In this document: positions 1 through 59,034 of the stretch, in pieces
Numbering within the stretch: position 1 is the stretch's first letter
Layout of the letters: every line of letters begins with the position of its first letter
IMG/VR virus record: IMGVR_UViG_3300034388_000038
Span: 1-59,034 of that record
Strand: one strand, 5' to 3'
DNA: 59,034 nucleotides
Source of the DNA: a virus
Taxonomy: Duplodnaviria; Caudoviricetes
Translations under genes and position numbers: made by a program
The notes under the pieces: generated by a model
What the model saw: only the letters and a program-made list of their open reading frames with translations
What the model was told of the DNA's origin: nothing
Databases searched by the model: none

Positions 1-243
1 CGGCCCATACGCCCGCGTGTCTACGACGACGTACTTCTCACCGGCCTTGGCCTCGGGTCTCGGCGCGTTGGGATAGGTTCTCATCGCTCTTCGTTCCTTA
101 ACGGACGGAGTTGATACCAGTAGATCGAGTACGATCTACCTGTCCTGTCATTTGTAAATATGCTGTGTCGCAGAGTCTTGAAGTTTAGCTTCAACGTCAC
201 GATGTCCCCAGCCTCAGAGCCATAGCTCTCATCGAAGTCATCC
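1..243. repeat. Left copy of 243-bp terminal overlap (circular closure)
   Basis: Matches 58792-59034 except at 128-131 (AGTA vs TACT), 159 (T vs C) and 181 (A vs G). Confidence 0.95.
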
Positions 244-320
244 GCCTCGGCCAAAAGGAACTTCGTTCCGTTCGGCACCTCAGGGTGGGCCTTGCGATCG
301 TCGGCGTAGTATCGCTTCAT
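81..320 (-). CDS. Small RNEER-family paralog E (79 aa), possible SH3-like beta barrel
   Basis: ATG overlaps the upstream gene's TGA (ATGA at 317-320); HPEVPNGT...AGDIVTL...YWYQLRPLRNEER shared with neighbours. Confidence 0.8.
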   Translation of the reverse strand: MKRYYADDRKAHPEVPNGTKFLLAEADDFDESYGSEAGDIVTLKLNFKTLRHSIFTNDRTGRSYSIYWYQLRPLRNEER

Positions 321-562
321 CGCTCTTCGTTCCTCAACAAACTGAACCGGTGCCAATACAGGAACCGTTCGTGTCCGTTCCGCAGATTACGCACTCGAAC
401 GCCGGGGTACGCGCCATTCCAGCTGTCGTGCTTCACCACAACGCATATGTCCCCTGCCTCGATCGTATCCTTACCAGGGTCGGCCATCCCCAAGTCGTCA
501 ACCTTACGGAGCTTCGTGCCGATGGGAATCTCAGGGTGCGCGCGATTCTCAAGTGGTTTCAT
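317..562 (-). CDS. Small RNEER-family paralog D (81 aa)
   Basis: HPEIPIGT...AGDICVV...YWHRFSLLRNEER. Confidence 0.8.
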   Translation of the reverse strand: MKPLENRAHPEIPIGTKLRKVDDLGMADPGKDTIEAGDICVVVKHDSWNGAYPGVRVRNLRNGHERFLYWHRFSLLRNEER

Positions 563-686
563 TGCTTCGCCCCCAGTCTTCAGCCAGACACTGGAATGTC
601 TTCGGGTCCATCAGGTCCTGGCCTTGGGTGTACTCATCGAAAACCACCTCGGCCTCTGGCAACAGGTCTTCATACTCGAAGGTCAT
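549..686 (-). CDS. Small acidic hypothetical protein (45 aa, MTFEYEDLLP...) within the array, not a family member
   Basis: ATG at 686 follows the GAGGA in the previous gene's RNEDR tail; fills the gap between paralogs C and D. Confidence 0.55.
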   Translation of the reverse strand: MTFEYEDLLPEAEVVFDEYTQGQDLMDPKTFQCLAEDWGRSNETT

Positions 687-687
687 G

Positions 688-924
688 TCATCTATCCTCG
701 TTCCGAAGGGGTGCGAGCCGTTTCCATGCGATGTAAACCCTCGTAATTTTTCTACCATCGAAAGAAAATTCTGGGCAATACGAGCCATCATTTTTACAAA
801 GAGCGACGGTCATACCAGCGGCAATGCCAAAGTCTCTACGTAACCATGAGTCATCGATAACGACGTACCTTGACCCGACGCGGGCATCTGGCCTTGGTTC
901 ATCCGGGAAGCATGGCAGTGGCAT
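688..924 (-). CDS. Small RNEER-family paralog C (78 aa)
   Basis: FPDEPRPDA.VGSRY...NDGSYCPEF...WKRLAPLRNEDR; GAGGAG SD upstream. Confidence 0.8.
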   Translation of the reverse strand: MPLPCFPDEPRPDARVGSRYVVIDDSWLRRDFGIAAGMTVALCKNDGSYCPEFSFDGRKITRVYIAWKRLAPLRNEDR

Positions 925-927
925 GAT

Positions 928-1155
928 TTATCTCTCCTCGTTTCTCAATGGGGCCAGCTGGTACCAGTTGACATACCAGTTTTCACCACGACTTCCGCCG
1001 TTGAACCGAGGGCATTTCGTCCCGTCGTTACGGTCCAGGGTGAGAATGTCACCCGCCTTGGCGCCGTAGGTTCTGTCCAAATCTTCAACGACAACGAGGC
1101 GATACCGACTGCCCAGTGGTGCATCGAGTCTTGGTTCATCAGGGAAGGGTGTCAT
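928..1155 (-). CDS. Small RNEER-family paralog B (75 aa)
   Basis: FPDEPRLDAPLGSRY...AGDILTL.RNDGTKCPRF...WYQLAPLRNEER. Confidence 0.8.
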   Translation of the reverse strand: MTPFPDEPRLDAPLGSRYRLVVVEDLDRTYGAKAGDILTLDRNDGTKCPRFNGGSRGENWYVNWYQLAPLRNEER

Positions 1156-1271
1156 ATATCCTCATTTCTGAATGGGCGAAGCCGGCGCCACATCACTTCG
1201 GTCTCAACACCATCGGGGCGAAGGAAAAACGGGCAATTTGTTCCGTCGTTCTTAAATAGGGTCAACACCAT
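1152..1271 (-). pseudogene. 5'-truncated RNEER-family paralog A (39 aa, MVLTLFKNDGTNCPFF...MWRRLRPFRNEDI)
   Basis: Translated by hand (below ORF-track cutoff); only the C-terminal half of the family domain; abuts the 16-bp palindrome, in-frame TGA 7 codons upstream, no nearby SD. Confidence 0.6.
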
Positions 1272-1286
1272 GCCTAACGTTAGGCA
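1271..1286. promoter_or_regulatory. 16-bp palindrome TGCCTAACGTTAGGCA copy 1
   Basis: Exact palindrome about 45 bp downstream of the promoter at 1331-1359. Confidence 0.85.
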
Positions 1287-1330
1287 AGCTCAGAACTCGA
1301 ACTCACCAAGTCCTCTCTCACTGTAAAACC

Positions 1331-1359
1331 ATTATAACACAGTTAAATGCTTAAGTCAA
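1331..1359 (-). promoter_or_regulatory. Sigma70-type promoter driving the RNEER array
   Basis: TTGACT-17 bp-TATAAT on minus strand; near-duplicate of 58538-58566. Confidence 0.8.
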
Positions 1360-1376
1360 GGCGATTGGACGCGTCA

Positions 1377-1848
1377 AATAGTACGTTATAGTTTACGAAT
1401 AGTACGTTGTGTAGTCGGATTAAAATTTCAATCGTGATAGTTGAATATGTGCTGCAAAGGCCCACGGGGTGCGGGTTTAGAGACATATGATTTTTTGAAT
1501 ATCACGAATAGTACGCTTTTTCGGAATCAAGTCGTCTGGAATTTTGAGGATTTTCGTCGATTGAGAAAATCCAGCGGGCTTGGCGCAATTCTCCAGTGAG
1601 ATAAAATCAATCGGCCTAGACGACGGTGTATGAAAAAAAGCATACTATTCGTACTATTTGTATGAGTAAATAAGATAACTATCTATAAACACAGGTGGTA
1701 TTTCCGTCAAACGCAATAGTACGTTAGACTCTTCTGTCGTACTATTAGGGTGGAAAGTCGTGCTATTATACGAAGTTATAGGTCTGCTTTACGGATTTTG
1801 CGTAAAATAGCTACGCCATATAACGTAGCTCTGACTAGGTTATCCACA
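1377..1848. other. Putative replication origin region (AT-rich, AATAGTACG repeats, DnaA box)
   Basis: AATAGTACG at 1377, 1398, 1507, 1715; inverted copies at 1650, 1738; 1-mismatch inverted copies at 1641, 1759; TTATCCACA at 1840-1848; no long ORF. Confidence 0.55.
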
Positions 1849-1904
1849 CAGCCCTACGTGGTAACCTTGCGATCACACTGACTAAACCGCGTCCACCGTA
1901 GGCA

Positions 1905-1926
1905 CTTTGCCTAATGTTAGGCAAAG
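1905..1926. promoter_or_regulatory. Palindrome copy 2 (variant CTTTGCCTAATGTTAGGCAAAG)
   Basis: One C to T change in the core; arms extended by 3 bp each. Confidence 0.8.
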
Positions 1927-2040
1927 ACAGAAATCCGTCAGGGTTTTCGGCGGCCCTCCGTTTGACTGTTGACGAGGGCGGCTAACTACGCGATTTGATT
2001 AATCACAGAGTGATTAATTGCGGAGCGGGTTTTGAGCACT

Positions 2041-2165
2041 GGGAGCTTGGGAGCTTGGGAGCTTGGGAGCTTGGGAGCTTGGGAGCTTGGGAGCTTGGGA
2101 GCTTGGGAGCTTGGGAGCTTGGGAGCTTGGGAGCTTGGGAGCTTGGGAGCTTGGGAGCTTGGGAG
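2041..2165 (+). repeat. Perfect tandem repeat (GGGAGCTT)x15 plus partial unit
   Basis: 120 bp of exact 8-bp units at 2041-2160. Confidence 0.97.
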
Positions 2166-2276
2166 GGGCGAGGCTTCCAAATTCGCCCTAGGATGGGCGA
2201 TCGTTTCCGGGGAAGGGTGAGGGCAGGGTTTAAGGGTTTAGCGCGTTCTGAGGGCAAAGGGCGAAGCGGGGAGGGC

Positions 2277-2307
2277 AAATAAAAACCCCGCCTCTTGCGA
2301 GGCGGGG
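2277..2307 (-). terminator. Intrinsic terminator after gene 2331-2996
   Basis: CCCCGCCTC-GCAA-GAGGCGGGG followed by TTTTTATTT on minus strand. Confidence 0.8.
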
Positions 2308-2330
2308 CAGTGAAGCGGGAAGGGTCGCTG

Positions 2331-2996
2331 TTAGGCGGCGAGGGCGACATCCTCTTTTGCAATCCCAAGGAGTGCCGCGACCTGCATCAGCATACCGTCA
2401 AGGGCGGCCGCCTCTTCTACGGCAACGGCGGCGAGCTTGGTTCCCCGGTTCTTTTCCGCCTCGCGGCGAAGGGCAGAGATGCGAACCCGCGCGGCTGCCA
2501 GATACTCAGCAACTTCACTCTTCAGTTCCTCGTTCTGACGAATCCGGGTGGCTTCGGCACGTGCGCTGTCAGGCGCGGCGGCGGCTTTGCCCTCTTCAGC
2601 CTTTTCCGCCTTTTCCGCCTTTTCCTTCGCGGCATCGGGCGTTCGCGTGGCGCGTTCTCGCTTGGCAATCAGGGCGCAAAAGCGATTGTAGAAGCTCCCC
2701 GCTGGCGTGACGCGCGCCGCCTTGTCACCTTCGGGGACAAGTAAGCCCTTCGATTTGCCGGTGCCGTCTTTCATCGGCCATGCTTTGATGATGATGAGCC
2801 GTTGCTTCAGAGCCTGACGCATGCTTTCGCAATCGGCCAAGGTGAAACCCTCGGCCAGCATCGCCGCGATGACCGCTTCCGTTTTGGCCTGTGCTTCGCC
2901 GCCGACCTTCAAGGCCTTGCCCTCGATTTTCAGAGCCTCGGTGATGATGCTGTTTGTTGCCTCGGTGCGCTCGGTGTCTTTAATCGGCTTAGACAT
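2331..2996 (-). CDS. Hypothetical protein (221 aa, Ala/Lys/Glu-rich, helical), monocistronic
   Basis: AAGGAGG SD, own promoter (3045-3072) and terminator; protein-like composition. Confidence 0.8.
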   Translation of the reverse strand: MSKPIKDTERTEATNSIITEALKIEGKALKVGGEAQAKTEAVIAAMLAEGFTLADCESMRQALKQRLIIIKAWPMKDGTGKSKGLLVPEGDKAARVTPAGSFYNRFCALIAKRERATRTPDAAKEKAEKAEKAEEGKAAAAPDSARAEATRIRQNEELKSEVAEYLAAARVRISALRREAEKNRGTKLAAVAVEEAAALDGMLMQVAALLGIAKEDVALAA

Positions 2997-3044
2997 GGTG
3001 AAACCTCCTTGAATTTTGCGGGCATGATTGCCCGATTTAGGTAC

Positions 3045-3072
3045 ATTCTATCATATTCTGTGCTTAGGTCAA
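3045..3072 (-). promoter_or_regulatory. Sigma70-type promoter for gene 2331-2996
   Basis: TTGACC-16 bp-TAGAAT with TGn extension; shares TTGACNTAAGCA with the promoters at 1359 and 58566. Confidence 0.65.
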
Positions 3073-3079
3073 CAGGTTT

Positions 3080-3099
3080 CTTGCCTAACGTTAGGCAAG
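3080..3099. promoter_or_regulatory. Palindrome copy 3 (CTTGCCTAACGTTAGGCAAG) between divergent promoters
   Basis: Exact core with extended arms, just upstream of the -35 at 3067-3072. Confidence 0.85.
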
Positions 3100-3259
3100 G
3101 GGATGCGGTCGGAATCATTCGGCGCGGGTAGGAAAACTTCGAGGCAGGGGGATGGGGGGACGAGACGGGGGCGGGCCGGTATGCTCTCTCACCCTCGCAA
3201 ATATGTCAGCAAAATTTCCCAGAAATTTCGTCCATCATTTTACCCGCACACTAATTGAC

Positions 3260-3288
3260 TTGACACGCGCAGCCCGCCCTGCCACAAT
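3260..3288 (+). promoter_or_regulatory. Rightward sigma70-type promoter at start of late arm
   Basis: TTGACA-17 bp-CACAAT. Confidence 0.6.
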
Positions 3289-3310
3289 ACCCATGCTTCT
3301 CCTCACTTTG

Positions 3311-3346
3311 GGGAGGGCGGGGAGGCGTCCGCCCTCCCGTTTTTTT
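3311..3346 (+). terminator. Intrinsic terminator in the late leader
   Basis: GGGAGGGCGG/CCGCCCTCCC stem followed by G then T7. Confidence 0.75.
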
Positions 3347-3364
3347 CAACACAGGAGCCTCGAC

Positions 3365-3760
3365 ATGACCACGGCCCTTGAAACCATCACCCCCTGGCCT
3401 CCGCTGCTGCCTATTGATTTGGCTTTGGGCCTGGACGACATCCCCGTTATCCTCGCTCGCCATGGATTGACGGAAAAAGACTACACCCAACTGGCCGATC
3501 TGCCGGCCTTTCGCCTGGAGTTGATGAAAATCAGCAAGGAAATCCGCGAGAACGGACTCTCATTCGCCCGAAAATCAGCCTATCAGGCTGAGTCGTACCT
3601 CGAAGACCTCGATCTGCTCATGCAGAACGTGGACACACCCCCGTCGATCAAGCTCGACATCTTCAAAACCCTCGCCAAGATGGGCGGACTGGAGCCAAAG
3701 GACGCGAAAGCGGACGGAAACGGCGCTCCGTCGTTCAATTTACAGATAAATATAGGCTGA
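3365..3760 (+). CDS. Probable terminase small subunit (131 aa)
   Basis: First late gene, AGGAG SD; helical protein ending in a beta-strand tail FNLQINIG typical of TerS; ORF-track start 3152 is too far upstream. Confidence 0.55.
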   Translation: MTTALETITPWPPLLPIDLALGLDDIPVILARHGLTEKDYTQLADLPAFRLELMKISKEIRENGLSFARKSAYQAESYLEDLDLLMQNVDTPPSIKLDIFKTLAKMGGLEPKDAKADGNGAPSFNLQINIG

Positions 3761-3774
3761 TTCCGCGAAAACCA

Positions 3775-3802
3775 TTGACATCCCACGAAATTTCTGCATA
3801 AT
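3775..3802 (+). promoter_or_regulatory. Possible internal promoter
   Basis: TTGACA-16 bp-CATAAT upstream of gene 3859. Confidence 0.45.
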
Positions 3803-3858
3803 CTCCGTCATCGGGTGGATCAACCACCCCACCGTCAGCCAAATGAAGGAGAAACCAG

Positions 3859-4482
3859 ATGGCCATCAAGTCGAGCAAAGCCGAAATCGGTCAACTCCGG
3901 GTGAAAGAACTCACCCTCACCGGCACCCCAGTGTCCACCGTGGGGAATGGCACCAAAAACGGGTATACTGTCAAAGCGATTGAGTACGGAGACGGCATGC
4001 TGCATCGCACACGCCTCACCTGCGCGGCAACCCCGATTACGATCGCCGACGACGCTGGCGTCGCCCAGTACGGCGGGGTCAAAATCTACGATCTGCCCGC
4101 TGGCTGCATCTGCGTCTTGGGCGCGGTGGTCGATGGCACCCTCACTGCGGGTGTAACTGGTACCGTGATCGCCACCTGGGCGGGCGGGTTCTCGCTGGGT
4201 ACTGCGACGGCCACCACCGGCTCGACCCTGACCGGCACTGAGGCCGACATCCTGCCGGAAGTGAACATTGCTGCGGCGATGGCGAAGGTCGGCACGGTCA
4301 AAGGGTTCCCCACTCCGACAGCGCTGACCGAGTCTGGCTCGCGGTGGCTCAACGGAACGGCGACGGCGTCCGATGTGTATCTGAACTTCGTCATCGACGA
4401 CGATGTCAGCCATACCGCTGGGACCGCGACCTTCACTGGGACTGTTGACCTTGTGTGGGTCAACCTCGGCGACGTAGCGTAA
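3859..4482 (+). CDS. Virion structural (decoration-like) protein, Thr/Gly/Ala-rich beta protein
   Basis: AAGGAG SD; composition and context; followed by GC hairpin 4495-4520. Confidence 0.6.
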   Translation: MAIKSSKAEIGQLRVKELTLTGTPVSTVGNGTKNGYTVKAIEYGDGMLHRTRLTCAATPITIADDAGVAQYGGVKIYDLPAGCICVLGAVVDGTLTAGVTGTVIATWAGGFSLGTATATTGSTLTGTEADILPEVNIAAAMAKVGTVKGFPTPTALTESGSRWLNGTATASDVYLNFVIDDDVSHTAGTATFTGTVDLVWVNLGDVA

Positions 4483-4539
4483 GGACTGACCATGGGCCCG
4501 GGGGCTGACCCTCCCGGGCCTTACTTCAAGGAGTGAGGC

Positions 4540-4890
4540 ATGGTCATCCCGGAAACTTACCCCATCACCATTATCCGCGGGAGAGAGTTCGACGTTGCGT
4601 TTACGTTCGTCGGTCTGAACCTGACAGGGTATACCATCAAGGCCCAGGCGCGGGAGACTGAGTCCCAGTCGTCTGCGCTGATCTTCCCCACAGGCACGAC
4701 GGCATTCACCCTCGCCGTTGTCTCCGGTACCGACTCGACTGTGACCCTCACCCTCACCGATACCCAGACCGCTGGCATCACCGCGAGCCAAGGGTGGTAC
4801 GACCTTCTGCTCACCGATGGCACAGGGAAAGATGAGACCTATATCCGCGGGCCTGTGACTGTGATCGGGTCTGTGACGGTGAAATCATGA
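4540..4890 (+). CDS. Fibre-attachment beta-sandwich protein (BppU/LtfC-like)
   Basis: ITIIRG.EF...NLTGYTIKAQAR...GWYDLLL...RG.VTV pattern; coupled to the downstream fibre gene. Confidence 0.6.
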   Translation: MVIPETYPITIIRGREFDVAFTFVGLNLTGYTIKAQARETESQSSALIFPTGTTAFTLAVVSGTDSTVTLTLTDTQTAGITASQGWYDLLLTDGTGKDETYIRGPVTVIGSVTVKS

Positions 4891-6230
4891 CGACCCCGGT
4901 GCGTGTGACAGTGACCCAGCAGCCGGTGCAGCTCGTCCGGCTCAGAACGATCGGACCCCAAGGCCCGTCAGGGGATGGAGCAGGGGCGACGTTCGCTGCT
5001 GACTTCGCCTCGCTGCCGCTCGTCGGGACGACGAACGTCCTGTACGTCACCCAGGATGAAGGGAAGTTCTACCAGTGGACCGGGGCGGCGTATGAGTTGC
5101 TCACGCCCGTGAGCTATAATGGGATCAAATATCTGACGGCGCCGACGATCAGCACGCAGGAAGAAGGCGATACGTATTGGAACGCCATTGACCACACGCT
5201 GGATATGTACACCGGTCTGGGTGGTGTGGTCGTGCAGCTGGGGCAGGAGTTGTTGCTGCTGGTGTATGTGCCGGCAAACGCGGCCGAGGCGATCAGCGAC
5301 GGATGGCCGGTCTCTCTGGATGGGTCGAGTGGGCTGCGCCCGATCGGGTATCGCACGGATGTCACAGTGTCGACGTCGTGCCGGTGTTTCATGGGCATCG
5401 CGACGATGAACATCCCGAAAGGAACGCATGGATTCGTGGCGATGCGCGGTCTGGTGCGCGGAATTAACACCTCGTCGTTCGAAGAAGGTGACCGGCTGTG
5501 GGTGTCAAACGTGGCACCGTACTTGACGGTGACTGAGCCGACCACTGGGTATCGCGTCCTGGCCGGGATGGTGTTGACGAAGTCAGCCCAGGGGCTGGTG
5601 TTCAGCAGTCCGCGGTCATTTGAGTTGACCGGTGAGATGGTCACGGCGCTGAAGGAAGATGGCACGCTGCTGCCGCAGAAGATCACCTACGCGAATGTGT
5701 ACTATAAAGACCAAGATACGTCGTTGGTTGGGATCAATCCTGCGGGGCCAGCAGCCGCACCCACCACGGACCCGAATGGTGAAGGCTGGTTGTTCGCAGG
5801 GGTTGCGACAGATAATGTCGCTGTGCTGAGCCGCCAGATCAACCACGACTGCAAACAAGGGACAATTAACATTGTCCCGCATATCCACTGGCGCAAGACC
5901 ACCGCGGCATCTGGAAACGTGACGTGGCGACTGGAGGCGAAGTACGCCGCGGTCGGAGGAGATTTCGGGGCGTACACCCAGGTCGGGACGGACGTGAGCA
6001 CGCCGATCGCAGCGACGGTGGATAACAACACAGCCACGCGGCACCTGATAACAAGTTTCGGAGCCATGAGTCTCACCGTCGGACTATCGACCATGATTTA
6101 TTTTAAACTGACTCGGGTTGCCAGCAACACCGGGACAGATACGTACAACGCGGATGCGTTGGCAATGAGTTTTGACTTCCACTACCCCGTCGACTCGCCG
6201 GGATCGGCGAGCGAATATTCGAAAACTTGA
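4887..6230 (+). CDS. Virion fibre/spike-like protein (447 aa)
   Basis: Short collagen-like GPQGPSG, modular beta-rich domains; ATGA overlap with previous gene. Confidence 0.6.
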   Translation: MTTPVRVTVTQQPVQLVRLRTIGPQGPSGDGAGATFAADFASLPLVGTTNVLYVTQDEGKFYQWTGAAYELLTPVSYNGIKYLTAPTISTQEEGDTYWNAIDHTLDMYTGLGGVVVQLGQELLLLVYVPANAAEAISDGWPVSLDGSSGLRPIGYRTDVTVSTSCRCFMGIATMNIPKGTHGFVAMRGLVRGINTSSFEEGDRLWVSNVAPYLTVTEPTTGYRVLAGMVLTKSAQGLVFSSPRSFELTGEMVTALKEDGTLLPQKITYANVYYKDQDTSLVGINPAGPAAAPTTDPNGEGWLFAGVATDNVAVLSRQINHDCKQGTINIVPHIHWRKTTAASGNVTWRLEAKYAAVGGDFGAYTQVGTDVSTPIAATVDNNTATRHLITSFGAMSLTVGLSTMIYFKLTRVASNTGTDTYNADALAMSFDFHYPVDSPGSASEYSKT

Positions 6231-6255
6231 CCAATAGACTGTCGGCCTGTAGGAT
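6227..6255 (+). promoter_or_regulatory. Possible internal promoter
   Basis: TTGACC-17 bp-TAGGAT upstream of gene 6275. Confidence 0.45.
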
Positions 6256-6274
6256 AGGCCCATACGGAGGACAT

Positions 6275-6649
6275 ATGAGCGATCCATGTAAACAAGAGGG
6301 CCCGGTCGATGACCTTTGGGAGAAGGTGGGTGCGCAGGATCGCATCATTGTCCGGGTTGAAACCTCCGTCGAACAGCTGGTCGCTGAGTTTAGGGAAGTC
6401 GCCAAGGATTTGCGTGCGTCATTGCTGGATAGTCGGGAGCAGAGAATTCGTCAGGAGCAGCAGGATAAAGCGATCAACACTCTGTTCTCGATGGTGCGGG
6501 ACGAGAAAGATTCCAGGTCGACTGAGTCGCAGGCGTTTCGTACATGGAAGGACAACATGGAAGGGCGTATCTCGACTCTTAAGGCCATCCCAATTATCTG
6601 TGTCATTCTTACCACACTGATTGCGCTGGGAAATTACTTTAACAAATAG
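6275..6649 (+). CDS. Coiled-coil protein with C-terminal TM helix (holin/XhlA-like topology)
   Basis: GGAGG SD; hydrophobic tail AIPIICVILTTLIALG. Confidence 0.55.
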   Translation: MSDPCKQEGPVDDLWEKVGAQDRIIVRVETSVEQLVAEFREVAKDLRASLLDSREQRIRQEQQDKAINTLFSMVRDEKDSRSTESQAFRTWKDNMEGRISTLKAIPIICVILTTLIALGNYFNK

Positions 6650-6659
6650 CGGAGGTTTT

Positions 6660-6932
6660 ATGACAGCCCCATACGATCGTTTTGGAAAGGCAAAAGTTGA
6701 GGCCCTTATGTACCCCGCGACCGGCGGTGCCGCAGTGGTCCCTCACGATACAAACTTCCTTGCGCAGGCTAGCCGAGGGCTGTGGGTAGGTGGCGCGGGT
6801 AATCTCGTTTTGACTCTTCTCGACGGTAGTGAGATTACCCTGAGTAATGTCCCTGCCGGCTCGCTCCTTCCGTTGCGGGTTTGCAGAGTGAAGACGACCA
6901 GCACTGCGACACTCATTGTTGCGCTTTACTAG
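6660..6932 (+). CDS. Head-spike base-like protein (resembles RcGTA Rcc01079 family)
   Basis: RGLWVGGAGNL.L...NVPAG.LLP.RV.RV..T.TAT.IVALY motif; GGAGG SD. Confidence 0.6.
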   Translation: MTAPYDRFGKAKVEALMYPATGGAAVVPHDTNFLAQASRGLWVGGAGNLVLTLLDGSEITLSNVPAGSLLPLRVCRVKTTSTATLIVALY

Positions 6933-6941
6933 GGGTTAACT

Positions 6942-8411
6942 ATGGCAACATTCTATGTGCGTACTGACGGGACGGCGCTGAAAGCTGCGGCTGTTGGTCC
7001 GTCTTCCGACTCAACGGCGTGTATGTCTGTGACGACGTTCAATGCCGCCACCTTTTCCGCCGGAGATATTGTCTACTTCTCGGGGCTGGGTGGAGACTTT
7101 ACGGAAGCTGTTGTGATTCCTTCGTCTGGCTCTTCTGGAAATCCCATCTACTATATCGCAGACCCCGCCTCAGCACCAACGATTGACGGGGCGGATACAA
7201 TTGACACCCTGATCGATGTGAACAGCAAGAACTACGTTGAAATATCCGGCTTTACTTTGATTGACGCAGTAACGACCTGCTACCAATCTCGCGGGACCAG
7301 TACGGGGGTTGTGGTCAGGGACGTAACAGCATCGGGGAGTGGAAATCAGGCGTTCCAAAATCTTGATACCGCCTCTACGACGTATTATGACATTGTTGGT
7401 TCAGGTTGTGCCGACGACGGATTCTCAATGCACTCGGGCGCCGTTGCAGTCATTCACGGTGCGACGTTCAGTGGGAATGACCAAGGAATAAATATTATAC
7501 AAAACTCCAGTCTTACTGCTAACGACGTAACTCTGACCGGGAATACAAGTTACGGGTTTTGGCAGACAGTTGCCGGTGCTACGGTGTCTGTTTTTAACCG
7601 TCTTACTTGCGACGACTTGATTAAAGTTGATACAGGAACATGCACAATTAATTATTCAACTCATATAGGAACAGTGCAAGCGCAAGGTGGTAATATAACA
7701 TTCAATCATAGCTCTGTTACCGGAAGTGTAACGGTACTTGTAGCGGCTTCGACCATTGCCTTTTCGCACTGTTCGTACAATGGACTTGCAAACACAGGCG
7801 CCGTTGGCGGTACGTTGACCTTCTCCAAGTGCCGCATGACAAACACCGGTAACAACAATGTTGTTGACTGCACAAACGCCTCAAGCCCAGCCGGGAACAT
7901 CAGCGTCTCTTACTGCATCTTCACTGGGATTATGGCAACGAGATTCGGTATCGTCAACCGCGCCCCTAATATCACTACGGCGTACAACAACGTCTTTTAT
8001 GGTGTCGGCGGGGTTGGGCGAGGGATTTTCCACGCTGGCGTTATGACTGTCAACAACAACATTATGGTCGGGCTGCAAGATACAATCTTCACGGTCGCGG
8101 GGAGGACTGGAACGTACAGTAACAACTGTTTCTTCGGGAATACTGCGACAATCACAGGGGCTGGCGGCACTCAAAGCAATGGCGTTACGAGTGATCCAAC
8201 GTTCGCAAACCCGAGTGGCGGGTATTTCGCGCTCCTCTCCGGGTCGCCTTGCTTGGCCGCAGGGGTTGTGGTGGGTCTGCCTAGCGATTTTATTGACGCG
8301 GCGGTCCCATTTGGCGCCACTCCGAGCATTGGCGCCTACGAGCAGCCGGTGCGCAGGGCGCTGGGTATGGCCGATGGTATTGCTCGGCATACGATTCGGA
8401 TTGGCCTATGA
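6942..8411 (+). CDS. Right-handed parallel beta-helix (pectin-lyase-like) fibre/depolymerase
   Basis: Asn/Thr/Gly ladders, NNVFY/NNIMV/NNCFFGN repeats, C-terminal DP.F...L..GSP...G...PSIGAYE motif. Confidence 0.75.
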   Translation: MATFYVRTDGTALKAAAVGPSSDSTACMSVTTFNAATFSAGDIVYFSGLGGDFTEAVVIPSSGSSGNPIYYIADPASAPTIDGADTIDTLIDVNSKNYVEISGFTLIDAVTTCYQSRGTSTGVVVRDVTASGSGNQAFQNLDTASTTYYDIVGSGCADDGFSMHSGAVAVIHGATFSGNDQGINIIQNSSLTANDVTLTGNTSYGFWQTVAGATVSVFNRLTCDDLIKVDTGTCTINYSTHIGTVQAQGGNITFNHSSVTGSVTVLVAASTIAFSHCSYNGLANTGAVGGTLTFSKCRMTNTGNNNVVDCTNASSPAGNISVSYCIFTGIMATRFGIVNRAPNITTAYNNVFYGVGGVGRGIFHAGVMTVNNNIMVGLQDTIFTVAGRTGTYSNNCFFGNTATITGAGGTQSNGVTSDPTFANPSGGYFALLSGSPCLAAGVVVGLPSDFIDAAVPFGATPSIGAYEQPVRRALGMADGIARHTIRIGL

Positions 8412-8839
8412 CCCGAGTCGCGCTCATACGAACGCGGCATACCGACCAAGGAACGCAGGGGGTGTTGATCCTGCCGGAGGGGGTGTTCTGCAATACCCTT
8501 GAACTCCCGTGGCGCGAGAACAAGCCGAAGATCAGTTGCATCCCCTGCGGAGAGTTTGACGTCAAGATTCGGCAGTCGCCGCGGTTCGGTACCATCTACG
8601 AGGTGCAGGACGTTCCGGATCGGCGCTACATCCTGATTCACTCGGGCAATCTGGCCGGGGATGTCACCAAGGGCTATCGCTCGCACGTCGAAGGGTGTAT
8701 CCTGCTCGGCAAATATTTTGGCACACTCGACAGTCAACTGGCTATACTGTACAGCCGGCCGACGGTTCGTGAATTCATGGACCAGCTTGATAGGCAGCCG
8801 TTCCGCCTCATCGTGGAGGATCAGTCATGTGGCAAGTGA
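8408..8839 (+). CDS. DUF5675-like putative endolysin
   Basis: TLELPW.EN...SCIP.G.F...VPDR.YILIH.GN......EGCILLG motif; next to holin-like gene. Confidence 0.7.
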   Translation: MTRVALIRTRHTDQGTQGVLILPEGVFCNTLELPWRENKPKISCIPCGEFDVKIRQSPRFGTIYEVQDVPDRRYILIHSGNLAGDVTKGYRSHVEGCILLGKYFGTLDSQLAILYSRPTVREFMDQLDRQPFRLIVEDQSCGK

Positions 8840-9360
8840 TACTTGGAGCAGTGACCGGATTTTTAGGGCCTGTTATCACCCAATATTTTGACCTTCAGAA
8901 AGAGAAGCTCAAGGCCGAAGAGCGCGCTAAAGACCGTGCGCACGAATTGGCTACGATTGACAAAGAGGGCGAATGGGCTGCGAAGAAGCTGACGATCGAA
9001 GGCGACATCAGGTCTGCGGTCGCTGCGGAGCAGTCCTTCGCCGCGTCCTATAACTTCGCAAACGATAAGCTGATTCCTGATGATGCGAAGCTCACAGAAA
9101 AGCAGCTGTCCTGGGTGATCCGCATTGAGTTGTTCAGCAAGGCTGTACGCCCGATGATAACCTCTTACTATACACTGGCGTTTACCGTGATGTACGCCGC
9201 GTTCGCTTATCAGTGTGTGCAGGCAGGAAGCGACTTTTTCAGCACCGAGGAGGCCAGGGTCATATTCCGTGAAAGTACCTATTCCATTATTGGGATGACC
9301 GAGACTACCGGACTGTGGTGGTACGGAGCCAGACTTCTCAGCAAACGAGGCGCCAAATAG
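8827..9360 (+). CDS. Multi-TM holin-like protein
   Basis: N-terminal hydrophobic segment, VRP.I + TM segment, C-terminal WWYGAR. Confidence 0.6.
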   Translation: MWQVILGAVTGFLGPVITQYFDLQKEKLKAEERAKDRAHELATIDKEGEWAAKKLTIEGDIRSAVAAEQSFAASYNFANDKLIPDDAKLTEKQLSWVIRIELFSKAVRPMITSYYTLAFTVMYAAFAYQCVQAGSDFFSTEEARVIFRESTYSIIGMTETTGLWWYGARLLSKRGAK

Positions 9361-11732
9361 TGAGCGATCGAGTCTACAACGCACCGAAAGTTGTCTCCCA
9401 GTTCATGCGGAGCAACGCCCCTCTGCGCGTCATCAACGGGCCTCTGGGCTGTACCTCCGCGGATACGGAATTCCTGTCTCCGACGGGGTGGGTTCGTATG
9501 GATCAATACCGTGAGGGAATGTTGGTGGCTCAGTGGCACCAGGATGGCCGAATCGAGTTTGTTCAGCCGAGTCGGTATGTTGTGGAGCCGTGCGGAGAAC
9601 TCATCTATTTCCACAACAAGTCGTTGTCGATGCAGTTGAGCGATGAGCATCGTATGCCGCTCTACCAGTGGGACGGAGCATTCGTTGTGAAGGAGGCGGC
9701 TGCGGTTGCTAAGAAGCCGTCGCGGCATATTGTCCCTACAACCTTTACCCCGCCATACGCGGACGCTCCTGTGTCGGATGACGAGATTCGCCTGGCGGTG
9801 GCGATCAACGCAGATGGGCACCACGTCAAGCGCGGGTTTCAGACTCAGATTACCGTACGGAAGCCCCGCAAGAAGGCCCGCATAGCGGAACTGCTGGAGG
9901 CGGTTGGCGTCGAATTCAAGACGAGGACGTACGCGAGCAGGCCGACAGAGACGACGTTCGACTTCATCCATTCATACAAGGGCAAGCGCTTTTCTGGGTG
10001 GTATTGGTGGACATTGTCGAAGCGCCAACTGGCGGTCGTTATCGACGAAATGAGTCACTGGGATGGGTTGTTTACGACGGACGAAGTTCGCTTCCACGGC
10101 GCGTATAAAGAGGACGCCGACTTCATCCAGTATGCCGCTCATGCGATTGGCGGAAAAGCGACGATCCACCGAGTCAGATACGCTGCGGCTAACTGGTCTG
10201 ATCTATATGTGGTTCATGTAGCCATGCCTGGGTCTGTGAAGTCGGTTGTAACCCTGCGTGGAGACGGAGTCACCATCGAGCGGATACCGACCACCGATGG
10301 GAAGAAGTACTGCTTTACTGTCCCAACTGGTTTCTTTGTGGCGCGGCATAACAATGCGATATTTGTGACGGGTAACTCGGGCAAAAGCTCGGGGTGCGCC
10401 ATTGAGATTCTTCGCCGCTGCCAGATGCAGCGTGTTGGGCCAGACGGCTTCCGCCGTTCCCGCTGGGCGATTGTTCGTAACACCGCGCCGCAGCTGCGCG
10501 ATACGACGATGAAGACCTTCTTCGACTGGATACCTCCCGGGGTGGCCGGCCGGTGGAAAGAGACCGAGAAGACATTCTACCTGGAACTCGGAGATGTTCG
10601 TGCGGAGATCATGTTCCGCCCCCTGGATTCCCCAGAAGATGTGCAGCGAGTCCTGTCCCTGGAACTGACGGGTGCCTGGCTGAACGAGTGCCGCGAGATT
10701 CCGATGGAGATTCTCCAAGCGCTGCAAGGTCGTCTCTGGCGTTACCCCTCCAAGGCCAACGGTGGTTCGTCGTGGTGCGGGATTATCGCAGATACCAACC
10801 CCCCGGAAGAGGGGTCGTACTGGTACAAGGTCATCGAGCATCTGCCTATCGAGGAGACGAACCCGGACTCCGTCGTCATCTGCGAATCGTTCAAGCAACC
10901 CTCGGGTCTGTCTCCGGATGCGGATAACATCGCCAACCTCGATAACCCGAACTACTACCAGGACCTGGCGCGCGGCAAGACCGAGGAATGGGTGAACACC
11001 TACATCCATGGGATGTACTCCCCGTCGCAGTCTGGTAAGCCGGTGTACCTAAAGAGTTTCAAGGGCGACCGTCATGTCTCCCAGGTGCCGCTCATCCCTG
11101 CGTATGGATTGCCTATCGTGGTAGGGGTCGACTTCGGTTTGACCCCAGCGGCGGTGTTCATGCAGATGCAGCACGACGGCCGGGTTAAAGTTCTTCGTGA
11201 ACTGACCGAGTTCGACATGGGGATCAAGCGGTTCGCCGAACAGCGGCTGCGGCCGATGGTGAAGAACCTGTTTTCCGATATGTCCATCGTCCTTATTGGC
11301 GACCCCGCTGGGGTACAGCGCGTGGGGACGGACGAGCAGACGTGCTTCAAGGTGCTCAAGGACAGCGGGTTCTACGCCAAGCCGGCGCATACGAACGACC
11401 CTGCGTCCAGGATCGGGTCATTTCTCGAAGCCCTCTCGTCTTATCCGGACGGCGAGCCACTGATCCAGATTGATCCGAGCTGCAAGATGCTCATCGAGGC
11501 GCTGCGGTCGAAGTATCGCTACGTCAAATTCAAGGGCGCGGTGGATAAGTTCACTGACAAGCCGGAGAAGAACAACTGGTCCCACGTCATGGAGGCTGCG
11601 CAGTACGCCCTCATGTTTCTCTTGAATAAATACGACGCTTCGGATTATATTCACGTCAGCCAGCGTCATAATTCTGACGCCTTCACAACGCGCCGGACTT
11701 ATCGACCGGCTGATTCCCACACGGGGTACTGA
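9360..11732 (+). CDS. terL: Terminase large subunit with intein (790 aa precursor, about 481 aa spliced)
   Basis: Walker A GPLG/SGKS split by intein; WAIVRNT..QLRDTT, GAWLNE, DTNPP, nuclease GVDFG; GTG start at 9360. Confidence 0.93.
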   Translation: MSDRVYNAPKVVSQFMRSNAPLRVINGPLGCTSADTEFLSPTGWVRMDQYREGMLVAQWHQDGRIEFVQPSRYVVEPCGELIYFHNKSLSMQLSDEHRMPLYQWDGAFVVKEAAAVAKKPSRHIVPTTFTPPYADAPVSDDEIRLAVAINADGHHVKRGFQTQITVRKPRKKARIAELLEAVGVEFKTRTYASRPTETTFDFIHSYKGKRFSGWYWWTLSKRQLAVVIDEMSHWDGLFTTDEVRFHGAYKEDADFIQYAAHAIGGKATIHRVRYAAANWSDLYVVHVAMPGSVKSVVTLRGDGVTIERIPTTDGKKYCFTVPTGFFVARHNNAIFVTGNSGKSSGCAIEILRRCQMQRVGPDGFRRSRWAIVRNTAPQLRDTTMKTFFDWIPPGVAGRWKETEKTFYLELGDVRAEIMFRPLDSPEDVQRVLSLELTGAWLNECREIPMEILQALQGRLWRYPSKANGGSSWCGIIADTNPPEEGSYWYKVIEHLPIEETNPDSVVICESFKQPSGLSPDADNIANLDNPNYYQDLARGKTEEWVNTYIHGMYSPSQSGKPVYLKSFKGDRHVSQVPLIPAYGLPIVVGVDFGLTPAAVFMQMQHDGRVKVLRELTEFDMGIKRFAEQRLRPMVKNLFSDMSIVLIGDPAGVQRVGTDEQTCFKVLKDSGFYAKPAHTNDPASRIGSFLEALSSYPDGEPLIQIDPSCKMLIEALRSKYRYVKFKGAVDKFTDKPEKNNWSHVMEAAQYALMFLLNKYDASDYIHVSQRHNSDAFTTRRTYRPADSHTGY
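9450..10376 (+). mobile_element. Intein (309 aa) with degenerate LAGLIDADG-like endonuclease
   Basis: Starts CTSADTEFL, block B SDEHRM, ends FVARHNNAIFVTGN followed by Ser; AINADG and HWDG blocks. Confidence 0.9.
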
Positions 11733-11733
11733 T

Positions 11734-13779
11734 ATGATTGATCTCGACCGCAAGATAGCTCAGCAGCTTGGCCCGATGCTCGCTCGTCGCTTCGAGCAGT
11801 ACAAGAACGACCGGAAGCCGATCGAACTGAAGTGGATGAAGAACATCCGTCAGTTCCGCGGGGTCTATGATCCTGAGATTGCTGAGTTGATTCCGGCCGA
11901 GCGGTCTCATGTCTACCCCCGGGACTCCCGTGTCAAGCTCACGGGCTTCGTTGCCAAGATGATGGAGATGATGTTCCCCGTCTCCGAGACGAACTTCGAA
12001 GTGATTCCGACCACCATCCCCTCCATCTCCAAACTCGAACTCGACAAGCTCGTCCTGGAAATCGAAGCCAGCCATGTCATGGAGGCCCAGCAGACTGGCC
12101 AACTCAAGCCGGTCACCAGCGAAGAGATCGAGGTAAAAGTTCAGGACTTTGCCCGGAAGCGTGCGTCTGCGATGGAGGCCCAATGCAAAGACCAGCTCGA
12201 CGAAATAGACTACCCCGAACTCTGCAAGCGCGCCTTACGCAGCGGCGGCATATTCAGCTATGGTATCGTAAAGGGTCCGATGGTTCGCTTTCAGCAGGAG
12301 CGGTACTGGGAGCCGAACGGGATGACCTATGTGCCAGTGGTGAAGATGGCGCCCCGGCCGGTCTACGACAACCGGAAAGTCTGGGACATCTACCCGGACA
12401 TGGGCGCGAAGTCCTGGGATAAGCAGGACGGCCTGTTCGAGCGTGTCATCCTGACCCGGCCGGAACTCTACAAGATGAAGGAACGCGAGGAGTTCTATGG
12501 CGATGTGATCGGCGAGTATCTGCGCGACCATCAGACCGGGAACTACAAAGTTCTCGACTTCGAGACTGACCTGCGCGTGATGAACAACACGGCGCAGACC
12601 TCCGCCCTGGATCAGAGCAAGTACGAAGTCATCGTTTATTACGGCTTCGTCTCGGCACACGAATTGTCCCTGCTTGGCAAGGAGTTCTCCAAGGACGAAA
12701 TCTGCAACAGCTACCTGGTCGAAGTCTGGATGCTGGATGGCGAGGTCATCAAGTTCGACGGGATGCCGTTCGGCGTGGCCCCGCACAGCAAGTACCATAT
12801 CTTCATCTACGGCGAGGACGAGGACTCTGGTGTGACGGGGGTCTCGTTGATGGACGACATCCGCGACTCGCAGCTTTCGATCTGTGCCTCGACCCGCATG
12901 CTGATGGACAACTCGGCCAGCACCGCCGGCCCGGTCTTTGAAGTGAACCGGGACCTTCTAGCGCGGGGTGAAGACGTCGGTCCGATCCATGCGTTCAAGA
13001 CCATTTACCGTGAGGGCACAGGTCCGGACGCCCAGGCGCCGGCCGTGCGCGACATACAGATTCAATCCCACATCGCGGAGCTGACGAGTGTCGTCAGCAT
13101 GTTCCGTCAAAATCTTGACACTGAGTCGACCCTTCCATCCTGGACGATGGGCCAGCCGGAGAAACTGGGCGAGGCCTTCCGGACCAGCAACAACATGTCG
13201 ATGATGACCGGTGGCGCGACGACCATTACCAAAGACATCGTCCGTTCGTTCGACAAGTTTGTCTCCTCGATCATCCAGAGCCTTGTTGAATGGAATATGG
13301 AGTTCAACGAGCGCGAAGACATCAAGGGCGATTTCCAGGTGCGCGCGAAAGGCAGCCGGTCTCTGGTGGCCAAAGAGGTGCGCGGCCAGGCGATCGAGCA
13401 GTTCATGCAGACCCTTCAGCCGGACGAGCGGGCGCTGCTCCGTAAGCTGCCGACCCTCCGTGAGCGCATGAAGGCGCGCGACCTGCCCCACGAGCAACTG
13501 CTGGTGACCGACAGCGAGGCCGATGAGATTCTGGAAGGAATGGCTATGGAGCAGCAGAAGGTCGCTGCGGTCTCCGAGCAGGAGCAGATGGCCAAGATCA
13601 AGAAGCTGGTCGCCGCGGCGCTGAAAGATGAGGCCATGGCCCAGGACATCTCCAGCATGACGGGTCCGAAGGCGCAGAAGTTGATCGTCGACGCGGATAC
13701 CAAACAGGGCGAGAGTGGGATGAAGCAGACTCAAGGGCTGATGGAGATGACTGCTGAGCCCGAGGAGATGATGTCGTGA
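11734..13779 (+). CDS. Portal protein
   Basis: 681 aa immediately after TerL; G.GIVKGP, DIYPD, GVSL.D.IRD.Q......R...DN motifs. Confidence 0.85.
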   Translation: MIDLDRKIAQQLGPMLARRFEQYKNDRKPIELKWMKNIRQFRGVYDPEIAELIPAERSHVYPRDSRVKLTGFVAKMMEMMFPVSETNFEVIPTTIPSISKLELDKLVLEIEASHVMEAQQTGQLKPVTSEEIEVKVQDFARKRASAMEAQCKDQLDEIDYPELCKRALRSGGIFSYGIVKGPMVRFQQERYWEPNGMTYVPVVKMAPRPVYDNRKVWDIYPDMGAKSWDKQDGLFERVILTRPELYKMKEREEFYGDVIGEYLRDHQTGNYKVLDFETDLRVMNNTAQTSALDQSKYEVIVYYGFVSAHELSLLGKEFSKDEICNSYLVEVWMLDGEVIKFDGMPFGVAPHSKYHIFIYGEDEDSGVTGVSLMDDIRDSQLSICASTRMLMDNSASTAGPVFEVNRDLLARGEDVGPIHAFKTIYREGTGPDAQAPAVRDIQIQSHIAELTSVVSMFRQNLDTESTLPSWTMGQPEKLGEAFRTSNNMSMMTGGATTITKDIVRSFDKFVSSIIQSLVEWNMEFNEREDIKGDFQVRAKGSRSLVAKEVRGQAIEQFMQTLQPDERALLRKLPTLRERMKARDLPHEQLLVTDSEADEILEGMAMEQQKVAAVSEQEQMAKIKKLVAAALKDEAMAQDISSMTGPKAQKLIVDADTKQGESGMKQTQGLMEMTAEPEEMMS

Positions 13780-13985
13780 GTAAATCAATGACCCGCGAAA
13801 GCGAACTGATTGCTAAATTGAAATCGCACCAAGGAACCGAAGTCCTTGCGTTGTGGCTGGAACTGCTTGAAGAAAAATTAGATAAGTACAAGAGTCGCCT
13901 GGTCCAATCGGAGGACCAGAACGTCAGAGGTCGGGCGCAGGAGTGTATTGATTTACTAAAGCACTTCCGCAACGATTTGAATTGA
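13776..13985 (+). CDS. Small head-assembly-region protein (69 aa)
   Basis: Coupled to portal stop; helical, position typical between portal and scaffold. Confidence 0.65.
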   Translation: MSKSMTRESELIAKLKSHQGTEVLALWLELLEEKLDKYKSRLVQSEDQNVRGRAQECIDLLKHFRNDLN

Positions 13986-14010
13986 CGTAGATTTTTTCTT
14001 CTAGTAGACT
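13982..14010 (+). promoter_or_regulatory. Promoter upstream of scaffold/capsid genes
   Basis: TTGACG-17 bp-TAGACT. Confidence 0.55.
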
Positions 14011-14032
14011 CACCCACAACCATGGAGGAAGT

Positions 14033-14839
14033 ATGCCGGACCCCGCTGAGCAGTTAACTGATGTTATCGATGACTATGCCGTTGCTTTTGATGAAGCGAT
14101 GGCGATGGACGCCGACCCTGCGCCGGCTCCCGTGGACCCTGCTCCCGTTGCGCCTGCACCGCCGGTTGCTGCTGACCCTGCTCCTGCTCCGGTCGAGGCT
14201 CCGGCCGCGCCAGCTCCTGCCGCTCCGCCGGCCGAACTGGTTCAACTCCAAACCCAGGTCGCTGATTTGATGGCGCAGCTAACTGCGCTTAAGGCAGCAC
14301 CCCAGACTCAGGCGACCGCAGCCCAGGTCGATGAGCTGGAAGACGAACTGAAATGGCTGGAGGGGGAATTCGCCTCCGACTGGCCGGACATGAAGAAAGC
14401 GATCGACATTGTCAAAAAGTTGGTAACTCGTGCGCAGGAAGGAAAGATCAAGGAAGTCGCTGACACGGTTACGCCGCTCGTCCAGAAACAAGAGGCGCAG
14501 GCCTTCTACGGTGAACTCAAAGCGCTGGTGCCGGATGTCGACACTATCCGCGACGGATTCATCGGGTGGGTCAAATCCCAACCCGAAGCATTGAGGAAAG
14601 CCTATACCTCAATCGTGGAGACCGGGACGCCCCAGGATACCGCGGCTCTTATTTCCCTATACAAGCAGGCCGTTCCCGCTCCAGTTTCCCCGCCGGCCGC
14701 GCCGGCGATTCCAGCAGCGACTAAGCTGCGCAATATGGAAGACCTCGGAACGCGACGTTCTGCGACCGCCGCCCCAGCAGGGGCACTCGACTACGACAGT
14801 GCCTTTAACGAGGCCGACCGCGACCCCAACATTCGGTAA
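14033..14839 (+). CDS. Capsid scaffolding protein
   Basis: Pro/Ala-rich N-terminus, coiled coil, directly before MCP; GGAGG SD. Confidence 0.75.
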   Translation: MPDPAEQLTDVIDDYAVAFDEAMAMDADPAPAPVDPAPVAPAPPVAADPAPAPVEAPAAPAPAAPPAELVQLQTQVADLMAQLTALKAAPQTQATAAQVDELEDELKWLEGEFASDWPDMKKAIDIVKKLVTRAQEGKIKEVADTVTPLVQKQEAQAFYGELKALVPDVDTIRDGFIGWVKSQPEALRKAYTSIVETGTPQDTAALISLYKQAVPAPVSPPAAPAIPAATKLRNMEDLGTRRSATAAPAGALDYDSAFNEADRDPNIR

Positions 14840-14851
14840 GGAGATTCAGTC

Positions 14852-15841
14852 ATGGTAACTACCAGCAACCTCTCTCAGCGTTCCACCGCCTTCGTGGTCA
14901 AGAAACTCTTGACCCGTGCGCTGCCCTACCTCATTTTTGAGAAGTTCGGGCAGTCGTACCCGCTCCCCAACAACAGCACCAAGGTGGCGAAATTCCGCCG
15001 CTATCGTGCCCTGCCGCTTGCGACCACTCCGCTGGTCGAAGGCGTAACCCCGACCGGCAAGTCGCTGATGGTCGATGACTACACTGCGACCCTTCAGCAG
15101 TACGGCGATTTCGTCCAGATCACCGACGTCGTGGCTGACACCCACGAGGACCCGGTCCTGAGCGAAGCCACCACCGTTATCTCTGAGCAGGCTGCTCAGA
15201 CCCTTGAGGCCGTCCGCTTCGGTATCCTCAAGGCCGGCACCAACCGCCAGTTCGCGAACAGCGCGGCCAACCGTCTGGCTCTGGCTTCGGCGTTCACCCT
15301 GAACGACCTGCGCAAAGTCGCCCGCGGCTTCAAGCGCCAGAACGCCGGCATGATTAACACCATGGTCGGTTCCTCGGCGAGCTTCAACACCGAGGCCATT
15401 GAGGCCGGATACATCGCCGTCTGCCATGTCGACTGCGAGAACGACATCCGTGCCCTCCCCGGGTTCATCAATGCCAAGGACTACGGGAGCAAGTCCGCGA
15501 TGGAGAACGAGATCGGTGCGGTGGAGAATTTCCGCTTCATCATGTCGACCGTCGTCGAGCCGTGGGAAGATGCCACCTGCCCGGCCGCGAACGCTGCGTT
15601 CGTTTCCGGCACCACCTACGCCAAGGTCTATCCGATCCTGATCTTCGCCAAGAACGCCTACGGCCTCGTGCCGCTCAAGGGCAAAGACAGCATCACCCCG
15701 ATGGTGCAGAACCCGGGCAAACCGGCTGTCGGCGATGAGCTTGGTCAGCGTGGATTCGTGAGCTGGAAGGCCATGACCACGGCCGTCATCCTGGCTGACG
15801 AGTGGATGTGCCGCATCGAAACCCTGGCCACCGAGCTGTAA
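14852..15841 (+). CDS. Major capsid protein (N4-gp56 family-like)
   Basis: FGQ..PLP.N....KFRRY..L......L.EGVTP, QYG.F..ITD, NEIGAVE..RF, D.LGQRG.VSWK motifs; strong codon bias. Confidence 0.9.
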   Translation: MVTTSNLSQRSTAFVVKKLLTRALPYLIFEKFGQSYPLPNNSTKVAKFRRYRALPLATTPLVEGVTPTGKSLMVDDYTATLQQYGDFVQITDVVADTHEDPVLSEATTVISEQAAQTLEAVRFGILKAGTNRQFANSAANRLALASAFTLNDLRKVARGFKRQNAGMINTMVGSSASFNTEAIEAGYIAVCHVDCENDIRALPGFINAKDYGSKSAMENEIGAVENFRFIMSTVVEPWEDATCPAANAAFVSGTTYAKVYPILIFAKNAYGLVPLKGKDSITPMVQNPGKPAVGDELGQRGFVSWKAMTTAVILADEWMCRIETLATEL

Positions 15842-15848
15842 TCTAACA

Positions 15849-15876
15849 GGGGGGAGGTAGCCCCTCCCCCCGCTTT
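15849..15876 (+). terminator. Stem-loop after MCP (weak terminator/stabiliser)
   Basis: GGGGGGAGG/CCTCCCCCC stem, short T run. Confidence 0.5.
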
Positions 15877-15891
15877 CAAAGGAGTTGTATC

Positions 15892-16260
15892 ATGGTAAAC
15901 TCGATCGCTGTTGGTTCCTTCACCAGTGATGGCAACGCGAAGACCGTGGTCTGCGGTTTCGTTCCGGATGCCGTCATCCTCACCGGGACGGATACTCCGT
16001 CGAACGGTATTTATTTCTGTGGCCTGGTCATGGCGAAAGACTCCAACGATCTTTCCAAGACCACCGTCACTGGCTCGGCTGTTGCTGGGCAGTCGACCGC
16101 AGCCGCGGTTGTGGCCTATAACTCGGGTGTCGCCGGTTACGTCGGTACTTCGGGTGAGGGCTTCACGGTCGCCGCGACCGCCAGTTGCCCGGAGAACACC
16201 AACGCCGCCACCGTGCGTTGGATCGCCCTCCGCGGCCACACCAACCTGCCGACTATTTAA
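15892..16260 (+). CDS. Minor head/decoration protein
   Basis: GSFT.DG......CGF.PD.V motif; directly after MCP. Confidence 0.65.
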   Translation: MVNSIAVGSFTSDGNAKTVVCGFVPDAVILTGTDTPSNGIYFCGLVMAKDSNDLSKTTVTGSAVAGQSTAAAVVAYNSGVAGYVGTSGEGFTVAATASCPENTNAATVRWIALRGHTNLPTI

Positions 16261-16318
16261 GGCGCTGTAACCATGAGGGGGCGGGTTTCCGCCCCCTCCA
16301 ATTCAAAGGAGAATGCTT

Positions 16319-16795
16319 GTGAGCGACAAGGACATGTTTGGGAATCTCATTGAACCCGTTGAAGCAGGCAGCAAAAAGAAACCGGTGGTCAAACCCGGCG
16401 TAAAGAAAGCGCCTGCAAAAAAGGCGGAGGTTGCTCCGCCCGCAGTTGAACCGGCCGCTCCCATTGAGGAAGCTCCGGTCGCTGTCGCTGTCCCTGCCCC
16501 TGTGATCGAGGAACCTGCTCCTGTCGCAAAAGCCAAGTCTGCTCTCAAACCCGGATGGAAGACGATCATCATCGACGAGTCTGAAGGTGAGGCTAACTAT
16601 GTGTTCGTCGGCCACAACGGAACGCACTATCAACTCCAGCGCGGCGTGGAAGTCGATGTCCCCCCGGGCGTTCTGGATGCACTGTCTCACGCGGTGGCCA
16701 CTCGCTATGTCAGCGTTGTGAACCCGGTGACCCAGCAGCGCGAAGCCCAGGCGCGTAACTTCCTGCGGTATCCTTTCCGCGTCACCAGAGGATAA
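16319..16795 (+). CDS. Hypothetical head-region protein
   Basis: VFVGHNG..YQLQRG.EV.VP..V...L..A...YPF pattern; AAGGAG SD fits GTG at 16319. Confidence 0.65.
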   Translation: MSDKDMFGNLIEPVEAGSKKKPVVKPGVKKAPAKKAEVAPPAVEPAAPIEEAPVAVAVPAPVIEEPAPVAKAKSALKPGWKTIIIDESEGEANYVFVGHNGTHYQLQRGVEVDVPPGVLDALSHAVATRYVSVVNPVTQQREAQARNFLRYPFRVTRG

Positions 16796-16799
16796 GGCA

Positions 16800-17459
16800 A
16801 TGACCCGAGCCGAGATGCTTGCCGAACTGAAAGCCGTTCTTCGTGAGACCTCCTTCGACGCGGCCTGGGGTGACACCCGTCTCCTCATGTACCTTTCCGA
16901 AGGGCAGGACAAGTTCTGCGAAGACACCGGATTCTTCATAGACCAGGCGAACTACAACGTGACGACCGTGGTCGGCACAGCGGACTACTCCCTCGATGGG
17001 CGTATTATCCGTGTAATCGATGTCTATGATGGCACATCTCGGCTTGGGAAATTCCAGCAATCCGATCTGGTTGGTGATTATCGCTACATGCCAACCTCTT
17101 TCCCGTCCGAGACGTCAGACTCCTACCTCTGGCAGTCGGACAAGACGACCGGGTACTTAACTCTGTACCCGACGCCTACCACAATTCGAACCCTGCGGCT
17201 CCGTGTGCATCGCTATTCACGGACTGCGTTGAACGCTGCGACTGGTGAGCCGGAAATCCCGGCTCGGTTCCATCAGGCCCCCATCCACTGGGCCGCGTTC
17301 CGCGCCATGACTGTGCATGACATGGAGCAGCAGGATAAAGTCAAAGCAGCTGACCACCTGGCGATCTATACGCAGATCAAGAACGAGGGCCGCACGGCGT
17401 TCGAGCGGACCATGAACCGGGAAGTGATCGTCTCCCCTAACCGTACCTACGTGGTGTAG
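16800..17459 (+). CDS. Head-tail adaptor (tail tubular A-like)
   Basis: W.D..L..YL.EGQ..FC..T, LYPTP, PEIP..FH pattern. Confidence 0.7.
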   Translation: MTRAEMLAELKAVLRETSFDAAWGDTRLLMYLSEGQDKFCEDTGFFIDQANYNVTTVVGTADYSLDGRIIRVIDVYDGTSRLGKFQQSDLVGDYRYMPTSFPSETSDSYLWQSDKTTGYLTLYPTPTTIRTLRLRVHRYSRTALNAATGEPEIPARFHQAPIHWAAFRAMTVHDMEQQDKVKAADHLAIYTQIKNEGRTAFERTMNREVIVSPNRTYVV

Positions 17460-17461
17460 CC

Positions 17462-18418
17462 ATGGGTGTTTTCCTTCGAGCAGGGAAACTGAATAACCGG
17501 CAGGACCCGCTTCGGTTGGGTGTGATCTCGCGCCAGAATCCGGAAGTCACGTATCTGACGCAGGCGGACAACATCGATTTCGACAACGGGCAGATGGCGA
17601 CCATGCGCCTTGGGCGGTCGCAGCTGCTGGCCGGGGTTCCGCATAGTCTCTGGTCCCACCCCCACGACGACACCATCGCGTTCTTTGTCGATGCCAGTCG
17701 GCTGCGTCGGTTGAACACGGACTACACGGCGACGACCCTGGCGCTGCTGAACTCGAACAACCCGATGTGCTTCTGCCTCGTGAACGGCGAAGTTGTCGCG
17801 TCGAACGCGGTCGACATTGGATGGGTGAGCCAGGGGCAGTACGACCCCTTCGCCCCCACGCTTGGTCAGTTCGAGATCGCCATGCCGGCATGCCAGTATC
17901 TGACCATGCTGAACGGTGTTCTCTACGGCGCCCGCGGCAGTGTGATCTTCGCCAGCAAACCTCACGACATAGAGCGCTGTGATGAGCGCTTCAGCCAGAT
18001 GCCTATGAATGGGTACATCCGGATGCTCGGCGCGGTAGAAGACGGCCTGTGGGCTGCGACCGACCGGGACCGTGTGGCGTTCATCAGCGGCGGTGGCGTG
18101 GATGACTTTTCCTACGTCGATCGATGCGACGACATTCCTCCTGACGGCGCGTTCGTTGAGGACTGGTGGGAGGAGAACGGCGTGCAGCAGCGCTGCGTCG
18201 TGTGGCCGTCCAAGTCTGGTTTCGTCGTCGGCCTGGCTGGTGGCCGTCTGAAGTATCTCGACAGTGACAACATTGCTATTCCGCCCGGAGCGTCCGGCCG
18301 TTGTTTTTCCAGAAAAATAAATGGCATTCATCAGTACGTTGCCGTTATACTCGACCCGGATACGGCGGATACTTTCACCCCGCCTTCACTTGTGGTCACA
18401 ACTCACACAGTAAGCTAA
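17462..18418 (+). CDS. Tail protein (nozzle/beta-propeller-like)
   Basis: L..ADNID.D..G....R.G N-terminal motif; follows adaptor. Confidence 0.55.
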   Translation: MGVFLRAGKLNNRQDPLRLGVISRQNPEVTYLTQADNIDFDNGQMATMRLGRSQLLAGVPHSLWSHPHDDTIAFFVDASRLRRLNTDYTATTLALLNSNNPMCFCLVNGEVVASNAVDIGWVSQGQYDPFAPTLGQFEIAMPACQYLTMLNGVLYGARGSVIFASKPHDIERCDERFSQMPMNGYIRMLGAVEDGLWAATDRDRVAFISGGGVDDFSYVDRCDDIPPDGAFVEDWWEENGVQQRCVVWPSKSGFVVGLAGGRLKYLDSDNIAIPPGASGRCFSRKINGIHQYVAVILDPDTADTFTPPSLVVTTHTVS

Positions 18419-18428
18419 GGAGGAAGTC

Positions 18429-19220
18429 ATGCCAATCCGTCTTTCCACAGGTTTCCGTAACGGTTTCGCCCAGGGCTTCGGTCTGCGCGAGCTGCTGCGT
18501 GACGGTCGCCTCTACGTTCTCAGTGGTACGCAGCCGGCCTCGGCCGACAGCGCCCCGACCGGAACGCTGCTCTGCACCTTCACCCTCGCCGGCGGCTCGT
18601 ACACCGGGGCTACGGCGGCGACCACAACTCTGACGATCACCGGCGGTTCTGGTGGTGATTCCGTGGACACCGTGAAGGTCGGCGGCGCGGGGTTCAATCT
18701 TCTCGGCTCCGCGGTGGCGTGGGCTACCAGCGACGACAACACTGCGATCCTTGTGGCTGCGGCGATCAACGCTACGCAGAATCCTTGGAACATCACCGCA
18801 GCGCGTACCTCTTCCGGGGTGTGCACGCTCTACGCACCCGCCTGGATGGGCGCCGGCGCCAATGCGATGACCTGCGCAGTCACTGAGACGGGTGGCTCGA
18901 CGATCACTGTCGGCAATACCGGGACCTTCGCTGGGGGCGTCACCTCGTCCAATGGTCTGAACTTCCAGTTCCCGGCGGCCAGTGGGGTACTCAGCAAGGA
19001 GGCGACTGTCTGGCAGGGCACTGCGGCGGCGACCGGGACGGCGTCTTACTTCCGTTTCGTGGCGGGTGGCTCGACCTACGACGGCGTCTCGGGCAGCGAT
19101 GTCCGCTTCGACGGCAGCATCGCAACCTCGGGTGGCGACCTGACGATCAGTTCGTCCGCGATTGTCAGTGGTGCGATCCAGACGATCAGTGCCTTCACCC
19201 TCACCATTCCGGCGGCCTAA
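18429..19220 (+). CDS. Tail structural protein
   Basis: SG.QPASAD.A.TGTLL...TGTA.YFRF...RFDG.I motif; TAAGGAGG SD. Confidence 0.65.
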   Translation: MPIRLSTGFRNGFAQGFGLRELLRDGRLYVLSGTQPASADSAPTGTLLCTFTLAGGSYTGATAATTTLTITGGSGGDSVDTVKVGGAGFNLLGSAVAWATSDDNTAILVAAAINATQNPWNITAARTSSGVCTLYAPAWMGAGANAMTCAVTETGGSTITVGNTGTFAGGVTSSNGLNFQFPAASGVLSKEATVWQGTAAATGTASYFRFVAGGSTYDGVSGSDVRFDGSIATSGGDLTISSSAIVSGAIQTISAFTLTIPAA

Positions 19221-20042
19221 ATGAGCGATTACTCCGATCTCATCTCAGGAACCAGCGGGCTGGTTAAATACTACCGCATGTCGGGTACGGCGAACTACGT
19301 CGCTCCCGTCGGAGGTGGGAGTCCGAACGGTAACTTCTATCATTCGGATGGGTCCTACTGGGATGGGGGTGAGACCGGAGCGATCAATGGCGACTCGGAT
19401 ACGGCCTATGTGTTCACCTCAAACTCCGGGTACCTGCATTGGTTTCTGGCGGGGGTGAACAATCTGAGCACGCTGTGCAACGGAGCGACGGCGATCACCG
19501 TGGAATTCTGGACCAAACATTCAGCGACGATTGCTGGGTCCTGCGGGGTGTTCTACCTCATGGGCGGGACTGGCGTCGCCCCAGTAGACCAGTTTCGTGT
19601 AGCCTACACCAGCGCCAATGGGTTTGACTTCTTCGCCCGGCCGGATGCGAACGGCGCCGCCGGAGTGACGCTCAATCAGGGAAGCAATCGGATGGTCTCG
19701 GGGCGGTGGCACCATGTCGCGTTCATCGCTGACTTTGCGAACGACACCATGTCGATCTACCATGACGGTTCCAGGGTCGCCAACTCCACCGCAGCCTTTA
19801 CTGAAGGGGCGTATGTGTATTCGCTGTATAACGGCGGGACGCAGGCGTCCTGGGATCGGTTTGGCAGCTTCTCCCTCGGCGGGGCGTCGCTTTACATCGA
19901 CGAGTTCGCCTTGTACAATGTCGCCCTCACCGGAGAACAGATAGGGTATCGCTTCGGTCTGGGTTCACAGTATCGATTCGAGGGGCAGAAACGCCCCAGA
20001 CAAGTCCGTGGTTATTACTCGGTTCACCACCTACGCATTTAG
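19221..20042 (+). CDS. LamG/concanavalin A-like domain protein
   Basis: ITVEFW, GRWHHVAF, IYHDG, IDEFALYNVALT.EQI motifs. Confidence 0.8.
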   Translation: MSDYSDLISGTSGLVKYYRMSGTANYVAPVGGGSPNGNFYHSDGSYWDGGETGAINGDSDTAYVFTSNSGYLHWFLAGVNNLSTLCNGATAITVEFWTKHSATIAGSCGVFYLMGGTGVAPVDQFRVAYTSANGFDFFARPDANGAAGVTLNQGSNRMVSGRWHHVAFIADFANDTMSIYHDGSRVANSTAAFTEGAYVYSLYNGGTQASWDRFGSFSLGGASLYIDEFALYNVALTGEQIGYRFGLGSQYRFEGQKRPRQVRGYYSVHHLRI

Positions 20043-20054
20043 AGGAGACCCATC

Positions 20055-20537
20055 ATGGCAGGACTTCAGTTTGTCACTCAGAGTATCGAAACTTCGTGCG
20101 TCGGCACGACCGAGACTGCGGTTATCCAGGTCTCCGCGGCGGCGAATCACCCGATCAAGCTCCTTGGGTGGGGCGTGTTCTTCGATGGCACGTCTGTAGC
20201 GGCCGAGCCGGTTCAGGTTAAGATCGTTGGTTCGACGGTCAACGGGACGTTTACCAACACCTTGACTGGCACCGCCCCGTTCACCAATGGTTCGAAGTGC
20301 TGCATCAACGGCCGGACTGAGACGATCCAGTCGACCGGTAAGCACATCGCGACCGGTGGTAACCTTCCGACTGAAGCCATCATCTACGCCAGCCTGGAGG
20401 TACACCCGCAGTCCGGATACGAGGCTCGGTTCCCTCTCGGCCAGGAGCCCATCATCGCAGGCGCAGCGGCGGTATCGATCGTTGTACTCGCACCCGCTAC
20501 GGTGAACTGTCGCGCGATGCTGATCTGCGAGGAGTAA
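20055..20537 (+). CDS. Virion structural protein
   Basis: GAGGAG SD; beta-rich; tail-region context. Confidence 0.6.
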   Translation: MAGLQFVTQSIETSCVGTTETAVIQVSAAANHPIKLLGWGVFFDGTSVAAEPVQVKIVGSTVNGTFTNTLTGTAPFTNGSKCCINGRTETIQSTGKHIATGGNLPTEAIIYASLEVHPQSGYEARFPLGQEPIIAGAAAVSIVVLAPATVNCRAMLICEE

Positions 20538-20543
20538 TCTCCT

Positions 20544-21464
20544 ATGTCCCAGCCTATTCGGCGGACATTCGTACGTAGTGGTTTCCGTGGTGCGATTACG
20601 CACATCATGGCGAACGACTACACGGGCCAAGTTGTTATCCCGCTGTTCTTCTCGACAGTGCAGGCGAACAACACGGCGTGGGAGGCAGACCTGTCGATGC
20701 CGCTCTTCCAAGTCTCAGGCTTGGTCGAGCACAACACGGGCGATGTCATCCTCCCTCTGATCGAGGTTTCCGGTACGCACATCACCGGCGCGTGGGCGAT
20801 CGCGGACATCAGCATTCCGTTGTTCACGTCCGCCGGTACTGCGCAGCTTGGGACGTTCGCTGACATAGAAATCCCGTTGTTCACTGTGGCTGGGGACTTG
20901 TTCGAGCAGCCCGTCCTCGCTGGCGATATTGTGATTCCGCTGTTCTATGTTGACGGACTGATGTCGCGCGGGGCCGTTGGTTGGTTGACCACGTCCCCCC
21001 ATGCCGCGTGGGTTGTGAACAAGGACACGGTGCAGCACTCGACGTATTCCAACTGGCAGGTCAACTCGCTGGTGCAGTTCAACGGCACGACGCTGCTTGC
21101 TTTGCCAGACGGTATCTACGAAGAGACGGGCGACGTCGACGGTACGGACCAGATCGACTTCAAACTTTACTGGCCTCCGACTGAATTTGGGAAGCAGGTC
21201 CAGAAGCGTGTCGATGCGGTCTACGTTAATGGCCGGTTCCTTGGGAACTTCCGCGTTGTTTCTCTCTGCGACGAAACCCAGAAGCGGGTTTACACCCAGG
21301 ACATGACGAACTTTCCGGTCGGTGCCCATCCGAAGCGCGCGCTCTTCACGCGGAATCTTATGGGGCGGTACTGGCAGATCGGGATCGAGAACGCCCTGGG
21401 TAGCCGGATTACGATTGCTGACCTGGAAGCCATGCCGATCGAGCACCAGAGACGGCTCAGATGA
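20544..21464 (+). CDS. Tail protein with internal (A/G)DIxIPLFxxxG repeats
   Basis: About six copies of the D-I-x-I-P-L-F motif in the N-terminal half. Confidence 0.6.
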   Translation: MSQPIRRTFVRSGFRGAITHIMANDYTGQVVIPLFFSTVQANNTAWEADLSMPLFQVSGLVEHNTGDVILPLIEVSGTHITGAWAIADISIPLFTSAGTAQLGTFADIEIPLFTVAGDLFEQPVLAGDIVIPLFYVDGLMSRGAVGWLTTSPHAAWVVNKDTVQHSTYSNWQVNSLVQFNGTTLLALPDGIYEETGDVDGTDQIDFKLYWPPTEFGKQVQKRVDAVYVNGRFLGNFRVVSLCDETQKRVYTQDMTNFPVGAHPKRALFTRNLMGRYWQIGIENALGSRITIADLEAMPIEHQRRLR

Positions 21465-24355
21465 CAGAGCTGAAGAAGCTATACCAGAACGGCGCGCCGG
21501 CTTGGCTGACTGGCTGGGCGGAGAACAAGGCGCTCGAACTGGATGCTGTCCGGGTAGCCGCTGGCTCTGAGCTTACGACGAAGACACTGTTCATTGAGGG
21601 GTTCTACGTCCTGTTCCGCCTGTCCGACGAGGTGCGTAAGGTCATCGTCTGGGGCGGGGTAGACCTCGGGCACATCATGACGTTGGCTCCTGACGGGTCG
21701 GTTTTCGTTTACGACTGGGAAGCGGACGCTCTTGTTCCTGTGGGGACCTACGAATCCGGCGCCGGAGAAGAGATTCACCCTGCGTTCAACACGACCTGTC
21801 ATCTGGGGGAGAAGACCGGACTGACGTTCGGCCAGACCTGGGTGCCTTCGGAGTTGATTCCGGACATCGTCCGAGTGAATGAGTGCCCAGATTACGAGAT
21901 GGAGATTCTCCGCAAGGGTGACCTCGAACTCTGGGCGCGCGTTGGCCCGGACGCTGCGGCGGTCGCCGAGCTTCCCAACAGAACCGTACCGTTCACATGG
22001 GTGGACGAACTGAACGCCCCACAGGGGGCGTTGGCGGTGTTCCCCGGGTATCCGACGGGCTCAGTCTGGAACCTGATGCAAGGGATCGACGCCTGGGCAT
22101 TCTCTCCGTTCACCCGCAATGTCTTTCCGTACTGGTCGTGGCAGCCGGCGGTCGTGTACCAGGAGCCGGGGAACGGGTTCTTCGTTCCGGGGTTCTACTA
22201 TGGCGACACAGCGAACCGCGGTGGTGTGCTGGTCGACGGCGGGATCAACGAACTCGGGGCGCCCTTTGGCTTCGAGGCGATGGACGTCACATTCTGCGCG
22301 ATCCTGGACAACAGAAAACCAAATTCCAAGAAGCCCTACGGTTACTGCGAGATGCTGACGCGGGTGTACCCGGCCCCAGAAGGGCAGCCGGAACGACGCC
22401 GGCACCTCGCAGGGTTCCTCTCTGTGCTCCCCCCTGAGACCAGGTCCAACCTGACTTCGTTCTATCTATCCATCCTGAACCAACGGTACGCCGGCACGTT
22501 TCTGGATAGCTGGACCTCGACGTTCGACATTGACCTGACCGATGTCTTCGCTGATGTTCCTGACGACGAGGATTTGTCTGTCCACCTGTGGAATTTCTAC
22601 GACCGCAAGGACGACGAAGAAGCGGCGATCGATGATCCGACCTATGTTCCTCGGGACTATGATTCGACGGCGTTCGTCGCTGCCTACCAGCGGCATGCTA
22701 CGTTGTACAAGACACCGGCCAATCCGTTCCTGCTCTACGAGACACGCAAGTACCACTCGCACTCCGTATCGACGGACGGTTCGAAGGTCGCGATCTTCGA
22801 GAGTGAGGACTCTGATCCTGGCGTGATCTCCCATGTCGTCGTGTTCGACATGTACTTCGGGTTCTTCGGCACCGTACCGCGGGACAACTTCATTACTGTC
22901 GACCGCTACTACATTATGACGACCCCGGATGGGGAGCGTATCCAGTACCGCGTTGTGCGCGCCGGGCAAACGTCCGCGGATGAGGTTATCTACGACGGCT
23001 CCGAGACCATTGTTGACGGAGCGGCCGTCTTACAGCGCGACGGCAAGGGGTTGTTCCTGGCGAACTCGGATGTCATCGCTGGCGCCGAGGCGACAACTGC
23101 CTGCATTATCCCGCGCCGCGCTGTCTTTGGGCGTGACGAAGCCGCGGAACGCCCGATCTCACAGACTCCATATTCTTTGCTGGCCGTCGAGAAGAAAACC
23201 GTCGACGATACAGATACTTACAAATGGCGCTCGCATCTCGGGCGGGTGACCTACGGCTGGCCGGTAACCAGTGGGTACGGCTGGGTGAAAATCTGGGTTC
23301 CCGATGGTATCCATGCGCAGGCCCGGCAGATCAACGACCCATGTATGCTTGGCGGGATAGCGATCCTACGTCCGGCCGCGCTGCCCCCTGGAGGTACGCA
23401 GTACACCGTTACCATTACCGAAAACGGCGTGGACACGAACTACACGGGGACGTTCGCTGAGCTAAAAGACCTGCTGCCCTACGTGCTCTACTCGCTCTAC
23501 AGCGGGGAGGAGGATGGATTCTACGAGGTCGGTCTCTGCAAATGGAAGATGGACCCGAGCGATACGCTCTCGACAACACCCGATACGACGGCCCCGCTTC
23601 CGATCGGTACGACGTTTTCTGTCACAATCACCCCAGGGTCGGTGCTCTACCCGGCGGCGTCTTCGATACCGAGTTACTGTCGTGACGCGCGGACCGGGCG
23701 GACTGATGCGGACGGGAACGAAATCCCTGATGACGCGACCTACATTATCCCCGAGTGTCTCGAAGTAACCGCGCCGGTAGGGCTGGCAGTTGACGGCTCT
23801 GAGTACGTTGCCAGTGGCGGGGTTCCCCCGTATTCCTGGTCGCTGACCGGAGGCGGGGAGTTGAACGTTTCCGAAGATGGGACGCGAGTGACGATCACGG
23901 AGGGCGGAGGGTGTGGCACAGGGCGGCTGACTGTTACTGATGTATGCGGGACTTTTGCTGATCGGGAGATTAAATACTCTAGCGGATTTTGGGAGACGGA
24001 CTGGACGCACGACGCTTCTGGGACCATAAACTATACCTGCCAAGAACCGGATGCTTCGCAAGGGATACCCGGGAATAAGTGCGAATACTACACGTTCTGC
24101 GGATTTCTGTCGGCGTATACTACCACTGCCTTTGGTACGCGGCAGATTCGTGAGGACTGGGCCGTTATCCTTGGGGGTTGCAACCCGTGCCCTGACGACG
24201 AGTACCCGTGGAGCTATGGATGTGCGCAGTGCAGTGGCGGTTGTAGCCTGACGCCTGTGACAAGTAACCCATTCACCAGCGGTTTGTGCGGGAGCATAGC
24301 GTCGGCAAAGTATTGCGTTATCGAACGCTACTCCAAGAACTGGGTATGTCTATGA
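21461..24355 (+). CDS. Large tail/receptor-binding protein (964 aa) with Cys-rich C-terminus
   Basis: Long ORF coupled to neighbours; Ig-like ASGG.PPYSW segment; many Cys in the last ~130 aa. Confidence 0.6.
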   Translation: MTELKKLYQNGAPAWLTGWAENKALELDAVRVAAGSELTTKTLFIEGFYVLFRLSDEVRKVIVWGGVDLGHIMTLAPDGSVFVYDWEADALVPVGTYESGAGEEIHPAFNTTCHLGEKTGLTFGQTWVPSELIPDIVRVNECPDYEMEILRKGDLELWARVGPDAAAVAELPNRTVPFTWVDELNAPQGALAVFPGYPTGSVWNLMQGIDAWAFSPFTRNVFPYWSWQPAVVYQEPGNGFFVPGFYYGDTANRGGVLVDGGINELGAPFGFEAMDVTFCAILDNRKPNSKKPYGYCEMLTRVYPAPEGQPERRRHLAGFLSVLPPETRSNLTSFYLSILNQRYAGTFLDSWTSTFDIDLTDVFADVPDDEDLSVHLWNFYDRKDDEEAAIDDPTYVPRDYDSTAFVAAYQRHATLYKTPANPFLLYETRKYHSHSVSTDGSKVAIFESEDSDPGVISHVVVFDMYFGFFGTVPRDNFITVDRYYIMTTPDGERIQYRVVRAGQTSADEVIYDGSETIVDGAAVLQRDGKGLFLANSDVIAGAEATTACIIPRRAVFGRDEAAERPISQTPYSLLAVEKKTVDDTDTYKWRSHLGRVTYGWPVTSGYGWVKIWVPDGIHAQARQINDPCMLGGIAILRPAALPPGGTQYTVTITENGVDTNYTGTFAELKDLLPYVLYSLYSGEEDGFYEVGLCKWKMDPSDTLSTTPDTTAPLPIGTTFSVTITPGSVLYPAASSIPSYCRDARTGRTDADGNEIPDDATYIIPECLEVTAPVGLAVDGSEYVASGGVPPYSWSLTGGGELNVSEDGTRVTITEGGGCGTGRLTVTDVCGTFADREIKYSSGFWETDWTHDASGTINYTCQEPDASQGIPGNKCEYYTFCGFLSAYTTTAFGTRQIREDWAVILGGCNPCPDDEYPWSYGCAQCSGGCSLTPVTSNPFTSGLCGSIASAKYCVIERYSKNWVCL

Positions 24356-24768
24356 TCTTCGAAGATATTTACGCCGGCAAGACGGCGCAGCAGATCGGGC
24401 TGAGGGACTCCGACTACGCGTCAAGAAAGGCCCTCCTCGATCGGTTCCTCGCCCAGTGGGGTGGCGGAGACCTGCGTGCGGACTACGTCGCCTGGATTAA
24501 GACACAGCCGGAGGGGCAGACTCCGAGCTATCCAGCAATGCCCGAGGCCGTAGAGCGCGCAGGGAATCTTGGCCGGGCGCTGTTCCGTTTTGTTGTGGCC
24601 GGGCTGCCTATCGAGACCCGCGAGCATGCTGACGCGCGCGTCAAAATCTGTGAAACCAATGAATGCGGGTTCTATGATGGGTCTGTTTGCCGTCATACCA
24701 AGTGCGGATGCTTCACAAAAATAAAAACTTTCCTCGAAACAGAACATTGCCCTATTGGCAAATGGTGA
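24352..24768 (+). CDS. Cys-rich small protein (DUF6171-like C-terminus)
   Basis: R..IC...C......C....CGCF..IK......CP.GKW; ATGA overlap. Confidence 0.6.
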   Translation: MIFEDIYAGKTAQQIGLRDSDYASRKALLDRFLAQWGGGDLRADYVAWIKTQPEGQTPSYPAMPEAVERAGNLGRALFRFVVAGLPIETREHADARVKICETNECGFYDGSVCRHTKCGCFTKIKTFLETEHCPIGKW

Positions 24769-24783
24769 AATTTTCTGTAGACT
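24755..24783 (+). promoter_or_regulatory. Possible promoter for internal virion protein genes
   Basis: TTGGCA-17 bp-TAGACT. Confidence 0.4.
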
Positions 24784-24807
24784 TGCTTCATTCAAAGGAG
24801 CATCGCT

Positions 24808-25785
24808 ATGCCGTTGACAAATACAGAAGTCTGGACCGAAGTTAAGTCTGCCATTGCGATCCTCCAAGCGAAGGTGGACAGTGCCGTCAACGATCTGCAA
24901 ACGGAAGCGAATCGGCTGTCCGACCCGTGGGACTTTATCGAACAGGATAAAGAGAACCAGGGCATCCAAGGCGCCGACCCGGTCACGGCTCCCGTCATTG
25001 GTACGTTCACCAAGCCGGCGTTCGTCTTCAACCCCGAGGACTACGTCAATGGCGATCTGGTCAAGTACCGGTACGAATCTGACTTCTTCCTGTTCCTCGA
25101 TCCTCAGCTTCGTGACTCCATCCTGAACGAGACGGTCGGTATCGCTGCGTACATTCAGCAGGACATCTTCGACCAGATGCACGACCGGGACCTCCAGACG
25201 TTGAACGACGCTCTGGATGCAGTCGACCGCAAGCAGGCCCAGCGGGGCTTCCCGATCCCGACCAGTATGATGCTGGCCGCGCGTAATGATGTCATCAAGA
25301 AATACCAGGATACCCGCAACGACCGCAATCGCGAAGTGACGGCTCTGATCGCCGAGCGCGCGCAGGCCAACGTGCACCACGCGATCGACTCGGGTCTGAA
25401 GATGGAGGACATCAACTCTCGCTTCCAGCTGGAGTACGCCAAGATGTTCTACGTCATGGCCGAGGTACTCATCAAGAAATACGCGACCGAAGCCGAGGTG
25501 GCGATCAAGGAATTCCAGACCAACGCCGAAGCTGCGATCAAGCGGTACGAGGCTGACGTCACAAACCAGAAACTCACCCTCGAAGAAGACGCGCTCTACA
25601 TCCAGCGGCTGCGGTCGTATATCGACCAGAACAACCAGATCGCCCGTGCGCTGATCGAGCAGTCCGAGGCTGCGACGGCCCGCAAGCTGGCCGCAAGCCA
25701 AGAGGTTGTCAACTACTACAAGTCCCAGGTAATGGGTACGACAGGCCAGATGAACGTGGTCAACGTCGAGACGACTACGACATAA
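24808..25785 (+). CDS. Probable internal virion/ejection protein (helical)
   Basis: Coiled-coil composition, RGFPIP motif, position before the giant gene. Confidence 0.55.
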   Translation: MPLTNTEVWTEVKSAIAILQAKVDSAVNDLQTEANRLSDPWDFIEQDKENQGIQGADPVTAPVIGTFTKPAFVFNPEDYVNGDLVKYRYESDFFLFLDPQLRDSILNETVGIAAYIQQDIFDQMHDRDLQTLNDALDAVDRKQAQRGFPIPTSMMLAARNDVIKKYQDTRNDRNREVTALIAERAQANVHHAIDSGLKMEDINSRFQLEYAKMFYVMAEVLIKKYATEAEVAIKEFQTNAEAAIKRYEADVTNQKLTLEEDALYIQRLRSYIDQNNQIARALIEQSEAATARKLAASQEVVNYYKSQVMGTTGQMNVVNVETTTT

Positions 25786-25796
25786 GGAGAACGATC

Positions 25797-26848
25797 ATGG
25801 CTGAGGAAATGGCCCGTTTAAATCCAAGTCTGCTCTCCCGTCTTTGGCGCGGGGAACTCGGCTCCAGTCCTCCGGAGTCTAATTATGCGTTCTACCAGGA
25901 CGGCCAGTCCGCCACTCCAGGGGGGCTCATTGAGGTACCCGGAAAAATCTGGCGTGGGGAGCTTGGCGCCAGTCCTCCTGAGTCGAACTACGCGTACTAC
26001 CAAGATGGGCAGTCGGTTCCCGCAGGGGCCAGCGCCGCAGGTGCAGCGACCTCCTCACCCGCAGCCACTACGGCGGCAAACATCCCAGGGCCTCCCGGCA
26101 TTGCGACAGACGAAACGCTCCCCGGCAACGTAGCTCGGCAGGTTCGCCCTGGCGTAACCGAGGTTATCACCCCTGGAACCCAGAAGAGCGGGACCCGGTT
26201 CTTCACCAATCTCTTGGAGTCGGGTGCGAATCCGGAGCAAGTAGCTGGCTTCTACAAGGAGATGAACAAGCCCGGCGCGATGGTCGCCTCAGACGGAACT
26301 CCTGTCGCGCAGGATACTGCGAGCGCCATGGCCGGTCGTCTTGGCGGCTCGGCCGCAGGTGGGGCGGACCTTACCATCGACACTGGCCAGCGCATCGGCG
26401 ACATCATCCGGGAGCGCCAGATCGGTGAAGACCCCTTCGCCTACCTCGCCAGTCTTCGTGCAGCCAGCGAACTCGCGCAGGAGAGCCAAGGGGAAAGTTC
26501 GAAGAAGTTCAACCGCGTGGCCAAGTTGTCCGAACTGGAGACCGCGCGCCAAAACGCGATGTCTGCGCGGTTGTCTGGTGAAGCTGCGGTGGCGAAGGCC
26601 AGCGCGAAGGGCGGTGAGCGGAAGGTTACTTCTACGGTCGACACTACGCTCCCAGGAAAAGCGGAGACCACGTTCAAGGATGAGAACAGCGGCCGTACGT
26701 ACGCGATCCCGAACTCCATGCTCGGCAATTCGCGGTACCAAGACATCGTAACGGAACTCGAAAAGACCGGCAAGATGGATACGTTCGACGCGCAGATCGC
26801 TGCGAAGAAACTCTTTGAGGCTGAGCAAGCTTCCGCTGGAGTGAAATA

Positions 26849-26849
<1 letters not shown>
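25797..26849 (+). CDS. Probable internal virion/ejection protein with duplicated 22-aa motif
   Basis: Ala/Gly-rich; WRGELGxSPPESNYAxYQDGQS twice. Confidence 0.55.
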
Positions 26850-34173
<7,324 letters not shown>

Positions 34174-34177
<4 letters not shown>

Positions 34178-34377
34178 CCGACAAAGATATGCTGGACCCT
34201 TGGGCCTCGCGCCTGCGGGGGCAGACCCCTCGCGCGGTAGCCACGATCAACAAGCCGATGAACCTCGGCGGGATGAACCAACCGATGCCTGAGACCATGG
34301 AAGCCCGCGCTATGAAGCAGCGTCAGGCCCAAGGGATGCCGCTGTCCCCGACCGATCCGGAACGGTGGCGGCGGTAA
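34174..34377 (+). CDS. Hypothetical protein (67 aa), last late gene
   Basis: ATGA overlap with the giant gene; AAGGA SD. Confidence 0.6.
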
Positions 34378-34405
34378 AAAAATTCCCCCGGCGGTTGGCC
34401 GGGGG
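34376..34405 (-). terminator. Terminator at convergence of the two arms
   Basis: CCCCCGGC/GCCGGGGG stem with a T7 run on the minus strand. Confidence 0.7.
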
Positions 34406-34430
34406 CATGGGGAACTGCTCTTGCACAAGT

Positions 34431-34459
34431 ACTATAGTCGTTCAGTAGACGGAAGTCAA
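34431..34459 (-). promoter_or_regulatory. Leftward promoter-like sequence overlapped by an 11-bp inverted repeat (34446-34472)
   Basis: TTGACT-17 bp-TATAGT; TAGACGGAAGT-N5-ACTTCCGTCTA. Confidence 0.5.
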
Positions 34460-34590
34460 GTACTTCCGTCTATCTGTTTACTCTCTTCCGCTGCTTTTTT
34501 CTCTTCGGCATCCGCCGCTTCGCAAGCGCCGCAATGTCCCTCGCAGACGTACTGGTTCAGTACGACACAGAAATCACACGCCTTACCCAT
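34456..34590 (-). CDS. Small Cys-rich protein (44 aa, MGKACDFC...CEGHCGAC)
   Basis: Translated by hand; GGAGG SD in the end of the upstream gene. Confidence 0.55.
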   Translation of the reverse strand: MGKACDFCVVLNQYVCEGHCGACEAADAEEKKAAEESKQIDGST

Positions 34591-34945
34591 GACTTGCCTC
34601 CACGATAGGTTCCACAGCGTTGCAGATGGACTTGAAGCGGTGGTCTTTCACCTGTTGATCCTTCGGTAGCTCCTCGTAGGGTACGCAGCAGGGATGTTCG
34701 CGGAGTTCAGCGTCCTTTATTGGCCCAAATTTCCATCCGTGAGCGTACTTCTCCGCAAGCCACGATTCATGGCTTGCGCTCGGCGGAGCATCCGGGTGCT
34801 CCAGATTGAACTTTACTCCGTTAACCGCACTGGTTCTCTGCCATTCCGGAGCATCATCCCATGGCTTTTGACTGTGGTCTCCCAGTCCGGCGCACAGCGC
34901 GCGGTTCGCTTCGTGGCAAATTCTTGCGACATCAGTGACGGTCAT
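34583..34945 (-). CDS. RyR-domain-like phage protein
   Basis: ARICHEANRA, SHESW...K...GW.FG..KD....HPC.VPY..LP..QQ.KD. Confidence 0.75.
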   Translation of the reverse strand: MTVTDVARICHEANRALCAGLGDHSQKPWDDAPEWQRTSAVNGVKFNLEHPDAPPSASHESWLAEKYAHGWKFGPIKDAELREHPCCVPYEELPKDQQVKDHRFKSICNAVEPIVEASHG

Positions 34946-34954
34946 ACGCACCTC

Positions 34955-37783
34955 CTAGTTAGCAGCGTTTGCTGCGTTGGTTGTAGTGTCGACGAGGGCG
35001 AGGAGTACCTGGCCCAGCTTCGGATGTTTCATGTTCAGTTCCCAGCAGGGCTGCTGGGCGCCGGCGTACTCTGTCCCTGACCCAAGAACCTTGCGCTTGT
35101 TGCTGCTGAGCAGCGCACCGCAGCCCTCCATCTCGCGACGGATGTCGTTGTAGGCGTAGTGTTTCCGCGCCATCCAGGTATGCAGCGCACTGCGGCTGAT
35201 GTACAGGCGGTTGGTATCCATCTCGCAACGGATAACCAGCGGGCCCCGCGGGCCGTCGAAGACCCGGACCAGTTCGCCCGGCTTGGCCTTGGACGTGTCG
35301 AGGATCACGCGGTTACTGACGTGCTCGTCGAGGAACTGACCTAGGGCACCGGTGCTGTCATTGACCAGATCGACCTTCACCCCGCGCATGGCGTTGATCG
35401 TCTCGACACACCAGTCGAACAGGGCCGTGATGTTGAAGTGCGTCAGCCCGAGCTTATTCGACAGCAGTGCACCGTAGAGCGCGACGGCAGCAGTGGCAGA
35501 CCAGAAGCGTTCCTCGCCGGCAGCGCCGGTCTTCTTGTCCAGCTTGGCCGTGATGACGTCGATGTTCGTCCGATGCTGGTCGAGGTCGGAGATGAGATGC
35601 TTGATGTACACCCGGCCGACATGCCCGTAGTTCTCCGAGCACATGCGGTAAATCTGCGTGGCCGTGTTGCGATCGAGCAGCGGGGTGTGGCGCACGTCGA
35701 ACTGGAAGATACGATTGATCTCCGCGCCGGCGTCGCCCTTGAGCACCCCGAGCTTGTCGACAAGGGAGGCGTTCGAGGAGACCAGCGCCAGGGTATTCCA
35801 CTGATTCAGCACGCTGCGCTCGGTGGCGGAGCGACTGAGCCTGACCTTATCCCTGCCTTGAGTGATGCGGTACACGAAGTCCGACAGGTCCTGCGACTCG
35901 ATGTTCGTCACCTCGTCGATGTACAGCGGCAGGTTTCCGTAGACCCCGAGCCGGCTGACCAGTGCGTTCTTCGTGTCGTCCTTGAGCATCATCAGGCGGT
36001 CGGGCTTACCATAGGCAGACAGCGCCCACATTCCGATCAGCGTCTTGCCGGCGCCGGAGGGGCCGACCATCGAGACCATCGCACCGGAGTACCCGGTGAA
36101 CTTCATCAGCGGCGCGCCGAAGGCAGCGGCTGCCATCGCGAACGCGTATGGCTCCATCCCAGGCTGGCCGAGAATCTTCGTAGCCTCAGTCCAAGGGGCG
36201 AGTTCGCCCTCGGCATGGAACGCCTCAGCCGCGGTCGGGATATTCTTGGCCAGGGCAGCGTCTTCCTCTGCGCCGTTGGCGTAGTAGATTTTCTTACCGA
36301 GGACGAACGCTCTGCCCTGCCGCGTCTCCTTCCATCCCATCTGGCAGAGGAGCTGGGTTATGCGCCGGTTCCTCTGGAGTTTCTGCGCATAGCTTTCCAT
36401 GTAAGCACACATCGCCTTTCGTTCGTTAAGCCCCGAGACCTTGACGTGGTTGTCCCAGAGCAGAGTCATCAGCGCCTTCTGGTCGTTGACCAGCGAGGTC
36501 CGCATCGAGAATTCCATCCAGCCCTCTAACGGCAGGTGGTGCCTGATCGTGATAACCTCGTACCCCAGGCTCTCGTCGAACGCGAGAGCGGATACATACA
36601 GGTCGTACGGGTAGAACACGAACGGCTCCCCGTCACGGTCGAGGGTCAGCCCTTCCTTGGTTCGCTGAAAGGGCGGCGGTGGAATGAGCATCTGGTCCAG
36701 CTCGGGCGTTGCCACTTCGGTAACCACCGGTATAGGCAACTCTTCCAGTGGCGCAGCCGCAGCGACCACGTCACCGACGGTCAATTCCGTGACCACTCGC
36801 CCGAGTCGGATCGGAGAACTGAGTTTGCCTGCATGCTTACAGCCGACGCACGCCGCCTCGTTGAGCATATGGAATCGCTTGCATGTGGTCGGCCCAGTCC
36901 CGGATTCTACATAGTGCCTGATCTTCGCGTCGGTAATCTCGGGTGAGTACCCCGGATGTCCGAGTGACCAGTCGTGGATAATCTGCGGAGCCTCGACAGT
37001 ATGGTGGAGAACAGCGATCGCTGCGTACCAGAGAGGTTCGGGAACATTTCCGCGCGTCTCCTTGATCTGTGCGAACTGGTTGCATTTCTCTGCGATAAGT
37101 TCGGCACTGGTTGGGATGGGGTCCGCCAGCCCGAAATCGATTTCACTCAGCGGTGTGGCCGCTGTCTTGAGGTCGGTCTTCTTGGCGCTCGGGAGGGACG
37201 CAAGGTGGTTATGAAACCACAGGTAATCAATGCTCGGCTCCAGCCCACACAGAAAGACCGGCCTTGGGGTCTCCGGTCGCTTGCGGTTGGTCGCCCCGAC
37301 AGGGCGTAGGACGGACGCGAGGTCCGCGGTTCTGGCTGGGTCGACTTCGAAGCTGTAGAATTCCGTCGCGGCTTTGAGCAGACGAGCCGTTGCAATCCAC
37401 TGCGCTGGGCTGATGTCGTGCTTCATCGTCCAGTAGGCATACAGCCCCCAACCAGAAGCGACGACTGTAGGCGCCGGCAGCCTGATCGCTGCGCAGAACG
37501 CACGCAGAGCCTTGCCACCTTCAACCTGGCTGGCGAAGGGCTTGCCCTCGCCGCAGTCTATGTCCAACCAGAACGACCTGACCTTAACGACATTGTCTTT
37601 TGTTCGGCGTTGCTCGTCACCATACGCGGCCTGCGCGACATAGACTGTGTGGCCTTCCTGGTCCATGCGCAGTGCGTAGTCTTCCGCTCCCTGTACCGTG
37701 TCGAACCAGCGATGCGAGACACCACGATCCCGCTTGACAGCAACGCAATAGTTCCCCACGGAAGGGAGAATGTTGGCCAGCAT
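34955..37783 (-). CDS. Primase-helicase fusion (RepB/AEP-like primase + PriCT + DUF927 ATPase)
   Basis: WLDIDCG, VASG.G.Y.YW, VLRP.G..N.K, EPLWYA; Walker A GPSGAGKT, Walker B LYIDE. Confidence 0.85.
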   Translation of the reverse strand: MLANILPSVGNYCVAVKRDRGVSHRWFDTVQGAEDYALRMDQEGHTVYVAQAAYGDEQRRTKDNVVKVRSFWLDIDCGEGKPFASQVEGGKALRAFCAAIRLPAPTVVASGWGLYAYWTMKHDISPAQWIATARLLKAATEFYSFEVDPARTADLASVLRPVGATNRKRPETPRPVFLCGLEPSIDYLWFHNHLASLPSAKKTDLKTAATPLSEIDFGLADPIPTSAELIAEKCNQFAQIKETRGNVPEPLWYAAIAVLHHTVEAPQIIHDWSLGHPGYSPEITDAKIRHYVESGTGPTTCKRFHMLNEAACVGCKHAGKLSSPIRLGRVVTELTVGDVVAAAAPLEELPIPVVTEVATPELDQMLIPPPPFQRTKEGLTLDRDGEPFVFYPYDLYVSALAFDESLGYEVITIRHHLPLEGWMEFSMRTSLVNDQKALMTLLWDNHVKVSGLNERKAMCAYMESYAQKLQRNRRITQLLCQMGWKETRQGRAFVLGKKIYYANGAEEDAALAKNIPTAAEAFHAEGELAPWTEATKILGQPGMEPYAFAMAAAAFGAPLMKFTGYSGAMVSMVGPSGAGKTLIGMWALSAYGKPDRLMMLKDDTKNALVSRLGVYGNLPLYIDEVTNIESQDLSDFVYRITQGRDKVRLSRSATERSVLNQWNTLALVSSNASLVDKLGVLKGDAGAEINRIFQFDVRHTPLLDRNTATQIYRMCSENYGHVGRVYIKHLISDLDQHRTNIDVITAKLDKKTGAAGEERFWSATAAVALYGALLSNKLGLTHFNITALFDWCVETINAMRGVKVDLVNDSTGALGQFLDEHVSNRVILDTSKAKPGELVRVFDGPRGPLVIRCEMDTNRLYISRSALHTWMARKHYAYNDIRREMEGCGALLSSNKRKVLGSGTEYAGAQQPCWELNMKHPKLGQVLLALVDTTTNAANAAN

Positions 37784-37813
37784 ATAGCCCCCACTTAATA
37801 GAAAAGAAACTGG

Positions 37814-38101
37814 TTATTTATTGGCTTTGGCGAACGCGTCACGTAGAAGAGGTAGCCGCTGGCTCTTGGTAACGTGGCCAGGTAGCGGGAGCAGCCCTTT
37901 GTCCAGCGCGCGCTCAAGGACTTGGAAGCGAGCGACGGCGAGCTTGAAGCGGAGTTTGTCGCGGACTCGGTTACCGCGAACCCAGTTGTAGAATGTCTGC
38001 TTGGTGATTGGGAGGAGGGCGACCATATCTTCGACACTGATTTCAGCTCGGCGCATAAGGTCACGGCCCATCTCCATGGTGAAATTTTCGGGAGTAAACA
38101 T
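37814..38101 (-). CDS. Cro/C1-like HTH protein
   Basis: ISVEDMVALLPITKQTFYNWVRG helix-turn-helix; AAGGAG SD. Confidence 0.7.
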   Translation of the reverse strand: MFTPENFTMEMGRDLMRRAEISVEDMVALLPITKQTFYNWVRGNRVRDKLRFKLAVARFQVLERALDKGLLPLPGHVTKSQRLPLLRDAFAKANK

Positions 38102-38114
38102 CGTAGCACTCCTT

Positions 38115-38139
38115 TGCCCCCGGCGCAAGGCCGGGGGCA
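38115..38139. other. GC stem-loop directly before the HTH gene SD
   Basis: TGCCCCCGGC-N5-GCCGGGGGCA; arms nearly identical to the 34385-34405 hairpin. Confidence 0.6.
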
Positions 38140-38157
38140 TAGAAAAAAGATTAGAAC

Positions 38158-39087
38158 TTACAGGCCCATGATCGCGTCGATCTCAGCCTGAGACGGCGCC
38201 TTGCTGCCTGCCGAGGTAACCGGAGCGGCTTCGGCTGCGGCCTCCGCCCTCGGAGAAGCCTTGGCTTTGGCCTTCGGCTTGGACAGGTTGTCGTCGGCCG
38301 GGGCCTCGACAGTTTCCTGCACTTGGGCGGCAGCCGGTGCTGCGATCTGCTTGGCCTCGGGAATGTAGGCCACCGGATGGAGAATGTCGTACGCCTCGCG
38401 GCTGCTGACGAACTCCTCGATCTTCTGGAGATGCTCGGCCTGTGCGAACTGGCCGACCTGGAAGGTCAGCACGCTGTACTCCGACTCCTCGTCGAAGCCC
38501 ATGTGGGTCACCGCGTATGGGTACGGAACCCCGTGGCGATCGAGTTCACGCAGGTAGGTCGCCAGGTTCTTGAGGCTGGCCGGCGGAACCTTCATGCTGT
38601 AGACCGTGCCCTTGTACAGCAGGGCCATGACCTTGCTGTCTGCGCAGGCTTTGCCCTTGGTCGGCTGGCCGGCGGCGTTGCGACCGGAGCCGAAGGCGTT
38701 CATCGGGCAGGCTGCGCAGCTGGCGCAGACCGGGTTCTTGACGGCCGGGTCGGGGGTCTTGCCATCGAAGGAGAAGCAGTCCGGGGTGGACGGCTCGTCT
38801 TGATTCGGGTCGAACTTCGTGGCGTAGTACGCCTTGTTCATCGGGCCACGCACACCGACGATGATGACGGGCAGGTACATGCCCTTCACCAGATCAGACG
38901 GTTTCAGAACCACATCGTCAGAGCCCGATTCCTTGAGACGAAACTTCCCGTTGCGAATGCGGATGCTCGGCTGACCACCGAAGGTCAGGCCTTGCAGCGC
39001 GTCGGTGTTCATCTGCTTGGCGCGGTCGTGGTTGACGAGGTAGGCGGGGACAGATGCGGGGTCGATGAGAGCGATGTCTTTACTCAT
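38158..39087 (-). CDS. Putative ssDNA-binding/replication protein with Zn motif
   Basis: PDCFS.DG..PD, CASCAACP.N.FGS, KAC, VPPASLK; strong codon bias; replication context. Confidence 0.6.
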   Translation of the reverse strand: MSKDIALIDPASVPAYLVNHDRAKQMNTDALQGLTFGGQPSIRIRNGKFRLKESGSDDVVLKPSDLVKGMYLPVIIVGVRGPMNKAYYATKFDPNQDEPSTPDCFSFDGKTPDPAVKNPVCASCAACPMNAFGSGRNAAGQPTKGKACADSKVMALLYKGTVYSMKVPPASLKNLATYLRELDRHGVPYPYAVTHMGFDEESEYSVLTFQVGQFAQAEHLQKIEEFVSSREAYDILHPVAYIPEAKQIAAPAAAQVQETVEAPADDNLSKPKAKAKASPRAEAAAEAAPVTSAGSKAPSQAEIDAIMGL

Positions 39088-39120
39088 GGTTGTGTTCTCC
39101 TGTTGGCGTTGGGTTGGTGG

Positions 39121-39396
39121 TTAACGAAGGCGGCCAAGAGTGCCCGGCACTGCGGTAATAGCTGGTTCGCACTGGGGCGGAGCGCAAGCAGTCTGCGCTT
39201 CCCCTTTCGGAAGGTCCCCAAAATACCGATCGCGCAGACTGCACATTGCGTCAAATCCTCCGGTCAGATACGTGCTGAGATCGGCCAGCGCGCCCGGAAC
39301 TTCGACGTCTTTAAAGACCAGAGTCTTGCAGCCGATCTGGATGATGACGCCGTTATCGGCGCCGTTGATGTGAACGTCATACTCAATGCGTGCCAT
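39121..39396 (-). CDS. Hypothetical protein
   Basis: ORF in operon with SD; ADNG.IIQIGCKTLVF. Confidence 0.6.
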   Translation of the reverse strand: MARIEYDVHINGADNGVIIQIGCKTLVFKDVEVPGALADLSTYLTGGFDAMCSLRDRYFGDLPKGEAQTACAPPQCEPAITAVPGTLGRLR

Positions 39397-39397
39397 C

Positions 39398-39796
39398 CTA
39401 GCTTCTCCTTACCTGCACCTCTTCGATGCGGACAAAGTCTACCCCCGGCGGGGGGTCGTTTGCGAACGTGCCATCGGCGCGCTCACTCATCAGTTCAACT
39501 ACCCGGGCCTTCGATACCCTCCTTTCCAGCAGGCCCCACTCATCATTCTGTTTGATGTAATCGAGAAGCGCATCGAAGTCTGCGACCTTGGCGGACGTCA
39601 CGTAGGTCTTGAAGAACGACCCATGCTCCGTCTTCATGCTGGTAGCACCGACCTCGTCAAGAGCCATCTTGAGCTTCTCTTCGAGCTTGTCGAGCAGCAT
39701 CTTGTACTGCTTGTCCACGCCTTCCCATTCCTTTTTTGCGACAGCTCTCTTGTCGCGAAGACCTATGTAGGTCTCCACCATCTTCTCCACATTCAT
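39398..39796 (-). CDS. Replication-module protein (coiled coil + KT..G...D...LLE.RVS...PPGV)
   Basis: AAGGAGG SD; motif pattern common in this type of phage replication module. Confidence 0.7.
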   Translation of the reverse strand: MNVEKMVETYIGLRDKRAVAKKEWEGVDKQYKMLLDKLEEKLKMALDEVGATSMKTEHGSFFKTYVTSAKVADFDALLDYIKQNDEWGLLERRVSKARVVELMSERADGTFANDPPPGVDFVRIEEVQVRRS

Positions 39797-39820
39797 GTCA
39801 TTGCCTCCTTGTGTGCGTTG

Positions 39821-40270
39821 TTAGCTTGGTAGTGGAAGTTCGCTACGAGAAAAGCTGCGCACGTTCTTGATGTACCAGAATCCTGGCTGGCATTTCTCGT
39901 CTGTTGCCCACTGCTCGAAGACCTCTTTGACCGCTGTCAGTAGCGGCTCAAGGCGCTCTCGCTCCTGTTCTTTCCACACTTTGGCTCTGGCTGTTCTATC
40001 CTGTACGGACTCTCCTGGCTTGTGCGGGAAGTTATTTATGAGCCAGTTCTCTGCGACCTCGCCACATTCTTCGTAGGCGCGCTCGGAGATGTTCTCTAAG
40101 AGCCCCTCGATGTCGCACTGATGGAGATAACTACTGATCGTTTTCTGTACAGCTTCGCCGACGAACACAACGTCTGCGTCGTCATACTCAGCGAACGCCT
40201 CCGCCACAGCCTCCGCTTCTGTGTCAAGTAGTCCATGAAAAACTTCTTCGTCGTCCGAATACGAATACAT
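39821..40270 (-). CDS. Acidic hypothetical protein flanked by 19-bp direct repeats
   Basis: AAGGAGG SD; repeats at 39804-39822 and 40276-40294. Confidence 0.7.
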   Translation of the reverse strand: MYSYSDDEEVFHGLLDTEAEAVAEAFAEYDDADVVFVGEAVQKTISSYLHQCDIEGLLENISERAYEECGEVAENWLINNFPHKPGESVQDRTARAKVWKEQERERLEPLLTAVKEVFEQWATDEKCQPGFWYIKNVRSFSRSELPLPS

Positions 40271-40300
40271 CTCTTCCTCCTTGTGTGCGTTGTTGAGTAC

Positions 40301-40329
40301 AGCATAGTCTATTGCTTTACCAATGTCAA
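40301..40329 (-). promoter_or_regulatory. Sigma70-type promoter for the replication sub-operon
   Basis: TTGACA-17 bp-TATGCT. Confidence 0.7.
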
Positions 40330-41891
40330 GCGCTCTTCGCCAGATTCAGTACGATGTCTTGCAGTGCGCTGCGATCGTCGAGTGCTTTGTAGATTCTCTG
40401 CTCCGTTGGCGTTGCATACATGCGTACGATGTTGGTGATGTTGCGTTGTCCTGGTCTGACGATGCGTGCGTTGGCTTGGTTGTAGTGGTCATTCGAACTG
40501 ATCGGTGCGTACCAGATAATCGTCGATGCTGCTGTGAGTGTCAGTCCGTGCGCCATCGTGCCGGCGTTGGCCAGCAGAACATGCGGGGACTTGGTTTCTT
40601 GAAACCGTTTGAAGATGTCCTTGCGCTGGCCATGGGGCGTGCGACCGTCGACCATAGCGACCGACCACTTGAGGTGCAGCTTTTCGTACAGGGCGTCGAG
40701 CACCCCGGTCAGAGGCACGAAAACGATGACCTTCTCGTTGCACTCTTCGATGATCTCAGTGAGCAGAGCCAAGCGCGGGCCGAAGTCCAGCTCCAGCACC
40801 TCACTGTTGGCGCCATAGAGACAGCCACAGGCAGCCTGGACCAGCTTGTTCAGCAGCACCCCGGCGTTGACCGCCGTGACCTGTGTCTCCCTGACCGTGG
40901 TGATCGCCTCCTTGATGAGCTTGTCGAAGTGGAACTTCTGCATCTGAGACAGTTCGCACTGGCGATCGGAGTAGATCGTCGGCGGTAGATCAGTGCAGTC
41001 TTCGAGGGCGTACCGGATGCTTGGCTTGAGGATGTCGTTGACTTTCTGCTCAGACCCTTTGCGAGGAATCCACCGGTATGTCCCGACCTGGATCATCGTT
41101 GAATCCCGGAACGAATTGAAGTTGCCACGGAAGTTCTCCGGCTTGATGAGGCGCATCTGTGCGTACGCATCGGTCGGCTCGTTCGGAGTAGGCGTACCTG
41201 TCAGGCCCCAGATCGAGCGAGGTATCTGCCCGTTGACCAAGCTATTCAGTACCTTCCATTTCTTGGTAGTGCGATTACGGAAGCACGCCACCTCATCAAT
41301 GACGAAGTGATCGATGTCCACCATCTCAGCCAGGTCCTTGGCGATGATCTCGATGCCATCGTGGTTGATGATGTAGAAGTCCGCCGGCTGGCGCAGCAGC
41401 TCCCGGCGTTTCTCCCGAGACCCATAGACCGTGACGAACTTGCGGTGCGGAGCGACCTTGAATATTTCCCTGGCCCACACATCGATAACCGATAGCGGGC
41501 TGGTGACGAGCACCCGCTTCACATCGCCTTTGCCCATCAAGTAATCACAGGCCCAGACAGTCGTCGCGGTCTTCATCGCGCCCATCCCGTTAAGGCAGAA
41601 GGCCCGCTTGTGAAGTGTTAGGAACCCAGCGGTCCGCTTCTGGTGCGCCGCCGGAGTGAAGATACCCGGCCAGTCGTAGTCGCCGTGTTCGATTGGAGAC
41701 TCGATCTCCTTCCCGACGTTGGCGAGAATACGGCAGGCGTCCAGTGTGTGCGGGATAGCACAGAGCACGTTTCCATCTTCCATTGGCAGAGACTTCATGC
41801 CCGGGAAGAACACAGTCAGCCGGGAGGCGACCTCCGGGGACTGGTAGAAAAAGATGTGCCCTTTGGAAATGGTGAACGCCGTTGCCCCCAC
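40326..41891 (-). CDS. SNF2-family (SF2) helicase
   Basis: HQ, GMGAMKT, VIDEVA, LTGTP.PN, HGLTLT, QANARI.RPGQ. Confidence 0.88.
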   Translation of the reverse strand: MGATAFTISKGHIFFYQSPEVASRLTVFFPGMKSLPMEDGNVLCAIPHTLDACRILANVGKEIESPIEHGDYDWPGIFTPAAHQKRTAGFLTLHKRAFCLNGMGAMKTATTVWACDYLMGKGDVKRVLVTSPLSVIDVWAREIFKVAPHRKFVTVYGSREKRRELLRQPADFYIINHDGIEIIAKDLAEMVDIDHFVIDEVACFRNRTTKKWKVLNSLVNGQIPRSIWGLTGTPTPNEPTDAYAQMRLIKPENFRGNFNSFRDSTMIQVGTYRWIPRKGSEQKVNDILKPSIRYALEDCTDLPPTIYSDRQCELSQMQKFHFDKLIKEAITTVRETQVTAVNAGVLLNKLVQAACGCLYGANSEVLELDFGPRLALLTEIIEECNEKVIVFVPLTGVLDALYEKLHLKWSVAMVDGRTPHGQRKDIFKRFQETKSPHVLLANAGTMAHGLTLTAASTIIWYAPISSNDHYNQANARIVRPGQRNITNIVRMYATPTEQRIYKALDDRSALQDIVLNLAKSA

Positions 41892-41892
41892 G

Positions 41893-42009
41893 CTACTTCT
41901 CCTTCTTGACTGGCTTGCCCTTGCACTTGGTATGCTGGACCTTGTCCTTCTTGGTCAGCGGCTTATTGACTGGCATCCCGCAGTCAGGGCAACAGGCTTG
42001 CTTTCCCAT
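41893..42009 (-). CDS. Small basic Zn-ribbon protein (38 aa, MGKQACCPDCG...HTKC)
   Basis: Translated by hand; AAGGAGG SD; fills the gap between VRR-NUC and helicase. Confidence 0.6.
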   Translation of the reverse strand: MGKQACCPDCGMPVNKPLTKKDKVQHTKCKGKPVKKEK

Positions 42010-42286
42010 CGAGCACCTCCTTCAGTTGGGCGAGTCCTGCCTCGCCGTCAATGACCAGCCATACTCCGCCGGCCTCGGTTATCTTCGTACCCTGCATCAC
42101 TTGCAGGGCGGTGGGTTTCTTCCCCGGCGCCTTGGTCTCAATCGAAATGAAGAACCCGTTGTAGCAGGCGATGCAGTCGGGAATACCATGCACGCCCATG
42201 CCGTTTGATACTGGCCAGTATTGCCATGCGCCGTATACCTTGAGGAGATCGCGGACAAGATTCTTGACCTTTCGCTCCGGGGTCAT
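41984..42286 (-). CDS. VRR-NUC domain nuclease (resolvase-like)
   Basis: E..V, GIPD, IETK.PGKKPT.LQ. Confidence 0.85.
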   Translation of the reverse strand: MTPERKVKNLVRDLLKVYGAWQYWPVSNGMGVHGIPDCIACYNGFFISIETKAPGKKPTALQVMQGTKITEAGGVWLVIDGEAGLAQLKEVLDGKASLLP

Positions 42287-42882
42287 CTCAATCTCCTTCG
42301 CCAAGCCAGCATAGATACGACTTCATTATCTGAGGACGTGGAATCGTGGACAACCAGATCGTGGAACTCCAGCCCCATGAACCGCTCGCGTCCTGCGCTA
42401 ACTGGAATGAACTTAATCCAGCCGCCACCCTCAAAGTTAATCGTATAGGCAGCCCTATCGACTCGCATCAAGTCGCGGTAGTCTTCGAATACCAGAAGCG
42501 TGCGCGTCATCTCTTCCCAAGCCATGGCAAAATCGCTGACAGCGACAACAACACGCCTCCCAGACATAGCCGAAGCTGCTGGCTGGAGCGGGTGGGCAAC
42601 CGGAGGTGCCACCTCCGGTCCGAGGCGCAGCCCGGTGATGTTCAATAAGAATCCAGGTATAGCAATCCCACTGGTCATGATTACAGGAGCGCTGGACCCA
42701 GGTGGACCAACTGGTATCTGCTGTCGAATCTCTTGGTTAGGCAGTGATGTTGCGAACATCCAGCGGACGATGCCTTGCCCGTGGATAGTGGCTGCTTGTG
42801 TGGCAGGGTCTTCGCTGTCGTAGTTCGGAAACGTACACAGCACCTGCATGTTGCCGTCTGTGAAGTCAAGCCGAAAGATCAT
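42283..42882 (-). CDS. Hypothetical protein (199 aa)
   Basis: ATGA coupling at both ends. Confidence 0.55.
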   Translation of the reverse strand: MIFRLDFTDGNMQVLCTFPNYDSEDPATQAATIHGQGIVRWMFATSLPNQEIRQQIPVGPPGSSAPVIMTSGIAIPGFLLNITGLRLGPEVAPPVAHPLQPAASAMSGRRVVVAVSDFAMAWEEMTRTLLVFEDYRDLMRVDRAAYTINFEGGGWIKFIPVSAGRERFMGLEFHDLVVHDSTSSDNEVVSMLAWRRRLR

Positions 42883-43583
42883 CTCCCACCTCCCCAGTGA
42901 ATACAGTCTCTGACAGGACAGAACGGGCCACGACCATCGCGGCTCTTGCGGCACAGTCCACTTGGGTTGCAAGGGAAGTTCTCATACTCCCACGCCTTCT
43001 CCATCTGCGAGACCTTCTGCATGAACTCACCCCAGATCGCAGGTATCTCTGCTCTCTGGTATACCGCGCCGGAGGTCTGCTGATACTTCAGCCAGACGAA
43101 TTTGGTCACGTACTCCTCGGCGTCAGGACACAGCAGCGAGGCCACCGCAGCGAAGAGCTTGAGCTGCATCGGATTGTCCTTGACCTTGCCAGTCTTCCAG
43201 TCAATGAGCGTGACCTTCTCGTCACCATCGACGAAGATGTCAAAGACCGACCGGCCCCACGCAGTGGGTGCGAACCAGCTGACCAGTCGCATGTTCCGAT
43301 CGAACGCCACCTGATGCTCGACCTTCAGCAGTCCGGGCATCTTCTCAACCGACCGGCAGTACGGCTCGTAGACCGCGAACTCCTCGGGCAACGTCAGTCC
43401 ATCGCGCAGCCGCAGTTCAATAGCCTTGTGCACCCGGCTGCCCCAGATCGTCGCCTCGCTGCCCTCGTCCTTTACGGTGCAGTAGAACCGCTTGGCGGCG
43501 TACGATCTTGGGCACTGAATAAACTGGTCCATGGCAGAAAAAGACCAAGTGAACGGCTTCCCCTGTGCGTTAACGAGGTCCAT
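42879..43583 (-). CDS. PD-(D/E)XK (Cas4/RecB-like) exonuclease
   Basis: WSFS...CP, G.RVH, D....IDWKTGK...QL, terminal C..C..C. Confidence 0.85.
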   Translation of the reverse strand: MDLVNAQGKPFTWSFSAMDQFIQCPRSYAAKRFYCTVKDEGSEATIWGSRVHKAIELRLRDGLTLPEEFAVYEPYCRSVEKMPGLLKVEHQVAFDRNMRLVSWFAPTAWGRSVFDIFVDGDEKVTLIDWKTGKVKDNPMQLKLFAAVASLLCPDAEEYVTKFVWLKYQQTSGAVYQRAEIPAIWGEFMQKVSQMEKAWEYENFPCNPSGLCRKSRDGRGPFCPVRDCIHWGGGR

Positions 43584-44238
43584 AATTTCGCTCCTTCGCT
43601 GGCGTAAAGACCGCGCGCTCAGGACCCCATCCTCGACGGAGTCGTGTGCTGATTATCTCAGGGTAGATACTGACTTCCTCCGCCCACGCTGCGATACACT
43701 GGGCGCGCCCGCCTATCTCAAGTAGTGTGTTGTTCCTGCGGTTACGGTTGTTCTCTTTAGAAGTAGCCCACCGCACGTTACCGGGCTCGTACCCGCGGTT
43801 GTTATCGATCCTATCTAGCGTAGCCCGAGGAAATGGTGGATCGCCCATGTCAGCGTAAAAGCCTTCGAAGGTCATCCACGCATCGCATACAGTCAAACCA
43901 CGCCCGCCATAGATCGGGAACGACTTAGCCGTTTGAAGTTCGCAGCGCTGCTTCATAGCCATCCAAACACGATACAGCCGTGACTTACTGGCTCCGTGGG
44001 TACGCAGTTTCGCGCGTGTTGTCTCGATGTTTAGGCACTTACAGGACGTTGTCTTTCCTGTCGTGAGATTACTGGCATACGCAGATATAGTCTTGCCACA
44101 ATCGCACTGGCAAATCCATTTTGCAGGACGCGTAGCGCCGTCGCGCGCGATAGCAACTAGCCTACCGAACCGCCGTCCTGTGTGGTCTGTGGCTCTGCTC
44201 TGCGGACGCTTTTGGGCCGGGGAGAGAAGATCAGCCAT
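43570..44238 (-). CDS. HNH-type homing endonuclease
   Basis: G.RFGRL, W.C.CDCG, YGGRG..VC..W, TLDRIDNNRGYEPGNVRWAT. Confidence 0.85.
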   Translation of the reverse strand: MADLLSPAQKRPQSRATDHTGRRFGRLVAIARDGATRPAKWICQCDCGKTISAYASNLTTGKTTSCKCLNIETTRAKLRTHGASKSRLYRVWMAMKQRCELQTAKSFPIYGGRGLTVCDAWMTFEGFYADMGDPPFPRATLDRIDNNRGYEPGNVRWATSKENNRNRRNNTLLEIGGRAQCIAAWAEEVSIYPEIISTRLRRGWGPERAVFTPAKERNYGPR

Positions 44239-44408
44239 AATGCAATACCCAACCTTTCCATGAAGGTGAGCTTCATACGAAGCATGTGAACAATCTCTTC
44301 TGCCGAGAACTGCATGTTGCGCTCGGTGTAGCGCATGACTTCCCGCAGAACCTCTCGCTGCTGGACGGCGGTCTCCCGCCGAATCTTCTTGGCGTTCTTG
44401 TTATTCAC
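44157..44408 (-). CDS. Hypothetical protein (3' end overlaps the HNH gene)
   Basis: Coupled start; 82-nt overlap consistent with HNH insertion. Confidence 0.5.
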   Translation of the reverse strand: MNNKNAKKIRRETAVQQREVLREVMRYTERNMQFSAEEIVHMLRMKLTFMERLGIALWLIFSPRPKSVRRAEPQTTQDGGSVG

Positions 44409-44596
44409 TGAGCACCCCCATTCGAGGAGCAGAACACGAGGAACTTCGCCCGATCAAACCTTGGGTTGTCAGCCTCGAAGATGTCCGCTATTTCAGCGAC
44501 CATGCTGATCCACATCCTGCGAGCTTCGGGCTGCTCTACTCCTGGGCGTACCCTCTCCGCCATCTCCGCGAACTTGATGTAATCCTTCCTCGTCAT
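44405..44596 (-). CDS. Small phage protein (MTRKDY...DNPRFD..KF)
   Basis: Recognisable small phage motif; ATGA coupling. Confidence 0.7.
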   Translation of the reverse strand: MTRKDYIKFAEMAERVRPGVEQPEARRMWISMVAEIADIFEADNPRFDRAKFLVFCSSNGGAQ

Positions 44597-46536
44597 TTCG
44601 CTTCTCCATATCTCTGGGCTATATCACCCTCCGCATCCAGTGGCAGCCCAGGTGCCCACGCGGGCGGAGTCCTCATCACTTCGAGCATGAAAGCCAAAGC
44701 CTCCTCAGCTTCCGCGTCCGGAACACAGACCACGAGTTCGTCGTGGACCGTCAGCACGATCTTGTACCGCGCGCCGATCGTCGCCATAGCTTCGGACATG
44801 ACGATACGAGAGAGGGCTTGGTCAATGTTCTCGCAGAGTTTCCCGCCATAGATGTACTGCTTCGCTCCGCGCTTACCTATGTATGTCCAGCCATCGTCGT
44901 CTTCGTTGCGTCGTAAATTCTTATACTGTAATCGTAGCCCATTCGGTAACCAGATGCAACAGGAATCTGTTTCGATCGGCCCGAACTGCTGGCGCACACC
45001 TCGGTTCATGGCCACGATGATCTTGTCGCAGGTTCGCCAATACTGCACGATGCGATCGTTTACCCCCCGGTAGGTGTCGATCAGGAACTTGGATATGGTG
45101 GCGTGGGCCAGCAGGTCCGCACCCCTGAGCTTGGTCGTGCATTGCTTCGCATCTGAAGGCATGACGATCGGAGCGCGCAGAGTCTGGCCTTCGTCTTCCC
45201 ACTCCTCGAACAGAGCCACGCCCATCTGCTGTGACATGGCATAGTCAAAGAGAATCGGCGGAGCGCCGAGCGGGCCGGAGGCGAGCAGACTGGAGAACTT
45301 CTTCCACGACATCGAATACCCGGCGCCGAGGACGACGACCTTACCCAGCTGGCGCTCCAGCCTATCCACCTTGGTGATCGGCCGGCCGAAGATACGGCTG
45401 GCCATCTCGCAATACACGTCCTTCTTCGCAGCGAAGTCTGCCGTCAGATCATCCTGTCCAGCCAACCAGGCCAACATCCGGGCTTCGATCTGCGCGAAGT
45501 CAGCGACGACCAGCTTGTATTCTGGTGGGGCCATGATCGCTTTGCGCAGCGCACCGCCTCGGGGCAGGTTCTGAAAATTACACTTGTCCATCCCTGACCA
45601 CCGGCCGGTATTGCCGGCACCGAAGTACGCCAGGGGGACGGGCAACGCACCCCGCGTCTGCATCTCCATAAACATCTGCGTGCGGGTCTCCTCGATCGAA
45701 GACTTCACACCAAGGCGCGCTGTCGCCAACGCCTGCACCCGCTCGTCCTCATGCTCCAGCAGGGCAGTCATGCCCTCGTCGGTCTTGGCGAAGGCATAGG
45801 TCTGCTTGCCTGTGGTCAGGCTGGTCTTGAGTGGCGGCTCGACATCGTAGGTCCGCAGCAGCGCAGCGAACTGGTCGTTGCTACGCAGCGCCTTAAGCCC
45901 ATAGGGGATAGACTTGATGAGCCGCCGGCGCTTATTGCGTACCTGTCGTAGATGCGGGACGAGCGTCCGTCGATCGAGCACCATGATCGGCTCGGTGAAC
46001 ATGCGCAGGGTCAGGTCTATCACCCGCAACTCGGGGATAGGGAACCCGACCTTCAGCTTCTGAAACAGATCGTACGTCAGTTCAACATCGTTGACGCAGT
46101 ACCGTTCCATAACCTCCTGCTGCTCACGGGTCAGTCGTTCGACACCCAGGAAGTTCGCCAACTCGACGCCCTTCTCTCGCCCGAGCACCAGCTTGGCCAT
46201 GTTCGACAGCGCCCCCGACTCGTGCTGGTATAGGGCCCGGGCCATACTCAGTGTGTCGAGCAGGAACCTCGGCCGGATACCGTAGCGCTCGGAGAGAATG
46301 AACGCATCGAACATGGTGTTGTGGCAGAGTAATGCGGTGTTCGACCAGTCGATCTGACGGAACCGCTCACCAATATGGGCCACGTCTGGAACGTAGTAGG
46401 CCGGGGCATCGTTGAACTTCAGCCCCACGCCATGCACGTGGAACCGTGGGTCACGGACGTAGGCCTCGGTCGTGAGTTTTGATAATGAGTACTCGCGGCT
46501 ATAAAAAGTTTCGAAATCGGCGACGACTAAGTTCAT
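44593..46536 (-). CDS. Family A DNA polymerase with 3'-5' exonuclease
   Basis: Exo DFET, HN..FD, YC..D; motif A DFAQIEAR, motif B RQLGKVVVLGAGY, motif C VHDE. Confidence 0.92.
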   Translation of the reverse strand: MNLVVADFETFYSREYSLSKLTTEAYVRDPRFHVHGVGLKFNDAPAYYVPDVAHIGERFRQIDWSNTALLCHNTMFDAFILSERYGIRPRFLLDTLSMARALYQHESGALSNMAKLVLGREKGVELANFLGVERLTREQQEVMERYCVNDVELTYDLFQKLKVGFPIPELRVIDLTLRMFTEPIMVLDRRTLVPHLRQVRNKRRRLIKSIPYGLKALRSNDQFAALLRTYDVEPPLKTSLTTGKQTYAFAKTDEGMTALLEHEDERVQALATARLGVKSSIEETRTQMFMEMQTRGALPVPLAYFGAGNTGRWSGMDKCNFQNLPRGGALRKAIMAPPEYKLVVADFAQIEARMLAWLAGQDDLTADFAAKKDVYCEMASRIFGRPITKVDRLERQLGKVVVLGAGYSMSWKKFSSLLASGPLGAPPILFDYAMSQQMGVALFEEWEDEGQTLRAPIVMPSDAKQCTTKLRGADLLAHATISKFLIDTYRGVNDRIVQYWRTCDKIIVAMNRGVRQQFGPIETDSCCIWLPNGLRLQYKNLRRNEDDDGWTYIGKRGAKQYIYGGKLCENIDQALSRIVMSEAMATIGARYKIVLTVHDELVVCVPDAEAEEALAFMLEVMRTPPAWAPGLPLDAEGDIAQRYGEAK

Positions 46537-46946
46537 GACAACAACGCTCTGATCTTCTCGATGTTGGCGACAGCCGTGTCGTTCATGCGCAGCGTCTCAA
46601 GGGCCTCGTCGATCTGATCGATCTGGTCTTCGAGCTGCTTGCGGATGGTACGCAGGATCGCCGCCGGGTCCTTGCTGCCGACCTCGACATGGGGTGGAGG
46701 AGTAGCGAGCACAGGAGTTGGTTGCTTTGTCAGTGCATCGACCCGAGCGATCCCCAGAGGAGTGAACTGATACAGGGTGTCAGGGCGCCGTCCGCTGGCG
46801 CAGAGATGCCCGTAGGTCATCCCGTTGCTAATCATCGCATCCGCGTATCCAGGTTTTCTCGTTATCTTGCGAGCTTGCTTGCGAGTGAAGGGGCTCTCGC
46901 CAAACCTTGCGTAACATGCTAGAAACACATCAGTTGTAGCGCTCAT
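46533..46946 (-). CDS. Hypothetical protein, possible winged-helix + coiled coil
   Basis: YQFTPLG wing-like motif; coupled. Confidence 0.55.
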   Translation of the reverse strand: MSATTDVFLACYARFGESPFTRKQARKITRKPGYADAMISNGMTYGHLCASGRRPDTLYQFTPLGIARVDALTKQPTPVLATPPPHVEVGSKDPAAILRTIRKQLEDQIDQIDEALETLRMNDTAVANIEKIRALLS

Positions 46947-47500
46947 GACTTCGCCTCCTTCTTGAGTTCGTGCAGCACCAATGCCATCGTGTTGAACATG
47001 ATACCGTAGAGTGCGTCCATGTCGACGCGCCCATCACGATGAGCCAGCCAAGTTTCCATGTAGTGCCGAGCCAAGGACTTCATCAGTTGGTCAGGCGGGA
47101 TGCCCTTCTGCCAGTTGTCCGAAGCGCGCAGCTGCCCGTCGCTCTGCTTGCGATGCTTGTGCATATACTCGGCATAGGCGCGCAGCACATGCGGAGAGAG
47201 GAATCCTTCGTAGTCGAGCTTGTTCTCGTCGGTGTCCCGCGTAGCGCCGGATGGAAAGATGCGAACCCCCGGAACCCACGGGGTTTCCACGAGCCCATCG
47301 AAATGTATCGGCTCTCCACAGGCTTGCCTAACGTTAGGCAAAACCTCAGTTACAGCGGCAACTTCCTCCGGCAAGATCGTCGCCCGAGTCATGTCGACCA
47401 GTGCTGTGGGACAGCCGCAGATCATGCAGCGAATCCCGTGCCCCCATTCGGCAGTGAAGTCTTTCTCGCACTGTGGGCAGTATCTCATTTGGCGCGCCAT
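46943..47500 (-). CDS. Zn ribbon + DUF5664-like dNTP diphosphohydrolase
   Basis: CPQC..CGC; F.SGA.RD....K.DY, DNWQKGIP....SL.RH. Confidence 0.7.
   Translation of the reverse strand: MARQMRYCPQCEKDFTAEWGHGIRCMICGCPTALVDMTRATILPEEVAAVTEVLPNVRQACGEPIHFDGLVETPWVPGVRIFPSGATRDTDENKLDYEGFLSPHVLRAYAEYMHKHRKQSDGQLRASDNWQKGIPPDQLMKSLARHYMETWLAHRDGRVDMDALYGIMFNTMALVLHELKKEAKS
47325..47340. promoter_or_regulatory. Palindrome copy 4 (intragenic, encodes LPNVRQ in an interdomain linker)
   Basis: Exact TGCCTAACGTTAGGCA. Confidence 0.85.
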
Positions 47501-47691
47501 ATTCTGTCGTCTCCTCTCTCGATGATGCCGTTGTCGATGAGTGTTGTGAACGTCTTATTATGCATGGTCTCGGACGTAACCCGCCCGACGCTGTCGACCC
47601 TGGCCAGATAGGGATGATCGGCCGCCGTCCAGATGTACCCACCGTTGCGCAGGACATCGAGGACCTTGAGCTGCTGTTTGGTCAGACGCAT
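47485..47691 (-). CDS. Small winged-helix-like protein
   Basis: LT..Q..VL..L..G...T...LI..G.I pattern. Confidence 0.55.
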   Translation of the reverse strand: MRLTKQQLKVLDVLRNGGYIWTAADHPYLARVDSVGRVTSETMHNKTFTTLIDNGIIERGDDRIWRAK

Positions 47692-47740
47692 GGCTGGGCC
47701 TCCTTATTGATAGCGAGTTCTTTGCCGTGCTTCGTGAGTC

Positions 47741-47884
47741 TCATAGGTATGGGCTCCTCTTCCCCTTCTGTCTGAACTGCAAGTAATGTTGCCAGTGAAT
47801 GGCGCAGTACCTGCGCACCCGGCCGTTGGAATCCTTGATGCGGTAGACCGCATCGCTGCTGCACTCGTCGCACTTCTCTTTCAT
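47741..47884 (-). CDS. Small Zn-finger protein (47 aa)
   Basis: CDEC...CAIH; GGAGG SD. Confidence 0.55.
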   Translation of the reverse strand: MKEKCDECSSDAVYRIKDSNGRVRRYCAIHWQHYLQFRQKGKRSPYL

Positions 47885-47889
47885 ATTAC

Positions 47890-48075
47890 TTAGGCCTCCT
47901 GTCCGTTCGCGCGCTCCCATAACTTCACACAACCAGGGTGGTAATCTGCTGGCTCGCTATCAGGGTCAAGGGCGTTGCACGCGCAACATAGAAGTTCTCG
48001 CTCCGGCGTACACCACCAACGAAAAACTTCATGCAATCCCTGCCGTTTGCCACAGCGTGTGCAAACCTCTTTCAT
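47890..48075 (-). CDS. Small Cys-rich protein
   Basis: CTRC...CCAC...HPGC; GGAGG SD. Confidence 0.6.
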   Translation of the reverse strand: MKEVCTRCGKRQGLHEVFRWWCTPERELLCCACNALDPDSEPADYHPGCVKLWERANGQEA

Positions 48076-48215
48076 CCGTTGTCCTCCATGTCGATCTTAT
48101 GCTCGACCCAGTCTTCGTATCCGAGGCGAGTGTCGCCATTCTGAACCTCATACATCCAGTCGCTGAGAGGATACAAGAAGTGCTCGTGAAATTCTCCGCT
48201 CATGTTGATAGGCAT
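48072..48215 (-). CDS. Small acidic protein (47 aa; DW.YEV.NGDTRLGY.DWV)
   Basis: Translated by hand; TAAGGAGG SD. Confidence 0.65.
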   Translation of the reverse strand: MPINMSGEFHEHFLYPLSDWMYEVQNGDTRLGYEDWVEHKIDMEDNG

Positions 48216-48234
48216 ATGTTCCTCCTTAATTAAA

Positions 48235-48325
48235 TCCACCCGCCGTGCTGTCGGTCGTGAGCCTCGGCCCCCAACACAATAGGCTTTGGCTCAACAGCGC
48301 GGGGACCATCCCCTCGGCGGATGGA
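48235..48325 (-). ncRNA. Intergenic structured RNA element (multi-stem junction), function unknown
   Basis: 11-bp closing stem, 5-bp hairpin, nested 6+5+4-bp stems, all with G-U pairs only on the minus strand. Confidence 0.45.
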
Positions 48326-48328
48326 AGG

Positions 48329-48907
48329 TTAGCCTTTTAACTCTTTGAGGCGGGAACGGACTATATCTCTCGCGTCTGCGTAAACGGCATGATTTGCCAG
48401 ATGATAACTTTCTGCATCATATTGTCTGCCCACATAGTGCTTATATGCCTTGAGTTCGTGTTCTCTTTTTGAGTCAATGAGTCTTTCCGCCTCCTCCATT
48501 CCCGCTATCCTCCCCTTCTCATAGCTGTAAGGATCGTAGCACATGGTGCGACCTGAGAGGGTGAGCGTCAATTCGTCGTTACTCTTTTGGAGCAGACGAA
48601 TCGTTGTTCGTTGACTTTCGTTTTCCTCTTCCAACTCCTTGCAGCGGGCTTCTGCTGCTTCTAGTTTTTCTCTGAGGTCAATGACCATGTTCTCAATGCA
48701 GTCTTTGGTGTATTTTGCCGAGAGCGCTTGGTATCTTTTCCTCCACTCAATCTCTTTCTCCTGCGCCTTGGCGAGTTCGGCGCGGAGACGATCGATCTCT
48801 GCAAATAGGCAAAGCAGTTTTTCCACTTGGTCCTTGAACGAGACGCGAGTCCCGATAGCAGAACAATCTTGAATGAAGTCAGGTATATCAGATATGTTCA
48901 TCACCAC
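48329..48907 (-). CDS. Coiled-coil hypothetical protein, lower GC
   Basis: GGAGG SD; AEIDRLRAEL..., heptad-rich. Confidence 0.65.
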   Translation of the reverse strand: MVMNISDIPDFIQDCSAIGTRVSFKDQVEKLLCLFAEIDRLRAELAKAQEKEIEWRKRYQALSAKYTKDCIENMVIDLREKLEAAEARCKELEEENESQRTTIRLLQKSNDELTLTLSGRTMCYDPYSYEKGRIAGMEEAERLIDSKREHELKAYKHYVGRQYDAESYHLANHAVYADARDIVRSRLKELKG

Positions 48908-48908
48908 T

Positions 48909-49124
48909 TCACCTCCCTCTCGTCAAGAGCTTGGTCTTTCGATCGTCCGCGTCGATAGGTACCAGCACCACGTTGCAGAACGCAACGCTATCCAGCGTTC
49001 GGGTCATCGTCACCGAGAGACGGTAGGTCTTCCCGACGTCCAGCCAATCGATCGGTACGCTGCATCCGGCCCGGCCGTCGGTGGCCATCAGGCAGACGGA
49101 GTTGGCGTCGTGAAGGTCAGTCAT
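48909..49124 (-). CDS. Hypothetical protein (71 aa)
   Basis: ATGA coupling with GGAGG SD. Confidence 0.5.
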   Translation of the reverse strand: MTDLHDANSVCLMATDGRAGCSVPIDWLDVGKTYRLSVTMTRTLDSVAFCNVVLVPIDADDRKTKLLTRGR

Positions 49125-49480
49125 CTCATCCTCCCAACAATCTCCACAACTTGGCGGCACTGATCGACGTCCATCATCCCTATATGGCAGAGGTCCTGTG
49201 GTATGCGGAGCTGTGTTGCCAACCAAGCATAGGCCTGGCCGCGCGTCATCGTCCTGTTTTTCCAGAGTGGGTCGAACGCTGCATGCGCAGCGAGCTTTGC
49301 CCGGCGGAGTTTAGAATCAGCCAGCCTTCCAAGAGGATTGGTTGTCCCTGCATGGCAGCCAACGTACGCATCGCACGGCGCGCATAGATAGAACTTCTTC
49401 TGGTATAGGTCAGGTCGATGCGGATAGATACGCCTGCCGTCAACCAACTGAACCTCCAGTCCGCAGTACGGACACTTCAT
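49121..49480 (-). CDS. Zn-finger protein (DUF3268-like)
   Basis: CPYCG, C..CDAYVGCH, PLG.LA...LR, AH..FD.LW, AY.WLA, CHIG. Confidence 0.85.
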   Translation of the reverse strand: MKCPYCGLEVQLVDGRRIYPHRPDLYQKKFYLCAPCDAYVGCHAGTTNPLGRLADSKLRRAKLAAHAAFDPLWKNRTMTRGQAYAWLATQLRIPQDLCHIGMMDVDQCRQVVEIVGRMR

Positions 49481-50025
49481 CTCATCCTCCCCGCGTTCGC
49501 AAGAACGACCGCCGCGTACTTCGCACTCTTCGGATTATCCAGATCGCCGTCCCCGTTGTACGCACGCAAGGCATTGATAACACTGCCGTTGTATCGCATG
49601 ACCAAGGTCTTGAACACCCACTCGGATTGCTTCGCCTGCTTGAACGGGTCGGCGCTGACCTTCCCCCACCACTTCGGCTGCACCTGCCAACCACCCCTCG
49701 ACGCACCGCCATCCCCAGGGAGGCAGAACGGATTGGCTGTTGACTCGGCCAAGGCGATCGCCGCGCACATCGCAGGGTCGTCGGTTTCCATGCAGGCAGC
49801 AGCGACGACCTCGGGGTACCGTCCGTCCTTGGTGCGGAGGAAAGAAATAATACGTCGGTGTCGCTGGGTCTTCTCATCGATCTCAGCTTGAACCTGGCGC
49901 TCGAACTCCTGCTCCGACTCGACCATGATGCGCTCGATGTGAGAGACTTTGATACCCACGACGGTGAGCATCCCGACCATACAGAGCAACGTAACCCCTA
50001 ATAGAACACGGTCAATCGCATCCAT
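49477..50025 (-). CDS. Lytic transglycosylase (SLT-like) with N-terminal TM anchor
   Basis: AIALAES, G.SRGGWQV, AL.AYNG, YA..V. Confidence 0.75.
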   Translation of the reverse strand: MDAIDRVLLGVTLLCMVGMLTVVGIKVSHIERIMVESEQEFERQVQAEIDEKTQRHRRIISFLRTKDGRYPEVVAAACMETDDPAMCAAIALAESTANPFCLPGDGGASRGGWQVQPKWWGKVSADPFKQAKQSEWVFKTLVMRYNGSVINALRAYNGDGDLDNPKSAKYAAVVLANAGRMR

Positions 50026-50139
50026 CATTTCCTCCGTGTCGGCTTGCCCCTCGGCCAGCCGCAGTTGTCGCACATGTCAACCCAGCGCGTGTGTTTGGTG
50101 CCGCAGTTTCGGCAGGTGTAACGGATTGTTGGCATGAAA

Positions 50140-50427
50140 TTATCCTTTAGCTTTGGCGATAGCGGCGCGGGCCTGTCGCATCCAATCAAACAACAAGTTA
50201 TCATCCGAGAACTTTGAGAAGGGCTCCATTACAACCTCCAGAGCCGCTAGAAGTTCCGGTGCAGCAGCGATCAAGTGCGCGTCGTGTATCCCTTCGGCTC
50301 TCTCACCAGCATTCGCGTAGCTCAAGGATGCAATCAAGCTAACTGTCGGGCTGTCAATTCGCCATGTGGGATTGCCCCGCGTATCCTCATCCTGTGACGC
50401 CCTCCATGGTCCCGGCGTGTGCTTCAT
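50140..50427 (-). CDS. Small phage protein (KHTPGPW...A.LIAAAPELL.AL)
   Basis: Widespread phage motif; GGAGG SD. Confidence 0.8.
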   Translation of the reverse strand: MKHTPGPWRASQDEDTRGNPTWRIDSPTVSLIASLSYANAGERAEGIHDAHLIAAAPELLAALEVVMEPFSKFSDDNLLFDWMRQARAAIAKAKG

Positions 50428-50442
50428 ATGTCCTCCATTCTT

Positions 50443-50484
50443 TGCCTAACGTTAGGCAACTTGTGCGGGAGCGCAGCGACGCAC
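50443..50484. repeat. Palindrome copy 5 (50443-50458) plus companion 21-mer in inverted orientation (50464-50484)
   Basis: Companion is the exact reverse complement of 53686-53706. Confidence 0.85.
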
Positions 50485-50837
50485 TACCCGCAGCACTTCG
50501 GTGCGGTCACGTAGTTCCTGATGTATGTCGCCGACGCAGTTCGTTCCGAGGCACCGCAGCGGCAACGCCAAAGCCAGATGGCATTACGGTTCTTGTCGAC
50601 GCCCTCGTAGGATATGGCAACCCAACCTTTGATCGACGTACCCTCGGGGCTTTGCTTGGCGCGCAGGCACTGCCTGCACGCCGGGTCTGCAATCTTCTTC
50701 ACGTGCGTGGCCGAGCGCTTCACGATCGCACCGCAGTCACACCGCCATCGATACCCACCAGGGACACGCTCGATAGCAACAAGGCGCCCGATACGCTGAC
50801 CGATCTGCGCCACAGGTTTGCGCCCGAGGTTACTCAT
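50484..50837 (-). CDS. Two HNH-associated GRL..W.CDCG DNA-binding repeats, no nuclease domain
   Basis: IGQRIGRL...WRCDCG and W.WRCRCG. Confidence 0.6.
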   Translation of the reverse strand: MSNLGRKPVAQIGQRIGRLVAIERVPGGYRWRCDCGAIVKRSATHVKKIADPACRQCLRAKQSPEGTSIKGWVAISYEGVDKNRNAIWLWRCRCGASERTASATYIRNYVTAPKCCG

Positions 50838-51027
50838 GGCGCATGTACTCCAGCTTCAGTGTGGTCGGCGCGATCGAATAGACCGCATGACTTCCGTGCA
50901 TGGACACGATGTGCAGCACAGACGCACCGCCCTCACGCGCAACCCAGAGACGATCATCCCCGAGAAAGTTACTGACGACGGGGGTAAAGAACTCCGGGTT
51001 GGCGGCCTTCAGGTCTTCGACATTCAT
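50830..51027 (-). CDS. Hypothetical protein
   Basis: GAGGAG SD. Confidence 0.6.
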   Translation of the reverse strand: MNVEDLKAANPEFFTPVVSNFLGDDRLWVAREGGASVLHIVSMHGSHAVYSIAPTTLKLEYMRHE

Positions 51028-51152
51028 GACTTACTCCTCGGTTAAAGGTTGGACATAGATACACCATAGGTAATCTCCTTCTCCGAGTGCGTTGGGTTAG
51101 TGAGAGCGTTGCGTGCGTTGGGCGCAGTGCGCGTCGATTGCGTTGTAAGTAC

Positions 51153-51181
51153 AGAGTACATTGATTGATTGCTATTGTCAA
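51153..51181 (-). promoter_or_regulatory. Sigma70-type promoter
   Basis: TTGACA-17 bp-TACTCT followed by a CAACGC-rich leader. Confidence 0.6.
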
Positions 51182-51218
51182 GTTTCGTTTCTTTTGTTGC
51201 TTGGGTTTGGCAGTTCTG

Positions 51219-51461
51219 TTAGTGGAACGTTGCATCGTCGGGCGTTGTCTCACTGAGTACGAAGTATTGTATGGCCTGCACAAGCGCATCGATAATCACG
51301 GGCGCGTTGATAAGAAAGCCTTCGACCTCCAGCTTCTCAGCCTCGGTCAGTTTGGATAGGGCGTCTGTCCAGATGGCCAGGTCCACGTCGTGCCGGGTCA
51401 TGATCTCGACATAACGCTCGGCCATACGCAGCGCCTCGGCAATAGGTAAGGTATCAGTCAT
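51219..51461 (-). CDS. Hypothetical protein
   Basis: GGAGG SD; helical composition. Confidence 0.6.
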   Translation of the reverse strand: MTDTLPIAEALRMAERYVEIMTRHDVDLAIWTDALSKLTEAEKLEVEGFLINAPVIIDALVQAIQYFVLSETTPDDATFH

Positions 51462-51497
51462 TGGCGAGTGGCCTCCAGAACGTGTAGCGTGGTACCA

Positions 51498-51845
51498 TTA
51501 TCCCCAACCCAGGGTCTTCGCGCTTCCAGAAACTAGCCATATACCGTGAGTCTCCCCACGCCGGATGGACAACCCCATCGTCCTTCCCGAAACGATCTTG
51601 GTACAGATCGCCCCCTTGGATATACTCATTGTCCTTGAGCTTTCGATGTCCTGTCGTGCGATTCTCCTTCGAAAGATATACAACGCCCTAGCCGTTGGAG
51701 TATACATGCCTAGCTTCCACCGACCAGCGGGTCTGCCGTATGTCCAGCTGGAGACTGAGTTCCATTTGGGAGCCCGGTCGTTCCAACTCCATTCATCTCC
51801 AGCTTGGATATATTCATTCGCCTGAAGGATTCGATACCTGGCCAT
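51498..51845 (-). CDS. Hypothetical protein, paralog of 51845-52099
   Basis: L..NE.IQ.GDE...W...GR...Y.FRRR. Confidence 0.55.
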   Translation of the reverse strand: MARYRILQANEYIQAGDEWSWNDRAPKWNSVSSWTYGRPAGRWKLGMYTPTARALYIFRRRIARQDIESSRTMSISKGAICTKIVSGRTMGLSIRRGETHGIWLVSGSAKTLGWG

Positions 51846-52099
51846 CACGCCACTCTTCTTCTGAACTGATAGCTTTTCCTTGTGGCGTTATAGTACCGAC
51901 ACAACCTACCGGAGCAATGCGAAGGCAGTCGCTTCCATGATGCCTGCTCGCCCCTGGAGTACACCATCAACTCGTAATACTCATCCCCTTCCTGCAACTC
52001 GTCGTTGTCTTTCAACTCGACGTAGACGGGCGGCTTGGGTGGCGGCGCCTTGACGTACCACGGGTTCGTGTAGTGGAGATGGGCTTTGTATTTCTTCAT
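51845..52099 (-). CDS. Hypothetical protein, paralog of 51498-51845
   Basis: L..ND.LQ.GDE...W...GR...Y.FRRR; GGAGG SD. Confidence 0.6.
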   Translation of the reverse strand: MKKYKAHLHYTNPWYVKAPPPKPPVYVELKDNDELQEGDEYYELMVYSRGEQASWKRLPSHCSGRLCRYYNATRKSYQFRRRVA

Positions 52100-52281
52100 G
52101 ACTTCCTCCGCAACGGACGGCCGATGTTGTCGACAGCAGGGACGCAGCGAACGACAGCCCCAGACCGAGGGCAATACTCAGGCACGTCGCACGAGGACAT
52201 CCAGTTATGAGGGCAGCCTCGCAGACATTCGTCTGCGTCCATCCAGTTGGGGCAGGTTCGGTTGATACAGATCGTCTTCAT
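52096..52281 (-). CDS. Cys-rich small protein ending DNIGRP (61 aa)
   Basis: ATGA coupling; paralog of 52278-52457. Confidence 0.6.
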   Translation of the reverse strand: MKTICINRTCPNWMDADECLRGCPHNWMSSCDVPEYCPRSGAVVRCVPAVDNIGRPLRRKS

Positions 52282-52457
52282 AGCTTCACCTTCACTGGAC
52301 GGCCGATGTTGTCGCGGGCGTAACACCCGCACCGCTCATTGATTTGGACGCACCGGGAGTCAGAGCAAGCTGCACTATATTCGTGTGGCTTTCCATGCAC
52401 ACATCCGTTCGTACATATGACCAGAGCCCCTGCCTTACTGCACACCACCGGTTTCAT
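52278..52457 (-). CDS. Cys-rich small protein ending DNIGRP (59 aa)
   Basis: Translated by hand; C.HG.PH...C...C...RC...DNIGRP; ATGA coupling. Confidence 0.6.
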   Translation of the reverse strand: MKPVVCSKAGALVICTNGCVHGKPHEYSAACSDSRCVQINERCGCYARDNIGRPVKVKL

Positions 52458-53617
52458 CGCTGCACCATCAGCTTCTTGAACGCTTCCTCCGCTTCGATCT
52501 GTGCGTTGGTCGTCTCCAACAACGCCGGGAAGATCGGGTCACTGCGGAAGAAATACGTATCGACCATCATCTCCAGCTCGGCGCCGAGGAACTCCGCGCG
52601 TATCCAGGACAGCACATGACCGCAGCGGCAGTACATCATCAGTGCCTTGCAGTCAGGACAGACGCGCGCTTTGACAGCGAAGTGCCCGCACTTGAACTTC
52701 GTGGCGATCTTATCTTCGACCGACTGGCGCACGGTTTTCTTGGCCTCGTGCGTGAGGTCCTGGAGAAAATACTGCGGCACCTTCTTGAACGAGGAGAGAG
52801 GGATGACATCGGCCTCGCCCTTCTTGGCCGGCGGCCAGTTCGCATCGTTATCCCAGTCACGATCGTAGTAATCGTAGCCGCCGTATCCGCCGTTGTACTT
52901 TCCCTTTTTTCCCCAGCGCTGTTTCACCTCGATGACATTATGCCGCTCGGCCATCGGCTCACGACACATGCGATAGACACGGCTGATGGTCAGGTACAAC
53001 TCGTCGAGATGCAGCCGTTCGTTCAGCGTGTGCTGGCTGTAGTACCCGACCGACAGGTTCACACCGGGAATTCGGTAGGCGTTGTTCAAGTCCGCCACGT
53101 CGGAGTAGCTGCCCGTCGCAGGGATAAATCCAAAGCGTTCGACGTACTCGTGGATGACCTTGGGATTGCTGGCGTACTCCACCCAGTCGTTGGCACCCCG
53201 ACGATCGAGGGCCAGGATGAGATTGAACTCGTCTCCTGTGAGCAGGCCTGACTTGATGAGCGCCTTGGCCCCGGCCCCGCCCGTCTCCTCGTAGTTCGTG
53301 AGGATGATGTTGGGCAGTGGATGCTTGGAGAACTTCAGCCGGTTCACCACTTCGAGGATGGCATACACCCCCGCCCGGTCGTCCGCGCCCAACGGATGCG
53401 GCAGCTTGTTGCGGATGATCTTGTTCTCCATGACCGGATCGCACTTGGTAATGTGGACGGTGTCCACGTGGGCCATCAGGCACATAGCGTGCCCGGTCTT
53501 GAACATCAGGTAGTTGTCACCATCCGTGTCAACATGGCCCACAGTGCGCAGCTTTTCGGCGACGTAACGCAGGACTTCCTTCTCGCTCATGGTCAGGAGT
53601 TTCATCAGCTCAGTCAT
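52454..53617 (-). CDS. M28/M20-like zinc peptidase with C-terminal Zn ribbon
   Basis: AHVDTV, LGADDRAG, EETG, LDRRG, SYSD, NLSVGY..QHT..E. Confidence 0.8.
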   Translation of the reverse strand: MTELMKLLTMSEKEVLRYVAEKLRTVGHVDTDGDNYLMFKTGHAMCLMAHVDTVHITKCDPVMENKIIRNKLPHPLGADDRAGVYAILEVVNRLKFSKHPLPNIILTNYEETGGAGAKALIKSGLLTGDEFNLILALDRRGANDWVEYASNPKVIHEYVERFGFIPATGSYSDVADLNNAYRIPGVNLSVGYYSQHTLNERLHLDELYLTISRVYRMCREPMAERHNVIEVKQRWGKKGKYNGGYGGYDYYDRDWDNDANWPPAKKGEADVIPLSSFKKVPQYFLQDLTHEAKKTVRQSVEDKIATKFKCGHFAVKARVCPDCKALMMYCRCGHVLSWIRAEFLGAELEMMVDTYFFRSDPIFPALLETTNAQIEAEEAFKKLMVQR

Positions 53618-53685
53618 TGGGTATTCCTTCTCCCTCTCGGGGGTTAGGGTAAAGAATCAAAGGTTGCCTCGCTTCGCTCGCGCAG

Positions 53686-53725
53686 GTGCGTCGCTGCGCT
53701 CCCGCATTCTGCCTAACGTTAGGCA
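53686..53725. repeat. Companion 21-mer (53686-53706) plus palindrome copy 6 (53710-53725)
   Basis: GTGCGTCGCTGCGCTCCCGCA-ttc-TGCCTAACGTTAGGCA. Confidence 0.85.
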
Positions 53726-53728
53726 AGA

Positions 53729-55741
53729 TTACTTATCTTCCGGAGCGGAGAACGAAACGGTGTAGGCCGCGTTGTACGCCCCCCCGGTCGTCACCTGCTG
53801 CAACAGCCCATCGATGTCCTCGTCGGTCAGCTTCTCCTTCGCAGCGAGAGCCGGGGCTTGCTTGCACTCGCAGGTCTTCTGCTTACGCGGACGGTACTTG
53901 CCGCACGCACGGCAGCGGATGTAGTTCTCCGTGGTGCAGTGGGCGCACACACCCGTCACAGAGTTAATGTCCGGGCGGTAGTGATATTTTCCGCAGCCTT
54001 CGCACAGACGGTAGTGCGCGTCACGGCATGACTGGCAGACACGACGTCCTTCGCCACCGCGCATGACTTCCAGCAGTGGTGTCTCGTGGTAGGTGCTGCA
54101 CGACCGGCAGTAATGGAACAATTCATCGCCATGCTCGTCGATACAGTCGGAGCAAATGAGGACCGACGCACCGTCAGCCTTACGCAGCGTACACATCCGG
54201 CTCTTCAAGTGCATCCCGTCACAGTGGGCACAGGATACGAAGTTCCTGGCCCAACACGCAGCGCAGTAGTGACTGTCACGATAGACGTAATGGTGCTCGC
54301 CAATCTCTGCCGGCAGATGTTTCCCGCAGCTGCACTTCATCCGCCGGGGAATCTTCGATCGGCACGAACCACACAGGCAGGTCCGGGCGTCAATCTCCCG
54401 CTCGGTGCCGCAGTTCACACAGACAGGCTTGGTGTAGTGGACGTGGAAGTTCGAGCTGTAGCCCTTGGCCTTGAGGAAGGCCAGGTCCTTGTCGTTGCTG
54501 TCGAAATATCCGCCCCACGAATGGCCGGTCTTGTTCACCAGATTGACAGAGCACTGCTTACGCCGTACCCACACGGCGCCGGGGACGAGGGCGTCCTCGA
54601 AGAACTCACGCACAGCCTTACGCTTATCCTCGGGGAAGACACCGTAGCTCTTGAGCTGGAGAATCTGCTCAGTCTCCGGATCATAGTACAGCCACATGCG
54701 CCCGGTCTTTTTCAGCGGCGTACCGATGAACGCCATGTAGGTCGCCGGAGTTCTGGACAGACCGACGTTGCCGGCGAAGTGCTGACCCCCTGCGCTATGG
54801 CAGGAAGAGAACCCACCCCCGTTGCTACTGGTGACGAAGTCCGCAGGATTGGCCGTGATTGTGAGCGAGGCCTTGGACTTGCACGCCGCACCGATCAGGC
54901 CGACAAATCCCTCACGGGTTGGCAGGTTCTTGGTCACGCCCAGCGCTCGGCAGTACTCGAGCGCACGCTGGGGGATGGGGTTGGGCATGCACTGGGTGAG
55001 GGCACGGGTGAGCTTGGTATCCTGGCCCTTGCTCGTCTTGCAAGTATTGGTGGCGTAGTTCAGATCAGAGAACCCCGCATCCTTCAGCCACTTATCCAGA
55101 TAGTTCACGGCCAGTTCGCGCAGGTTCGGATTGGACGCAAGCAGTTCCTTCTGCGTGACTTCGTAATCCATCTGCATACGCAGGTGTTTGTCGAGAGGGA
55201 GATGGTGTCGCTTCTCAATAGCCGCTGTGACGATCGCCCGTGCGACCTTCTCGTGCATGTCAGCACAGAAGACTTCAAGTTCGCCGGTATCCAGCGTGCG
55301 CCACGCAGAGATGAGTTCCTGCACCAGAGCCTCGACGTCAGGCTCAGCTGCCGGTGTCTTGAGAGGAACGACGAACGGCTCCTCCTCTTCCGGTTCCGCT
55401 GCGGGCTTGAGTTCCTCGATGAAGTGGAACATGTCGCAGCCCAAGCTCCAGTCGGCGTTGAGCTGGGAGCACTCCGCCGCAGTGAGGTCAGACCCAGGTG
55501 CGTGGAAGAACATCAGGTAGATCGTCGGGTCGGTCGGGTAATCCGCCGTCAACGACGGAGTGTCTTTGGCCATGCGCCCCACGATGCAGGTCTTGCCACC
55601 AAAGGCAGCCCCCATCTTGGGGTTCCACCCGAAGCCGAATTCCGTCGGGTCTTTGATTTCCTCGTTGGTCTTCGCCTTCACGACAAACAGTCGTGGCATC
55701 TTGCCGGGGTCGTCCGGTCCGCTGTACTCAATCTCAGCCAT
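53729..55741 (-). CDS. Large hypothetical protein with tandem CxxC Zn ribbons (670 aa)
   Basis: About a dozen CxxC/CxC pairs in the C-terminal third; central ITANP.DF.TSS....FSSCH motif. Confidence 0.75.
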   Translation of the reverse strand: MAEIEYSGPDDPGKMPRLFVVKAKTNEEIKDPTEFGFGWNPKMGAAFGGKTCIVGRMAKDTPSLTADYPTDPTIYLMFFHAPGSDLTAAECSQLNADWSLGCDMFHFIEELKPAAEPEEEEPFVVPLKTPAAEPDVEALVQELISAWRTLDTGELEVFCADMHEKVARAIVTAAIEKRHHLPLDKHLRMQMDYEVTQKELLASNPNLRELAVNYLDKWLKDAGFSDLNYATNTCKTSKGQDTKLTRALTQCMPNPIPQRALEYCRALGVTKNLPTREGFVGLIGAACKSKASLTITANPADFVTSSNGGGFSSCHSAGGQHFAGNVGLSRTPATYMAFIGTPLKKTGRMWLYYDPETEQILQLKSYGVFPEDKRKAVREFFEDALVPGAVWVRRKQCSVNLVNKTGHSWGGYFDSNDKDLAFLKAKGYSSNFHVHYTKPVCVNCGTEREIDARTCLCGSCRSKIPRRMKCSCGKHLPAEIGEHHYVYRDSHYCAACWARNFVSCAHCDGMHLKSRMCTLRKADGASVLICSDCIDEHGDELFHYCRSCSTYHETPLLEVMRGGEGRRVCQSCRDAHYRLCEGCGKYHYRPDINSVTGVCAHCTTENYIRCRACGKYRPRKQKTCECKQAPALAAKEKLTDEDIDGLLQQVTTGGAYNAAYTVSFSAPEDK

Positions 55742-55776
55742 AGCTATTCCTTTCCCATAGGTGGGATTAGAAGGAA

Positions 55777-55803
55777 CGAGGGGGCGCACTGTGCGCCCCC
55801 TCG
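55777..55803 (-). terminator. Perfect 13-bp inverted repeat, probable terminator
   Basis: CGAGGGGGCGCAC-N-GTGCGCCCCCTCG followed by TTCCTTCT on minus strand. Confidence 0.6.
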
Positions 55804-55819
55804 CAGGTCAGGGTTGATG

Positions 55820-56614
55820 TTACGCCAGCTTGGCCTTGCTGGTGTCGTCAGTGAGAGGCAGCCCCGCCGTCGCAGCGGCGGTCCGATTGATGCTGCTGCA
55901 ACGATCCATCCCACTGGTCGTGAAGCGAATCACGTTGCCACTGCTCACCATGCAGCCACGGTGGTCAACCAGCACAACGCGCACCTCGGTCGAGGACTGC
56001 TGGTTCAGTTTCAGATACACCTCACCAGCCTTCGCAGTCGCCGGGTCGTAGACCTTGGGGAACTTCGGCTGGGGCTTAGGCGCCGCCTGCTTGGTACCGG
56101 ACGCAGCAGCAGTGGCGCCGGTGTTCTTACGGTACGCCTCGATCCACTGGGCGAGACGCACCATCGCCTCGTCACGGGTGAAGGTCTTGCCGAGGCAGGT
56201 CTGACCGGTCATCTGCACCCACGGACAGGCAGCGCAGCTGCTCGGCTGAATGGTCACCTGACGCCCTGCCGTGACGGTACAGAGATGGCAGTTGGAGAAC
56301 TGCCGGGTCGGGTGCTGCTCCGCACTGGCGGCGTACTGGGCCAGGGTCTTGGCCATCGCCTGGATGTAGGCGTCCTTGTTCGGGAACCCGGTCGGCACCG
56401 GAGCCATGCGGCTCCAGTAGGCGGACTCGATCACGCCGTCCTCGCGCTGGAAGTAGGGCTTGGTCGGGTCGACCGCGTTCGGGCCGACGTAGGTGACGAC
56501 CGAACCGATCGGGAAATCCTTGTTCGGCTTGAGCTTCGCGTGCGGGACGACCACGAACTTGGTACCGATGGCGATTTCCGGATGGGTGGACTTCGGTTTG
56601 AAAGGGCTCTTCAT
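55820..56614 (-). CDS. Multi-domain protein: N-terminal RNEER-family-like domain + Cys cluster (264 aa)
   Basis: AAGGAGGT SD; HPEIAIGTKF...IGSVVTY...YWSRMAP; CHLC/CAACPW; strong codon bias. Confidence 0.75.
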   Translation of the reverse strand: MKSPFKPKSTHPEIAIGTKFVVVPHAKLKPNKDFPIGSVVTYVGPNAVDPTKPYFQREDGVIESAYWSRMAPVPTGFPNKDAYIQAMAKTLAQYAASAEQHPTRQFSNCHLCTVTAGRQVTIQPSSCAACPWVQMTGQTCLGKTFTRDEAMVRLAQWIEAYRKNTGATAAASGTKQAAPKPQPKFPKVYDPATAKAGEVYLKLNQQSSTEVRVVLVDHRGCMVSSGNVIRFTTSGMDRCSSINRTAAATAGLPLTDDTSKAKLA

Positions 56615-56661
56615 GTGTGTTACCTCCTTGGTTTGGGTTGCGTTGAGTGCGTTGTGCGAGC

Positions 56662-56701
56662 GCGTCGCTTCGCTCCCGCTCTTCGTGCCTAACGTTAGGC
56701 A
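56662..56701. repeat. Companion motif variant (56662-56679) plus palindrome copy 7 (56686-56701)
   Basis: GCGTCGCTTCGCTCCCGC-N6-TGCCTAACGTTAGGCA. Confidence 0.85.
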
Positions 56702-56760
56702 GCTTCGTAGATAGGTGAATCGCTCTGCTTCCAGCAGTGCCTTGAGCGCTTGGGAAATTC

Positions 56761-56988
56761 TCATGCAATCCTCCTCACGATACGTTCTCTGAGCGTCGGC
56801 CGTGTCGAGAAACACTTCTCGCACAGCCCATGCGGTCCTCCTTTCTCCGGCAGGTAGCGAGCGAACTTGATACGGCTGTCTTGCCGAAAGACTTTGCCGC
56901 ACTCGCTGTAGTGTTGGCCGGGCAGGAACAGGTGCGCCGGCGCCGTCAGATTACGGGTGTTGAAACCCAGGATGTAGTCGTCAGTCAC
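56761..56988 (-). CDS. Small Zn-binding protein
   Basis: AH.......SECG...LCEKC. Confidence 0.6.
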   Translation of the reverse strand: MTDDYILGFNTRNLTAPAHLFLPGQHYSECGKVFRQDSRIKFARYLPEKGGPHGLCEKCFSTRPTLRERIVRRIA

Positions 56989-57337
56989 GCCAGTTCACCA
57001 ACTGGCACTCAGAAATATCGAAGCGCTTAATCGTTCTTCCACCCGTGTCCGTAATGAGCAGAGACAGATTGCTCGTGTAGTACCCGTTGTTCGACCCGTA
57101 CCCAGGGATACGAACAGGGAACCCGTTTAGTGGCTTGAGTGCGATGCCGTAGTCCTCAATGCGCTCGAAGAAATCCTCAGCTTCGAGGTCAAACTCAAGC
57201 CCGTCGAAGTCTGCTAAGGTCAGATCATCGAAGCTGAGGTAATGAGATTCGCAGCAGTCCTGCGAATGATACGCGCTGAGAATAAGCCCGTTGTCAAACA
57301 CCAACGCATCTGCGATTGCTACAACTTTTGCTTTCAT
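56981..57337 (-). CDS. Conserved-looking phage protein (H.QDCCE...GSNNGYY)
   Basis: AGGAGGT SD; recognisable QDCCE/NGYY motif. Confidence 0.75.
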   Translation of the reverse strand: MKAKVVAIADALVFDNGLILSAYHSQDCCESHYLSFDDLTLADFDGLEFDLEAEDFFERIEDYGIALKPLNGFPVRIPGYGSNNGYYTSNLSLLITDTGGRTIKRFDISECQLVNWRD

Positions 57338-57355
57338 GCGTACCTCCTGTTTGGG

Positions 57356-57607
57356 TTAGAGATTATCAGGCCTCCACATATCGTTGCGAACAGGGCGAAG
57401 ACGCCAGAGAGATGCAAGAGCAGGCTCAACTCCCCCGCTTCGACCTACAACAGTCCCCTCGAACACAATACCCTCGTACCCAAAGCGCCATTCCGTTGCG
57501 TGGAAGATCGCGCCTTGGCCATACACCGAGTGGTCATCGTTGATGACAAGATAGTCACCGAACTCCGCCCTTGGGTAGCGCTGGCCGTTTCTGAACACCC
57601 CCTTCAT
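57356..57607 (-). CDS. Divergent RNEER-family paralog G (83 aa)
   Basis: YPRAEFGDYL...LWRLRPVRND. Confidence 0.6.
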   Translation of the reverse strand: MKGVFRNGQRYPRAEFGDYLVINDDHSVYGQGAIFHATEWRFGYEGIVFEGTVVGRSGGVEPALASLWRLRPVRNDMWRPDNL

Positions 57608-57608
57608 A

Positions 57609-57770
57609 TCACTTCTCAGCCCGAGCCACGTCGAGCCAGAGCTTGGCCAGGACCTGGTTGTTCTTGGTGCGGACCATCGGAGTCTCGTCGCCATCGAAGT
57701 CAACGGCGTCCTGGCGACGGGCGAGGAGTTGCTTTCTTTCGAAGCGATCGTGCTGCACGTTTCCGGTCAT
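57609..57770 (-). CDS. Hypothetical protein (53 aa)
   Basis: Translated by hand; GGAGG SD, ATGA coupling. Confidence 0.55.
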   Translation of the reverse strand: MTGNVQHDRFERKQLLARRQDAVDFDGDETPMVRTKNNQVLAKLWLDVARAEK

Positions 57771-57928
57771 GACTTCCTCCCTAAGTTCTTGAGATCGTGC
57801 GGGGTTTTGGTTGGCTGGTCCAACCAGTCAATGAGTCTGAAGATCAGCTCGCCTATGCCCCAGATAATACAGGCCAGAGAAAGGCAAGCCGCAGCCAGGA
57901 TGATGAAGACGATGAGGGTGTCTATCAT
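57767..57928 (-). CDS. Small membrane protein (53 aa)
   Basis: Translated by hand; LIVFIILAAACLSLACIIWGIG TM segment; ATGA coupling. Confidence 0.55.
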   Translation of the reverse strand: MIDTLIVFIILAAACLSLACIIWGIGELIFRLIDWLDQPTKTPHDLKNLGRKS

Positions 57929-58191
57929 TTGTGCACCGCCCGGTATCCGAGGAGAGGGCGCACGTTACCAGTGAGTGTGACAGTCGTAGCCATGCCGTCT
58001 TTGACGAACGACCAGCCGAGTTCCAAGCCCTCGCCCGTGTCACGCCAGACCATGCCGTCCGGCTTGCCAAAGTGACGGATACACCAGCCACGCAGGGTGC
58101 GCAGGTCCAGCCGCTTTGCCTTGAACACCTCCGTGTGCTCCGTGTGCGTCGCCTCTTCGTTGATCGTGACCATGATGACTTCCTTCTTCAT
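57925..58191 (-). CDS. Hypothetical protein
   Basis: AAGGAG SD. Confidence 0.6.
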   Translation of the reverse strand: MKKEVIMVTINEEATHTEHTEVFKAKRLDLRTLRGWCIRHFGKPDGMVWRDTGEGLELGWSFVKDGMATTVTLTGNVRPLLGYRAVHK

Positions 58192-58217
58192 TGCCTCTCT
58201 CCTTGTTGGGGTTTAGG

Positions 58218-58463
58218 TCAATAACGCCAGATAATCCGGCGGTCTGTTACGCTACGATACTCGATGAACTTCAGATAGGAAGGACCAAGACTGAAACCAG
58301 AGAGCGTGTTCATGTGTACGAGATACCCGCGCTGGTCAACAAACATCTCGTCACCAACCGCCAACCTACCAGGCGGAGTCCACGAAGGGACTTTAGTTAG
58401 CGCGAACACAGCGATGATAAGTGGCGTCTCTGCGCATATCCGTCTGAACTCATCAGCTTTCAT
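58218..58463 (-). CDS. Hypothetical protein (81 aa)
   Basis: AAGGAGG SD directly downstream of palindrome 8. Confidence 0.6.
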   Translation of the reverse strand: MKADEFRRICAETPLIIAVFALTKVPSWTPPGRLAVGDEMFVDQRGYLVHMNTLSGFSLGPSYLKFIEYRSVTDRRIIWRY

Positions 58464-58479
58464 CTCGTTCCTCCTTGTT

Positions 58480-58495
58480 TGCCTAACGTTAGGCA
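58480..58495. promoter_or_regulatory. Palindrome copy 8, between promoter and SD
   Basis: Exact TGCCTAACGTTAGGCA. Confidence 0.85.
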
Positions 58496-58537
58496 ACCTA
58501 TCGATCTTGCTTATCTTTCTTCTCTCACTGTAGATAC

Positions 58538-58566
58538 AGTATACCATAGTTAAATGCTTATGTCAA
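58538..58566 (-). promoter_or_regulatory. Sigma70-type promoter (duplicate of 1331-1359)
   Basis: TTGACA-17 bp-TATACT; spacer TAAGCATTTAACT shared. Confidence 0.8.
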
Positions 58567-58875
58567 TAGCCGCCACAAGGTGTGTGTCAAGGTCCGCCAA
58601 TGGCGCACCCAAAACCCAGGAACTTCGACGTCGTTGCGGCTCGGCCTCAGCCCGTGCCAGTAGAGATAAGTGTTTTGCCTCAACCCAATCGCATCACGAT
58701 AGGAAAATTTCGGCCATCGAGTGCCGTCGTTGCATCGAAGAGATACCTCGGTTCCGACCGGACAGTCAGATTCCAGGAATGAATTCCCACCCGGCCCATA
58801 CGCCCGCGTGTCTACGACGACGTACTTCTCACCGGCCTTGGCCTCGGGTCTCGGCGCGTTGGGATAGGTTCTCAT
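58558..58875 (-). CDS. RNEER-family paralog F (105 aa); start also present at 82-84
   Basis: PRPEAKAGEKYVV...VGTEVSL..NDGT.WP.F...YWHGLRPSRND. Confidence 0.75.
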   Translation of the reverse strand: MRTYPNAPRPEAKAGEKYVVVDTRAYGPGGNSFLESDCPVGTEVSLRCNDGTRWPKFSYRDAIGLRQNTYLYWHGLRPSRNDVEVPGFWVRHWRTLTHTLWRLLT

Positions 58876-59034
58876 CGCTCTTCGTTCCTTAACGGACGGA
58901 GTTGATACCAGTAGATCGTACTCGATCTACCTGTCCTGTCATTTGTAAACATGCTGTGTCGCAGAGTCTTGGAGTTTAGCTTCAACGTCACGATGTCCCC
59001 AGCCTCAGAGCCATAGCTCTCATCGAAGTCATCC
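58792..59034. repeat. Right copy of the 243-bp terminal overlap
   Basis: Matches 1-243 with three variant sites. Confidence 0.95.

Follow-up and report, generated by a model that had tools for sequence, protein, structure and literature searches.

A run of small paralogous genes around the record junction of this phage is, on balance, probably best explained as a lineage-specific run of separately translated single-domain SH3-like genes at the head of an early operon, whose products would act as early binders. The array appears to head the early operon that runs leftward in this tailed phage (~58.8 kb), which is uncultivated and from sediment. The window (the whole stretch of 59,034 nt that was analyzed) represents a phage genome that is ~99% complete and has redundant ends: bases 1–243 repeat bases 58792–59034 with 98% identity, so that the genome unit measures 58,791 bp and gene F truly runs from position 84 across the junction. 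An earlier note on this DNA had read the array across a circular junction, and this was borne out, the start of F also being present at 84–1; the six ORFs of its array, along with ORF X (45 aa), were likewise confirmed, all on the (−) strand (Table 1). The order on this strand behind promoter P1 is A, B, C, X, D, E, F. Two further proposed relatives, G and H, had been placed upstream of the array, but both lie downstream in the direction of transcription. The differences in the second copy of the 3′ part of gene E match the X1 and X3 alleles (see below) at positions 159 and 181. Searches for structured RNAs (Rfam at gathering thresholds) and tRNAs returned none, and the fold of the leader RNA was unexceptional (z = −1.01).

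Table 1. Coordinates of the array, its proposed relatives, and the associated predicted regulatory and repeated elements in the window
Feature	Position	Strand	Description	Remarks
Gene A	1152..1271	-	39 aa; 5′-truncated remnant, C-terminal half of domain	Without its own SD
Gene B	928..1155	-	75 aa; family member	ATGA overlap with A; outside profile E 1.6e-19
Gene C	688..924	-	78 aa; family member	Outside profile E 4.1e-19; in the frame of B, TAA+ATC between
ORF X	549..686	-	45 aa; acidic (pI 4.05), unrelated ORFan	Overlaps start of D by 14 nt
Gene D	317..562	-	81 aa; divergent member, NDG motif lost	Leave-one-out E 1.3e-6
Gene E	81..320	-	79 aa; family member	ATGA overlaps on both sides; outside profile E 2.4e-10
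Gene F	58558..58875	-	105 aa; last array member	Outside profile E 4.4e-15
Protein H, N-terminal family domain	56372..56614	-	Gene 55820-56614, 264 aa	Outside profile E 1.4e-6
ORF G	57356..57607	-	83 aa; doubtful relative	Common only: W-RLRPVRND and N-terminal resemblance
Promoter P1 (predicted)	1331..1359	-	TTGACT-17-TATAAT, TG extended -10; array head	11/12 matches
Promoter P2 (predicted)	58538..58566	-	TTGACA-17-TATACT, TG	11/12 matches; overlaps 3′ extension of F
Palindrome	1272..1285	.	Core GCCTAACGTTAGGC of 18-bp TTGCCTAACGTTAGGCAA	Deletion breakpoint of window variant
Palindrome copy	58481..58494	.		~45 nt downstream of P2, spacing as at P1
Second, allelic copy of gene E 3′ part	58872..59034	-		Terminal redundancy of the record

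Membership and signature of the family

A profile built only from 15 relatives outside the window was run against the 1,116 six-frame ORFs of at least 30 aa and recovered B, C, F, A, E, and H (E-values from 1.6e-19 to 1.4e-6) and no further ORF, while D and G were missed. Leave-one-out profiles of the eight proposed members recovered seven of them (E-values from 9e-17 to 3e-6). The idea that the six ORFs A to F form a common family is upheld by both tests, with D joining only via its paralogues in the window. The two additional relatives fared differently: the domain of H is found by the outside profile and was also aligned by hhalign, over the domain only, with a multidomain subgroup of relatives (alignment A8; probability 95.8), whereas G is absent from both tests, even at E ≤ 100 in the leave-one-out search. 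The structure model of G, calculated from a two-row alignment, was uninformative (pLDDT 46.8). ORF X had been set apart as unrelated and remains so, its sole match being this very protein as called in a longer form (69 aa).

The family signature reads FPDEPRP..G.KY.V ... G..VTL..NDG(S/T).CP.F ... W..LAP, with NDG(S/T)xCPxF being the most conserved motif. The middles of the proteins had been described as highly divergent, which holds, but divergence extends to this motif too, which is degenerate in D and E. The array paralogues are 20–47% identical, and the copies are old. What remains as gene A is the C-terminal half of a gene whose intact form, P0016 (72 aa), is on a sister contig of 60,701 nt, where gene F encodes 88 aa (vs 105 aa in the window). 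A quick tree search over 75 columns joined B, C, F, D, and E with P0032 and P0050 from the sister contig (SH-aLRT 81) and placed P0016 elsewhere, and D clustered with E and P0050 (SH-aLRT 95); since this tree is weak, a single local expansion is only compatible with the data.

Curated libraries contain no counterpart: no model in Pfam or NCBIfam matches the domain, and the best E-value in a sequence search of the PDB with alignment A4 was 0.63. With alignment A8 the best PDB sequence match was uL14 (E 0.0033), which we did not take as meaningful.

Predicted fold and spread in other phages

Gene B is confidently predicted to encode a five-stranded SH3-like barrel. Its AlphaFold2 model (pLDDT 85.8, pTM 0.74) has strands at residues 17–20, 37–42, 50–53, 58–61, and 67–69; the underlying alignment held all eight window sequences, so the model represents the family consensus rather than each member. 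The best Foldseek matches in the PDB were the CPH domains of CUL7 and PARC (E 0.008 and 0.02, TM 0.59), followed by SH3, Tudor, and PWWP domains, with a probability of 0.95–1.0 for many SH3, CPH, and Tudor chains. The ESM Atlas, through its own model (pTM 0.70), likewise pointed to SH3-type folds. An SH3-like barrel had been guessed from residue patterns before, and these models agree with it; such barrels are very common, and the fold therefore does not narrow down the function.

The CPH domains of CUL7 and PARC (2jng and 2juf) are likewise five-stranded barrels of ~65 residues, with 24–26% identity over 62 columns. They are, however, eukaryotic, whereas the array domain shows no sequence match to them (the CPH model, Pfam Cul7, PF11515, had no hit in the six frames of the window at E ≤ 10) and carries its own signature, NDG(S/T)xCPxF ... 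WxxLAP. The small phage and bacterial proteins of DUF4314 (PF14192) are similar in size and fold according to BFVD and Atlas searches, but an Atlas feature score of 0.88 lies below the level above which a match counts as more than a lead, and DUF4314 had no match in the window at E ≤ 10 or in single-protein Pfam scans at E ≤ 1. We found no paper on DUF4314.

The domain was matched by 130 cluster representatives at E ≤ 1e-3; for 31, the E-value was 1e-10 or lower. Among the 121 external representatives, 93 are at least 200 aa long, and at least one, two, and three copies of the domain were detected in 115, 57, and 16, respectively; other phages mostly encode 2–6 repeats per polypeptide or fusions to other modules. 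In a scan of 118 relatives, the matched PHROGs were phrog_13152 (n = 42), 26483 (n = 39), 12785 (n = 24), and 10201 (n = 18), all four without an assigned function and, as far as our literature search went, without a paper. DUF3310 was present in four of these relatives and Lar in one, with the DUF3310 module also matching PHROGs named “nucleotide kinase.” A cultured example is gp82 (342 aa) of Escherichia phage Pollock (Schitoviridae), with two domain matches (E 1.1e-11 and 3e-5). By profile, the proteins of these four PHROGs, gp82 included, carry the same domain as the array genes; they are mostly multidomain, whereas the array genes are coupled single domains that match the PHROGs only weakly (E 0.01–0.2). 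The array defines a widespread, phage-specific protein module that has no name in curated libraries and now has a clean signature and a confident fold model.

In a cultured-phage database, neither megablast with window positions 1–20000 nor tblastn with B, P0006, and P0029 found a match, and P0011 matched only through its C-terminal part (Burkholderia phage FLC9). Searches for related loci with B, the 686-aa and 221-aa neighbors, P0032, and P0050 found no relative, and neither did alignment A3 among viral and metagenome contigs; these results do not imply or prove that the phage is isolated.

Gene junctions and the common tail

ATGA overlaps join A to B, D to E, and E to F. Between B and C, which share a frame, the sequence reads TAA+ATC+ATG, and between C and X it reads TGA+C+ATG. 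At all five of these tail-preceded junctions, the 3′ end of the upstream gene contains an SD-like sequence and is followed by an overlap or a gap of 1–3 nt, an arrangement that fits translational coupling; at the sixth, X/D, gene D begins within X, and a G-rich stretch precedes its start. That the tails supply SD-like purines and a stop/start overlap, as had been proposed, is thus seen at the junctions themselves. The stretch AGGAACGAAGAGCGATGA is identical at 98–81 and 334–317.

The PLRNE(E/D)R tail is confined to this phage and the sister contig, on which P0016, P0032, and P0050 all bear it, and a C-terminal RN[ED][ED] was found in none of the 121 external representatives. A purely translational origin of the tail does not explain its conservation: its codons vary synonymously (R, AGA/AGA/CGG/AGG/AGG; L/F, TTC/TTG/CTT/TTG/TTA; E, GAG or GAA), and RN(D/E) is kept in F, G, and H, although no start codon comes after it there. 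The tail therefore appears to have two causes, with L-R-N being held at the protein level and E-(E/D)-R plus the stop codon mainly by the ribosome-binding site. The motif GGAACGARGA does not serve the phage as a ribosome-binding site in general: it has 17 matches against 9.07 expected, and none of those outside the array is at a gene start.

A separate observation concerns a second phage (L013), in which eight small genes end in a common GGKLL tail encoded by GGA GGT AAA TTR TTA TGA; only one of the eight matches the family profile in that record. To judge by its sequence, this case shows how far the SD constraint alone can reach. A ribosome-binding site inside an upstream gene can fix a common C-terminal peptide, which calls for caution in reading conserved tails as protein motifs.

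Promoter modules, palindromes, and variation in array content

P1 is predicted to be a near-consensus promoter for host sigma-70 and sits in a 49-nt module that recurs at 58518–58566 with 84% identity; P2, also a prediction, would close the array and drive the next gene. The palindrome occurs at eight sites in the window, compared to 0.15 expected, and is scattered through the early region, also away from promoters, with six of the eight copies lying apart from this promoter module. Near P1 and P2 it has no T-run and was not called by a terminator scan, so it is probably not a terminator-like stem-loop.

A long form of the locus with 1.77 kb of extra sequence, which takes in at least three more genes of the family, is present in three sediment metagenomes. 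In the X1 contig, 1,771 additional bases stand between window positions 1288 and 1273, and the overlap on the palindrome is 16 nt. The long form was found in all three runs and the short form in one of them, X2, in which a 151-nt contig bridges the junction; this run holds both forms. The N-terminal half of gene A is encoded at a loose end in X3, and the extra segment contains three more tail-like matches. The window is thus a deletion variant from which at least two complete family genes have been lost, together with the N-terminal half of gene A. The breakpoints are copies of the 18-bp palindrome, one in the leader and one within full-length gene A, and the order of shared genes is identical in both forms. 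Array content had been expected to vary among close relatives, and the 1,771-nt indel and the sister-contig genes establish that it does. Between the window and X1/X3, all five coding variants within 1–1288 are nonsynonymous, three of them in gene E, a sample too small to infer positive selection. A loose end of the X1 contig at 1289 was considered as a third variant of gene A and rejected, because its letters are the flanks of the palindrome copy at 47326 and it is hence a mis-laid piece of the same contig.

Short repeated modules in which a strong sigma-70-like promoter is linked to a terminator stem-loop, the PeSL cassettes, are described among small non-essential early genes of T4-type phages, where close relatives come to differ by insertions and deletions as the copies recombine (Arbiol et al. 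2010, PMC2839356). Going by that description, the array is similar in that a promoter module is present twice and an indel between close relatives falls at a repeated element. It differs in that recombination takes place at a perfect 18-bp palindrome that lacks a T-run and also lies away from promoters, and in that the copies enclose paralogues of a single family instead of unrelated ORFans. In T4, laboratory selection led to segmental amplification of the counter-defense gene tifA (Srikant et al. 2022, PMC9391042), likewise a small accessory gene whose copy number shifts by recombination in a phage genome; the tifA copies in that account are recent and identical, whereas those of the array are old. 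These findings extend the concept of regulatory-cassette recombination from T4-type phages to an unrelated one, and they show directly in metagenome contigs that early accessory genes vary in copy number at a short, dispersed palindrome.

Alternative explanations

The array could be a broken multidomain repeat gene, with stops and frame changes in its linkers, only some pieces made or useful, and the tail a remnant of an old linker. At least two domain copies are found in 57 of the 121 relatives, the LRNEER|M.PFPDEPRP junction falls where relatives have linkers of 6–20 aa, B and C share one frame with just TAA+ATC between them, A is truncated, and the NDG motif is gone in D and E. We nevertheless consider this unlikely, as every unit starts at an ATG of its own that follows an SD-like stretch at 3–10 nt, three junctions are exact ATGA overlaps with shifted frames, no unit has an internal stop, and this tail also ends three further single-domain genes that are intact on the sister contig. 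The tails themselves were proposed as recombination substrates, making each gene a self-coupling cassette that is added, deleted, or shuffled by tail-to-tail exchange. This we regard as quite improbable: D and E have the same 18 nt in their tails, the additional sequence of the long form shows further tail-like matches, and close relatives differ in array content, but the only natural indel observed is bounded by the palindrome and not by tails, the identical stretches are short (18 nt) while other tails differ at several bases, and both forms keep the shared gene order.

With regard to function, the barrels might bind nucleic acid or the translation or transcription machinery, acting as early regulators of expression instead of defense inhibitors. 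Tudor, PWWP, KOW, and Sm-type barrels bind in this way, ssDNA-bound PWWP and Tudor structures are among the Foldseek matches, relatives show weak sequence echoes of the ribosomal proteins uL14 and S17, and some are fused to DUF3310. The proteins have no basic charge bias, however (pI 5.3–9.6), the uL14 and S17 echoes are below threshold, and the best fold matches, CPH and SH3, are protein-binding modules, and we therefore assign this possibility a low probability.

Possible function of the array

For the single-domain, separately translated genes that we favor, the conserved core would serve as a scaffold, while two loops, the variable one joining strands 1 and 2 and the one joining strands 3 and 4, would set the binding specificity of each paralogue individually. 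Right after infection, these proteins may act as small binders of host macromolecules, in host takeover or counter-defense, a role suggested by position, the modeled fold, and analogy. The isoelectric points of the array proteins (5.3–9.6) give no hint of a binding target, and we found no literature joining SH3-like folds, anti-defense, phages, and early genes.

A bolder and rather improbable reading is that a standing array of binder genes is gained, lost, and re-joined as cassettes, with repertoires differing between virions. The dispersed 18-bp palindrome, perhaps together with the coupled tails, would let the population swap single-domain cassettes and, as in gene A, even half-domains, the sets of SH3-like inhibitors carried by virions would be tuned to the defense systems of local hosts, and the multidomain proteins that other phages encode would represent this system in a fused and frozen state. 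The array is a natural set of single domains small enough for one-by-one expression and offers an entry to the larger multidomain proteins, e.g., that of Pollock. Part of it may be decaying and not diversifying, given the loss of the most conserved motif in D and E and the truncation of A.

Genome organization and position of the array

With 59,034 bases and a completeness rating of 99%, the record carries its structural genes on the plus strand (~3.1 to 34.2 kb), while the minus strand, from 34.9 kb through the junction to ~3.0 kb, holds replication and early genes, including those for a family-A DNA polymerase, a DUF927 primase-helicase and an SNF2 helicase. Bases 1-243 repeat the final 243 (58792-59034) at 98% identity, so the genome unit is 58,791 bp and the ends are assembly redundancy. 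GC content is ~58% genome-wide versus 50% in bases 1-2000. The 2,442-aa protein that closes the structural block matches only PHROGs of giant unknown-function proteins (phrog_11358, 30335 and 22591).

Two sigma-70-type promoters, P1 before the array and P2 directly after its last gene F, flank the array, so that the leftward early region begins with the array as its first transcription unit. Both promoters lie within a 49-nt module, the two copies of which are 84% identical. Gene F encodes 105 aa in the window, but its version on the sister contig (60,701 nt, same phage lineage) stops at 88 aa with the ending EVPGF; the window's 17 extra codons (3′ end, 58558-58610) extend into P2 and are probably read-through without significance.

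Coordinates of the features discussed (window positions unless another record is named)
Feature	Position	Strand	Remark
A	1271-1152	-	39 aa, first in transcription order
B	1155-928	-	75 aa
C	924-688	-	78 aa
X	686-549	-	45 aa, unrelated ORF
D	562-317	-	81 aa
E	320-81	-	79 aa
F	starts at 84, crosses junction; full copy 58875-58558	-	105 aa
Promoter P1	1359-1331	-	11/12 consensus positions, TG extension
Promoter P2	58566-58538	-	likewise 11/12 consensus positions, TG extension
Palindrome copies	1272, 1909, 3083, 47326, 50444, 53711, 56687, 58481 (each +13)		14-nt core
Large terminase	9315-11732	+	structural block
Major head protein	14852-15841	+	structural block
2,442-aa protein	26849-34177	+	structural block
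686-aa early protein	53729-55789	-	adjoins H on its downstream side
M28/M20-like peptidase	52454-53617		follows 686-aa protein
L013 small-gene run	4989-8834		IMG/VR record of 45,802 nt

Family membership and predicted fold

The earlier note had claimed eight paralogous domains, namely A-F and two relatives outside the array, G and H. In their alignment, W and N are invariant and identity to B ranges from 20 to 47%. A profile built from 15 small relatives of other origin and run on 1,116 six-frame window ORFs found B, C, F, A, E and H and no other ORF (E 1.6e-19 to 1.4e-6), and leave-one-out profiles recovered seven of the eight domains, including D (1.3e-6). G was not recovered by its leave-one-out profile, and its structure model was uninformative (pLDDT 46.8). 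The claim thus holds for the six array members plus H, which are real paralogues, while G is doubtful. The acidic ORFan X (pI 4.05) has as its sole match the same protein under a longer, 69-aa gene call. The C-terminal third of the 686-aa protein beside H contains numerous CxxC pairs, and neither Pfam nor PHROG matches the protein.

A quick maximum-likelihood tree was computed from 103 domain segments, comprising seven window rows (A left out) and 96 outside segments kept at a score of at least 25 and near-full coverage. B, C, F, D and E formed one weakly supported group with P0032 and P0050, two family proteins from the sister contig (SH-aLRT 81), within which E, D and P0050 were better supported (SH-aLRT 95). 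H and G fell on long branches outside this group, and P0016, also from the sister contig, was placed elsewhere. Judging from these sequence relationships, local expansion is a likely, albeit unproven, source of the array copies. One source names P0032 a "mannose/cellobiose epimerase-like protein", which cannot hold for a 67-aa family member of such a fold.

No Pfam, PHROG or NCBIfam model reached threshold on any window member. Modeling bore out the SH3-like barrel proposed earlier: AlphaFold2 predicted B as a confident five-strand barrel from an eight-row alignment (pLDDT 85.8, pTM 0.74), Foldseek grouped this model with SH3-like barrels, and an ESM Atlas model gave the same fold. The first Foldseek matches were the CPH domains of CUL7 and PARC (E 0.008 and 0.02), followed by SH3, Tudor and PWWP domains. 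Its matches among viral models were small DUF4314 proteins and portions of proteins 340-430 aa long from Klebsiella phage KpCHEMY26, Escherichia phage Pollock and Pseudomonas phage phiPsa315. Since the Pfam models for CPH (Cul7) and DUF4314 had no match in the window, we take the likeness to CPH and DUF4314 as fold resemblance, not family membership.

The family in other phages and metagenomes

When 1.84 billion cluster representatives were scanned in full with HMMER, 130 matched at E<=1e-3; nine of these are the phage's own proteins or those of the sister contig. Among the 121 external representatives, 93 have at least 200 aa and 20 have 130 aa or fewer; by local hmmsearch, 115 contain at least one domain, 57 at least two and 16 at least three. 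The family signature reads FPDEPRP..G.KY.V, G..VTL..NDG(S/T).CP.F and W..LAP. In phage Pollock, the profile matches gp82, a 342-aa hypothetical protein by the right terminal repeat.

Pfam and PHROG were scanned with 118 of the 130 matches, after removal of five that duplicate window proteins and seven above 700 aa. Pfam labels almost none of them (DUF3310 in four, PDZ_6 in two, Lar in one), and four PHROG families of unknown function take 42, 39, 24 and 18. Many multidomain relatives share an architecture, read from an alignment of P0041, P0054, P0063, P0082, P0104, P0014, P0021 and P0007, of a small beta module at the N-terminus, then the domain, a Cys-rich linker and, at the C-terminus, a conserved module (YTAEQI.EARDIVYRI ... 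DEWNDDIGR.VALCKLTGE.LP.W), the last without a Pfam or PDB match.

Gene junctions and the shared tail

The junctions are of the translational-coupling type. A/B, D/E and E/F are ATGA overlaps. B and C share a frame and are joined by TAA+ATC+ATG, C meets X at TGA+C+ATG, and X and D overlap by 14 nt. At every in-array junction, GAGGA, GAGGAG or AGGAA..GAAGAG lies a few bases ahead of the next ATG; gene A itself has no such purine-rich signal before its start.

According to the earlier note, the tail shared by the array genes doubles as the translation signal of the next gene. Genes A-E carry the tail PLRNE(E/D)R, as do P0016, P0032 and P0050, all three on the sister contig. This tail ends none of the 121 external representatives, making it specific to this lineage. 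Its purine run for the next start consists of the E-(E/D)-R codons, for which the idea stands. The remainder points to protein-level constraint on L-R-N, as the codons differ for L/F (TTC, TTG, CTT, TTG, TTA), R (AGA, AGA, CGG, AGG, AGG) and E (GAG or GAA), and RN(D/E) is kept in F, G and H although no start follows.

In an unrelated phage (locus L013, 34% GC), the ribosome-binding site clearly dictates a common C-terminal peptide. Eight small genes within ~4 kb share the ending (I)GG(K/R)L(L/I/C); at the four junctions inspected, it is encoded by GGA GGT AAA/AGG TTR followed by TTA TGA, ATA TGA or TGT TAG; three of these four are ATGA overlaps, sharing 4 nt with the next gene. The domain profile matches one place in this record, and only the first small gene is a family member. 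Conserved tails in coupled arrays are therefore partly a by-product of the ribosome-binding site, and the constraint on the PLRNE(E/D)R tail is mixed. Interspersed among the L013 genes are those for two larger proteins, one RimK-like and of the ATP-grasp type (7285-8013), the other of 469 aa and weakly matching an amidoligase.

Natural variation of the array at a dispersed palindrome

We compared contigs of three sediment-metagenome runs (X1, X2 and X3) with window 1-1500. As the earlier note had anticipated, array content is not fixed among close relatives: a long form was present in all three runs and a short form in one. Specifically, an X1 contig of 33,454 nt at depth 65.5 aligns to window 1500-1273 and 1288-1; the 1,771 extra bases in between hold three more tail-like matches. 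An X3 contig leaves the window at 1288 for sequence encoding the N-terminal half of P0016. Run X2 has both forms, with one contig bridging the window junction (short) and another leaving the window at 1273 (long). Within 1-1288, all five coding differences between the window and X1/X3 are nonsynonymous (three in E, two in A), too few for a test.

The 16-nt overlap at the indel is the palindrome TTGCCTAACGTTAGGCAA. The indel is thus bounded by this palindrome, not by the tails through which the earlier note had proposed recombination, and the window's gene A is the product of a deletion between the leader copy and a copy inside full-length A. The perfect palindrome, GCCTAACGTTAGGC (usually TTGCCTAACGTTAGGCAA), has a 14-nt core that occurs eight times in the window (seven exact, one with one mismatch) versus 0.15 expected. 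All copies are confined to the divergent control region or to sites between, or immediately ahead of, early genes on the minus strand; two are ~45 nt downstream of P1 and P2, and one is 10 nt upstream of the -35 of a promoter at 3072-3045. A dimeric regulator might use the palindrome as its operator, or the palindrome might act at the RNA level as a hairpin or processing site.

We infer that the array products are made separately, and they would act as early binders of host components. In print, the concepts that come nearest are the regulatory cassettes termed PeSL in T4-type phages (PMC2839356) and, in T4 itself, the segmental amplification of tifA (PMC9391042). Our literature search found no paper on DUF4314, the four PHROG ids or SH3-like early anti-defence phage proteins.

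The two end copies of the record differ at alleles that also separate metagenome runs. Six bases differ between 1-243 and 58792-59034, changing four residues of gene E together; they include a 4-base stretch that is reverse-complemented relative to its counterpart (TACT/AGTA inside CGTACTCG/CGAGTACG) and two single-base differences that are the alleles distinguishing X1/X3 from X2. Non-coding 2040-2173, between a terminator (2308-2285) and P1, consists of ~17 head-to-tail copies of the octamer TGGGAGCT. A period of 8 bp is unusual for iterons, and the tract may be origin-like, prone to slippage or produced by the assembly.
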